Below, one piece after another: positions 1 to 64,000 of a DNA stretch of 64,000 bases. Positions within the stretch are counted from its first letter, which is position 1, and each line of letters begins with the position of its first letter. The DNA comes from Gordius albopunctatus (Eukaryota): positions 8,556,001 through 8,620,000 of the forward strand of contig OZ193910.1 in NCBI GenBank assembly GCA_964276515.1. The letters run 5' to 3'. Both the position numbers and the translations under genes were made by a program. Under the pieces are notes generated by a model. The model was given only the letters and a program-made list of their open reading frames with translations. It did not search any database and had not been told where the DNA came from.

Positions 1-24
1 ACAGCTATAGGAAAAAAATCTTTC

Positions 25-138
25 CATGGGCGTAGCAAGCATTTTAGAGGGGGAAATAATGATTTAGGGAGGGAAAAAATGATCATTTTTCTAATCTACA
101 GCAGCCCCTCCCTGCCGCCGCCCTTGGCTACGCCCATG
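25..138. mobile_element. Small MITE with CATGGGCGTAGC terminal inverted repeats (TIRs)
   Basis: Begins CATGGGCGTAGC and ends GCTACGCCCATG. Single ends of the same TIR recur near 19310, 26650, 30750 and 31590. Confidence 0.7.
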
Positions 139-354
139 TATCTATCTACGATTGATTAAGTAGTCGTTCACAATGCGCCTATGAATTACAAAGCTATATA
201 GACATAACGTAACGTAACCTGCGCATGACAGGTATTCTTAGAATGTTGCTTAAGAATTGCAGAGCAATTAAGATAACTGCGTTTCTTAGATTTATATTCA
301 AGCAGGAAATAACATAAAAAGGTGACTATTTTTTATTAAATTTTTAATATATTA

Positions 355-1310
355 GCAACCTAGGTTCAGTGTCTCTCGCTTTCCTCAAACAAATCGGAAA
401 AGCGATGATGAATTCTTCTTTAGAACCTAAGGAATTCCTCTGCATCAGGCAAATATCACTATGGAAATCGTCAAATCAAACACGATTTCTACCAATTAGT
501 TTTTAACGCGTTTTCTTTTGTAGTATTTTATTTACCAATGTATTTTACCCATTAGATACTTTTATTAATTAATTATGGTAATAAATTATTTCTATATTTT
601 TTATAAACACTAAACTTTGAATGACAAAAATGTTAAGCACTAAAGTGAGTTGTATTTGTCTAAGGCTATAGCGATATTTTTTATTTTTTTTTGTTTATTT
701 GTTTAAAATCAGTTGACAGTAATATAATAAAAATCCATAAAATACAAAAACAAAATGCGTCAAATAATATAATAAAAATAAGCTATTATGATATAGCATC
801 ATCGAGAGGATATTCTAAAATTGACTTCGAAATCAGTAAGATTAGGTATTCGTCCTCCCGGGCAGCATATCGCTAGCTGCTTTTATATCCCTTTATAAAT
901 CGGTCGAAAATTTAAATTTTAATCTCACAGTCACAACACATGCAGACCCTCTGCTAACTCAAGCTTTAGAATTTGAATGTCACGCCCGAGATCATTCAAC
1001 CTCAAAGTACGAGACAGAAGGATTGGGATTTTGGACTTGTATCGCCTGGACTTGTATCACGCTCCGTTGATTACCTTCTATAGAGCTGCGGTGATAGCCA
1101 GCACAACCTTGGGTCCCTCGCTTTTGATGGTTCAGGGTCACGAGTTGAAGCCTATCCCACCAAGCTTTTGGGAATGCTGCTTGATGACTTTGAGCTTTCA
1201 TATTCCATAGCTTTAAAATTGGTGATTGTTACACCAAAGAGTTCTCTTGTCGGAATTGTCTTACCATAGTAGACGAATATGCCAGGCACCCTCAACACTG
1301 CCTAGCAAAC
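355..1310 (+). mobile_element. Decayed CRE-clade non-LTR retrotransposon fragments (3' part)
   Basis: About 360-490 reads LGSVSLAFLKQIGKAMMNSSLEPKEFLCIRQIS, resembling a CRE ORF C-terminus. About 1150-1300 reads ..PIPPSFG.LLDDFELSYSIALKL..CRNCLTIVDEYARHPQHC with frameshifts, resembling the CCHC region preceding the restriction-like endonuclease. Confidence 0.55.
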
Positions 1311-1319
1311 AAATAAAAA

Positions 1320-1920
1320 TATGTTAGGCACACTAACGCCAATTAATTAATTCAAGCTGCTCTTAAAAAGGCTAAAATCCCTTCAATTCTAAAGCCATCG
1401 GATCCATCTCTGGAAGGTAGGATGCGCCCTAAAGGCTCTTCTCGAGTCCCCTGGAAAAATGGCCTATCCTTTAAATGGGATTTCACTTGCATTGACTTAT
1501 TTGCCCCTTCCCATTTTAATTACAACCCTATCGCTACCGCACGAAAATCCGTGAACGATTCAAAATTTTATCTGGCTATAAGAATGCCAAGTTTTTGTTT
1601 CACTAGATGGTACCAAATGTTTATACGGGGGAGAACGTCTTCTTACCTCTCTATAAAAAACTAAGGCATATTTGCCAAAGGAGCCTCAACACGAAGCGAT
1701 CAATGGAATAAAAATGTTTGAGGCTAACAGGGCTTTGTATTTATTGGTTTTTCGCCCCACGGCAACAATTAAGGAATCATTGCTGTTCTTAGAGGGGGCA
1801 TATAGGTCAATACAGGTGAAGTCCCATTTTAGGTGAAGCGATGGCTCCTAGATGGATAGGATCTTTGCCCTCTTAATAGCACTTTAAATTAAAGCATTGG
1901 CCTTATTGTGCCGAACATAT
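1320..1920. mobile_element. Old foldback/MITE-like element with long degenerate inverted arms
   Basis: ATATGTTAGGCACACTAACGCCAAT (~1320) is the imperfect reverse complement of ATTGGCCTTATTGTGCCGAACATAT (~1896-1920). AAATGGGATTTCACTTGCATTGACTTAT (~1473) pairs with ATAGGTCAATACAGGTGAAGTCCCATTT (~1800-1829). Confidence 0.6.
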
Positions 1921-2298
1921 CTACGAGTGTGCTACAATTTCGAGAAATAAATGGCTTGGGAAATTTCATCCCTAGTCTGTACAAAAGTTCCGGGTCGTCC
2001 AGCATCACCCCGGTAAGACAGCTTGGGTAGACATCTAGTCATTCTTGACCTGGGCCAATAAACAAAAACGACTTATTTTTCCAAATAGTTAAAGCTATGG
2101 GTAGTCCTCTTTAATCGAGTACAATTTATGATATCTTGTACGGATATGTAAGATGAAATAAATGAAACTTGAGATATTGAGGCAGGTGAGCGAATCCCTA
2201 AACCACCTTTGGTAGGGAAACATGTAGCCAGCTATGAGCATTGAATTTGATATTTAAAATAGATTGCAAAATAGATTTAATATTTTGTTCGAAGAGGT

Positions 2299-3320
2299 TT
2301 AAAATTTCCGAATGTAAAAAAGCACTTGAAGAGCGAAAACAGTGCTGAATTTTTGAAATATTAGAATATTTTTAATTATATAAAAAGCGTGATGTAAAGG
2401 CATAAACTTTAAGAAAGCTAATATTGATTTTAAAATAGTTAGATATTTCTCCAAATAATTTGCGAATCCAACTTTACCGCCTATAGGCGATCCGAGATGG
2501 CACATAGGGTCTTTCTTGATTGTTAAAAAAGGGGTAAGGTTGGGATATAATGAGTAGTCAAGAGGCTGAAAGATTTCGCATTTGGTCTCATAAGTTTTAA
2601 TTTTAAAATTGGTATTTTAATAGCTTTAAAAACTTTGCCAGTATGACCACAAAGAGTGCATCGTCCAAGTACTAAGTATTTAAAGTTAAGTCACATTCGT
2701 GCGATATTTTTTCAGCTAATCTTTGAATAAAAAAAATTTCCAAGAGATGTTTGTCACACTAAGGTGGTCAGCTTCTTTAGATATTTGGATCAGGGGGGAT
2801 TTTCGGCTGTCCAGGCCTGACAGCCGTGTTGACGATGTGATTTTGAATCTTTTGAAATAAGTGCCAGAGGCGGGATTGAACCTGCGAGCTCTTGTTTCAA
2901 AGACTAAACCTATACCCACTACGCCACCACGCCCCTTAAATAATCTTTGAATACCTGAGAAAAATAATGGCGGACCCAGTGGGTCGCCTGGTTGGATGCC
3001 TTCGGATGAATTTATTTTGAAATCCCCAAATCTTAAAAAGGATGTTGAGCCATAAATTGTAGTTATGGAACTCTGGAAAATTCTCGAGAACATTTTCAAT
3101 AGGAACTTCTCTGTGAATGCAATTAAAAGCGTTGGCAAAGTCAAATTTGACCATGCCATCATCCAATGGTAGGGATACCAGGGCTAGCCTAGCAGCATGA
3201 CTAGCAGCTTCGCAGCCTCCCTTTATTCCAAAACCTAATTCGTCTGGACATAGGTTTGTAGAAAGTAACCGGTTTATTTTATTACATATTATCTTAGAAA
3301 AGATCCTCCGATGACAACTT
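2299..3320 (-). mobile_element. CRE-clade LINE reverse transcriptase pseudogene fragment, interrupted by a SINE
   Basis: Motifs LGFGIKGGCEA, KFDFANAFN, GIQPGDPLGPPLF, YLDD (~2665) and LGSPIG occur in order, with stops and frameshifts. Confidence 0.8.
2730..2940 (-). mobile_element. tRNA-derived SINE with 13-bp TSD
   Basis: The minus-strand head has a Pol III A box (TGGCGTAGTGG) and B box (GGTTCAATCCC), and the 3' end is a T-run. TAATCTTTGAATA flanks it at 2717-2729 and 2941-2953. Confidence 0.85.
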
Positions 3321-4201
3321 TTTTCTGTTGCTGCATAAAAATTGAACATTATTGATTTTTATCAAAATCAATCCACATAGTGTTAATTAGGACAAAAGAA
3401 AATTAATGGTTAAAACAATAATTGATATTAAAAAATAGCATTAAAAATAGTTTGTCAGATTATAGATTATTTAAATTTTAAATAATTTCTATGAGCAAAA
3501 CTAACTATAAAGTGTTTGACCAACAATAAAAATATAATACAAAATAATTTTACATGGCAAAATTTTTTTGCAGTAGGATATATGTAATAACACTTAGAGC
3601 TGTTGAATAAGTAGTTAAATGTTACTAGCTAGTTCATTTTTCAAGAAAAGATATTGTAAGTAGTTAATTATCCTTTAAACCCATTTCAAATAAAATTGTA
3701 GTTACTCTCTATAAATCTAAAAATTATTATTTAAATAGTTTGTCTTTTTTGCTTCTTAATTCAAATACTTTATTTGCTTTGTGATGAATTATATTAAAAT
3801 TAAATCACCATATAATGCCTTTTGATTTTTATATGAAAATTTGAAATAACATTAAAACATATTTTTTTATTTTTAAATTGGGGAAAAATTTACCTGGGGA
3901 ACTTTAATAATTTAAAACTTTTAGGATAACAAAAAAATGTTCAAGATTATTTTTTTCCAAATTAATTTACACACAAAATTTAATCAATAATTAAAAACTG
4001 ACATTTGGATGCAGGATAAAATAGATTTTCTTTGTCTTATATTCAAGCCTTCTTATTATATTTACTGTATAAAAGGTATAAAATAGAATTTTAAAAAAGT
4101 TATAAATGAAAGCCCATCAAACATAACATATTTATAAACAAAAAGGTATTCCTGATAAGGTTTAGTGCAATTTTTTAACTAAACATTATAAAATATCTTA
4201 C

Positions 4202-5001
4202 ATAGCCTTGAATCTCCAAAAATACTATAGAACCAAACTTATCAATGATGGCATCAATTTCTTCCGTGACATCAAAATAGGCTTCATTATTAGTATATTT
4301 AGTTCCTATACGTCGCCATGGTATGGTAGAAAGTTGTCCTTTTGGCAAATCAGAGCTTATACTAAATTTATTATGTATTTATAAATAATCCATAAATACT
4401 TTGATTTTCCAGTTACAGTATTTGTTATTGTTCGTAAAATATTAGGGGGTCTGATTAATTCTTTCAAAATATTTGACTCTGTGGCAAGGGGAAATCCATT
4501 GTCTAACATTTCATCTAAAACCTAAAGAATGATTATTAATTTATAAGAATGTGTACTTCATATATAATAACATAATTTTCTTTAATTGTGTTTTCATTAC
4601 AATCCTGAAAATAGTCAATAATTGTATCAACAATGCGATGCAAAAACTCAATGACAAATAAAGCTGGAACTACATATATTTAGCTTAGTAACAAAACATT
4701 TTAATTACATTCATTTGATAGAACAGCAACAAAATATAATTTTTGACGATATATATTAGCAAGAAAATATTTTGGTGTAGATATAATGGGTAAAATGTCT
4801 TCTGGTGATGATACCTATGTTTAAATATTACTTTAAGATAAATAATATACTTTTTTTTGCTCCTCAAAAATATAATCACAAACTGATTTACTAATAACAC
4901 TCTTCCAATGTTTTTCCATAAATATATCTCTAATATCATTATAATTTGGATTTCACACATATTTACCCGCTCTTATTAATTATAAAAAGGCTATGAATCA
5001 T
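4202..5001 (-). CDS. AP3M1: AP-3 complex subunit mu, 5' exons only (rest presumably left of the window)
   Basis: Spliced translation MIHSLFIINKSGDIFMEKHWKSVISKSVCDY...VLDEMLDNGFPLATESNILKELIRPPNILRT...GQLSTIPWRRIGTKYTNNEAYFDVTEEIDAIIDK. ATG at 5001, first intron 4930-4966, last visible donor GTAAG at 4201. Confidence 0.93.
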
Positions 5002-5852
5002 TTGTGTAAACTTTTTCAAGTATCGCAAGGCAGCGTGTTATAACATTGACCCCACACGTTGGTACTAATGTCGAACAATATTTTAAATTCGAAAGTATAA
5101 AGTTACTTCAATAAATGTATCCATATTTTGGTCTGAGGGGGTTCTGTTATTTATTTCTGTATCCCGCATAAATATTTTACAAAGACGGATATATATGTTT
5201 GGTAAAATCAGAGCCATTTGATTAAATCTTGATTAAATGTCGATTAAAAATAAGCCTTATTATTATTAAATATATTATATTACCTACTCCATAAATAAAA
5301 TAATGACAAAAAACGAATAGTTGTTTTACCTATTCGACACGCCATGGTAAGAGAATAGGGAAGGTACTTAAACAGCAGCTTCTTTTGAAGTAGTAAAAAT
5401 TTGAAATATATGTAGTGACGTCAATTAATTTTGTAGAATCGAATCCAATGACGTCAATTAATTCTATTTCTAAGGCATTCCCAGAAAATAATCGATCTTC
5501 ATGGAAACTCATTGATTAGTTTAGATCTTCCAAGAATAGTATCGATTTTCCAATGATAATGATTATATATTTTATAATAACTTTATAAACTCAATTTACG
5601 CACATGTTCAATCAATCGTGTAATTTTTATTCCCCAGTTTTTTATATTCGTCGAGAAATAAAGTAACTTGTAACTGCGTGCAAGTTATTAAATAAATCAT
5701 AGAGCAACTGATTTAATTAACTAGATCAGAAAAATTTAATTTCAGTATGACACTAATTAAAAATCAACGAACAGAATTTATTGAAAACCATGGGAAGAAC
5801 CTTAACGTTAAATGGTGTCACAGTTAGTGGCATAGCTAACTTTTACCTTTAA

Positions 5853-6136
5853 TCGCCATCTGCCCAGGTAGACCAGTCGAATAGCTCCTCTTTTTCGTCG
5901 AAGCCGTCTGGAAAAGGTTCACTCTCTGGTGGTTGTCCCGAGATGATGGATGGAACTGTGTACCTTTCAGGAGACAAACAATTACGGGATGGGTATTCGG
6001 CCGGGTTCTCGTCTATTGGGATCTATTGGATGTTGTAGCGGATGGCTAGGAGAGCGTTGAGCCCGTACTCTTTGATGAATCGTGAGATCAGCTCCTCGAT
6101 GATTGGTGAGTTTGATTCTCCTTTAAGTAGAACGTA
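5853..6136 (-). mobile_element. Fragment of a diverged relative of the 27421-30563 retroelement (end of RNase H plus acidic tail)
   Basis: Translates YVLLKGESNSPIIEELISRFIKEYGLNALLAIRYNIQ*IPIDENPAEYPSR...EELFDWSTWADGD, collinear without gaps with the C-terminus of ORF 27774-29813. Confidence 0.92.
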
Positions 6137-7039
6137 AAGCAAATTGAGACCCTTTATTAACCCTGACTAAAGCTTTAAAGTAAACCATAACATACTTAAG
6201 GCAAACATCTAAGTCCCTTAATATTACCATCATCAATTATAGCCCATAGTGTTTATTGCAGGTTTACCTTAGCGTTATAAACCACAAAGTGCGAATGACT
6301 TTTAATTATAATATTATTTACATAATTGATAAAAAACGTGTAAAAACAACTATAAAAGCAGTATTATTATAGGATAAAGAACATAAGGTTTTAAATTAAA
6401 GTGCACGTATTTAAATTTATGACAAAAATCATTAAAATCAAATTTATAATCCAAATAATTACGTTCAAATCTTAACTAACTTTGCCTTTATATAATTATT
6501 TATGAAATACAGTATAGGTTCGTGTATTATTTTTATATTGCACAATTATAGAAATGAAAGTAATTGCCAACCCAGCTTATAATGTGAAAGTAATGCATAT
6601 GACAAAACTATTTATTCACAAAATTTCTTATTAAGGTTCAAAAATTTGGGAGGTATATTATTAGTTGAAGTATAAAGCTTCTATAAAAACTCATGTTTTA
6701 ATCTATTACGGTGTCTTCGAATACTCAGTTGTACTTTTGAAATCGTTAGGCAGGCACAAATGATGTTGGGTGCCCAAAAAAGCTCGAGCGACCTTAGCTT
6801 AACTTGTTTATTTATTCTGATTGACCACCGATTTATAATTACCGCATCATGCAGAATGAGTAACTGAGAAATTCAATTAGTAATATTTATTATTCAATCA
6901 AAACTCATTCTAAGCCTAAATATTTGTAATATTTAATAATGCTATGGATACAAATATGTGATAAATATATAATAAAATTATTAACATCTTAATATTTTAA
7001 ATGTAAATCATGCAAATTAAAATACACCATAATTTACTA

Positions 7040-7178
7040 AAATCTAACGATCAATAAAAAGTCGAGATCTTGCCGAAAAAATCTCGTATCGTCTCCTCTC
7101 AACATCCAAATTCTCATCTCGATCTCGACTCCATTTTTCAAATTCTCGTCTCTTCTCTCGGTTTTTCCGCATCACTAG
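7040..7178. repeat. Partial MITE of a GAGAC/TCTCG-rich family
   Basis: TCTCG/CGAGA motif cluster ending CGCATCACTA. Related segments lie at 10877-10963 (ending CGCAACACTA), ~18620-18690 and ~56670-56790. Confidence 0.5.
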
Positions 7179-7229
7179 TGAGAAGTAAAGTCTCGACGTC
7201 GGTTTTCTTAAATTAGTCAAAAACAAAAA

Positions 7230-8225
7230 TGGTCAAACCTTATTCAAGCCGAAGGAAGTGATGGAAAGGTGGAAAGAAAATTTTAAGAAACTTATGAATA
7301 TTGCAAATGACAAAGATTCCCTTCCCGATATTGAGCCAAACATTATTATAATCGAACTCATCGAGGAGGATGAAGTTAGGATACAAATTAACAAGGTGCA
7401 AAAAGGAAAAGCAAATGGCCGAAATGGAATACCTATAGAAGCATTGCTCGGATGTCGTGAAGAAGGAGTCGCCACTATGACGAAAGAGCGTATTCCTAAT
7501 CAATGGAGAGCAAGCACGATTATCCTAATTTAAAAGCTAAGGAGACCCTCAGGGTCACGACTGAGGCAATTACAGAGGTGCCAAGTTAACTTACCACTCC
7601 TTGAAGCTTATGGAAAGGATGTTAGTAACAAGGCTGAAAAACAAGGAGGAAAGATCCGCTAACCAATTCGGATTTGTGGTCATGATGGATAAATTGGGTA
7701 AAAAGAGAAGTAGCTTACATATGATCTTTATCGACTTGGAGAAAGCTTATGACACTGTTCCTCGCGATTTAATATTGTGCTTGAGGAAACAAAATATCCC
7801 TGACGCATATATACGGCTTATGAAAAATATCTATGAAGCCTCAAACTCTTGCGTTAGGACGACAGTTGGAGACTCTAAACCTTTTCGGGTTAAAATTGGA
7901 TTAAATCAAAGATCTGCTTTAAATCCCTTTCTATTTAATATTATTATAGACACGATATTGAGGGACATTTAAAAGCCATAGCCATGGTGTATGCTATATG
8001 CTGATGATATAGTACTATGCGAGGAAACAAGGGAGGAAGTATTCAAAGAAGCCTAAAAGTGGTCGTTAAAAGGTCAACGATCGAAAATAGTGTACATGGA
8101 AATAAAACGTATAGGCAGCCCATCGCTGGATGACCACCTAAAGTACCCAAAAGTAGACAGATTTACATAACTCGGCTCTATACTACATCAAGAAGGAGGT
8201 TGCGCAACAAAAGTCAATGTCAGGG
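7230..8225 (+). mobile_element. Degraded RTE LINE internal fragment (same family as 43101-46186 and 52558-55641)
   Basis: MERWK..FKKLMNIANDKDSLP, FIDLEKAYDTVPRDL and PWCMLYADD match the full-length copies, with deletions and stops. Confidence 0.9.
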
Positions 8226-9289
8226 AAAATATCAATATTTTATTATTTTCGCCTTTAATATTTTTATATTCAATCTTTGCATTTTTATGAATAAATTCAT
8301 TTATAGCGATATTTAGAAATTAAAAAACTTGAAAAATAATCGAACGTTCGAATCAAATTCGAATCATTATTTTAATATTCGACGACTCTCAAATCTAATA
8401 TTTTTTCAAATAAAAATATCGAAACCGAATGGAATACTAAAAATATTCGATTTGATTAGAAATCCAGACGTGTAGTGGAAAGACCAGAGTGGTCAATTTC
8501 TAGCGCTTAGCTCCCTTGTTTTAAGATTTTTTCGACACCTGCTTCATCTGCCTCGAGTGAGAGGTGTTTTTAATCAATGGGCCGGATTTATGAAAGCCGG
8601 AGAACAAATTTAAACGCGGAAATTTTTGATGTCTCTATTTTTTTGCATCAAAATAGTTCCATTATCTATTTATAATTATATTATGTACGTTTTATTTTTT
8701 AATTAAAAATTTTATCAAAAGGGCCCGGGCCGGGCCTGATTTTTTTCCATTTTAAATTCCGGGCTCGGGGGGGCCTTAAAAATTCAATTTTACAGGTCTC
8801 TATCCATGACTTTAATGACATGCCTTACATACACGGACAAATTGTCCCATTCATAATTCAGCTGAGGCCAGAAATATTAGAAACTCGCAATAGATTTAGT
8901 TTATGATATTTCAGGGTAAGGGTACTCTTCATACAATTTATTAACACTCGCTGCCCGAAAAGATCCGAAATAACTATCCCTCATCTATAAATAATAAAAA
9001 AAACTTTCACAGCTTAGTTTTACTTTGTAGCTATAAAAGATCTTTAATTCTGTTATTCTTTAATATATGAAATTTTTATTTGATATAGACCTAAGTCCTT
9101 ACGTGTTGTCCTTTCAGATAGTTATTTATCTTTAAAAATAATGTTGATCGTAAGCATTGATAAATGAACATTGCTTGAATGTCTAGTTTTAAGGGCAAGG
9201 GCGCCCTTGAAAGTGAGTTGGCCACTTTAATTTGTTACACTTAATGTTTTCTAAAGAAAATTAGAAGGCCGATATGTGATCGGCCCAGC

Positions 9290-9750
9290 AATCGGTTATT
9301 TATTTACAATTCTGGGAATCCCTATTTTCCCCAAACAATCAAACCAAAGGTTTATGATCAATGTTAATAATAAATTTCCTTCCGTAGAGGTAGGTTTTAT
9401 ATTTCTGACCGCCCACCATAGTATTGCCTTGTCTTCCTTATCAAGAGTAGCACTACTTTCCTCGCTCTTGGAAAGTGTTCTTGGAGCATATGCAATAGGG
9501 CGAAAGGGTTCAGCCTTCACTGTCCCAAAACCATTATCAGAAGCGTCGGTTTCAAGCACCAGAGGTGATGCTGGGAGATCGATTACCCTTCTTTAAAATC
9601 GTGCTTTTAAAAATATTTGCCCTCACATGTGACCACTCTCATCTAGATTCAGTATAATTACTTCAGAGTCAAGGGGATAAAATGCTTTTAAGGTTCAAAA
9701 CATATTTTCTTGGTAGCAAAGCATTTCGAGAAAAGATTTTATGGATAATT
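9290..9750 (-). mobile_element. Decayed Gypsy RT-connection/RNase H fragment
   Basis: LETDASDNGFG...RPIAYAPRTLSKSEE..ATLDKE..AIL is a Ty3/Gypsy RNase H pattern. Confidence 0.75.
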
Positions 9751-10230
9751 TATTTATTTAAGGATGCCGAAGAATCGAGAGAAAATTGTAGGGCGACGGT
9801 CGAGAATGATTTTATTATCTTAATATAGATGTTAACGTACGACATCACACTTTATTTAATTTAAGTTTGCAAATAGCGATAGTGCAAGAACAAGTGATTT
9901 AAAAGTAGATTATACAAGTAAAATGGGAAATTACCGTAAGATGATTTATAAGTAGAAAATAATTTTTAATCACTTACAATAAACAATTTGTATCTCTAGT
10001 CGTTTTCTTCCTTGGGGTTGGCATGGTTGAAAGATCAAGGGTTTGGCTCAGCGTGTCAGAAAAAGCAGATGTTAATTTAATATTTAAAGTTTTTAATATT
10101 TTAGAAATTTAATCAAATTCGCTGTTAACTCGCGCAAAGTGTCTTTCTCTGAAATATCTTTTTAGTTAAAGAACAATGACCAATAACTTTGATGTTTTCA
10201 AATATCACCGTGAAAATCATAATGCAACTA

Positions 10231-10565
10231 GTCCCTTTGCGAAATCGCGGCTTCCTTTGAGCCTCCCTCCCTCTCTATCTAATTGGCTTATATGCTTACA
10301 TAACACTATACCTTTAGTGCATGCAAGTGATTGATGAGTGTGGTGCGTGCAAGAGTAGTGGGTTAATACGAACTATTCCTACTACTACGCCTGTCATCCT
10401 CGCCCTCTACTAGAGTAATAGCTCGTATTACGCCACTAATCTTACACAACCACACCCCCACATCATCCATCAATCACTCACATGCACCAAGAGTATAGTC
10501 TTATAAACCCAATTAGATAGAGAGGGAGGGAGTGAGGCTCAAAGGATGCCGCTTCGCCAAGGGAC
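10231..10565. mobile_element. Foldback MITE, almost entirely palindromic, flanked by TA
   Basis: GTCCCTTTGCGAA...CCTTTGAGCCTCCCTCCCTCTCTATCTAATTGG at the left pairs with CCAATTAGATAGAGAGGGAGGGAGTGAGGCTCAAAGG...TTCGCCAAGGGAC at the right. Complementarity continues inward, and TA lies on both sides. Confidence 0.8.
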
Positions 10566-11929
10566 TAATTGAAATTCGATATATATTAAAAAGTAAAAAC
10601 AATAAGGGGAAAAATCATTTTTCAATGTTTTACCCTAAGTTTGTTCTACCATTTCGAGGTTAGAAATTTTTTTTCGCCATTCAATATCGCTCTATTGAGC
10701 ATCGAAAATAGTCAAAAACAGTCATTTTCGCAACTTTGAATCGAAATGTCTAGAAAACTTGACGTATAGGAAAAAAACGAAAGACATATTTGTGTTCACC
10801 ACAAAAAAACTCTATCGGAATATGTTGCCCGTTTCCCGGTTATTTTTTTTGTACACCAGTGTTATTTTTAAAAGTGGAGACGAGACGAGATCGAGATTTT
10901 AATAATTTCACCCGAGACGAGATTTCGCTTTCGAGACCGAGACGAGACGAGATCGCAACACTAATAATGAGTATATAAATTTTAGCATTTGGCCTGGGTC
11001 AGATAAAGTAGAAGTTAGCAACGGTCAGCATTAATTTGCAGGGAATTATTTATCCAGTTTCGCATTCATCCGTTAAAAATTAACAACCTAGACAAATTGC
11101 CAAATAAATTTATTAATAAAGGTAATCAGTCAGGCACAAAAACAATAATAAAATTTGAGCTTAGGCGAGGTCGAAAAAAGTAAACCCAATCAGCGGTCAG
11201 CTGAATATAAGTCTTTCACAGAAGCATAAGTCCACAGCCATTAAAAATCCGTATAAGTTTCCACAGGTAATTATTTAAAAATTACAGGACAGGACGGACA
11301 ACCAAGAGAGAGCCCACAAATTGCATAGCAATTTAAATAAAAAATAATTTTAAAACATATTAAATTAATTCACTCAATATTGCTAGAGGGTACAAATGAG
11401 GAGGCAAATATGGGCAGCTGCATCCCTCCAAATTCAAAAATCCCCGATGGAATAACTTTTTTTGCCCTATTTAAAATGCCCCCCTCCAATTTAAATTGGC
11501 TCCGCTCATGGGATCACGTGTATAAATTATTTTTAACATTTATAATGGGGGTTGAGCTATTGATGAATTAATGAACTAGGATGGAAACAAAATTTAACTT
11601 TCCTTTTTAATTTAATATACATAAAATAATTACGAATTGGAACATTATAAAAACACCTTCTTTTATACTAAATCTAATTAATTTTTTAATGGGCTTTTAA
11701 CGGGCCTCAAGTATAACTAGGCCCGGCACGAGCCCGTTACGCTATATATCAGCCCGCCCAGTTCCGACCCGTTGTTTTATTTTTAAGTATAAGCCTGTCC
11801 AACACCGGGCCCGCGGTCCGGGCTTAATCAAAAATATCAAGGCAAAAAATTATCGCATGTTAATTGTTATAATAAAAACTATTAAAGTGGTACGTACGCC
11901 ACACCTTCTTTTTTTATTATCTAGCCATA

Positions 11930-13700
11930 TACGCAGTGCTGTTTAGAGCCAGAGTATCTACTGACACCTCTGACTCCAGCTCCATCGACGCATGAGAGTA
12001 TTAGCGGGAACATCCCACCTGTTCCGCGCTGCTGGCTACCACTCCAGTTTTCTGCCCGGTCTTCGCTTTCAAGCACATCGTGGGCAAGTGTCAAGTTTTA
12101 CACCCTCAACACTTTTTTCTAACGAGACCGCTGGGCGATGTTTGGTGTCGAAGCAAGTTATTTGTTCTACTAGGCCGCACCGCCTGTCCTCTCCTGCCTA
12201 ATTTGGCCTCCCGTACGCCTGATCCTTCTTGGGCCGGCTGCCTTGTCTCTAAGTGCATCGTGTGACCAACCGAGAGAATGTGTTAAGTACAATATCCTTA
12301 TTCTCGCGCCCAACTTCACTTTGAACATGATTACCACCGGGATTCGCTTGTTCCTTGGTGTCCACGCTGCATCAATATGCATCTAGATAACTAAAATATT
12401 AAAATAATTATATATCATCATACAATTTCAATTGTTCCACATGCCTAATTTCGTGATTATTTTCATTAATTATTTGAATTTTATAAATTTAGCGCCCACC
12501 TGTTTGATTATTACACCTAACACCCATTTAGGTTTACCCAAGTAGTTTCAACATCAAACTCTTTGGTAAACCTTGGTATACTTGAACTAAGCAATGTTTG
12601 GTATTACTAAATTTTTAAAATCAAGTGGGTATCCTAAATAAGCGTTAAAGAATTCATAGCTAACCGCAACACAATTTAGATATCTTGCTGACATATTGTG
12701 ATAGCCTTGAGCCAAACACGTTCAATCCTTCATTACTTTAGCTATATTCAATCACCTTTAAAATATACCTACATACCTCTCTACCTGCCCATTAGAGCTA
12801 GGATGGTACGGTGGCAAAATTGTTTAAATTCATCGCTAACAACAACTTTATCGTTATCCGCAACAATTCTTTCTGGAAACCCGTAATTTTCTATTTTTTT
12901 AAATTCAAATTGTTACTTTATTCAATATCTTAAATATATTGTTAATTTCCTTCCAACCCAAACATGGATCTACTATTAAGATGTACCGCTTTTTATCTAA
13001 TTCCAAAAATCTTTCGATTTCGCCACGTAGATGCTCCTTCCTTCACAGAATTGGTGCATTAAGCTTATACAGCTCTCACACTCTGGATTTCTATAATTAA
13101 TTTAGGTAACCAGACGTATTTTCTGGTCAAACCCTTCAATTTATTCGTCCACAGTGACCTTCATATAATATTTTTGGTACCTACTTACGAAGCCTAACCG
13201 GTATCACTAATTTCATGCTTTTTAAGGACATTGTTTTTTAAACATAATTCCTTCAAAAAATGTTTAAAAGATGCAGTTAGGTCAATTAACGTCTATGCAT
13301 ATCAAGATATTTTTTACCTTTTTTAATTCAGGGTCTGTATTACTTTCGATTAAAATATCTCCTTAAAGAATCAATTATATGACCTCCTATGTCACAAGAC
13401 AAACGAGAATTATCGGCCTCAATGTTATCTGCGCCCAAACGCGATAGTACTTCAGCCAGATGATTATCTTCTCCCTTGACGTTTTTTAGATTAATGTAAA
13501 ATTACTTAACATTATAACCCAACGTTGTAATCTAGGTGTTTTTTAGTAATGCGATTATCAGCTTATCATCCGTAATTACAGTAAACGATTTGCCAATTTA
13601 ATACACTCGACACGGCTGCAACCCATATCTCGCGTTTAATAACAGAATATCGTATCTCAGTTTTTTTCGCCAAATATCCAGCCTATATCTAGCAGCTTAA
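11930..13700 (-). mobile_element. Heavily decayed LTR retrotransposon remnants (zinc knuckle, RNase H, integrase)
   Basis: KC*GCKT*HLPTMC (~12070-12115), TPRLQRWVIMLSN (~13500-13540) and PERIVADN..SDEFKQFC (~12810-12880). Many stops. Confidence 0.5.
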
Positions 13701-14407
13701 AATTAAATATTTATAGTTTAACGATATATTTATCATAACTTATAATATTATATTATTGATTATACCAAAATTATATATCCTAAATATAGAAATTTACCCG
13801 TGATTTTATATTATGTATTATTATATCGTAGATGGTAAACTTTTTCAAACTTTGTCCCATTTTCCAGTTTGTTGCAATCCGTATCTGACATAAAGCGCAG
13901 CCGATGTCAATATTAAAAAAATCAACCCTTAGTATTTATATTTATGAGGATCAATGCGAGTCTTTAGCAAAAAAATTCTTGATAAACTAAATTTTTCAAT
14001 ATCGTTTTTATCTCATTTATTTAATTAAAATTGGGTCTTCTTCTTTCCCCCTCCTCCTTTCCACCTAAATTTCCCCTCTAGCATTGATAGTTAAAAAAAC
14101 AATTTAATCTTCTTATCAAAATTGGTTTCTAAATTTAATTAGATAGATGGTAGCTTAATAAATACTTGTTGGTGACAAACAATAATATGGATGATAGATT
14201 ATAAATAATATACAATTTCATTATTACTATGTTATGCATATATTTAATATTACGGAAAATATAATCTTATTATATTCAAATTATAAATAAAGTTGGATAA
14301 ATTTTGACGCATATTTTGTGCTACTTTGAATACTTCTTGCTGGTAACTTTGTTTAAAAAACATACGCATCGCATACATTCATTTATACACATAAAAATCT
14401 TTCCGGA

Positions 14408-14801
14408 ATGCAAAACGAACAGGGAGAATTTGTGGATTTATACATCCCAAGAAAATGGTAATTAAGAGTATTCAAAATATTATACATTTTAAGTTCGGCA
14501 ACCAATAATATATTAAATGCAAAAGATTACGCATCAATTCAAATAAATATTGCTGATGTAGGTAAATAGAAGTTTTCGCATATGTTAATTTAGATAGGTG
14601 AAGATGGTGTTGCCCTAAAAACGTCAAATACCTTTGCCATCTGTGGAAAAATACGAAAAACTGTATTTTAAGTTAAACAAATTGATTTATTATTTTATTT
14701 AGGGGGAATCAGATGATTGCTTAAATAGACTATCTAAACAGCGTGGGATTTTAGCCAAGTGATAAGCTTTTTTTTATTTTAAATTTTGTAGGAATTTTTG
14801 A
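14408..14801 (+). CDS. RPS21: 40S ribosomal protein S21 (eS21), 5 coding exons
   Basis: Exons 14408-14457, 14494-14557, 14594-14662, 14703-14758 and 14792-14801 give MQNEQGEFVDLYIPRKCSATNNILNAKDYASIQINIADIGEDGVALKTSNTFAICGKIRKTGESDDCLNRLSKQRGILAKNF*. All introns are GT-AG; AATAAA lies near 14878. Confidence 0.97.
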
Positions 14802-16753
14802 CAGATTATGGGCTTCATATTTCAAAGCTGTAAAGATTTGAATTACTTTAAATTTTTGTAAACAAATTTATTATAATAATAAAAAATCTTGCTTTATTGT
14901 TCATATCTGTCTAATTCACAAACCTTGTTTAATTGCCAGTTTACCTTGTTTTTTGCATATCTAACTTTTGATCATGACTATCTTTTGTATATAAATGATA
15001 GTTAATGTTATTTTATTTTCTGCTCTTTCTGTTTTTTAAATAATTCTTTTAGCCTAATTTATATCATTCTTTATTATTATTTCTATAAAACTATTCCATA
15101 ATGATTATGTCTATTGATTTATTTATTGAGAAATACACAATTATATTATGTGAAATTCTTGTCTGAAACATTGGTAGGTAAGGCTTGCTTCTTTGAGTTC
15201 TTAAAATGGTTTGTATAAAAATGGGCAAGAAATATGTGGGATAGGTCAAGAACTTCATAATATAATAAAAATTTCTATTTAATAAGATTGTTGGCAAATA
15301 CAATAACTTGGATATTCTCCTATTCAAAGATCTTGGAGAAATAAAATAAAAGGGCATGATGATTTTTCCTCCCATATTATCTTTTTAAACCTTGTTAATT
15401 TTTTCTCACTTTTTATATAAAGAAATATTTTGGTATAATTTATTTTCATAGCTGGATTTATATCAGATCATATTAAAGTGTAGTTTACAAAGGAGTCTTC
15501 CAACAATCTCAAGATAATAATTAAAATTAATTTTCAGTTATACATAAGTTATATTCACATGAATAATACAAATGTAATATAGTGATCCTAATGAGAATAT
15601 TATTTTTAAAAAAATTATACTTTGTTATGAAGAAGCTTAATCTCATGAAGGATTTATATAAAAATGTAGACTTAGTCTTAAACTCATATTTTAAAATTTC
15701 GAGTCATTTGTGCAATTTATCTTCCTTGACGAAAATTGTGCAGCTATTTTTATAATAGGAATCTGCAATTATGTAAAACAAATTTTGTACCGCTGTTTGA
15801 ATTTAATTAGTCGGATCAATTTTTATTTTTGGCCCTAACTAGAGCCCGGATTCCAGCTTTTTTAAATTTTGAAAGTTTTGCTTTTGAAACTAGAATTTCG
15901 TCTCGCTCTAGAAAATCCTCGACTTACAATTTTTTATACCATCAGGATTATTATCTAAATTAAAAAATTCCAAATGGCTAACAATTGTTTCATTCATAAA
16001 TATGTCATATATAAAATTTAAATGGCCTCTCATTAGATTTGCCCGACCCAGTCTGAAACAATATGTTTGGTCATTATTTATTATTTCACTTTTATCAAAA
16101 AATAAACACCTATAAAGTGTTGGGATATGTTTATCAAAATTTATAAACATATAGATGGCGTTATCGAGTAATATACATGTTTAACAATTAATTAAATTTT
16201 TATATAAAAAAATCTTATTTTTTTTTATAATAATAACCAAAAACTATTTTTTCTTCATTTAAAATTGTAAATATTTAAAAAGTTTGACGCATCTTGAAAA
16301 AGGAAAATAGTTAAAGTAAAATATAAATTTATTCTTAAATTTATCGCATAAAACAAGAGATTTTTATCAGGTTAAGCTGAGGTCAACCTGGGTTTCAGGT
16401 TGGGGATAAAATTGACCTGAAGGTTTTTCAGGTCAATTTTCGGGATCAACCTCAGGTTAAGTTTCGCGTGTTCAAAAACCTGGTAAAAGGTTTTTGAACA
16501 CCCGAACCTTAACCCTCAGGTTGCCTGATCAAAACCTAGGTTTTGATCATCACTAATTTAAATATAGTAATTGTTAGAAGTTCAACTTAAGAAATAAGAT
16601 AAGTAAATTTTAAAAAAAGTTTTTTATTTAGAACTGTTAAAAATATTTTTTATAAAGTTGGATTTTTAGTTTTAAATTATTAGCTGTATAAATTGTAACG
16701 AGTGAAAATGGATTTCTTAAAAACCATCTTAATTGTAAATTACGAGCAATAAC

Positions 16754-16944
16754 TAGAGTTGTTAAATTGCTAACTTTCTTCAACTCCAGCTACCATCTGC
16801 TCGGCCTTCGAGCATTTTTATATGCTACTGCTCCGCCTAGTGCACCAAACAGCGAGCACATATTGTGTTAACGCGCATATTAAGCAACTCAGTGTGCGTG
16901 CTCGCGTTTGGAGTTTGAAGAAACTTAGCAATTTAACAACTCTA
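16754..16944. mobile_element. hAT-type MITE with 8-bp TSD
   Basis: TIR TAGAGTTGTTAAATTGCTAA at both ends; perfect TSD GCAATAAC at 16746-16753 and 16945-16952. A partial relative lies at ~42545-42756. Confidence 0.9.
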
Positions 16945-18785
16945 GCAATAACAATTTAATGCATAGTGGTGCCTCCAGCTTTTTTAAGCACCCTAACATC
17001 TGTGTCTGCTGAGCAATATTTTCTAAAGTATATTTGAGTATACGGGTAACCGTAATAGGATTATATTTAGAATTCTCTAACATTTTTCTCCTTTAACTCA
17101 TAGTATATCTCCTAAATTTCCGAATTAAAATGACATTATGTTTTGTCCTATGCATTAATTTTCACATTATAAACTGGGCAAATTTACAAAAATACCTTTA
17201 AGTGAATACACAAATTGTATTAGATAAATAACTATTTAATGGCAAGATTAGGTGTTAATCCGGTAAAGAAGAAGGAATAGTGTCGTGGTCAATTATTATG
17301 TCCAAGGGCGTCTGTAACGTCAGGGTTGGAGTGTTAGTTTCAGAGAATTTTAGCTTTTAATTTCGGTCTATTAATGCCTTTGGTGTTTTCGGTTAGATTG
17401 AGATTGAAGGTAGTCCAGAATCAATTGAAAATAAGTGAATTTAAGGATCTTTTTATTTGATAAATATAAGTCAGAAACGTTTTCGGGGGGAACAGTGTTT
17501 CATGTAACATCGATAGGTAAGGTTCCAGGGGTAGAATCAAAATGTTGGAGTAGCGGGTCGCAAGGTTATGGGGGAATATGGTAATACACCCGACGGAAAA
17601 TAGTTTTTGTTTATCAGATAATTGCGGCGAGGCAAAAAATAGCTAGGAAAAATAATTAATGAATTTTCACTGTATCCATGAGTTTTTATATTGATAAGTT
17701 AGGGTTCGTTGTTCCATTTGTTTATTTTCTATTTTTAAAAAGGGCATAACTCTTAAATCAACCCCGGCCTTATTTTAAACTCAACCAAACTTATTTCCTA
17801 GCCCATTAATCTAAATGTCAATACACTTGCGCATCCCCATCTTCCATATCCCTATACTAAACTATTCATCCAACTTATTTCCCCGTACGTTGATCTTAAT
17901 GGTCAACCTAAAACTAAATGAAACATTCCCAACCTTAACTATGCCCATTAATCTTAATATTCACCCCAACTAAAACATTTCCCTCTTAATTTTAACAGCT
18001 ACTCCACTTAGAACATTCCCATATAGTGGTAATAAATAATCAAGGTAGGCCTTATTCAATCTCATGTATGCGAACATTCTTAACCCCCTTAACTCCTGTG
18101 GATACAACATTAGGTATGAATGGAAAGTAATTTTTTTCAAATTAAATTGGATTGCAGTCGAAATCGTATAAGTAATAATAACATGCAATAAACTCGAAGG
18201 GCTATGATCAATGATGGTAATACAAATGGACTAAAACGTTTGCCATAAATTATTTAAAGAAAGCGTTTATTTTAAGCTTTTGGCCAGTGTTAATAAAGGG
18301 TAGTAATTAGCCCAAATATTTAACCAGGTCAAATACATGTAAACTTAAATATTTTTTAGTATACAATATATTTTTGACAACAGTGAATTTGATACAAATG
18401 TTATTATTTGCAAAACTAAAAAATTTTAATTATCTATACTTCAAATTTGTATATTGTATTATAATTTTATTAATTGATTTCTACTTTAAATTTTCAATGA
18501 CACATCATACCAAATCAGTATCAAGTTTGTGTATTAAAGTTTTTCAATTAATTTATTTTTTAATTTTTATAGTTAATTAATAATTATGAGAATTATTTAG
18601 TATAAATTTTTTCTTAAAAGAGACGAGTCAAGAATTCTCGAGAGGTGACCGAGATTTTTCCAGACCGAAATGAGATCGAGATTCTCAAGATCTGCTTTAA
18701 TAAGGCACCTCTAAATCGTAGGGTGAACTGACGGAAGCTAAGGCAACATATGAGAAAGCTGTATTTATTAGTATTTTTTATATCA

Positions 18786-19817
18786 TCTATAAATATAAAG
18801 TAGAGTCTATGTATATATATATATGTGTGTATGTATGTATGGAAGGGCTAATCTCTGAAACTACCGGCCCTAAGCGCGAAAATTTAACCATAGATGCCAG
18901 GGCGGCCAGGGGTAAAATAGTTTTTTCAGAATCCTAAAATACCTTTTAGTTTTAAAAAATATCGGACATTTTACGGCCAGTTTAATTAATTATCTATATT
19001 ATATTAAAGAAAATTGTATTTCAAATAAATCAGCTAACTAGAAAAATAAAATAATGGTATTATTGTATAATAAGCAGGTTTTGAATTAGGGGGGGGGAAG
19101 ATTTAAAAAAAAATTTTTCTCGACTATCCAAAAATTTTCATGAGAGCAAAAATAAGGTTTTCGACTACTAAATTCCTAAATTTTTCCTGAGACCCGCAGA
19201 GGGTAGCCGCCCTCCCCTGGCTAATTAGGGGGGGGGGGAGGCCAAACATAATTTTTAAGGGTTTTTGTATTGAAATTTTTTTTTAATTAGGGGGGGGAGG
19301 GGTACGCCCATGAATCAAAGTCATTTTTTTGCTTATTTTATGTCATTTATTATTATTATTATAGGACGGTCGTGTCCCCTCCTGCGTGGCTAAATAAATT
19401 AAAAAATCTAATTTTGTCATTTTTTGCGCGTTAAATAAGGAGAAAAATGAAAATACAATTAACAAAGTGCCAATAAATGTTGATATATCTCAGTTCTTCG
19501 GATATTATTAAGTTCAGAATTAAAAGTTTTATTCGGAAACAAATAATTATGATATTGTTTCTTAATTACAAAAAAAATAAAAAATTGCTTGAAGGGTCAG
19601 GGGGCCAAAGATTTTTCCCTTTGGCGGGGGGGCATGGGGCCAGGTTTTATCTCTTGGGTGGGCCTGGGCCTTGGACCCTCTTTAACTATTTGTTTGAAAA
19701 TTATCAAACTTTATTTTTACTTCAAAAACCGCTTTGAAATCATGTATGCCCTAAATTTCCAACATAATTTAATACACCCGGGTAAATGGCAAAACAACGT
19801 TTGCCGGGTTCATCTAG
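18786..19817 (+). mobile_element. Non-autonomous Helitron, copy 1
   Basis: A|TC 5' end, a TA/GTAT microsatellite, the subterminal hairpin GGCAAAACAACGTTTGCC and a CTAG|T 3' end; no TSD. Confidence 0.85.
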
Positions 19818-19973
19818 TCTTCAATAAAGGCTCACCTGCGAAAATTTACCAACGTTTCAAGATAATAAAGCGCGTACAAAGAATAAGAAAACATCGGTAC
19901 TTTTTAAGAGATTATGAGTTTTTTACCTTTACTATGAATATAGAGCATTTTTTACCACAAAGATATTTGACCT

Positions 19974-22900
19974 TGTTAAGGGCTTGATGTTTATTCACAT
20001 AAACTATTCGTACTGGGATAAAATAATCTAAAAGTCAAAGTTACAACCAATTAACGATAATTTGATCGACAACACGCAGGTAAATAATGTAAACACGCAG
20101 GTAAATACGTATCCCATTACCTATCTACAGTTCCCCCCTTTTCACAGACAAAATCCTTAAGAAATGCTGGCGGTTTCCGTCTACGCTGCGGGTATCTCGG
20201 TTCTTCCCTAGTCGTTCCTGTCTGGTTTTGGCTTTGTTCCCTTGTCGCACTTGTTTCCCTGTTTTGCATTTGTTCCCTCTTCCCTTTCTGATGATCTTCT
20301 TTGTGGCCACCCGTTCTCTATCCCAGCGTTGTCCAATCCAGGATTCTCCCTTTCCTTACTTGATCCAGGTGTCGGTGGTGCTTTCTTCCCTGTGCCCATA
20401 TATCGTAGGAACGACTCCCGTGTTTGGCTTTTATCGTGCCTTCTACCCATTTGCTTGGACCCAAAAACATGCGTACCCAAACCAAGTCTCCTGCGTTGAA
20501 CATTCGCGGGTTCCCGGTCTCTACCCATTATTGTGGTACGATTTCCCTCAATACCTCCCATTCGGTTCGCATACGCCTTTTTAGCATCATCTCTGCCGGG
20601 CTTTTATTGGTTGCGGGGTATTTTGTCGATCTGTAGTTTTCCGAAAATCTACTTAGCCCTATTTCCGACTCGTTTCTCATGATGGCTTCTTTCATTAATC
20701 GTACGTATCTTTCTGCCAAACCGTTCGACGCAGGATGGTACGGAGCTGTCCATCGCTGATTAATCCCTCTCATCTTGCAAAAGTTCTGTAAATCTTGCCC
20801 TTCGAATTGTGGACCTTTATCTGATATTAACCATGGTGGATTTCCAAATCTAGCAAACGTTTCGGCCAGTTTTTTTATAATGGTTGTCGATGTGGTGTCT
20901 TCTAATTTAAACACCTCTAACCATTTCGACCTCTTGTCCCTCATCACGAGGTATGACTTGCCCTTGAGAGGGCCCATGATATCGATATGTAGTTGGACCC
21001 ATGGTTTATGGCTAGGTTGACACTCTATCAACGTTGCCTTCTTCGCCGCCGTGGCCGTGTAATTGCAATTCCGGCACCCTTTCGCTACGCTCAATAAGTC
21101 ATCGTCGAGAGTAGGCCACCATATATACTGCCGCACCACTTCTTGCATTCGCTTGGTGGCCCCTATGTAGTCTTTGGAGTACCGTTCCTAGTAATTTAGC
21201 CGGAATTAATATTCGTCGCCCTTTGTAATATATTATGCTTTTGGCTTCATGCAACTTTGGCAGGTGTTATTCGTAGGCGCGTTTCAGACCAGCGTTACCA
21301 TCGTGTTTTTTTACCTCTAATCCACTCTTTTAATTGACGTAGCCCCGGATCATCTAAGGTGTCTTGTCTTACTACGTCCAATGATATAAACGGATTCGTC
21401 GAGTCTTCTGGCATTTCCTCGCTAACCTGATGCGCGTGTTCGTTCGGTTTCCCAGACAAGAAATCTGCCGCGTTTTCGGATCCCTTGTTGTACTCAAACT
21501 TAGTCGTGTAGCCTGACACCATGAGCGCCCACCTAGTTAGACGAGGTGACCATTGTTCCTTGCCCTTTTTGCTCTGATCAAATATATATACTAGCGGTCT
21601 ATGATCCGTCATAATAGTAATGCTTCGTCCTTGTATATATTCATTGAATTTTTTAATCCATACACCACCGCTAGGGCCTCTCGTTCGATCGTCGAATACC
21701 GGCTTTCGCTATCGTTTAACTCTCTTGACACATAGGCCACCACCCTCCAATTCTCTCCTGGTGCTCGTTGCTGTAATATGGCCCCTAATCATGTACCCGA
21801 GGCGTCTACGACCAGGCCAGTCTCCCAATCTCCATTAAAGTACGCTAGTACGGGGCTTTCGTAAGCGCGGACTTGATAGCTTCAAATGCGCCTTGTTGTT
21901 CTCCACCCCAGTGATACACCACATTTTTTTTCATTAGTTTCTGAATCGGGTGCACGATTTTGGCGTAGTCCTTAATGAACTTTGAAAAATATGCTGTTAA
22001 CCCCAGGAAGAATTTTATTTCATTTTTGTTTGTTAAATTTTTCCACTGCTTGACTATTTCGGCTTTATTGTCGTTGATTTGAATCCCCTTGTTACTTATT
22101 ACGTATCCCAAAAAGGTTACTTCCTTCGCCCACAAGATGCTCTTGGCAATGTTTGGCACGAACCCCCACTTTTGTAACGTTTCTAGTACTTTGAGTATCC
22201 GCTCGTTGTGAATTTCTTCCGTTTCCCCTGCGATTAATATGTCGTCGATGTATACCGCTACCCCCTCCATGCCTCCTAATATTTGGTCCATTGTTTTTTG
22301 GAAAATAGCCCCGGCACAATTTAAGCCAAAAGGCATCCGGTTAACTTTAAATAAGCCCTTGTACGTAGAGATCGTCAATCGTTGGCTCGTCTCTGGCCCT
22401 AATTAGAGCTATAAGTACGCTTTCGTAAGGTCCAGCTTCGTAAAATAACTTTATTTAACAAATCGTCGATTTTGGGTAAGGGGTAAAGCAACCCTTGTGC
22501 GTATGTCATTTTCTGCCAACAGTCTCGCCTCTAGGCTTCTATCGCGCAATCATATAATGAATTGGTCGACGATTCTGCTCTGCACTTCTTCACTTCCAAA
22601 GTTGCAGCTATTAGCCCCGGCCTTGAGTCTATTAGCGTACACGTCTATCGTCTCTCCCTGGCCTTGTCGGACCTTTGAGAATTCGTATCTCTTTGCCCTC
22701 GTACATGAATTTCTCTGGAATAATTTCCTTAACCGATTTTTCGCTTCTTCTTATGTAATTCTTGCGGTCTATAATCCTCTAGTATTAATTGGAATGCATC
22801 ACCCTCGAGGCTGGTTAATAATAGCGCGGCTTTTTGTTCATCTGTCTCCGTCTTATTGTTCCTAAGGAATAACTCAAATTGAGTTAAGAAAGCGTCGATG

Positions 22901-23159
22901 TTAGCCGTTGTTTTATATTTCTGCATCTCCGCGTAGGTTTCGCCACGATGCCACTGTTAAGGGCTGATATTTATTCACCTAAACTATTAGGAGTGTGATA
23001 CAATAATCTAAAAGTCACCATCACCGTATATAACAAACGCATATATAAGTTACAACCAATTGACGATAATTTGATCGACAGAACGCAGGTAAATAATGTA
23101 AACACGCAGATAAATAACGTATCCCCGGAGGCACTTCGCACTCCTATTACCTCTCTACA
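19974..23159 (-). mobile_element. Gypsy LTR retrotransposon, internally deleted and defective
   Basis: LTRs at 19974-20129 and 22955-23159 (TG...CA), TSD GACCT, PBS TGGCATCG and PPT GTGAAAAGGGGG. Contains a gag remnant, RT (RMPFGL, YIDD), RNase H (TDHRPL) and integrase (HIDIMGP, SDKGPQF, YHPASNGLAER). The protease region is missing. Confidence 0.95.
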
Positions 23160-23897
23160 GACCTGTACATATTATTTATGCCTCAAGTTTTCAAAATATT
23201 ATATATGTTTACAAATTAAAATTAATGAAGAATGACATAGGAATATAGCGTGTAAAACGTTAAAAAGTTAAAAGGGCCACTTTTCGCAGGTCAAGCCTCA
23301 TTTATCAGAATATGTGGACCACTAGGACGAAAACTAAAAACATATTATTGTTCAGCATAAATTTCTTTATTATAATTATTTGTTAGATAACGGGATAGAA
23401 TCACAGAGCTAATATTTCTGGACCTTTGAAATCAGTGATACATCTCAAAGGATATAAAATGCAAATTAAGTTTGAATTTTTTTATTAGAGATATTAATTA
23501 TATGCAAAATATTTAACAATCAATTTCAATATTACCAGACTTGATTGTTATAAACATCTTGTTTCAATGTATTAAATTTACAAATTAGTTAGATCTTATT
23601 ATAATTATTAAATTAAGCTTACGCTTTTTTCTATTAAACTTTTTTTGCTTAATTAGGATTTATTTTTACCTAAGGCAGGTATATATATTTTAGGCTTTAC
23701 ATAACATAATATGATAACAGGATCAAGCTTTAAGGACGCAATATATAAAATCCTAAGGTTTGCAATTTATAAAAAGAAACAAATAAACTTTTCGTTATTT
23801 AATTAACTGAATAAGATGTTAAAAATGTTGTTCTCTATTTATTTAAAAAATTTGGATCGTGTAACTTTGACCTAAAACATATGGATTATATATAAAT

Positions 23898-24431
23898 ATG
23901 GTAATCTTAAATACTTGACTTGTTAGCTTTTAGATTCGCTTTATACTTATACAAAACCGTGCCGGCAAAACTAGGTTGGCAAAATGGTTTATGAATTTTG
24001 ACGATGATGAGAAGCAAAAATTGATTGAAGAAGTTCACGCTATTGTGACAGTTAGAGATGCCAAGCATACTAATTTTGTTGAAGTTAAAATAAGCCTTTA
24101 TTCAATCTTTAATTTTTAATAGTTCAGAAATTTTAAAATCGTATATCGACGATATGCCGGATTATACTTTTGTATATGTGTTGATGTTTCTGATAATAGC
24201 TTGTTTTATCTGGAAGCTATTCATAACTTTGTTGAAGTCTTAAATGAATATTTTCATAATGTCTGTGAATTGGATTTAGTTTTTAACTTTTATAAAGTAT
24301 TTTTTAAATGTTTATCTATATATCTGTAGGTTTACACAGTTGTTGATGAAATGTTTATGGCTGGAGAAATTAGGGAAACAAGTCAAACAAAAGTTCTTAA
24401 GCAACTATTATTATTAAATTCTTTTGAATAA
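23898..24431 (+). CDS. AP2S1: AP-2 complex subunit sigma, 4 coding exons
   Basis: Exons 23898-23900, 23934-24083, 24123-24296 and 24330-24431 give [67 protein letters not shown]...[45 protein letters not shown]. Confidence 0.97.
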
Positions 24432-25470
24432 TAATTTAATATATTGTATATAATAATGTCACATTAAAAGTCTAATATTTTAATATATTGTTTTACATAT
24501 TCTAGTATCTTGGGTTGAATTATTTTTTGATTTGCCATTTGTTGAGTTGAATTAATTAAAATATATTTATTTTTGATGAAACACTAATTTAATATAAAAG
24601 GAAAACAAAAAAATTTAAAATAAATTTTTATTAATGCATAATATTATAGGTGTATAGGATTAGAAATAGAGTAGGGCAATAATGATTTAAGGAGTTGCAA
24701 ATGGATAATTTATTTTAATTTTAACCATATATCTAATAAATATTGAAGCATCTTTTGATTTAAAGGGGAACTGCTCCCTCCTCACTATACCCATGCATAA
24801 TATTAATATAAATGAATTATGGAATTTTCAAATTATTTAAAACAAATTTTATAAATCACTAAAATTTCTTTAGATTAAATTTGCAATTTTTTTTGTTTTA
24901 CCTGCTAAGTCTTTGTCAATCATCTCACATCCCAAATAATAAGCTTATAAATGCAGTCTTTAAAGGCATGGGGCCAGCCTCTGCTGTAAAATAAAACAAT
25001 GGGCCGTAATGTATTTTAATGGGCTCTCGCCAGCGGGTCTAGATATAAATAAGGCCAAAATTAAGTTCATAATTTATAATTATTTGATGTTTGTTGAATC
25101 AAAAGGTAAAATTAAATTATTTCCATCTTACTCCATTGATTCATCAATATCTCAAGGTGCATTATAAGTTTTAATAGCAATTATGGGGGGGGGGGCAGTA
25201 AGGATTTATACAGAGGGGCAGCTTCCCGTCATTGCCTCCCCATTTATAACATGGCAATATTAAAGTGAATTAATTTAATATTTAGATTAGCCTTATTACA
25301 ATTTTATGTTTATTGAAAAATTAAAACAAATTTTAAAATTTATATTTTCTTCAAGTTTCCTTTATAAAATAATCAATATTTTAAAATATTTAAAATGGTG
25401 GCTTAGCAAAAAAGCCAAGTAACTTTATTAAAAACAGTGTTACCTAATATAAAAGGTTTTTAAACGTTTA

Positions 25471-27133
25471 TCTATATATATAAAGTAAAGTCTATGTATA
25501 TATATGTGTGTGTATGTATGTAAGAGCTAAATTCTGAAACTACCGGCCCCATTCGCGCGAAAATTTAACCGTAGATGTCCAAGACGGCCAGGGGTAAAAT
25601 AGCTTTTTCAGAATCCTAAAATTCCTTTTAGTTTTAAAAATATGGGTATTTTAGTTTTAAAAAATGGCTTAATTCTCAAACTACCTGCCCGATTCGCGCG
25701 AAAATTTAGCCGTAGATGTAAAAGGAGGCCAGGGGTAAAATAGCTTTTTCAGATTCCTAAAATACCTTTTCGTTTTAAAAATATCGGACATTTCCCGGCC
25801 AGTTTAATTTATAGCAGCATATACAATAATGACATCATACATACAAGGCTGAAGTTTTCTCGAATTAGATATTTAAAAGTATAATAAAAATGTTACAGTA
25901 TACGGTCAAAATTATTGGGGTTTTATTTAAATAAATAATATTTAAATTAATAGCTTTTGCAGAATCCTAAAATTCCTTTTAGTTTAAAAAAAGGGATAAA
26001 TTCTGAAACTACCGGCCCAATTCGCTCGGAACTCTACCCGTAGGTTCCCAGGGCTCCAGGGGTAAAATAGCTTTTTCAGGTTCCTAAAATACCTTTTCGT
26101 TTTAAAAACATCGCACATTTCCCGGCCAGTTTCATTTATAGCATCATATACAATAATGACGTTATACATACAAGGCTGAAGTTTTCTCGCATTAGATATT
26201 TAAAAGTATGATAAAAATGTTACAGTATACGGTCAAAATTATTGGGGTTTTATTTAAATAAATAATATTTAAATTATTTTCACGTGGTCGATCATGGAAG
26301 CATATTTTTAATATATATCCATCCTTCAATTAATTATTATATTATAGAAAATTGTTTTTCAAATAAATTAGCTAACTAGAAAAATAAATTAATGGTATTA
26401 TTGTATAATAAGCAGGTTTTGAATTATGGGGGGGGGGCAGATTTAAAAAAAAAACTTTTCTCGACTATCCAAAAATTTTCATGAGAGCAAAAATAAGGTC
26501 TTCGACTACTAAATTCCTAAATTTTTTCTGAGACCCGCAGAGGGTAGCCGCCCTCCCCTGACTAATTAGGGGGGGGAAGATAATTTTTTAAGGTTTTGTA
26601 TTGAAAAATTATTTTTTTAAAATTAGGGGGGGGGGTGCAGGGGTACGCCCATGAATCAAAGTCATTTTTTTGCTTATTTTATGTCATTTATTATTATTAT
26701 TATAGGACGGTCGTGTCCCCTCCTGCGTGGCTAAATAAATTAAAAAATCTAATTTTGTCATTTTTTGCGCGTTAAATAAGGAGAAAAATGAAAATACAAT
26801 TAACAAAGTGCCAATAAATGTTGATATATCTCAGTTCTTCGGACATTATTAAGTTCAGAATTAAAAGTTTTATTCGGAAACAAATAATTATGATATTGTT
26901 TCTTAATTACAAAAAAATATAAAAAATTGCTTGAAGGCCCAGGGGGCCAAAGATGTTTCCCTTTGGGGCGGGGCATGGGGCCAGGTTTTATCTCTTGCGT
27001 GGGCCTGGGCCTTGTACCCTCTTTAACTATTTGTTTGAAAATTATCAAATTATCATCATGTATGCCCTAAAATTCCAACATAATTTAATACACCCGGGTA
27101 AATGGCAAAACAACGTTTGCCGGGTTCATCTTG
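25471..27133 (+). mobile_element. Non-autonomous Helitron, copy 2, with expanded internal tandem repeats
   Basis: Same 5' end, body and 3' hairpin as 18786-19817, ending CTTG|T. The AAACTACC...GGGGTAAAATAGC unit occurs three times. Confidence 0.85.
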
Positions 27134-27661
27134 TTTTTCATATATGGTTTTATGTATTCCGACTAAAAGTGCCGTTAGATATATTGTTTAACCATTTTGG
27201 TAAAAAAAAATTTAATCTAAAATAAAATAAAAAAGCAAATGAATTTTTTGTCTGGACCGAGCCCGGGCTTGTGAATTTTTATACTGACCTCTAAAGGCCC
27301 ATTGCCGGTATCTAAGAGTCATTTATTAATGAATCTGGTTTTTTGTTTCAGTATCTAATTTTCATTAGGAATTCCATTGGTTTCGGTTCTTTAAGAACCA
27401 ATAAAATAAAACAAGAGATAGGGGGATATCCCGAATGGCGTCCATGATTGGACCTGTGGGTTCCGGCAGGGATATTCCCTGCTATCCCCCACAGCGTTTA
27501 TTTATAACTACTATGTATACATTTATAAATAAACTAAGTAAACAGTTCCGAAGTATTATTGAGATAAATTTCGAGTCGCGGTAATGGTGTGATAAAATAA
27601 GAAGTCGCGCTGCGAAAAAGAGAAATTTTTTGGGTTAAACATAAGTGTAAGGTAATCGGCG

Positions 27662-27791
27662 AAATTTTAGGATATAAGTATATAAGTTGGATGATGAAGG
27701 TGCGTGAAAGGTTTGTAGATCGCGAAATGCCAAAGAGCGTCGGAGAAACCAGGGGATTTCCTTTTATAGGCGTTCATGTAATGGACGTGGT
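27662..27791 (-). repeat. 3' copy of the 130-bp direct repeat (contains the ORF2 stop codon and a TATA box)
   Basis: Matches 30434-30563 with 4 substitutions by manual count. Confidence 0.95.
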
Positions 27792-29813
27792 GGATTGTTC
27801 CTGTTCTGCGTCTTCGTCATCTTCTAGAATTTCGCCGTCAGCCCACTGAGACCAGTCGTAGAGGTCTTCCGTTTCATCAATGATGTCGGGCATTGCTGTC
27901 GAGCTTGGAGGTTCCCCTGTGAGTATCGAGGGGACCGTGTATCGTTCCGGGGGCAGCCATGTTCGGGATGGATAGTCCGCCGGATTTTCGTCGGTTGGTA
28001 ACCATTGGATGTTATAACGTATGGCCAGGAGGGCGTTGAGTCCGTATTCTTTTACGAACCTGGACACTAGCTCCTCAACGACAGGGGAGTTGGAGCCTCT
28101 CTTCATGAGGACATAGTAAGCGGTCGTGGAATCCGTCCTGATCCTGGGGAAGGGGAGGCCTTCGTATTTAGCTATTAGGTATCCATATATGGCACCGAGC
28201 GTTTCGAGAAGCGTAATGTGAGGGTCAGCTGGGAGTTTATAGTTGATGGCCGCTGCCGCGTCCTCGAATGAGATGGAAATGTCATTGCCCTGGATTGTGA
28301 CCCCAATGTGTTCGCTGGAAGCGTCCGTGTAGACCGTGACGTCCGGTGGGACGTATAACGGGATACGGTGTTTTAGGGAGTTTACGACTGCGAAGAGCTT
28401 GAAGCATGCTGCATTCATATCAAAGAAGCCCTCCCGTCCCGAGAGATATGCATAAAAGGGTGCCAGCAGCTTGGACATGCCGGTTAAGTTGTATAAAAAG
28501 TAATTAAGAACTCCGAGCGCCTCGAGTAAGATTTTAGTGGGGGGAGGAGTATTTGAAGTAAAGGCAAAGAATAATATATCGGATGCATATTCAAGTCGCG
28601 TTACCGTAGCATCCGAGCATCTAATGAAATGATCCATGAAAGAGATCTTCATTCCTAGGTAATCGATCTCCCGTTCCTGCCATATTGATGATTTCTGTGT
28701 GTTTATGGTCAGCCCCCATTCGGTTGCCAGGCTGATGAGGGATTCCAGATCCTCCTGTACTTCCATAAATGAGTTTCCGTAAATAAGAATGTCGTCCAGG
28801 TAGACGTTGTATTTGCACCTGGTTACGGCTTTGGCTGTCAGGTCGGCTACTACCATCTGGAGCACATATGGGGAGAATGAGGCTCCCATAGTAAGAACCT
28901 TGTATCGGTATTTGATGCCTTCATAGGTGTAAGTGGCGTACTTGCGTGCTGCCACGTTGAGAGGAATGCTGAAGAATGCCGCCTTGAGGTCTATGTTAGC
29001 GGCATATGATGATTTGCTCAGCTGTCGAGAAGTCAGCGGGATAGAGGCCAGTTTGATGGGATAGTGGATGAAGTTTTTTGAAACCTCGGAAAGATCCGTA
29101 ATAACCCTGGCGTCTCCGTTGGATTTTGGGATAAAAAAGGTAGCTGATTTAATGATGTTGTTATCGGTTTGTTCTACCGTACCCGTTTCTACCATAGTCC
29201 TGAAGTGTTCAGGCTTTCCCCTGGATATGGCTTTACGTCGGGATGTAAGAAAAATGCCGTTATGTAGCCTTATCTTGGGCATATCTAGTTTTGGCATGAA
29301 TCCCTTTCGTGCGATCCTCCTGGTGAAGGGGGATTGCGAATCATGGGGGATTAGCCTTGAAGTGGCGATGTTGAGGGGGCCCGACGGTGGTGTGCGCGTC
29401 GGCTCCTTGTTCCACTGAAATAGTGATTTGTGGAGACTAAAAATGGGCATCGTTTCCGAGCCCAAGTCCCGGCCGAAGGCGGCCTCCACTTGCGAAATAC
29501 GGTGCTCGAAATTGGGGGCGGGGACGAATATGTCGGAATAGTTAGCAGAAGGTATTTGGATCGCTCCCGTCGCCCCCGACGGGAGTTCGGAAGGAGAGGA
29601 AATCCAGCGGCGCGTCTCCTTAATTTGGAATATAAGCTGTGCGAGCCACCTGGGAGACCTGGATGAATTCCCTCCTTCGGGAAGCGGTACGCCTGACGGC
29701 CCGACTTCCCATGATCCTACCAAGGCTTTAAGCCTGCGCCTTATCCCTGGCAGAGGCCGGCGCCTTTTTGAAGTTGCGGCCCTTTGTGAAGCTTCTGCCT
29801 CTGCCAGCGCCAA
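27774..29813 (-). CDS. Reverse transcriptase-RNase H polyprotein (ORF2)
   Basis: RT motifs FFIPKSNGDARVITDLS, IDLKAAFFSIPL, LTMGASFSPYVLQ, YLDDILI and YLG. RNase H motifs YTDAS, HITLLE, IRTDSTT and NPADYPSR, then an acidic tail. The listed start is TTG; the first ATG is at 29450. Confidence 0.93.
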   Translation of the reverse strand: MALAEAEASQRAATSKRRRPLPGIRRRLKALVGSWEVGPSGVPLPEGGNSSRSPRWLAQLIFQIKETRRWISSPSELPSGATGAIQIPSANYSDIFVPAPNFEHRISQVEAAFGRDLGSETMPIFSLHKSLFQWNKEPTRTPPSGPLNIATSRLIPHDSQSPFTRRIARKGFMPKLDMPKIRLHNGIFLTSRRKAISRGKPEHFRTMVETGTVEQTDNNIIKSATFFIPKSNGDARVITDLSEVSKNFIHYPIKLASIPLTSRQLSKSSYAANIDLKAAFFSIPLNVAARKYATYTYEGIKYRYKVLTMGASFSPYVLQMVVADLTAKAVTRCKYNVYLDDILIYGNSFMEVQEDLESLISLATEWGLTINTQKSSIWQEREIDYLGMKISFMDHFIRCSDATVTRLEYASDILFFAFTSNTPPPTKILLEALGVLNYFLYNLTGMSKLLAPFYAYLSGREGFFDMNAACFKLFAVVNSLKHRIPLYVPPDVTVYTDASSEHIGVTIQGNDISISFEDAAAAINYKLPADPHITLLETLGAIYGYLIAKYEGLPFPRIRTDSTTAYYVLMKRGSNSPVVEELVSRFVKEYGLNALLAIRYNIQWLPTDENPADYPSRTWLPPERYTVPSILTGEPPSSTAMPDIIDETEDLYDWSQWADGEILEDDEDAEQEQSTTSIT

Positions 29814-30411
29814 GAAATAACTGCTTTCGTGGCTGTACGACCTCCAGGTTTGGAATATTCCAATCCTCTGCGAAAGACTTGTCGTTTCGCACTGCCGTAG
29901 CCCAATTGAAATTGATTGCTGTGGCTAGGGTGGTTAGGCGTGCTGCTGTTTCCTTAAGCAAAGCGTCTGGGGATGCTTCTGATAATGTATCGGAGACCAA
30001 GAATATGTATTGGGCCTCCTTTCTATCCCTCTGGGACACCTTGGATGGAAAGTTGGACATGAGCTCCTTGAGCTTATTGATCTTGTCCTCGATCTTACTG
30101 ATCTTCTCCGCTTGTGTCTTTGGTGGCACTTCCGGCTGTACTATGTTGATGGCCGGCTGCGGAGTGGCTCTTTGGACTGCCAGCTGTTGGATCAGTTGTG
30201 AGATCGTCTGTTGTGATTGGGCAAATTGGGCTTGAGCCCTTCTATTTTGGCTGGTCATCACCCTAAGAATTTCTGCCATTTCTATCGGCTCGTCATGCCC
30301 TGATGGGGTTGGGGAACCCCCATCCGAGCCGGACCCGCTGTTATCGGCGGGGTTTGCGGCCGTTGCTGCTCTAGGGGTAGTTACCTGGGTAGTTTTTTGG
30401 GATCTTACCAT
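29728..30411 (-). CDS. ORF1, putative Gag/core-like protein (227 aa)
   Basis: ATG about 120 nt downstream of a TATA box. Low-complexity N-terminus, Q-rich and coiled-coil-like middle, basic RG-containing C-terminus overlapping ORF2. Function is inferred from position only. Confidence 0.7.
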   Translation of the reverse strand: MVRSQKTTQVTTPRAATAANPADNSGSGSDGGSPTPSGHDEPIEMAEILRVMTSQNRRAQAQFAQSQQTISQLIQQLAVQRATPQPAINIVQPEVPPKTQAEKISKIEDKINKLKELMSNFPSKVSQRDRKEAQYIFLVSDTLSEASPDALLKETAARLTTLATAINFNWATAVRNDKSFAEDWNIPNLEVVQPRKQLFLGAGRGRSFTKGRNFKKAPASARDKAQA

Positions 30412-30433
30412 GTTTCCTTCGAATAAAACTAAT

Positions 30434-30563
30434 AAATTTTAGGGTATAAGTATATAAGTTGGATGATGAAGGTGCGTGAAAGGTTTGTAGATCGCCAAAT
30501 GCCAAAGAGCGTCGGAGAAACCAGAGGTTTTCCTTTTATAGGCGTTCATGTAATGGACGTGGT
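30434..30563 (-). promoter_or_regulatory. 5' copy of the 130-bp direct repeat, probable promoter
   Basis: CCTATAAAAGG on the minus strand (TATAAAA at 30534-30540) upstream of the ORF1 ATG. Confidence 0.7.
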
Positions 30564-30868
30564 AATTTAATTGCGGGCACTCCTGAAAGGGGTTGTTATT
30601 ATCTTCTAAAGTATATCATTAACCTGCAAATGACAAAAAAAACTTCAATACAAAAACCCTAAAAAATTGAAAAATTTTATAATCCCCCTAATTAAATTTG
30701 AACAACTTTCACCCCCCCCCCCTCCTAATCCAAAACCTGGCTACGCCCATGTGGGTATTGACACACATATTATGTCGTTATTGTCTTAGACATATGAATA
30801 TTTTAGCTTTAATAACACGCATATACTTTATTTAAAAATATCAGATGAAAAAATCATCGTGCTAAAAG

Positions 30869-32523
30869 TAGAGGCCTGCAAAATCGATTTCTCTGAGGCC
30901 CGCCTCGAGCTCGGAAATTTAAAATAAATAAAGTCCGGCCCGACTTGGGGCCGAATTTTAGCATTTTTAAAATAAAGGCCGGCCCGAAACTTTAAAAAAT
31001 ATAGAAATTTTAATAAAACAATATTTTGGTAAAACTTTCATTAAAAAATGAGACTCATAGAATATAATTATAATTTTATAATTGAACTCTTTTCATGTAA
31101 AAAGTCACAGGCATCTTATATGTCCGCATTCAAATAGTTGTTCTTCGTTCTTCATAAATGCGTTTTCCAATTTCTCTAAATTTCCCTTTTTCAGGACTTC
31201 TTTGTAGCATTTTTGCTTTTAAAGATGAGTGTTCCCTAATCTCTATTAAGCATTATCAAAACTAACATAAATTAATTGTCTGAAGTGCAAGAATTTTATG
31301 ACTATGATAACACATTCTTGCAGTTCTTACAAACAACAAAATCAATTTTCTTACCCTAAAAAACTGCAAAGTCACTTTTTTTCAACCCGAAAGCCTTCTA
31401 AAATTTTCAACCCAAACCCGACACGAAAGCCTTTTAAAGTCTTCAACCCGAAACCGAAAGCATTTTGAAATTTTTAACCCGGACCCGACCCGGCCGAAAG
31501 CGTTTAAATTTTTTTACCGAAAACTCCCCGAACACGTTTCAAATTTTGGTATCCAACGCGAGTGTAATGAAAATCACGATTTGCATGATGGGCGTAGCTA
31601 GGGGGTTGCAGGACGGGCGGCTGCCTTCTCTAACTCCAAAAAATCTTATAAATTTTATCAAATTATGGCTAAAATTATTAATAGACAAATTAAAGCGCGA
31701 TTTAGTAAACTAAATCGACACCACACATTTTGATTACACAATTTATTTGAATGATTTATTAAGAGAGTAATTATGATAGCATCGACATTATCGGGTCGCA
31801 TTTAATTTAAAATATATTGTTTTGCAAATGAACCATTTAATAAATTTATACTTTTATGTTTTATGAATATATATGTAGTTTTTAATAATGGACTACTACT
31901 TTGCATTATTTAAAAACAATTTAGCGTCCAAATTAAAACAATCAGATTTAGAAAAAAAACAAAATGAATTTAATTAACTGAATGTATGATCTTTAATTAT
32001 ACATTTCAATATTAATTAAAAAATATAATACATAATAGCATTAACTAAAACAAGATTCATAACCTTTGACCCGACACTTTAAATCCAACCCGAAAGCATA
32101 TTAAAATTTTAAACCCGAAAGCCTCTTAAAAATTTCAACCAGAACCCGAAGATATTTCAGAATTTTTAACCCCGGGTGACCCGTGCAGTTCTCTATCTTA
32201 CCCATATTCTTATACACAAAAAAGAATCTTTTCATACTTCACTCATTCCTAGGTTTTCTTTTACTTTAAAAATATAATTATTGAATATTTTCAGGTATTA
32301 GAAGTAGATTTTTTTGCTTTATACTCAATCGTTGGTATATTAAAAAAAGCATGAAAAGTTAACAAATTTATTACTTGACTAATTAATTATTGAAAATCTG
32401 AGATATTTTTTTAAAATAGAATCAAATACTACTTAGGACTACTTTTATAAATTAGGCACGGCCCGGAATTCTGAGACCTTAAAATTTAAATCCCGGGCCG
32501 GGCTTTTCCGGTGCAAGTCTCTA
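30869..32523. mobile_element. Nested non-autonomous DNA transposon remnants (TAGAG..CTGCA ends, AACCCG/GGCCCG subterminal repeats)
   Basis: TAGAGGCCTGCA at 30869, TGCAGTTCTCTA at ~32194 and TGCAAGTCTCTA at ~32523. AACCCGAAA clusters at 31380-31520 and 32070-32180. Confidence 0.5.
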
Positions 32524-32983
32524 GCTACAAACTACTAAAGCGTTGAATCTTATAATACGCTTATTATTTTGCTTGATAATAAAATTCTTGTCCACCTTAA
32601 CACCAATTTTAATTTTTTTAAGCTAAATTGCTTTTAAAAAAATGAATCTATAAAACGGCTCATGTTTAAAAAAATCAATATTTCATATATAACATTCAAA
32701 AATGCTAAAATATTATTTTTGACACATTGAGAAATTATCCTTACCCATAGGTTTATTTCAACTAAAAATTTTAAATATTAGAATGACAGCTTGTGTCCCA
32801 GTGGAATTTTGTTAGTTGCATAATCATGTTAATATTCAATTTTTCGAAAAATATTACAATACGCAACAAAGGCTCGGGGTATTAGGTATATTCATTGCGA
32901 TACATGTTATAAAAAAAACAGCAAAAAAAAGATCCCTCGTTTTTTATTTCCATATATTTAGAATATAAATTAGTAATCATTTA

Positions 32984-35900
32984 TCACGAGGGACGCTGAT
33001 TGAAATTATTCTGTAATCGAAATATATTTTGGACAAAGGCGCCCTGATGACGAGGAAACATTGAAGGACCCCTGAAATAGGGTCCATTTCTTAATGAGTC
33101 GTTTAGTTCTGGCCTACTACCACGATTCATAAAATTAAACATTCTATGCCCAAAAAACGGTTTATTGTTGGCATTTTGATTATTGATGTGAAAATTGTCA
33201 TTGCGTTGACGAACGCCCAGAAATCTATTAAGGTTGGCCATCATGTTTAATTGGATATTATTTGGCATAGGCAGGTTCGGACGCATAGGCATGTTGAGGT
33301 TCATTTGAAATATTTTGCTAGCAGCTCGGGCAAAATTTTGATTGCCGAAACTGGGGTCATTGGAAAAATTTTGGTTATTTGACTGATTAAATTCATTTTC
33401 GAAGTGACTATTGGGATGCGAATTGATTGGACCGTTCAAAATATGATAGACATCTTGGACCCTATTGAAAAATTGATTGTCAGCATTACCGGTGGAATCG
33501 TTGGGAAAATTGCCATTTCCCCTACCATTAACCCCCATGTTATTATTATTATGTATAAAATCATTTGATGTGTGATCATCTTGGAAATTATTTAGCGCAT
33601 CATCATCGTTTTTAATTGATCTTCCATCCTGATAATTTTTTGCTAAAGCATGGTCGTAGAAAAATGAATTTAAATTTTGTTGCTGAATTTTCATATCGTG
33701 TTCATCGGATGGATCGTTAGGCGTTTCAGTAATATCCAAACCAGGGATGATGAAAGAAGATTTAATCGAATCGAGGCCATCTGACGATACAAATAATAAG
33801 CAGCAAATTAAACATCAAAACAGAAAAAATACCTTTAGTGACCATGTTTTGAGGTACTGGTGATAGAGTGTTTCTTTCGATTGTCTGACTATGATCTAGG
33901 TATAAAAAATTTGTAATTAAGGTTATATTTGAAATAACATATACCATTCGTGTATCTACTGAAAGTCATAAATTCTTCGTTATTAGTTAGACTGGAAGAT
34001 AAATTAACTGGGTTCATATGATCTTTTTCGTAGATCACATCGCCAGGCCTATTCCTAGTCCAAAACTTCCTAGAAAAAAATAACTAATCATATATAATTT
34101 TACTTACGTGGTGTGATCATTTGAGCCAGATACTAATATATGACCAAGAGGGTGCCAAGATAAACTCCATATAATACCATCATGTGCTTGTTCAATACCG
34201 CCAACATCTTTTTCGCTTCTAAATATTTGAACAAATAAACATTAATATGAAAATGAATTCGATTTGGTTAAAAAGTTTAAAATGTTGGAGAATACTCAGT
34301 TAAAGTTTATCTGAATGCCTTTTAACATTAAAAAAACTAACCCAATTGTCCAATATAATAAGGTTCCATCTGCTGATCCACTAACGAAAAAGCCCTCGTG
34401 TATTGGATGCCAAGCCATCGCTTTTTAACGGTTCAAAATAAAAATTACTTAATAAAATCATTTGACATACAACAAAAGGGGATAATAGTGTATAAAAATG
34501 AGAATAGGATAAATTGTGATAAACTTAAAAGAATCATTATCCAAATAAAGGTTTCCGCCGATAAACTTAACTTACATGTTACATCTTTTTTGTGACCCTT
34601 AAAAGATTGGACTTCCTCTCGCAAATTTCTGATATCGTAGAGTTTTATAGAATGGTCCCTGGATCCCGTTATAAGCCAATTACCATTAAACGTATTCCAA
34701 CTTAACGACATTACAGTGCCTTTATGCGAATGTCTATAATTAACACAATTTATATCTTGAATTTTTAATTACGAGAAAGTCAAACGGCTTTCGCGACTGC
34801 TTATACTTTTAGTTTCATTTTCTATTAAATGACAAATGCATTTAATATTTGAAATGAATTAATATATTTATCATTAAAAAATTTAACCAACAACTAGGAA
34901 AACATAAAACGTTATATTAATCAATGATATAAGTTAATAATATATAACGCAATTTAAAATTAAAAAAAAATTTAGTTTAAAAAAAAAGCTCCATTTAGGG
35001 GAAAAAGCTTTAAGTTAATGCATTGCTAAATATATCCTTTAATAGGCCGCACCAAAGAAAATATTTTTTTTTACTTAATTGGATAAGCATTATATTAAGT
35101 CTAAGGTTATGGGGAGGCAGAAATGATATTTCTAAACAGTAGCTGATCTTTGAAAATATAAAACCAAATAAAATTTAAAAAGGAACTCAATTTGTGCTTA
35201 ATAACAACATAATAGTGATGGAAATAAAGAGAAACTTTATTGATTATAATTTCAACACTCGCTTTAAAAAACAATAAGTGTAAAATACAATAGGGCAGCA
35301 CATGAAAAATAGATATTTCATATTGGATATAAAAATATATTTGAAAAACGCACATAGTTGCTAAAGATTGACCAGATCTTGGGTCCCACAATTTTACGGG
35401 TTGTTGATTATCTTTGCTCCCCGAAGCAATCAATGCCTTGAAAGGATGCCAATCCACGCTTTTAACGTCAGACCCGTGACCTTAACAACAAACATATACT
35501 TAAGATTCATCGTAAAATTAAGGTTGTATAATAAGCAGAGAACGGAACACTGATGTCAGAATGCTTAGTAGGGGGGGGATGAGGCCAAAAAGGCATAAAT
35601 TTTTATTTAAAATGATTTTGTTTTGTCTCAGAGAACTTGGGCGACAGCGCAAATATACATTGTCTAAGCGGAAAAGAGTATTGAAAGGTACATTAAAGAT
35701 TAGATAGAAATACTGAATAACAAGAGCCAATAGCTAAGCATATTTTATTCCAATGTAATATAAACGATTTTTGAAAAAATGTTACAGTAGACGACTTGAT
35801 AAAGGTTAAGAAAGATTTGAAATTAAGTGAGACAGAACTTTACTTTTTCTAAATTTGCCTTACAATTTGGTAGAAGAACTAGATATTTTCCAGTTATAGT

Positions 35901-38900
35901 AAAAAATGAAAAAGCTTTAAAAGTAAAAAAAATTTTCAACCCTTATTGATGACAATTTAAAAAATTCGAATAGTCAAGGGTCCTCAACAGCCCATAATCA
36001 AACAATATGTTTTAAATTTAATAACAATGATCACATCTGTCAAAAAGAATCCATATGATTCAAAAACTTCTTGAACATTAAAAATATATAGATTTCCTTG
36101 TATACTTAATGTCTGATTCTCAGTATGACAAATAAAAACGTAGTTTTTGCATAAAACCACCTCCTAAATACAAATGTGATTTAAGATTGAAAAAATAAAG
36201 TTTTAATTCATATTGATTCATTAATGCTTATTTTGTTTGCTAAATTATATAGCTGCAAAAAATAATTTTTGATGGAAAGAATAAAATTGACTTTGAGGTA
36301 ATTTATACAGAAAATACATTCGAATTAAAGAAGTAATAACGAGAGGGTTGAAACGTTAAATAGCGTGAAACTCATGGGAAGATAATGGGATCACCCATTT
36401 TATAATCTGATTGAATTTGATCCTAGTATAATACAAGGAAATAAAGAACTGGTGCCCCCCCCCGCGAGTTAGTAAGAGTCAGCACATCTAGTCATAATAG
36501 CCATTGACATTTTACAATTATGTAGATTCCAAGCAGCAATTAATTTATTTTTATTTGACGGGGTTGTACGATCTCAACATGTCTAGGTTGAACGTCGAAG
36601 CTAGATTGAGAATTTTGATTCTTTATTACATAGTAACAACCTTCAATGAGGCACTTATTTTTACCGTATAAAAAATGACAATATACAATCATGATTGTAT
36701 GGATGCATATGTAAAATGTAAAACAACCTCTCAATATTTTTTCTTCACAACACCGTTCAAAATCCCAAATTCTGAGGGTGCCATCATCGGAACAGGATGC
36801 AAATTTAGAGTCTAACGGACTAAATCTAAAGGCAAGGAGGACATTGAGATACATATAAAATATATATAGGAAAAACAAATTTTATATTAAATAGTTGTAG
36901 CAAGCTATGAAAAATACGTTAATCCTCTGATGGCTTCCTTATGAGCCTGGAACATTTTGACGTTGTTCATATTGGATTGCCAATATTTAATATAGCCCCC
37001 GTGATCAGCCGTAATCATCCAATGATCGTTATGACTCCACACCATCGATCTGACTGAAGAATCGTGCGCCTTCAAAATATGTTTTATATATATATATGCA
37101 ATTTTCAAGTCTTTGCTAGGAAAAAACGACAAATAAATAATGGTTAGAATTCTATTTCCTAAGTATTATAATATATACTAATAAAATTCTGGTGAACTGT
37201 GTCAATATTTTTCCGCATAAATTGTATCAATAATATATATTTTAGAAGATTTTTACCCTCATATTCAATGTTAACTTGATTTGTCAAAATTATTAATTAA
37301 ACAACCTTTTAAAATTTTGATAATTCGTTGTATTTAAAATTTTGAGGCTATGTACCAAACAAATATAAATGTTTCACTATTATGCTAAATAACTTAATCC
37401 AGGTCAAATAATTAAGTCTAAAAATTCAAAATACTTACAAATATTTATTTAGAAAAACGCTTTCGCAAAATCCTCTAAAAATTTAAATTAGCTAAAAATA
37501 AAATCTGAAAAATATATTATTATCAAATTAGATAAAATTAATTTGAGTGTTAAATTTTTTGTAATTGACAGCAAAGCACTGACAAACTCTTGTTTTATAA
37601 ATTTTGCCCTTTTATTTTTATTTGTTTTAAAATATTTTTGGCAATGCTAATATCATTTAAAAATATTCACAGAGCTTTCTGGAAGAATTTTACCTCATTG
37701 ACAATAATTTGAATAAAAAATCTGCAAAAATGATTTGAAGAGTTTTACTTAATTGTTACTGACGCTAGATGGCGAATAGACATCAAATTAAATAAATAGA
37801 TGATAATTTAATATATTTAGACATAAAAAACACAGATGGATTCGTGTTTTTAACAATAGATATTATAGAATAGCATAGCACGAGTTAAATTAAATAAACT
37901 AATCCTTAAATAGAATTTATATATAATTAATAGAATATTACATGCGTTAATTTACACTTCTGTGCAAAATCTAATATGTGCAAAATCTAATATAGGCAAG
38001 GGTTAGGGTTAGATTTAGTGATTTATTTGATAATATGTATTTATTTATAAATTAGTATTATACATTTTGATATAACTTATTTTGTTTCAATTAACAATTA
38101 TAGTATCCTTTTATTACGTAGTTTTTTAGTAATATTACATGCGTATGAATATGCGTGAAAACCGGTCTCAATTTCTAAAATACGAATATTACATTATTAG
38201 ATTTTGCACCAGATTCTTAATTTATATTTATTTGCATTTTAACAATTCCCACCCATTTAATAGCATGCAATAAAAACTTAGCAACTTGTAAGATAGTTTC
38301 GAAATTAAATGTCAGCCCATTCCACAGGGTGAACTCGCCACTTGAAGCACCGGTGATAAGTCTCCTTCCATCGGGAGTCCACTGTAAAAAGTATGAAAAT
38401 TAAATAGCCAGTTATTATCTAAATTATTTGCTGGCAAAAGCAAGAGACATAAAATCAAAGCAAAAATTTGAGCAAAACGTGAGATTAAAAAAGTAACTTC
38501 TTTCATATATATGTAACACTCAATCTCATTTCTCTCCCTAATCCTATGCTAAAATTAAAGAAACCAAGTTAAAAATAAATTTATTAAATGCCTACTATTG
38601 CTACAATATTTTAGAGTTTTTTAACACGTAGCCAGCCCAAGAGCCGGCAAACCTTACCAGTACGCTGAAAATGGGGCATTTTATTTTGTTTGTGGCGGTT
38701 CGAATAAACTTTGTGGTGACGGCGTTCATGGGATTATTTACGTAGCCCAGGGGGGGTTGGAGCTAAATAATGGATACAAATATGGACATCATTAACGCTA
38801 GTTTTTATAAACTTTAATAATTTTCAGGTTTATTGTAATTAAAATTTTATCACCCATAATTTTTCGATCTAAATCGAGCTATTTATTTCGATTTCAAAAG

Positions 38901-41086
38901 GCTAGTTATAAGATCCATACACATCTCAAATGTGTTACAATTAACCTTATGTTTAAAAATATACCCGAGTTGAATAAGATAAGCAAAGGACGGTGACAAT
39001 TATTATCCTATCTGATGCAATGCAAGTTCGTTATTATAACAAAGCTTGCTAATATATTGGAAAGCATGGTTAATTAATAAATTAATTAGACAAAAAGTAA
39101 TATTTGGTTTCCAATTAATTAACTATTAGTAGGTTTATGATCAAGGTTTCAAGATTATTGATTTATTAATAGGGAAAATGTATTATTATTTTAGAAGTTG
39201 GTTAGTGCTTTAAATTAAGATAGAGTAATTGTGAAAGGAGACTTAATTCCAAATAACTATTCTAAACCATATTAACTATTACATTACAAGTAAAAGGATA
39301 ATTACTTCAACAGTGTAGGATGTGTCAGGTTCTGGTAATGTGATGTCACGAACATCTCTTTCCCATATTTCATCCTATAGATTAATAACTATATCTACAA
39401 AATAATATTGATGGTGGAAACTTTTTCTAATTTGTTTTATTTAATAGTTGACATTCCAGTTTGGTGAAATTTATTAAACTTTACTCTTAAATAGCACTAC
39501 TTATTAGCTTATATTGAATTATTTCCACCCTCCAGTGGTTTTTGTATGACTTAAGACGTTTTTATAGCTTTCATAAAACATGTGTATTTTTGATTAAAAG
39601 TTTTAAAAATAACTCTCAGTATACCTATTACCAAACAAATTCATTCCAATTCTGTATGCAATTTGCAAAAATATTTTCTTTGATCTCTTTATATTAAAAT
39701 ACAAACCTTTTAAAAGCAAATTTGGTTCAATTTATATGGAGATCTATGCTAATTTGTTGTTTTTATGAGCTGTTATAAAAGAATACTTTTTATAGTTTGG
39801 GCTTTTTACTACAAGTTTTTAGATACATACAAGCATTTTTTCCCATAATTAAACTTATTTTTAAATATAATCATCAATATTGTGGTAATAATATTGAAAA
39901 ATTAATATTTGGAAATTATAAATTAGCATGTTTTCTTTAAAATAGATTAATTCATATTTAAAGGGCTAAACTAAAAATTATAAAATAATTTAAGGTTAGA
40001 TTTATGTAAAAGAAGATAAGCAATAATTTTCAGTAACTTACATATTTTTTAGAATGAACTAAATTGTGTATCAAGTATATATAAGTTTTTAAAGCCATCT
40101 ACAACAAATGTATAATAATTTTTTAACTAAGTAAAATACATGTAAAAGGTCTAAAGAATATATCAAAGTAAAAATTGCTTCAAAATTAAATATCCGAACC
40201 ATTAAGAATAAAAATATATAAAATGAACTTTGATTTCATTGTTAGAAGAACATATGATTAATAACATTTATATATAAAATTTATATTCTTGGTGGAGTAA
40301 AATCTTGTATAGCAAAATTAATTTTCATAAATAAATGATCATGGTCGAAAAAGGATTGAATAAAAGTCATTTTAATATATTTTAGATCATAATATAGAGT
40401 TTTTTGCAATTATGACTATTTAAAATTTTGGTTCTTAAAGATCCATGTCAATTAACCTTTTTTTAAAAATTAAATCTACCTAATGACAAAAAAGTGAGTA
40501 CTGCACAATTGCAATTCAGCAAGTAAAATATTATAGTTAATTAAAATATATGACTAAAGTATTCAAAACACTATCTCTGATAAAATAAATCCATTTTTAC
40601 AAATAAGGCCACATTAATTATTTAAAAAAAGTTAAAATGTTATTAAATCTATGTGACCATTATAAAAAATAACATTTTTTATGACATAATTGATGTATAT
40701 TTGTAAATAAATTAACCATCTTAAAGTAAATAAAATTTCCATTGTTAGGAAATTATACATATTTAATAAAAAATATGCAAATCATTAAAAACAATTTGTG
40801 ATCCATTATATTAATAGGCAACAACTGATAAGGTATAAAATCCACATGAGAACAAACTTGTTATAAATTAAAAAAATCTTACTTCAAGGTATCTAATGAT
40901 TGAAGAATTATAATCAACAGTTTTTCTATTAACAGATTTTCGCACTCTTTTTCCATCAAACATCAACCCTTGATTAGATATATTTTGTTGGAATAAATAT
41001 GAGGGGTTGTATGCAATGGGATACGTTTTTGGGAGAGGTTTTGAAAGGGGGTACTCATTGGAAAATGATTCTTGAACACTTATCAT
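32984..41086 (-). CDS. WDR33: Pre-mRNA 3'-end processing protein WDR33, about 13 coding exons
   Basis: Exons read in order: [18 protein letters not shown] (~40900), [18 protein letters not shown] (~38700), [32 protein letters not shown] (~38300), [15 protein letters not shown] (~37050), [58 protein letters not shown], then an N-rich tail ending at 32984. The start ATG at 41086 is the likeliest candidate. Confidence 0.95.
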
Positions 41087-41139
41087 CGTGTGTATGTACA
41101 AATGCGCCAAAACTGATATTTGAATCAGCTGAAATCATA

Positions 41140-42140
41140 AATAGTTTTAAAAGTTTAATCACTCCAAACTCAGGTGTTAGGCAGGTGTGCCCCTTATCCC
41201 CTATGATCTTAATCTCGGTTTTGAACCTAATACTGAAGATATCGATATTCCCAAGCGATGGCTTGCTATTGAGTAACAACACGAGGATCTCGTCTCTTTT
41301 GTTTGCCGATAATATCTGCTTAATCTCCGACTCATTGACCAACCTACAAAACATGCATGATAGATATGCTCAAGAAGCAGCCCGAGGAGGCCTGATCATT
41401 AATGCAAAAAAATCTACGCTACTTGCCCTTAACCCGAACCCAATGCGAGTATCATGAGCCATAATTCTATTATTAAACCCTCGGACTAAGTTAAATACCT
41501 TGGTGTGTCTCTGTGCGCGGACCCGTACACCACGCTAGATGTCTCATAAAAAATAACAAAGGCTACCAACAGGTTCAAACAATGCAACAGAATTTGGAAC
41601 TGCAAAATGTTCTCAAGAAATACCAAACTTCCCCTATACAAAACCTTAATTCTCCCAGTACTCTTTTACGGCTGCGAGACCTGAAACCTCAAAACAAGCT
41701 CAATCAAAAGCATACAAACAAAAGTGAACCAAATGCTGAGAATTGTCTGTCAAATCTTCTACCCAAGAATAATTAGGAATGAGAATTTATGGTTTCTATG
41801 CAAACTTCCCCCGGTCAAATACATGATTTTGGTTAAAAAGTACAACTTCTTAGCGCACCAGTTTCGGAGAGGCTCCCCCAACCTCTGCATGTCGACTTTA
41901 CTGTGGAGACCCCCCCCCCCTCATTAAGATACCGGAAATGCCGTGGAAAGGTGGTCCTACAACACGTCGAGAGAATTAAACGGCATAGTACTTCAACCCG
42001 GCCAACTAGACGTGATCTTCTTAAACAGGAACGCTTGGGAAAAGTTTGTCATCAATCACCTAGCCTACAAATTTCCTACCAACAGGCCAAAAAAATTTAT
42101 TACCATCCATAAACCACCAAGCCCTCTTCCCGCAGTCTGA
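41140..42140 (+). mobile_element. 5'-truncated decayed LINE (RTE-like, different family)
   Basis: GVRQVCPLSP, SSLLFADNICL, GLIINAKKS and KYLG motifs, followed by a frameshifted C-terminal region. Confidence 0.8.
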
Positions 42141-42754
42141 CAATATACAAGCAGGTAGCAGTGTGCAATCAAAGGAGGCAAAATATCGCTTATTTCCACT
42201 AATTGCCGTAGATCGTATGTAAATTTTTTGTTTTACTTATGATTTTTATATAAACCGAGTGTGCTGCCTACCGACTTGTGGCACCTCTATGCCTGTACTA
42301 TTGTGACATCTAGTCCAATAGGCCCTCATATATATCTCTAAAGATGTACACTCTCACTCGTCTTCCCATCTCCCCTCTGGTGAGAAAGAGGATAAAAATA
42401 GGGGGGACAAGACACCCCTCCCCCTCCCGCCTGGCGAGAAAGAGGGTAAAAAATAAGGGGGGGGGGCAAAGTTCTTAATATATTTATGATATATAATATG
42501 AGCAAATATTTTAAGTAACTAAAAAAGTTTAAAAAAAGCAATTCAATCTACTATCTGCTCAAATTTCCTGCTCGAGATCCTGCTAAATTTTTTAACAGAT
42601 TTGGCTGCTTCGACTAACCTCTCGAGCATTTTTATGTGCTACTGTTAAAACTATTGCACCGAACAGTTAGCACTCATTGTGCTAAACTAGCATATTACCC
42701 AGCTACTGTTCGTGCTCGCGTTTTTAGTTGAAGCTACTTAGCAATTTAACAACT

Positions 42755-43045
42755 ATAGGTGCAAGGAAGTTGCAAAGCGACGTAGATGATGATTGGGAGA
42801 CAATAACTAAGGACATAAACAAAACAACGATTCGATTTCTTGGACAAACAGAAGGAGGAAAAACTATGAATAGGGGACTATGGTGGTGGAATCACAGGGT
42901 TAGGGATTTCATTGAAAGAAAGAAAAATCTATATAGGAGGTGACATAAATCAAAAGTCGGAGGATTATTTATGCCATTTCAATAGCGAAGAATTCAGGGT
43001 ACATCGAGATGGCAGACAAACTGGATCCTAAAGGCGGCGATGGGT
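42755..43045 (+). mobile_element. Short RTE LINE fragment
   Basis: DVDDDWETITKDI...NRGLWWWNHRVRDFIERKKNLY matches the endonuclease-RT linker of the full-length copies. Confidence 0.8.
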
Positions 43046-43100
43046 GTGGTATCCTCGCCTCCATTCACTTACGTGTATGTTATCTCTACCGATCATGCAT

Positions 43101-46100
43101 CTTCTTCTTCTTGATCAGTTATTTGGTCCCACATTGGTGGGGTTTGTTTTGATGAGTCTCTTCCATCTTGACCGGGTTAGTGCCATGTCTTGACTAATCT
43201 CCTTAGTTTCCATAACTTTATCGACTTGCCTTTTCCACGTGACACGGGGTCGTCCTCTTCCTCTCTTCCCCGGTATTTTCATGTCTAGCACTTTTCGATT
43301 TACGTCATCCGAGTCCCTTCTTAGTATATGCCCATACCACCTTAGCCGATTTTTGTTAATCATGTCCGCCATAGATTGAATACCCATTTTTGTCATGAGA
43401 AAGTCATTCGTCATATGGTCGAGCTTAGTATACCCCAAGCTCCACCGTATCATTCTCATCTCCGTGGCTTGTAATAGCTTTCCTTCCGTGGTGTTTAATG
43501 ACAATGTTTCACTTCCATAGAGTAACACCGGTATCACGATGGATTTGTAAGCTTTGCTCTTCAACCATATTGGCATTTTCTTGTCGCACACTACACCGGA
43601 TATACTTCGCCATTGAAGCCATTCTTTTTGAATCCGGGCATTGATTTCAGTTGCGCAACCTCCCTCTTGATGTAGCATAGAGCCGAGGTAAGTAAACCTG
43701 TCTACTTTTGGGTACTTTAGGTGGTCATCCAGCGATGGGGTGCTTGTACCGTTCATTTCGATGTATACCGTTTTTCGATCGTTGACCTTTAAACCATATC
43801 CAGCTAAGCGCTTTGACCACTTTTCTGCTTCTTCGAATACCTTCTCCCTTGTTTCCTCGCATAGTACTATATCATCGGCATATAGCATACACCATGGCGA
43901 TGGCTTTTGAAAGTCCCTCGTTATCGTGTCTATAATTATATTAAATAAAAAGGGACTTAAAGCAGAGCCTTGATGTAATATAATATTAACCCGAAAAGGT
44001 TTAGAGTCACCAACTGTCGTCCTAACGCAAGAGTTTGAGGCTTCATAGATATTTTTCATAAGCCGTATATATGCGTCAGGGATATTTTGTTTCCTCAAGC
44101 ACCATCATATTAAATCGCGGGGGACCGTGTCATAAGCTTTCTCCAAGTCGATAAAAACCATATGTAGGTCTTTCCTCTTTTCACCATACTTATCCATCAT
44201 TTGTCTTAGGGCGAAGATTGGGTCGATTGTGGATTTGCCGGCCACGAATCCGAATTGATTCGCCGATATTTCCACCTCGTTTTTCAGCCTTGTTACTAAG
44301 ATCCTTTCCAAAAGCTTCAAGGAGTGGCAAGTTAGCTTGATACCTATGTAATTGCCACAGTCCTGAGGGTCTCCTTTCCCTTTGAATAAGGGTATAATCG
44401 TGCTTGCTCTCCATTGATTAGGGATTCGCTCTTCTACCAATATCTTGTTAAGGAGGTTCGTCATGGTGGTGACTCCTTCTTCACGACATCCGAGCAATGC
44501 TTCCATAGGTATTCCATCTGGGCCATTTGCTTTTCCTTTCTGCATCTTGTTCATTTGTGTCCTAACTTCATCCTTCTGAAAGAGTTCGACCATACTTATA
44601 TTTGGCTCAATTTCGGGAAGGGAATCCTTGTCATTTGCAATATTCATAAGTTTCTTAAAATATCCTTTCCACCTTTCCATCACTTCCTTCGGCTTGAAAA
44701 GGGTTTGACCCTTCTCGCTTTTGACTATTTTAAGAACTCCGACATCTCGACTTTTCTTCTCTCTTATCTTGGCCAATATGTACATAAGCCTATCGCCCCC
44801 TTTATGATCCAGTTTGTTTGCCATCTCGGTGTACGCAGCATTCTTCGTTTTTGCAACGGCCTTTTTTGCGGCCCTCTTAGCCTCCTTATACTCTTGATAT
44901 TGCTCCAAATTTTTTGATCTATGCCACCGTGTATATAGATTTTCTGTCTTCTATGAAATCCCTTACCGATTAATCCCACCACAATATTTCCCTATTCATA
45001 GCTTTGTCTCCTTTGGTCTCTCCTTGAACACGAATCGCTATTTTCTTTATGTCCTTAGTTAGCGTCTCCCAATAGTCGTCTACGTCCCTTCGCAACTTCA
45101 TTGCACCCAAGAGTGAGGCGGCTTTTTGATGCTATTCTTCGTTCGTCGACGTATCCTTTAGCCTTTCGTATCGAATTCGAGGTTCATATACCTTTCTTCT
45201 TTCGGGAAATACTCTTCTGTCAAGATCCATAACAAGGGGACGATGTTGCCTGGCGATCTCTTCTCCCGGTATTACTTTGCAATCCTTGATACTCCATAAG
45301 TCCTTTCGCCGTATAAGCAAATAGTCGATTTGACTAAAATGCTTCCCACTTCTATAGGTCACAATATGATCTTCGCGCTTTTGAAAATAGGTGTTAACGA
45401 TCGCCATGTCATATGCTTGGTATACTTGGAGAAGTTTTTCCCCTTCTTTGTTCTTCAGACCATGCCCATAGCCTCCATGATTGCGTTCATACCCGAGGCG
45501 ATCTTTCCCTACGTGAGCGTTGAAATCGGCCCCAATAATTAGTCTTTCTTCCTGTCGGATTCCTTGTATTTCCTTTTCCAATGATTCGAAGAATATGTCT
45601 TTCTCTGATTCCGAACACCCAATTTGGGGAGCATACGCGCACATAACGGTTAGGAGGCCCCCTTGATCTGCAATCTTCACCCACATTAGCCTGTCGGAAC
45701 AACGTTTGACTTCCACCACCTTGTCCTTGAACGATTCGCTTAGAACGATACCGACCCCGTTTCTATGATTTGGTGAACCACTGTAGAAAAGCTTGTATCC
45801 TTCTCCTAATTCCCGAGCTTTCGTTCCGTTCCACCTCGTCTCTTGTAGGCAGGCGATGTGTACCTTTCTTCTTTTTAACATCTGTGCAACCTCGATGCTC
45901 TTCCCCGTCAACGTTCCCACATTCCAGCACGTAATTCGCATTCTTTCCACAACTAGTTTCCTTAACCGCCTTCGTTGTGAGTTAGGCAGTAACCCTAGTG
46001 TATTTTTCACATTGCACGGGCGGGGTATGCAGTGCGCGTCGTTTGTGGAGGACGTCCTAGCCTTTTCTTGTGAAATCTCGTTTGAAACTATCATAAATTT

Positions 46101-46186
46101 TGGAGTTGATTTTTATAGTCGGTTTCCGACCTGACGCCAACCCTCCACTTTTTGCACACGGACTTGGGACCGTCGTAGGTAGTGTT
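43101..46186 (-). mobile_element. Full-length defective RTE-clade LINE, copy 1
   Basis: APE endonuclease (WNVGTL, LQETRW, GADFNAH, SQIDY) plus RT (DLEKAYD, HQGSALSP, YADD). (AAG)n tail; 16-bp TSD TCTACCGATCATGCAT at 43085-43100 and 46187-46202. Confidence 0.97.
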
Positions 46187-48702
46187 TCTACCGATCATGC
46201 ATACTGATATATAATAAAAATGGTTAATTTATATATAGCCTCCCACACATACGAATAATTTTTTTACTCCGATTTTTTTGAATAGCGATTATAAATAGTA
46301 AAAACGATTTTTATTGCTTTATTCCGGAGATAACTGGCACACAAAAAACTCATAAAAACTCACGAGCGATATCTAAAAAAATGTTTAGTTCCCAATAATA
46401 ATTTTTTTCTTTTGTGTGTCGATACCGAGAAAATGTGAATGCATACGTCTATTCAAGAAATCGTTGCGCGTACTGGGCTGAAACATGTAGCTAGCATCGC
46501 ACACGCGAGCATTTTATGAACAGTAAGCGATACATTATTTCTTGCATTATAGCAACATTGACCATCAAGGGCAGTACCCATTTTATTGTCTAAATGAAGA
46601 GGGAAAATATTCCGTCGGGACTTGATTAGATAAATACTATGGATTATATGAAAATTAAAATTGTGCCAAATCAATGGACTTGAGTATGATTTTACCTCTT
46701 TGTTTTAATTTTCTACCCAAATTATATATCTGTTATTTTTAAAAGTTTAATTATAGTTAGAAAGTAAGTTTTATTCAACCCGAACTATACGGGGAAATGA
46801 TTATATTTTTAAACCTAAAGCCTTAATTGCTATGCAATTTATGGGCTAACTTTAGCCGAAAAATGTTGTCTGTCGTGTCTTGTCCAACTTGTTGATTTAT
46901 ATGGAAACGATAATTTTGGTAATATTTTTACCTAAAAATAACCGCTGTTTCAATTTAATTTGTAAAGCAGCACCAAGAGTCCAATATTGCTTATAATTTT
47001 TAGGCCCGATTAGAGCTCGACCCTACACAATTTGCCTATACAGCTTTAAAAACCGAGTTATTTAGAAGGGAGATCAGAATCCATTGGCCTTAAATTGAAT
47101 TTTGGTGGATAAGCTCTCGTTAACACTTTTAGGTATATTTGGCGATAGTTTAAAGCAACCGGTCTGAGCATGAACGTTGCCAGGCCCCCAGTCCTTGAAC
47201 ATTATGGTCCGTTTCTTTTTCCCCTGCCAAAATTCCATAGCAAACCACTTCTCTACGAAGTGTAGAATAGGCTAAGTTTAAGTCTCCAAAACAACAGGGG
47301 GCTCGGGGCGTTAGCGAGGTCCTAAGGCATAAGCTAGAGAATATTTTTTAACTAATTTCAAAAATTACGCAATTACATATAACAATTTTAAGAACCTAAA
47401 TATATGGTCATCTTTATATGATTCTTTCATTTAATCAGAAACTTATTTAAAAATTTTATTGAAATAATTGTTGCAATGTTGAAACATGTGGGACCCATTG
47501 GTAAAGCTGAGATTATTATAATTGAATAGATTTTTCTGACATTAATTTACAGATTAAATTTAACACACCGTATTTTTCTCGCTTTTGTGAAAGATTTTCG
47601 ATAAAAAACTAGTTTAAAATCTTATTTCCGCAAGATCCGGCAATCATTGTGTTAATATTTCAGGAAAAATTCCTCTTTTTACTAAGTCATTTGGTTTTTG
47701 GTAAATGGCTTTGTCTCAAACTTACAACACCTGTCCTCCCAAGAATGCTTTCGACACCCGTAAAACTTACAAAATGTTATTAAAACCACTGCCTAATATA
47801 ACCACACCTTTTTGTAGTACGTATTAATAATCGGAATGTTCTAAACCTGAGGTGATCTAGATGTAAAATCGCTGGACAAAAGAATAAATAACTTTATTTA
47901 TAACGTTTCAAATTTTATACCCATAAATTATAGCTTTTAAAAGGTCAGATTTCTTAACATTTTCTACCCGAGTTTGCCCTGATTTTATAGCTAATTTGCC
48001 CGCCCGAGCCACCTTAAACTCTTCTAGTATAGTTATAGGAAAGAAGGGGCGACCTTATTAAGGTTCACCTTAGTCTATGGGTTAAGACATAGTTATTTGG
48101 AGCTAAAGCTCATTTTTGCTTGAAGGAGGGCTTCTGCACAAATTACCGAAATCAAAATTGACACGTGGACTAATTATATTATAAAATCTTTTTTAATGGG
48201 TGTTGTTCAGACTATAATATGAAAATGTACTGGGGTTGAAATATAAATTAGAACCTCAAAATGGATGGGCAAAGGATAAAATGATTTTTAACTTTTGCAA
48301 AAAAGGGTTTTATTTATAGTTTCATTTTTTATACTCTAACACGTTTTTATTAGAGACTTATAATCACTTTCAAGTCAGAGTGTGATTCCCTTTGAGACAC
48401 TCTAAAAAATTACATGATTGATCAGCCTGATTGTAATAATAATAACATACGAATAGCTTATTTTGTAAAAAATATATTACCTTTAAATTAAAATGATGAG
48501 ATTTTAAGAAATTTTGTATTTTTACAATAATATTTGACATTGAATATAAATATATAAAAAAAATCTACAATTTGATGAGAATGTTGGTTTTATGTTTTGG
48601 GTCCATTGTTTTGAGCATCTACAAAATAAAATAAAATAATGACCCTCAAATAATGTAAATTCTTCATAAAATGTAAATTCAATTATTAAGAGTAACATTT
48701 AC

Positions 48703-50224
48703 CTATTTGTCTTTGGATGATTCCTTCCTAATAACATCAGTGGTGCTAAAAATTGCTCCAATTTTTTTATTAGAGATGTAATCAGAACAATACGCTATTA
48801 CCTAAAGATGCAAATTGGTAAATAAGGATGTAAAGAAGATTTGCTGTAGATGTTATTAATTTAACAGCTTTATAATCAATATTTATTTTAGAAATTTTAA
48901 TTATACAACATATATTTATGCCTAAATTAAATATGGTTATGTTAAAGAACTAAAATTTTCCTTATTGACTTATTTATTTACAATGCACTAGTTTTATTAA
49001 AGCTAGTTGTTTAATGCTATAGCCTTAAAACAAAGCATTCTAATAATGTGGACCATATTATAATAAATAAAATTTATTAATTGCTAGACTATTTATGGGT
49101 TTTTAATACAAAAATAAATGTGTGCTAGAGAATATTATAAAATTTAATCAACATTTTTTAAAGCATGACTAGTTTAACAATTATAATGATCATGTTTTTA
49201 CGTCCTTGGTCCCAATGGAATATTTTAATGAAGAAATAAAGTTGAGAGCTTAAATGATGCCTCAATCAAAAAACGTCCAACTCTAATTTCATTTAATTGT
49301 GATAAAAATTTAAAAAGCGTTAAATACTGGTTGTTATTTTGATTTATTATCCTTTTTAATAATTCACACAACTTGTCTATGGCTTATTTAATGGACATTT
49401 TTAAATTTTTTATAAAATTAATCCTAGGTCTAAACTATTTACATGTGATATGTAAAAAATGATTTTATACTTACCAATCCAAGGAAGAGACCAAGAAATA
49501 TTGTAACCACAATAAATAACCCATATGATGCATATGTGGGTAGACCATGTGTTTCAATCATATAAACGTGTAATTCCTAATGTTTGTAGATAAAATAAAT
49601 ATTTAGTACCTGCAGGTGATATGCAGCTTTAAATAATTTACCAATAATTGCCATACTATAAAATAGTTAATAGTAAAGCTAAGCTTACTGAAAGGTGTTT
49701 GGTGATAGCCAGAATGATAAAGGCTTTGTATTTTTCCAAGATTGTAATTTAATATAGGATATCATCTTATCCTTATCATAGAGATAATTAGCTTTTCGGA
49801 AAGATCCATCCTTAACACTTATTTATAGCTTAATAAAATATATTTATATAAATTACTGATAGAATGTTGGAAGTGAAGTAATAAAAAATCGTCCACTTAA
49901 TTCTGAATTGAGTATAATATTATATTTAACTAATAAATTTACCAGGGTTATTTGCTACATCTACTTGAGAAACATTTACTCCCAATTCATATGCCTCGTC
50001 AGCAAATTCTTGCCAATAATCTCCAACAGCTTTGCAAGCAGGACACCATTTAGCATAGCTTTTATAACTTTAATAAAAAGACTAAAGACTATTTACAATT
50101 TGATCATCCACTCGCCTTTTAAAATTGTTTTCCAATCATTCTCGGTTAAATCTTTAGTTAAAGTTTGTGACTTATATAAAGTTAAATTAATAATAAAAAT
50201 TAGAATGCTTATAAACAACGTCAT
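48703..50224 (-). CDS. TMX1: Thioredoxin-related transmembrane protein (CPAC active site)
   Basis: Signal peptide MTLFISILIFIINL, then LTENDWKTILKGEWMIK, YAKWCPAC, GRFFITSLPTFYH and VKDGSFR, followed by the TM segment GLPTYASYGLFIVVTIFLGLFLGL. Short GT-AG introns; the 3' end is less certain. Confidence 0.9.
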
Positions 50225-51289
50225 TTGAATAGTAGACAGCAGATCAGGTGTGTAAATTTCTAGTTTTTGGCCAAAAGAACTAATGACTAAATTTCTAAAA
50301 CCAATCAAAACATTTGACATATTTGCAAAAGATATGACATAACATAAAAATTTAAAATTATTTTCTTGTCTTTTAATCAATATAAAATTATTGATTTCAT
50401 ATTGAACCTTGTTTTGCATAACATTTAATTTCTCACTCGCGTTATATCATAACCAAGTATGAATTTAATTAAAAAACAATAATGATGGAATTTCATGAAT
50501 AGAAAGTGCAATCTGCATAGTTACTTATTTACCTTGTATGTTCACATCTTTTAAGTAGTTAACACATCCCAAGAAAAATAGGAAAGTAAGAATAAATAAA
50601 TTGGCAGATTTAGAACCATATTGTAGGAATGATGATCGATACTTTCATTTTTCATATTTTCTTAATGTAGCTTTATAAATTAATGCCAATAACAATAATG
50701 TCTAGTTTACTAGAATTAATAATTTTTTTGAATAAAATAACACAGATCTACAAAAAAACCATTCTGCAAGCGGACCAATAATTTTGATAGAGAATTTTGC
50801 GCTGATCACAAATATGTTTTTAGTTTTCCCCCCAAAATTTCCAGTTTTTTAGATATATGAAGTTAAAGGTGCAAAAAAAGGCCTTTTTAAGGTATTTTGA
50901 AGTTAAATACCAACGCCATTTTAAATTTATATTGAAAAAAATTAGTGTTTTTGTGTAGATTGAAGTCTCATCTCCCCGTGTATTAATTTATTTTGTTTAT
51001 TTCACCTCTATATTTAGATTTATACGCATTTACGTGAACCCCTTCCCCTTATCAAAATTCGTCCCACAACATTTGGAAAAAGGAGTACAGTAGAGTACAT
51101 ATTACACACGCGCTGTTTACTAACACATCTCTCTCTCCCTTTCTCCATCTCTTCCACTCCCGCCCCCATATCTATCCAAGCACACATGAAGGGGACGGGA
51201 GTGGAGGAGATAGAGAGGAGACTCAGCAATGTCATAATTGCCAGGTCAGCAAAATACATAAACATGTTATTTCTACGCCAGGTACATTT

Positions 51290-52511
51290 AACCAACCAGA
51301 TGCTCGATTCAGCCATGTCCACCTAGACATCGTTGGTCCCTTACCACCATCCAATGGTTACAACTACATTTTTACAGCCATAGATAGATACACCCGGTGG
51401 CCAATAGCAATACCTATATAGTACATTTTTAACACATTGGATAGCAAACTTCGGCGTGCCAAGCACTATAACTACCGACAGAGGATCGCAGTTTCGTTCA
51501 ACGCTATTCCGACAATTTTCCCAACTTCTTGGTTATCATCACATAACTACAACTGCCTATCACCCACAAGCCAATGGGCTGGTCGAACGTTTCCACCGTC
51601 AATTAAAGAGTTCGATCATGGCAAAAAACAACACTAACAAATGGTCCGAATCACTTCCGTTGATATTACTAGGCATTAGAACGACAATCAAAGAAGATCT
51701 AGCCTGTTCTAGTGCTGAACTAGTATATGAGACTACCTTACGGCTTCCGGACGACTTCATACAACATTCGTCACTCGACAGCAATGCTAGCGAGTTTGTA
51801 CAACGCCTTAGACAACATTTCGACAACGTACGTTTTTCACCACCACGTCAACCTAACACTAAACAACATATCCCTACCGATTTGTTTTCTACAGCTTACA
51901 TATTTATCAGAACTGATAAAGTTCGAAAAAGCTTATCCCCACCATATGAAGGCCCTTTCAAAGTTATTGATAGACAAACTAAATACTTTGTAGTAGACAG
52001 AAACGGGAAACATGATAACATTTCTATCGATCGGTTAAAACCAGCTTATACTGAATCCGTCAACCATACTGAACCACTTTTAAAAGGCCCGCTCATTCAA
52101 ACCAAACCTTCCACCTCTACGTCCACAACAACCTCAACTAACACTACAACAAATCATACAACAACAAAATCAGGACGAAAAGTGCATTGGCCAGTTAAAT
52201 TAGATCAATACCTTTATTTTTAGCACTCCTTGCAAACTGGAGGGGGAATTATATGGTTACCTAGGCAATTTGAATAAAGCAACTCGCATCGGTTACCTAG
52301 GAAAAAAACTTAACCTTTATTATTCAAGTATTCATACACCTTAATCATAAAAATGAATACATTCAAGTATTTGAATGTCTGACAATTCAACGTTATTATT
52401 CACACAAATAACCTCGCCAGATGTGTATATAAACGCGATATTTGAAAAGTATTTATTCATTTGTTTTGCTTTCTATTATTTGGAAATAAAATAGTTGTTT
52501 GTTCTCCTACA
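51290..52511 (+). mobile_element. Gypsy 3' fragment: integrase, PPT and probable 3' LTR
   Basis: TTDRGSQF, AYHPQANGLVERFHRQLK, PPYEGPFKV and ISIDRLKPAY. PPT GGAGGGGGA at ~52240, then an LTR-like segment with TATA and AATAAA ending CTACA. Confidence 0.88.
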
Positions 52512-52557
52512 TTTCTTTGTTTAATAAATACTATATTTATTTTACTATATAGGACTT

Positions 52558-55500
52558 AACACTACCTACGACGGTCCCAAGTCCGTGTGCAAAAAGTGGA
52601 GGGTTGGCGTCAGGTCGGAAACCGGCTATAAAAATCAACTCCAAAATTTATGATAGTTTCAAACGAGATTTTACAAGAAAAGGCTAGGGCGTCCTCCACA
52701 AACGACGCGCACTGCATACCCCGCCCGTGCAATGTGAAAAATACACTAGGGTTACTGCCCAACTCACAACGAAGGCGGTTAAGGAAACTAGTTGTGGAAA
52801 GAATGCGAATTACGTGCTGGAATGTGGGAACGTTGACGGGGAAGAGCATCGAGGTTGCACAGATGTTAAAAAGAAGAAAGGTACACATCGCCTGCCTACA
52901 AGAGACGAGGTGGAACGGAACGAAAGCTCGGGAATTAGGAGAAGGATACAAGCTTTTCTACAGTGGTTCACCAAATCATAGAAACGGGGTCGGTATCGTT
53001 CTAAGCGAATCGTTCAAGGACAAGGTGGTGGAAGTCAAACGTTGTTCCGACAGGCTAATGTGGGTGAAGATTGCAGATCAAGGGGGCCTCCTAACCGTTA
53101 TGTGCGCGTATGCTCCCCAAATTGGGTGTTCGGAATCAGAGAAAGACATATTCTTCGAATCATTGGAAAAGGAAATACAAGGAATCCGACAGGAAGAAAG
53201 ACTAATTATTGGGGCCGATTTCAACGCTCACGTAGGGAAAGATCGCCTCGGGTATGAACGCAATCATGGAGGCTATGGGCATGGTCTGAAGAACAAAGAA
53301 GGGGAAAAACTTCTCCAAGTATACCAAGCATATGACATGGCGATCGTTAACACCTATTTTCAAAAGCGCGAAGATCATATTGTGACCTATAGAAGTGGGA
53401 AGCATTTTAGTCAAATCGACTATTTGCTTATACGGCGAAAGGACTTATGGAGTATCAAGGATTGCAAAGTAATACCGGGAGAAGAGATCGCCAGGCAACA
53501 TCGTCCCCTTGTTATGGATCTTGACAGAAGAGTATTTCCCGAAAGAAGAAAGGTATATGAACCTCGAATTCGATACGAAAGGCTAAAGGATACGTCGACG
53601 AACGAAGAATAGCATCAAAAAGCCGCCTCACTCTTGGGTGCAATGAAGTTGCGAAGGGACGTAGACGACTATTGGGAGACGCTAACTAAGGACATAAAGA
53701 AAATAGCGATTCGTGTTCAAGGAGAGACCAAAGGAGACAAAGCTATGAATAGGGAAATATTGTGGTGGGATTAATCGGTAAGGGATTTCATAGAAGACAG
53801 AAAATCTATATACACGGTGGCATAGATCAAAAAATTTGGAGCAATATCAAGAGTATAAGGAGGCTAAGAGGGCCGCAAAAAAGGCCGTTGCAAAAACGAA
53901 GAATGCTGCGTACACCGAGATGGCAAACAAACTGGATCATAAAGGGGGCGATAGGCTTATGTACATATTGGCCAAGATAAGAGAGAAGAAAAGTCGAGAT
54001 GTCGGAGTTCTTAAAATAGTCAAAAGCGAGAAGGGTCAAACCCTTTTCAAGCCGAAGGAAGTGATGGAAAGGTGGAAAGGATATTTTAAGAAACTTATGA
54101 ATATTGCAAATGACAAGGATTCCCTTCCCGAAATTGAGCCAAATATAAGTATGGTCGAACTCTTTCAGAAGGATGAAGTTAGGACACAAATGAACAAGAT
54201 GCAGAAAGGAAAAGCAAATGGCCCAGATGGAATACCTATGGAAGCATTGCTCGGATGTCGTGAAGAAGGAGTCACCACCATGACGAACCTCCTTAACAAG
54301 ATATTGGTAGAAGAGCGAATCCCTAATCAATGGAGAGCAAGCACGATTATACCCTTATTCAAAGGGAAAGGAGACCCTCAGGACTGTGGCAATTACATAG
54401 GTATCAAGCTAACTTGCCACTCCTTGAAGCTTTTGGAAAGGATCTTAGTAACAAGGCTGAAAAACGAGGTGGAAATATCGGCGAATCAATTCGGATTCGT
54501 GGCCGGCAAATCCACAATCGACCCAATCTTCGCCCTAAGACAAATGATGGATAAGTATGGTGAAAAGAGGAAAGACCTACATATGGTTTTTATCGACTTG
54601 GAGAAAGCTTATGACACGGTCCCCCGCGATTTAATATGATGGTGCTTGAGGAAACAAAATATCCCTGACGCATATATACGGCTTATGAAAAATATCTATG
54701 AAGCCTCAAACTCTTGCGTTAGGACGACAGTTGGTGACTCTAAACCTTTTCGGGTTAATATTATATTACATCAAGGCTCTGCTTTAAGTCCCTTTTTATT
54801 TAATATAATTATAGACACGATAACGAGGGACTTTCAAAAGCCATCGCCATGGTGTATGCTATATGCCGATGATATAGTACTATGCGAGGAAACAAGGGAG
54901 AAGGTATTCGAAGAAGCAGAAAAGTGGTCAAAGCGCTTAGCTGGATATGGTTTAAAGGTCAACGATCGAAAAACGGTATACATGGAAATGAACAGTACAA
55001 GCACCCCATCGCTGGATGACCACCTAAAGTACCCAAAAGTAGACAGGTTTAATTACCTCGGCTCTATGCTACATCAAGAGGGAGGTTGCGCAACTGAAAT
55101 CAATGCCCGGATTCAAAAAGGATGGCTTAAATGGCGAAGTATATCCGGTGTAATGTGCGACAAGAAAATGCCAATATGGTTAAAGAGCAAAGCTTACAAA
55201 TCCATCGTAAGACCGGTGTTACTCTATGGAAGTGAAACATGGGCATTAAACACCACGGAAGGAAAGCTATTACAAGCCACGGAGATGAGAATGATACGGT
55301 GGAGCTTGGGGTATACTAAGCTCGACCATATGACGAATGACTTTCTCATGACAAAAATGGGTATTCAACCTATGGCGGACATGATTAACGAAAATCGGCT
55401 AAGGTGGTATGGGCATATACTAAGAAGGGACCCGGATGACGTAAATCGAAAAGTGCTAGACATGAAAATACCGGGGAAGAGAGGAAGAGGACGACCCCGT

Positions 55501-55641
55501 GTCACGTGGAAAAGGCAAGTCGATAAAGTTATGGAAACTAAAGAGATTCGTCAAGACATGGCACTAACCAGGTCAAGATGGAAGAGACTCATCAAAACAA
55601 ACCCCACCAATGTGGGACCAAATAACTGATAAAGAAGGAGA
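52558..55641 (+). mobile_element. Full-length defective RTE-clade LINE, copy 2
   Basis: Near-identical to copy 1 in the opposite orientation. It has its own 19-bp TSD, ATTTTACTATA(T/A)AGGACTT, at 52539-52557 and 55642-55660. Confidence 0.97.
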
Positions 55642-57354
55642 ATTTTACTATAAAGGACTTGAGCAGCAACAAGCGCGTCATTTAAGACAAGCGCTTTAAA
55701 AGAATTAAATAGACTGAAGTACCCACACCATTATAAAGGTCCTTCGCAAGACGCGCTTCCTTTATTTAAGGTCCCTTTTTTTACTATTTTCCTCCCCCAT
55801 GGTCCTAAATTATCGATAAAATTACTATCAGGTGGCCGCACTTGTTTTTATAAAAACGACATATGTGCCATATTTTCAAGTTACATTAACCATCACATTG
55901 ATGAAACAAATAAGGCATTAGGGCAGTGATACTTTTCACTATTTACTTAATGACAATAACATAACACCCCTAAGCCTATATATAGTCCATCAAGGTCTCT
56001 ATGAAAAAATAATACACTAGTGGTCGGTTTGTAACAGACCCACACTGAATGTATTCCCAAGAAGAGAAGACTAACAGTGTGGGTGTGGCTATTTTTATTA
56101 AGACTATAAGAGAGCACCTCAACAAACCGTAGGGCGCGCCTTCTAGCACGCCCTTCACAAAACTACAATGATTGCATATGAGCAAACAACAATTGCAGGA
56201 GGAACATCCATGAAGAATTTGGATTAACTTGTTTTGAAATCTTCAACGGTAGTTTTTAGCAAGCTTCTTTCATCGTCTTATTGCAACTTTAATTTTCGAA
56301 TCTTTAGGATTATAAAAGGCATTACTTAATGATAAATATCAATTTAAACTTTATAATTAACATTAGCTCTCTAAGACATGGGATCTTTATAATGAGGAAA
56401 ATTTGGATTAGAATGAGGAAACTTTTTGCCAGAAAGAAAAAACATTTTAGATTGTTACGGATCCTTTTCCTACAATTATTTTATTGGTTCAATAAATCCA
56501 AAAAGTTTTTCAGTCATGTAAAAATCAGGTAGCAACACTTATATATATTTATTGGCAAATTTTTGATGTGTAGCTTCCTCCTAAATAAACTCTAAGACTA
56601 CCTTTAAATTTGATCGTATGCAAAACGATTACAACAATGGGGTCATCTTCCGTTGCATTGAATAATGATGTGGAAAAACCGAGAAAAATCATAGTTTTGG
56701 AGACGGACGAGAATTTGAAAAATTGAGTTGAGATCGAGGCAACAATTTTGACCTAGAGACGAGAAGAGATTTTATATTCGAGATCTCAGCTTAAAACTTT
56801 CTTTATATGGGATAAGGAATACATAGAATAGAGTACAACTATTATAAGGAATTGGTAAATATATGTAATGTTAATGAAGGAATCTTTATTTAATATATGA
56901 TTGTGTGATTTAAAACTAAATATAATAAATGATAGCATATGATAACAATCATAATAGGATAGGCCGAGCCGGGAAGGGGCGTAAAAAAAGAACAAAGGAC
57001 AATTAATTTTATAAAAATGAATATGGAAAAAAAGAATATATATGGAAAAGAATACAATGATTAATGAGATGATAATGGGGAAATTCTTTTAGAATATAGA
57101 ATTGAGTGATTTGAAACTAAAGAAAATAAAAGATACTATATGATGACAATGGTAATAACTAAAGGCAGAATCCCGAAGCTACGATAATGCTACTGCTACG
57201 ATTTCCAAATTTCCATATGTTTTTTAATTTTAAAGTTTTATCATATCAGCGATAATATTATGGGGACTTGGTTCAGGCAGCACAGAAATAGGAGCTAAAA
57301 CCCGTCACGATCATCACATTTCGTTACTCTCGTCACGAAAACCATATGAAAATT

Positions 57355-57668
57355 AATATGGTGAAAGCATATATCTTAGATACTAGCTATATGTAGGTAA
57401 TTATTTAATAATTTGTAATCATCTTATAGATTTCTAAATAAATGGTGAAAGTATATATCTTAGATCCTAGCTATATGTAGGTAATTATTTAATAATTTGT
57501 AATCATCTTATAGATTTCATATATAATATTTGTAGACTGAAAGATTTCATAAAATGAGAACCAAAATTTTATTATAACTTTCTAAATAAATCATGTATAA
57601 AATATTTATTAAAATTCAGTGAACAATATGTATTATATATATTCAGTGAACAATATGTATTATATATA
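57355..57668. repeat. Local tandem duplications (about 85 bp x2 and 27 bp x2)
   Basis: ATGGTGAAAG..ATATATCTTAGAT...CTTATAGATTTC occurs twice, and ATTCAGTGAACAATATGTATTATATAT occurs twice. Confidence 0.85.
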
Positions 57669-57669
57669 A

Positions 57670-58260
57670 TTAGAGAGTAATATGTAAATAAACATTTCTT
57701 TCTCTGCACTTCATGTAAGAAGATATGTGTTTCAAATATGTTGATGCATGTATTTCATGATTTCTGTAATGATCTTGCAAATTTTTGATAAAAGTTTCCT
57801 TTTGTATTTCTATATTCGATTTAAGATTGATCATTTTCCCTTGATTTATCTTTTTGATGTTTGAGTCACTTTTTCGTTGTATTGTTTTAATCTGATCTAT
57901 GAACTCATAGATGTTAGGGTGGGGTTGTTTTATCATATGTTTTAATTTGTTGTGGAATCCTTCTATGTGATTATTAGTTCTTGGCAGACAATTTTCTTCA
58001 TATCTTCCCCACATTTTGTATTTATATTGGGCATCTTCTCCTACCCATACCTTATCTATATACTGTAATAATTTATATAAGGGTGAGTCAATGGATTGTT
58101 TGGCTTCTTGAACAAAACAAGAAAATTCTCTATGAACATCTTCTTCATTCAAAGCTTCTTAAAGTAACGTATATCCCTTTGCTGATTTTGTAATCAATAG
58201 CCAAGCCCAGAGACTTAGCCCTCTTGTATATCGCTTGGGTGAAATGAAAGAAATTACTTT
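57670..58260 (-). mobile_element. Mutator-like (MULE) transposase C-terminal fragment
   Basis: FHFTQAIYKR (~58230-58250, remnant of the CxFH motif) and PRTNNHIEGFHNKLK...HPNIYEFIDQIK. Confidence 0.85.
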
Positions 58261-58761
58261 GTCCCATATAACAAAAAGGTTAGCCAAAGTTGCCATCTAT
58301 AAGCGAAAAAATTTTTATTGAATGATAAAAATAATTCTTACAAAATTTTGCTATTGGATTAAAAATGTATTAATTTCTTGTTTGTCTTTTTAATTCATTT
58401 AGCTGCATTAAATTATTCATAGCTAATGGACTAATTTTCATATAAGATTGACTAATAACTAAATTGATGTTAAATATTATAATATAAATGGCAAGGGTTA
58501 ATATAAATTTAAAATTAAGCTGAATTAACTAAAATACCTTTGAAAGTTTCTTCTGGAATAATGCTTTTTTAAAATGAATTTCCTCTAAAAGATGACAGGT
58601 ATTTTTCAATTTTACCTTTCCTAATAAGATCATATATAACTTAGATAATAAGAGAACAAAGGACGATCAATTATATAAAAATTAATATGGAAAAAAGGAA
58701 TATATTGAATAGGACACAATGATTAAAATGAGATGAAAAATATATTTGATGATAATGTAGC

Positions 58762-58960
58762 AATCGGTTAGGGATTTCATCGAAAGAAAAAAAAACTATA
58801 TAGAAAGTGACAAAAATCATATAGGGACGCAAATAGAGCCGCAAAAAGACCGAAGCAATAGCGAAGAATGCTGCCTACACCGGGATGGCAAACAAATTCG
58901 ATCATAAAGGGGGCGATAGGCTTATGTACAAATTGGCCAAGACAACGGAGAAGAAAAGTT
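58762..58960 (+). mobile_element. Short RTE LINE fragment
   Basis: MANKFDHKGGDRLMYKLAK matches the full-length RTE copies. Confidence 0.85.
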
Positions 58961-59444
58961 GCAATAATATAGAATTTGTTTCCAATAATGGTAATGATGG
59001 ATTGAATTGGAAACAAATTCTATATTATTCAAAGGATTGGTTTTACATAATTATATTAGCTCATTGGCTTTTCTATTTATTTAAATATATCATAATAATT
59101 TTTGTAGAATTTTAAATATAAATTTATGCTATATTTAAAAAAAGCATTGTATAGGCGATTGAAAATTATAAGATAATAATATAAATAAGCCCCTAATATA
59201 ATTTAAAAAATAACACTCATTTGAAAAGGTGGACGATATTAGTATTAGCGCCATCTATAACTAATTTAAAATGGTGTATACATATTGGTAAAATGTTTTA
59301 TTTACAAGAATAACATAATTAATAAAAGATTGTAAAAAAATATTCAATAATAATTGTTATTGCTATTCTATAATTATTTATAATGAGACATGACTGATTA
59401 TAGATGAAATATTAAAATCCAGACTACAGCTAATGTTAAATTAA

Positions 59445-59521
59445 AATAAAACCCAATTAACATAAAACAAGCTTTTGTTAGCATAAAACCCAATTAACAT
59501 AAAACAAGCTTTTGTTAGCAT
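59445..59521. repeat. 37-bp perfect tandem duplication
   Basis: AAAACCCAATTAACATAAAACAAGCTTTTGTTAGCAT occurs twice in tandem. Confidence 0.9.
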
Positions 59522-59764
59522 TTCGGCGTAAAGAGGAATTTGATTAACCAAAATCATGAGTTAATTATAAAAATCAAAGAATGCCAACAAAAATATAAGT
59601 AAATTGTAGTTATCCAATAACAATTTAAAAATTAAAATGTCTAAATAATAATTGAAACTTGTATGCAAAATTCAAGTGAAAGTGATTTTTATTAGAGATT
59701 TGGTGTTGGAAATTAATTTAATTAGGTTAAGTTAAGGCTCTAGATTCTTAGCTTTAATATTTAT

Positions 59765-62338
59765 TGTAGAGAGGTAAAGTGCCTCCAGGGATACGATAGT
59801 TACCTGCGTGTTGATGTTATTTACATGCGCGTTGGCGATCAATTAGCGTTAATTGGTTGTAACATATAAAGGCGTTGGATATATACGCCAGCACACTTTT
59901 TCGTCGTGTTTTTGTATCACACCCCTAATAGTTTACGTGAATAAATATCAGCCCTTAACAGTGGCACCGGGACGAACCCGTGAGAACCTACGGGGAATTA
60001 TCCAGAAGAGGAGCTTCTATTGAAACATTTGATTTCGATAATCATTAAAAACGACAAGGAATTATTCGGAGGCGGAGATTCTATTGAAACATTTCTAATT
60101 CAATAATCGCTAGAAACGACATGGAGTTATTCAGGTTAGGAAATTCCATTGAAACGTTTCTAATGCAATTCGAGGTCAACGCCAAGGCACAATCAGGGAC
60201 GTCGTACGATACCCAGAAAACGTGCAGGTGGCTAAGTCCGTTATCGGCGGAGGCGTTTAAGGTTATCGCGGACGACGCGTACCCGGATAACCCGATCGAA
60301 TGGTCGTTCGAAGAAGCGACCAGGAGAGCGAAGAAGGTGTTCAAGGGGCAGACCGGCCCTCTGGCGCAAAGGTTCCGGTTCGGAAATGTTAGACAGATGC
60401 CCGGGGAAGAACTCATACGATATAGCCGAAGGCTAAAAGAGGCGTCAAAGGACTGCGGTTTTCAGCCCGGAGAATTATCGGCCAGAATTCTCGATCAGCT
60501 GATTTTAGGGCTCTACGACCCAACGGTGCAGGCTGCGTTGATGGCCGAAGAGGACCTCAAGTGTTACAAGGCCGTGGAGATCGCCCTAGGTCGGGAGGCA
60601 ATCGGTGAGGGCCTGAGGACAATGCACAAGCCAGTTGACGAGGCATTTGCGGTCGACGCGACGAGGACGGGCCCGAGTATGATCAGGTTCGGCCATGCGT
60701 TAGATATTATGACTATTGATGTATTTGTCAATAACACCTTAATAACTTTGCTTATGGACACGGGATGGGATCCACCGTTACAATCGTACCGGCCAACGGG
60801 TGGAAGAAACGCTTACCCGTGCAAGCAAACTCGACACATGCCGTGTATGCGTTTGGCGGCGAGGGGATAAAGATTATCGGGGACGTAACAGCCGAGGTCC
60901 GGCTGGTTCCCAACCGAAAGCGCCTGTCGATGCTGGTGGCGGATGTGAAGGGACCGCCGTTACTCGGGACGAACTGTATTAAAGAGTTCGGAAAGGACGC
61001 ATGGGAACTAGCCCGATGGAGTTCGCGAGCCGTCATGGAGCAATACGTTGTGAATTTCGTCGAGGAGAAGGTCCCGAAAGAGCCGAGACCTAGCGATCCC
61101 GTGAGTATCGGGATGCAAGATAGTCAAATGCATTCCTTTGGTGGGGGCCCAATGGGTAGGCCATCCGGTAGCTGGATTTTTCCACACGTCTTAATGCCGG
61201 GCCCAGTTTTCTCCCCCGACCAACAGCAACTCGGTTCGATGGGTCAGTTACCACAACAACCAAACAGCGTAGCACCGCCGCGAGGGGTTTCTAGGGATCC
61301 TGGCTTCTCGTCTCAGCAACAATCTGTAATCCCACTCAACCCCAATAAGACTCGCTCTAGGAATGCGAAATCGGACCAAGATCAAGGTCGATCCATGGCT
61401 GCCATCAAGGGTAAGGATGACGCAGTCATTGTTGTGGCGAGACGACCAAGCAAGCATGCGTTCCAAGTTACCGAAGAGGTACTAGAGGATACCGCGAACG
61501 CGTCCATCGCACGGAACGTTATACGACAGTACACCGCCAGCGATGGGACTTTACGGCAGCGCTGGGAGTGGATTAGGGGTACGCGCGGTACAACAATAGT
61601 AGTTGGTCCAAGGCTACGCTACAAAAAGTACCTAACTAAGCTGCACGAGTCAAGGGAAGTACCCAGAGAACCTAGCGCCACCCAGTGGAGAGATGCAAGA
61701 AGGGCGCAAGGGTTCGACGTCGGAGACCCAGTGTGGGTGCTTATGTTCCTGGAGCCCGATAAATGGGTGGAGGGCACCATTATTTCCAAGCGCGGGACAC
61801 ACTCGTTCGACGTTAAGGCCCTAGGGAGAAGCCACCATCGACATTTAGAGCAAGTTAGACGAAGGAAAATATTGAACTGGAGAATGGGCGGACACGAAAA
61901 TGGTTACCCGCACCGGGATACACTCGCGAACGGGTCAGGTGATGCGAGCCCTTACCAACGGCGTTTTGTCAGGGTTCCCTGCCAACGGTTCCGAATGTCA
62001 GTGCCGCTACAGGAGCGGGGTAACACAGTGTCGCTCCCATGGATCCGGAGCTTAACAACGCCCCGCCTGATGTTAGATACCCACGCCGGGTACGACAGGC
62101 CCTAAGCTACCTAAGGCCTTATCTTTGTGAAAAGGGGGAAACTGTAGAGAGGTAAAGTGCCTCCAGGGATACGATAGTTACCTGCGTGTTGATGTTAATT
62201 ACATGCGCGTTGGCGATCAATTAGCGTTAATTGGTTCTAACATATAAAGGCGTTGGATATATACGCCAGCACACTTTTTCGTCGTGTTTTTGTATCACAC
62301 CCCTAATAGTATACGTGAATAAATATCAGCCCTTAACA
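59765..62338 (+). mobile_element. Non-autonomous Gypsy LTR element (gag-protease, no RT or RNase H)
   Basis: 196-bp LTRs at 59765-59960 and 62143-62338 (3 mismatches), TSD TTTAT, PBS TGGCACCG and PPT GTGAAAAGGGGG. Encodes gag, protease LMDTG...LLGTN and the integrase C-terminal domain FDVGDPVWV. Confidence 0.93.
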
Positions 62339-62764
62339 TTTATAGTTTAGGTTGTTAAATCATTTAGAATTTTTATTTAAAAATACATATTTTGTGAAGG
62401 AGAGATAAAATAAATTAAAAGTTAAGAATTTTGAACGTTCATTAGTAAAAATATAAACAAATAATTTTTTTTAATTTAAACTAAAATTTGCTCTTATTAA
62501 ATAGTCGTTATAAATTAATTATTAAAATGTAATTTAAAAATGTTTACAAAATAGAAAAACATATCTTATTTGATGAAAATAATATAAATTAATTATAAAC
62601 ATCAATTACAGAAATGATTCATAATTTACTAAGGCAATATTAAATTTTATCATTGTTAAAAAATTCAATATAATACATTATTTATATTTTATAACAAATT
62701 ATCTATAAAATAAGAATAATAATGTAATTTTGGTATTTTCAATTAAAGAATTTTGCAATATTTT

Positions 62765-63584
62765 GTAAGCGTCTGGGATAACGCCTGCAGAAGGAAGATT
62801 GGGGCGGAAAATTCGAACCAAGTGGGAGGTGTTACGGCAAATCGAACCGCAACATTGGACGGAGAGCGGAAAATCGCGAACGTACGACGTCGGAGACCCA
62901 GTGTGGGTGCGTATGTTTCTGAGGCCCGATAAATGGGTGGAGGGCACCGTTATTTCCAAGCGCGGGGCGCGCTCGTTCGATATTAGTGCCCGAGGGAAAA
63001 GCCATCATCGGCATTTGGACCAAGTAAGATCAAGAAAAATATTGGACGGGAGATTGGTGGAACATGAAAATGGATGGCCGGACCGGAATACACTCGCGCG
63101 ATCGAGTCCCGTTGCAAACGAGCCAATAGATGCAAGCCCCTTACCAACGGTGTCCAGTCAAAGTTCCCTGCCAATGATTCCCAATGTCAATGCCGCTACA
63201 GAAGCGGGTAAACACAATGCCCTTCCCATGGCTCTGGAGCTAAACAACGCCCCGCCTGAGGTTAGATACCCGCGCCGGGTACGACATCCCCCAAGCTAAC
63301 TAAAACAGTAGCTTTGTGAAAAAGGGGGGGGGGGGGTGTAGAGAGGTAATAGCAGTGCGAAGGGCCTCCGTGGATACGTTAGTTACCATTGTGTTGTCGT
63401 TGTTTACCCGCGAATAAATCAAATTATCGTTACCTAAGTGTTGTCGCTATTTACCCGTGTGTTGTTAATCAAATTAGCGTTAATTGGTTGTAACGTATAT
63501 ATGAGTTTGATTACACGTCTGACTCACTTTCTATTATCCCGAGTTAAAGCCTTGGAGTAAATAAAGAGTTTCCCCGGCTTAACA
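62765..63584 (+). mobile_element. Gypsy 3' fragment: integrase C-terminus, PPT and 3' LTR (63337-63584)
   Basis: MGRKIRTKWEVLR..YDVGDPVWVRMFL..KWVEG..HHRHLDQVR. The LTR has TGTAGAGAGGTAA...TTAACA ends, like the two related elements. Confidence 0.9.
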
Positions 63585-64000
63585 TGTTGCAGTTCTTTTT
63601 CACGGTGGGAAGGGGATAGTTTTTTTTCCCAAGGCAAGACATTGACGCGAGTATCCACAGTATACGCAAGGTGCGCCTATAGCTGATGTGTCATTAAAAA
63701 ATCTTAAGAAATTAAGAATCCACAATAACAGTGAATATATTAATTTATAGCAATTATCATCATGTAGTTCTTCCTCTCTCACACGTCTGCCTTTTTTGGC
63801 AAACTATCTTTTTAGGCAAATGAACTCTACAATTATTCTCGTCTCCACTACAGGGCGGTACTGGTCCCATTGTATGTCAAATGCAATAAGCTTAATAACT
63901 TCATCCCCTACCCTTTAACCTAGCTTAAATGTCAAATTAACCGGTAAAGAGATTCTACAACTTACCCAAATAAAAAATTACCCTCATTTTATCTAAGATT

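What the first reader, a model, noticed from the sequence alone, without database searches (positions are those of the whole stretch)
27421..30563. Intact ~3 kb retroelement with hepadnavirus-like RT-RNase H and no integration enzyme
Seen: two uninterrupted overlapping ORFs fill the element. There is no room or motif for a protease, DDE integrase, APE/REL/GIY-YIG endonuclease or tyrosine recombinase, and no TG..CA ends, PBS, PPT or TSD. Known, recalled by eye: LTMGASFSPYVL, RVITDLSEVSK, LLAPFYAYL and WLPTDENPADYPSR resemble hepatitis B polymerase IPMGVGLSPFLL, RLVVDFSQFSR, LMPLYACI and YVPSALNPADDPSR. Other motifs (FFIPKSNG, YLDD, YTDAS) look DIRS-like. The layout of a basic-tailed ORF1 overlapping pol, with 2772 bp from repeat to repeat, also echoes hepadna/nackednaviruses and the insect HEART elements. 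Inference: this may be an undescribed retroelement or endogenous pararetrovirus lineage between DIRS and hepadnaviruses, with an unknown integration route.
Basis: partly seen in the sequence, partly recalled or inferred. Interest (0 to 1): 0.9.

Follow-up and report, generated by a model that had tools for sequence, protein, structure and literature searches.

The report
Integrase-free retroelement near hepatitis-B ancestors
This is an intact, repeated 3.2 kb animal retroelement that encodes a reverse transcriptase with RNase H but no enzyme for inserting itself; its enzyme groups, with moderate support, near hepatitis-B-like viruses rather than DIRS transposons, so it likely represents a transposon-grade relative of those viruses that would enter chromosomes at DNA breaks.

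Summary
Observation confirmed and refined. Minus-strand element, 30563-27401: repeat A1 (130 nt, TATA-like box), ORF1 (227 aa), pol (558 aa from Met159; RT plus RNase H), repeat A2, and a 261-nt tail ending in GC-rich hairpins. Read contigs show copies about 90% alike, mostly synonymous changes (17 of 23 in pol, 9 of 11 in ORF1), a shared 3' end near 27401, and the same pol-A2 and A2-tail junctions. No tyrosine recombinase, integrase, hepadnaviral terminal protein or core was detected. The only close relatives are unannotated Gordionus (horsehair worm) proteins, 37-48% identical. In RT+RNase H trees the family falls outside DIRS1-type elements (AU p=0.016) and joins 11 unnamed RT-RNase H proteins and Blubervirales (97/84), but outside Blubervirales. 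No labelled HEART, PAT, Ngaro, VIPER or TATE sequence could be included, and profile similarity is higher to DIRS than to Blubervirales. Best reading: a HEART-grade retroelement with a readable anatomy, probably copied from the RNA's 3' end with one jump through repeat A and captured at chromosome breaks. The mechanism is inferred only; a recombinase supplied by a helper element is the main rival.

The parts
30434..30563 (-). Repeat A1 (130 nt) with a TATA-like box starting at 30540; predicted promoter, with transcription likely starting about 30 nt downstream of the box
   Evidence: promoter role inferred, no RNA data
29728..30411 (-). ORF1, 227 aa: low-complexity start, long helix 42-82, three helices 98-176, basic tail; gag-like RNA-binding or particle protein (inferred)
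   Evidence: 9 of 11 listed variants synonymous outside the overlap; no family, core or fold match
29451..29727 (-). GC-rich spacer between the ORF1 stop and pol Met159; stop-free in the pol frame but without synonymous bias; high summed contig depth; possible cis element
27774..29450 (-). pol, 558 aa from Met159: DIRS-like pre-RT segment, RT (YLDD), RNase H, acidic tail; the stop codon lies 18 nt inside A2
   Evidence: 17 of 23 listed variants synonymous
28644..29129 (-). Reverse transcriptase domain (PF00078, aa 266-427 of the 716-aa frame)
   Evidence: E 8.5e-25
27963..28340 (-). RNase H domain with four aligned acidic residues (DAS, E, TDS, NPAD motifs)
27662..27791 (-). Repeat A2, 126 of 130 nt identical to A1; joined to the pol end and to the tail in divergent copies too
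   Evidence: bridging contigs X1 records 2 and 4
27503..27661 (-). Tail B, middle part; AT-rich and variable between copies
   Evidence: 84% alike contig; joints that replace this part
27401..27502 (-). Tail B, terminal 100 nt: AATAAA at 27502, then GC-rich hairpins and a T-rich end; the most widely shared part; defined 3' end at about 27401
   Evidence: z -3.3, 2 of 200 shuffles as stable; loose ends at 27400/27401; small deletions fall in the hairpin loop at 27472-27476; no Rfam family
5852..6136 (-). Decayed 285-nt fragment of an older copy: end of RNase H plus acidic tail, 70% alike, one in-frame stop, no repeat A or tail beside it

Best explanation
This is an intact, multi-copy retroelement that encodes a reverse transcriptase with RNase H and a likely gag-like protein but no detectable integration enzyme; its polymerase groups with moderate support near hepatitis-B-like viruses rather than DIRS1-type transposons, and it likely copies itself from the 3' end of its RNA and would be fixed at chromosome breaks. 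Shown: the anatomy A1-ORF1-pol-A2-B, divergent copies under purifying selection, a shared 3' end, and no detectable recombinase, integrase, terminal protein or core. Inferred mechanism: (1) RNA starts inside A1 after the TATA-like box and runs through A2 to the structured tail; (2) ORF1 packages or chaperones it; (3) pol binds the conserved terminal hairpins and starts minus-strand DNA at the RNA's 3' end, primed by a free chromosomal 3' end pairing with the T-rich end, with no first strand transfer, which is why B sits at one end only; (4) at the RNA's 5' end the new DNA jumps once through the shared part of A onto the A2 copy, rebuilding the promoter half of A1; (5) host repair seals the other end, with nicks or breaks coming from the host or from co-resident LINE endonucleases. 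Odds: lineage identity about 0.7; this copying route given that identity about 0.5; other routes within the same identity take the rest.
For: Close relatives are only Gordionus proteins: 3 of 12,648 hits reach E<=1e-30 and all are Gordionus. Careful tree, 52 rows x 404 columns: family + 11 unnamed RT-RNase H proteins + 8 Blubervirales 97/84, DIRS-type 18 rows apart 97/92. AU rejects family+DIRS, p=0.016. Same placement with RT alone (SH 87), without Blubervirales (87) and without the unnamed rows (95). Collinear 25% match over 417 columns to rockfish nackednavirus P, covering RT and RNase H. The only RNase H Pfam signal is the hepadnaviral family (E 0.14). Synonymous bias. In divergent copies pol runs straight into A2 and A2 into B, leaving no room there for a recombinase frame or a B1 repeat. 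Gordionus P0008 and P0043 also end in acidic tails after RNase H. The last 100 nt are far more widely shared than the body, and 8 and 11 contigs leave the sequence just upstream of them, as 3'-anchored copying or shared-end dependants would give. No internal complement of the termini.
Against: No labelled HEART, PAT, Ngaro, VIPER or TATE rows were in any tree, and the group labels are mine, from motifs and Pfam. Deep branches are short and end branches long: FastTree pulled two unrelated long rows (P0004, P0016) next to the family. Profile scores rank DIRS-type (336) above Blubervirales (251), below the unnamed group (456), and no Blubervirales protein is among the best 150 hits. VIPER-like elements carry a recombinase and their RNase H also groups with hepadnaviruses (PMC6681497); the best atlas clusters are Euglenozoa hypothetical proteins. 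The 5' ends of other copies and all empty sites are unseen, a high-copy repeat abuts A1, and no whole genome was held. AATAAA at 27502 may end the RNA before the T-rich end, which would break step 3. Both read sets come from one study and may be the source sample.
Confidence: 0.5

Rival explanations
1. It is a recombinase-less, helper-dependent member of the split-repeat DIRS order (PAT-, Ngaro- or VIPER-like). It makes its own cDNA and circle and is integrated by a tyrosine recombinase from a related complete element.
For: A gag-like ORF1 followed by RT/RNase H without protease, and a 5' repeat reappearing internally near the 3' end, resemble split direct repeats (PMC6681497). The pre-RT segment aligns with DIRS-type proteins and the profile score to them is 336. 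A palindromic 18-nt near-repeat sits at the start of A and near the end of B, as a recombination site might. Most of the best 150 hits are DIRS-type.
Against: There is no B1 copy, and pol ends inside A2 in at least two copies. No recombinase similarity anywhere in the 64 kb window (3 queries). Family+DIRS1-type is rejected. Both genes remain under purifying selection in this layout. The family does not nest among the DIRS-type rows of the 167-row tree.
Confidence: 0.25
2. It is the integrated form of a small non-integrating reverse-transcribing virus. ORF1 is its capsid, replication is episomal, and copies enter the germ line through host repair, as hepadnavirus DNA does.
For: Size near nackednavirus genomes (2,766-3,105 bp; PMC5604429); two-gene layout with a basic-tailed first protein; tree position next to Blubervirales; best query TM-scores among the 50 viral structure rows shown are 0.44 for an unnamed 634-aa protein and 0.42 for hepatitis B P.
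Against: No terminal protein or core signal; no capsid fold for ORF1, though that model is weak (pLDDT 51); copies share one precise 3' end rather than random break points; related copies of different ages lie on Gordionus contigs of 31-94 Mb; no relative in viral contigs.
Confidence: 0.13
3. It works like an endonuclease-deficient Penelope element: A1 is only a truncated piece of a second copy in a partial tandem (pseudo-LTR), and its left edge is arbitrary.
For: Penelope-like elements form pseudo-LTRs with a tail at one end only, are often 5'-truncated, and include endonuclease-free forms (PMC8557442). The 3' end here is the most shared part.
Against: A1 matches the start of the 3' non-coding region, not its end, which a simple partial tandem would not give; the tail is 261 nt, not 30-40; no hammerhead core or Rfam ribozyme; the RT has an RNase H and sits among LTR/DIRS/hepadna-type enzymes.
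Confidence: 0.08
4. It is a Gypsy-type LTR element that lost protease, integrase and part of its 5' LTR.
For: Best solved-structure matches are Ty3 and foamy virus RTs; A plus B could be read as one 391-nt LTR.
Against: Gypsy-type rows form a 100/100 clade apart from the family; no TG..CA or primer-binding site; those libraries hold no DIRS or hepadnaviral polymerase among the hits.
Confidence: 0.04

Closest known systems
HEART retroelements (7 Ixodes tick rows in the supplements of PMC12691608; original description not held)
   Same: Invertebrate genomic retroelements whose RT is related to Blubervirales and whose mobilisation is described as unresolved (PMC12440569; PMC12691608).
   Different: By eye, HEART RT motifs (LPFG[IL]RP[AG]PF; catalytic YIDN/HLDN) differ from this family (MGA[SG]FSPY; YLDD). 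HEART ends and gene content were not seen, and no HEART sequence was in the trees. The unnamed P0038/P0056/P0117 group, next to the family in the trees, resembles HEART by eye only.
Blubervirales: nackednaviruses, proto-nackednaviruses, hepadnaviruses
   Same: Collinear RT-RNase H (25% over 417 columns to rockfish nackednavirus P), shared MG...SP and NPAD motifs, about 3 kb, no protease or integrase.
   Different: No terminal protein, no core motifs, YLDD instead of YMDD, 130-nt repeat plus one-sided tail instead of short DR1/DR2, fixed chromosomal ends; excluded from their 100/100 clade.
VIPER/TATE, PAT-like and Ngaro-like tyrosine recombinase retrotransposons
   Same: gag-like ORF plus RT/RNase H, 5' repeat repeated near the 3' end; VIPER-like RNase H also groups with hepadnaviruses (PMC6681497).
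   Different: No recombinase, no B1/B2 pair, no methyltransferase or hydrolase; relation by tree untested.
DIRS1-like elements
   Same: Pre-RT segment, RT and RNase H align well (HHalign 336); they dominate the distant hits.
   Different: No inverted terminal repeats, no internal complementary region, no recombinase; a shared clade is rejected.
Endonuclease-deficient Penelope-like elements
   Same: Retroelement without an insertion enzyme, repeat plus one-sided tail.
   Different: Different RT class, RNase H and ORF1 present, no hammerhead core.

Membership tests
DIRS order (DIRS1-like, PAT-like, Ngaro-like, VIPER-like) | Tyrosine recombinase gene | tested here: not met
   No Pfam or PHROGs hit in the frames scanned; 3 recombinase queries found nothing in the window; bridging contigs show no extra frame between pol and A2. 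Other full-length copies not seen.
DIRS1-like | Inverted terminal repeats and internal complementary region | tested here: not met
   No exact inverted match of 9 nt or more joins the termini to each other or to one internal block; none.
DIRS1-like | RT/RNase H nests in the clade | tested here: not met
   18 motif-labelled rows form a clade without the family; AU p=0.016.
PAT-like / Ngaro-like / VIPER-like | Split direct repeats A1...B1-A2-B2 | tested here: not met
   Only A is repeated; B occurs once.
PAT-like / Ngaro-like / VIPER-like | RT/RNase H nests in these clades | not testable with these tools
   No labelled reference protein of these groups was returned by any search.
Blubervirales | Terminal protein domain before RT | tested here: not met
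   Profile of 8 P proteins: control 136 bits, the element's frames at most 3.9 bits; no BLAST match of aa 1-158; HHalign match starts at RT.
Blubervirales | Core (capsid) protein | tested here: inconclusive
   A profile of 19 hepadnaviral cores gives ORF1 -0.3 bits but holds no nackednavirus core; the fold model is weak and matched only generic helical bundles.
Blubervirales | RT nests inside the order | tested here: not met
   8 rows form a 100/100 clade on a 1.58 stem without the family.
Blubervirales | Circular episomal genome, DR1/DR2, epsilon | tested here: inconclusive
   No Rfam hit; no tail-to-head joint among the joints shown (15 of 40; 3 of 3); only assembled contigs were available.
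HEART | RT clusters with the Ixodes HEART sequences | not testable with these tools
   HEART sequences were seen only in a paper supplement; motifs differ by eye.
HEART | Element anatomy (ends, gene content) | not tested
   Original paper not held.
LTR retrotransposons (Ortervirales) | Protease, DDE integrase, full LTRs with TG..CA, primer-binding site | tested here: not met
   tree
Penelope-like elements | Telomerase-related RT, GIY-YIG endonuclease or hammerhead in pseudo-LTR | tested here: not met
   RT with RNase H resembling Ty3/foamy/hepadna enzymes; no GIY-YIG; no hammerhead core. No Penelope RT was in the tree.

The most novel reading that the evidence does not exclude
A distinct order-level class of retroelements, with ORF1, RT-RNase H and an A-body-A-tail layout but no insertion enzyme, terminal protein or known capsid, is active in animals and widespread on small unnamed contigs, and it is the living transposon-grade stock from which hepadnaviruses arose by adding protein priming and a core.
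Probability: 0.3. Interest if true: 0.92.

Novelty: new variant of a known kind. Interest (0 to 1): 0.74.

Why it matters
How hepatitis-B-like viruses arose from retroelements is open. HEART elements are their published retroelement relatives, but are described as few, often mutated at conserved RT residues and of unresolved mobilisation (PMC12440569). An intact, selected, multi-copy element on that side of the tree, with readable ends, relatives in a chromosome-scale Gordionus assembly and no terminal protein, would let one ask directly how such an RT is primed and how an element spreads without its own insertion enzyme. The search also exposed at least 11 unnamed RT-RNase H proteins on the same branch, several on contigs of 2-3.6 kb, which suggests a much larger undescribed group.

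Tried and rejected
No whole genome is held, so copies could not be collected. No RNA holder was listed; this is no evidence on expression. Viral contigs held no relative of pol, of P0023 or of the P0117 group; two motif scans returned hepadnaviruses and unrelated contigs but no nackednavirus. The metagenome scan gave 4 loci of 560 candidates, all Gypsy-type on inspection. One homologue search returned only primate hepatitis B virus proteins (plus one unnamed row) among the 120 rows listed of 366. Rfam gave one chance snoRNA match outside the element. A purine tract before A2 is weak: the nearest 13-of-15 purine run starts at 27825 within acidic codons. A candidate empty-site joint 27231-30993 has only 21 letters on one side and was not used. 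Summed contig depth was not read as copy number. Four look-ups of earlier findings were empty. Nine literature searches showed no description of this family; the Gordionus genome preprint has no occurrence of 'DIRS' or 'retro' in its main text (its tables are images and its supplements closed). Repbase, Dfam and subscription papers, including the HEART paper, were not searchable.
Full report
Observation. The window is AT-rich animal-type DNA with LINE and Gypsy relics; a GC-richer island runs from about 27400 to 30560. On the minus strand it reads: repeat A1 (30563-30434), 23 nt, ORF1 (30411-29728, 227 aa), a stop-free frame 29924-27774, repeat A2 (27791-27662, 126 of 130 nt identical to A1), and a tail. 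The long frame carries RVT_1 at aa 266-427 and an RNase H fold at its end (model pLDDT 54 overall, mostly 60-85 over the thumb and RNase H region). Such frames do not arise by chance: 0 of 1000 shuffles reached 558 aa. No recombinase, integrase, protease or endonuclease was detected.

Copies. No genome is held. Two contig sets from one study hold the element; they may be the source sample. Beside exact contigs lie others about 90% alike (for example 56 differences in 529 nt and 40 in 432 nt), and an older 70% fragment sits at 5852-6136. Of the variants the tool listed (40 rows in each call; 460 and 37 more were hidden), 42 fell in the two frames. Synonymous were 17 of 23 in pol from Met159, 9 of 11 in ORF1 outside the overlap, and 3 of 8 in the long frame upstream of Met159. 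So both genes are under selection and pol most likely starts at 29450, as a Gordionus model also suggests. Contigs of other copies leave the window sequence at 27400-27401, which fixes the 3' end. One divergent contig bridges the pol end and A2, another bridges A2 and the tail, so the recombinase-free junctions are not unique to this copy (X1 records 4 and 2). The last 100 nt are much more widely shared than the middle of the tail. They fold into GC-rich hairpins (z -3.3), and the small deletions seen there fall in a hairpin loop. The 5' ends of other copies were not among the 12 loose-end rows shown of 69, and a high-copy repeat abuts A1.

Relatives. A search of 1.84 billion representatives gave 12,648 hits; the 3 below 1e-30 and one RNase H fragment are unannotated Gordionus proteins, 37-48% identical. 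The other 146 of the best 150 are 22-35% identical. By motif and Pfam (72 proteins scanned) they are mostly DIRS-type, some Gypsy-type, and about 20 are unnamed RT-RNase H proteins, most with NPAD-type ends where the RNase H is present, from ENA, Logan and JGI contigs, many of 2-3.6 kb. Hepadnavirus references came from viral contigs and three nackednavirus-like P proteins. Pol aligns with rockfish nackednavirus P over 417 columns at 25%, through RT and RNase H.

Trees. FastTree on 167 rows (4 dropped for lack of a matched catalytic motif, P0043 and P0009 left out) put the family with Blubervirales and 13 other rows, apart from DIRS-type and Gypsy-type clades; two of those 13 are unrelated long branches. 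I then chose 52 rows: 3 family, 8 Blubervirales, 14 unnamed, 18 DIRS-type, 9 Gypsy-type; the labels are mine. The careful tree gave family + 11 unnamed + Blubervirales 97/84, DIRS-type 97/92, Blubervirales 100/100 without the family; 3 unnamed rows went with DIRS. Holding family and DIRS together was rejected, p-AU 0.016. RT alone, and removal of either Blubervirales or the unnamed rows, kept the placement at SH 87, 87 and 95. Against this, profile scores were 456 to the unnamed group (selected partly by motif), 336 to DIRS-type and 251 to Blubervirales, and no labelled HEART, PAT, Ngaro, VIPER or TATE row was available. The atlas listed Euglenozoa hypothetical clusters first and hepatitis B P in 12 of 30 hits, all at about 0.94. 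Viral fold matches ranked caulimovirus- and retrovirus-like RTs first by E-value but hepadna-like P proteins highest by TM-score; that library's rows included no DIRS protein.

Not a hepadnavirus. A terminal-protein profile scored 136 bits on a control and at most 3.9 on the element; a core profile scored nothing. ORF1 is predicted helical with a basic tail and has no match. The segment before RT aligns with DIRS-type and unnamed proteins, not with P proteins, which fits a state without protein priming.

How it likely works (inferred). A TATA-like box at 30540 implies an RNA that starts inside A1 and so lacks its promoter half, while A2 supplies a spare copy. If minus-strand DNA begins at the RNA's 3' end, with no first strand transfer, and jumps once through A when it reaches the 5' end, the product is exactly A-body-A-tail. 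The conserved terminal hairpins would be the pol-binding site and the T-rich end would pair with a chromosomal 3' end. With no nuclease of its own, the element would rely on breaks or on LINE endonucleases; two 99% identical LINE copies lie in this window. The weak points are the AATAAA at 27502, which could end the RNA early, the unseen 5' ends, and the lack of RNA data. The main rival is a split-repeat element that borrows a recombinase; an 18-nt palindromic near-repeat at the start of A and near the end of the tail would suit that.

Literature seen. PMC12691608: part 1 of 3 of the text, supplement 4 part 1 of 20, supplement 5 (cut), supplement 6 parts 3 and 5, search passages. PMC11551314: part 1 of 2. 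PMC12440569, PMC5604429, PMC8557442 and bioRxiv 10.1101/2023.06.26.546503: passages. PMC6681497: passages and Background. PMC7192593: abstract and Introduction. PMC11673190: abstract and outline. The HEART paper was not held, so HEART anatomy is unknown to me. Nine searches showed no description of this family; Repbase and Dfam were not searchable. Four look-ups of earlier findings were empty.

Verdict. A real, intact and selected retroelement family without a detectable insertion enzyme, outside DIRS1-type elements and outside Blubervirales but probably on their stem. New variant of a HEART-like kind; interest 0.74. The chance that it marks a distinct class ancestral in grade to hepadnaviruses is about 0.3.

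Noticed in passing
proteins P0017, P0023, P0027, P0038, P0052, P0056, P0060, P0062, P0068, P0079, P0084, P0117, P0137, P0145, P0147: Unnamed RT-RNase H proteins without a terminal-protein signal in those tested, several with weak hepadnaviral RNase H Pfam hits; many lie on 2-3.6 kb contigs and group on the Blubervirales side. Possibly a large undescribed group.
   Followed up: partly
proteins P0280, P0281: Unnamed Logan proteins on 3.3 kb contigs with terminal protein, RT and RNase H families; they tree as proto-nackednavirus-like and nackednavirus-like P proteins.
   Followed up: partly
window 29438-29860: The ORF1 end and spacer have about ten times the summed contig depth of the pol body and a locally stable fold (z -3.3 at 29775-29676), suggesting a cis element shared by more copies or by non-autonomous relatives.
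   Followed up: partly
window 30560-30543 and 27456-27439: An 18-nt imperfect palindrome at the start of repeat A recurs, slightly changed, in the terminal hairpin region; in a few contigs of other copies the terminal motif appears again in inverted orientation just beyond 27437.
   Followed up: no
window 27401-27438: Eight contigs of X1 share only the last 37 nt or so and then continue with other sequence, hinting at other elements that use the same 3' end.
   Followed up: no
window 27506-27497: A TATA-like and an AATAAA signal overlap just before the terminal hairpins.
   Followed up: no
window 43102-46186 and 52558-55642: Two 99.25% identical, oppositely oriented LINE copies with endonuclease and RT frames broken at the same places (RTE-like, label recalled).
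   Followed up: no
window 20528-22492, 51221-52223, 60088-63299: Gypsy-type relics with RT, integrase or gag/protease pieces.
   Followed up: partly
window 32984-33814 (minus strand): A 276-aa Asn-rich frame with a hydrophobic start, probably a host exon of a secreted protein.
   Followed up: no
window 26335-27137 and 30566-30751: High-copy short repeats flank the element; the one at the 5' side abuts A1 and looks cut at that edge, which hides any target-site duplication.
   Followed up: partly
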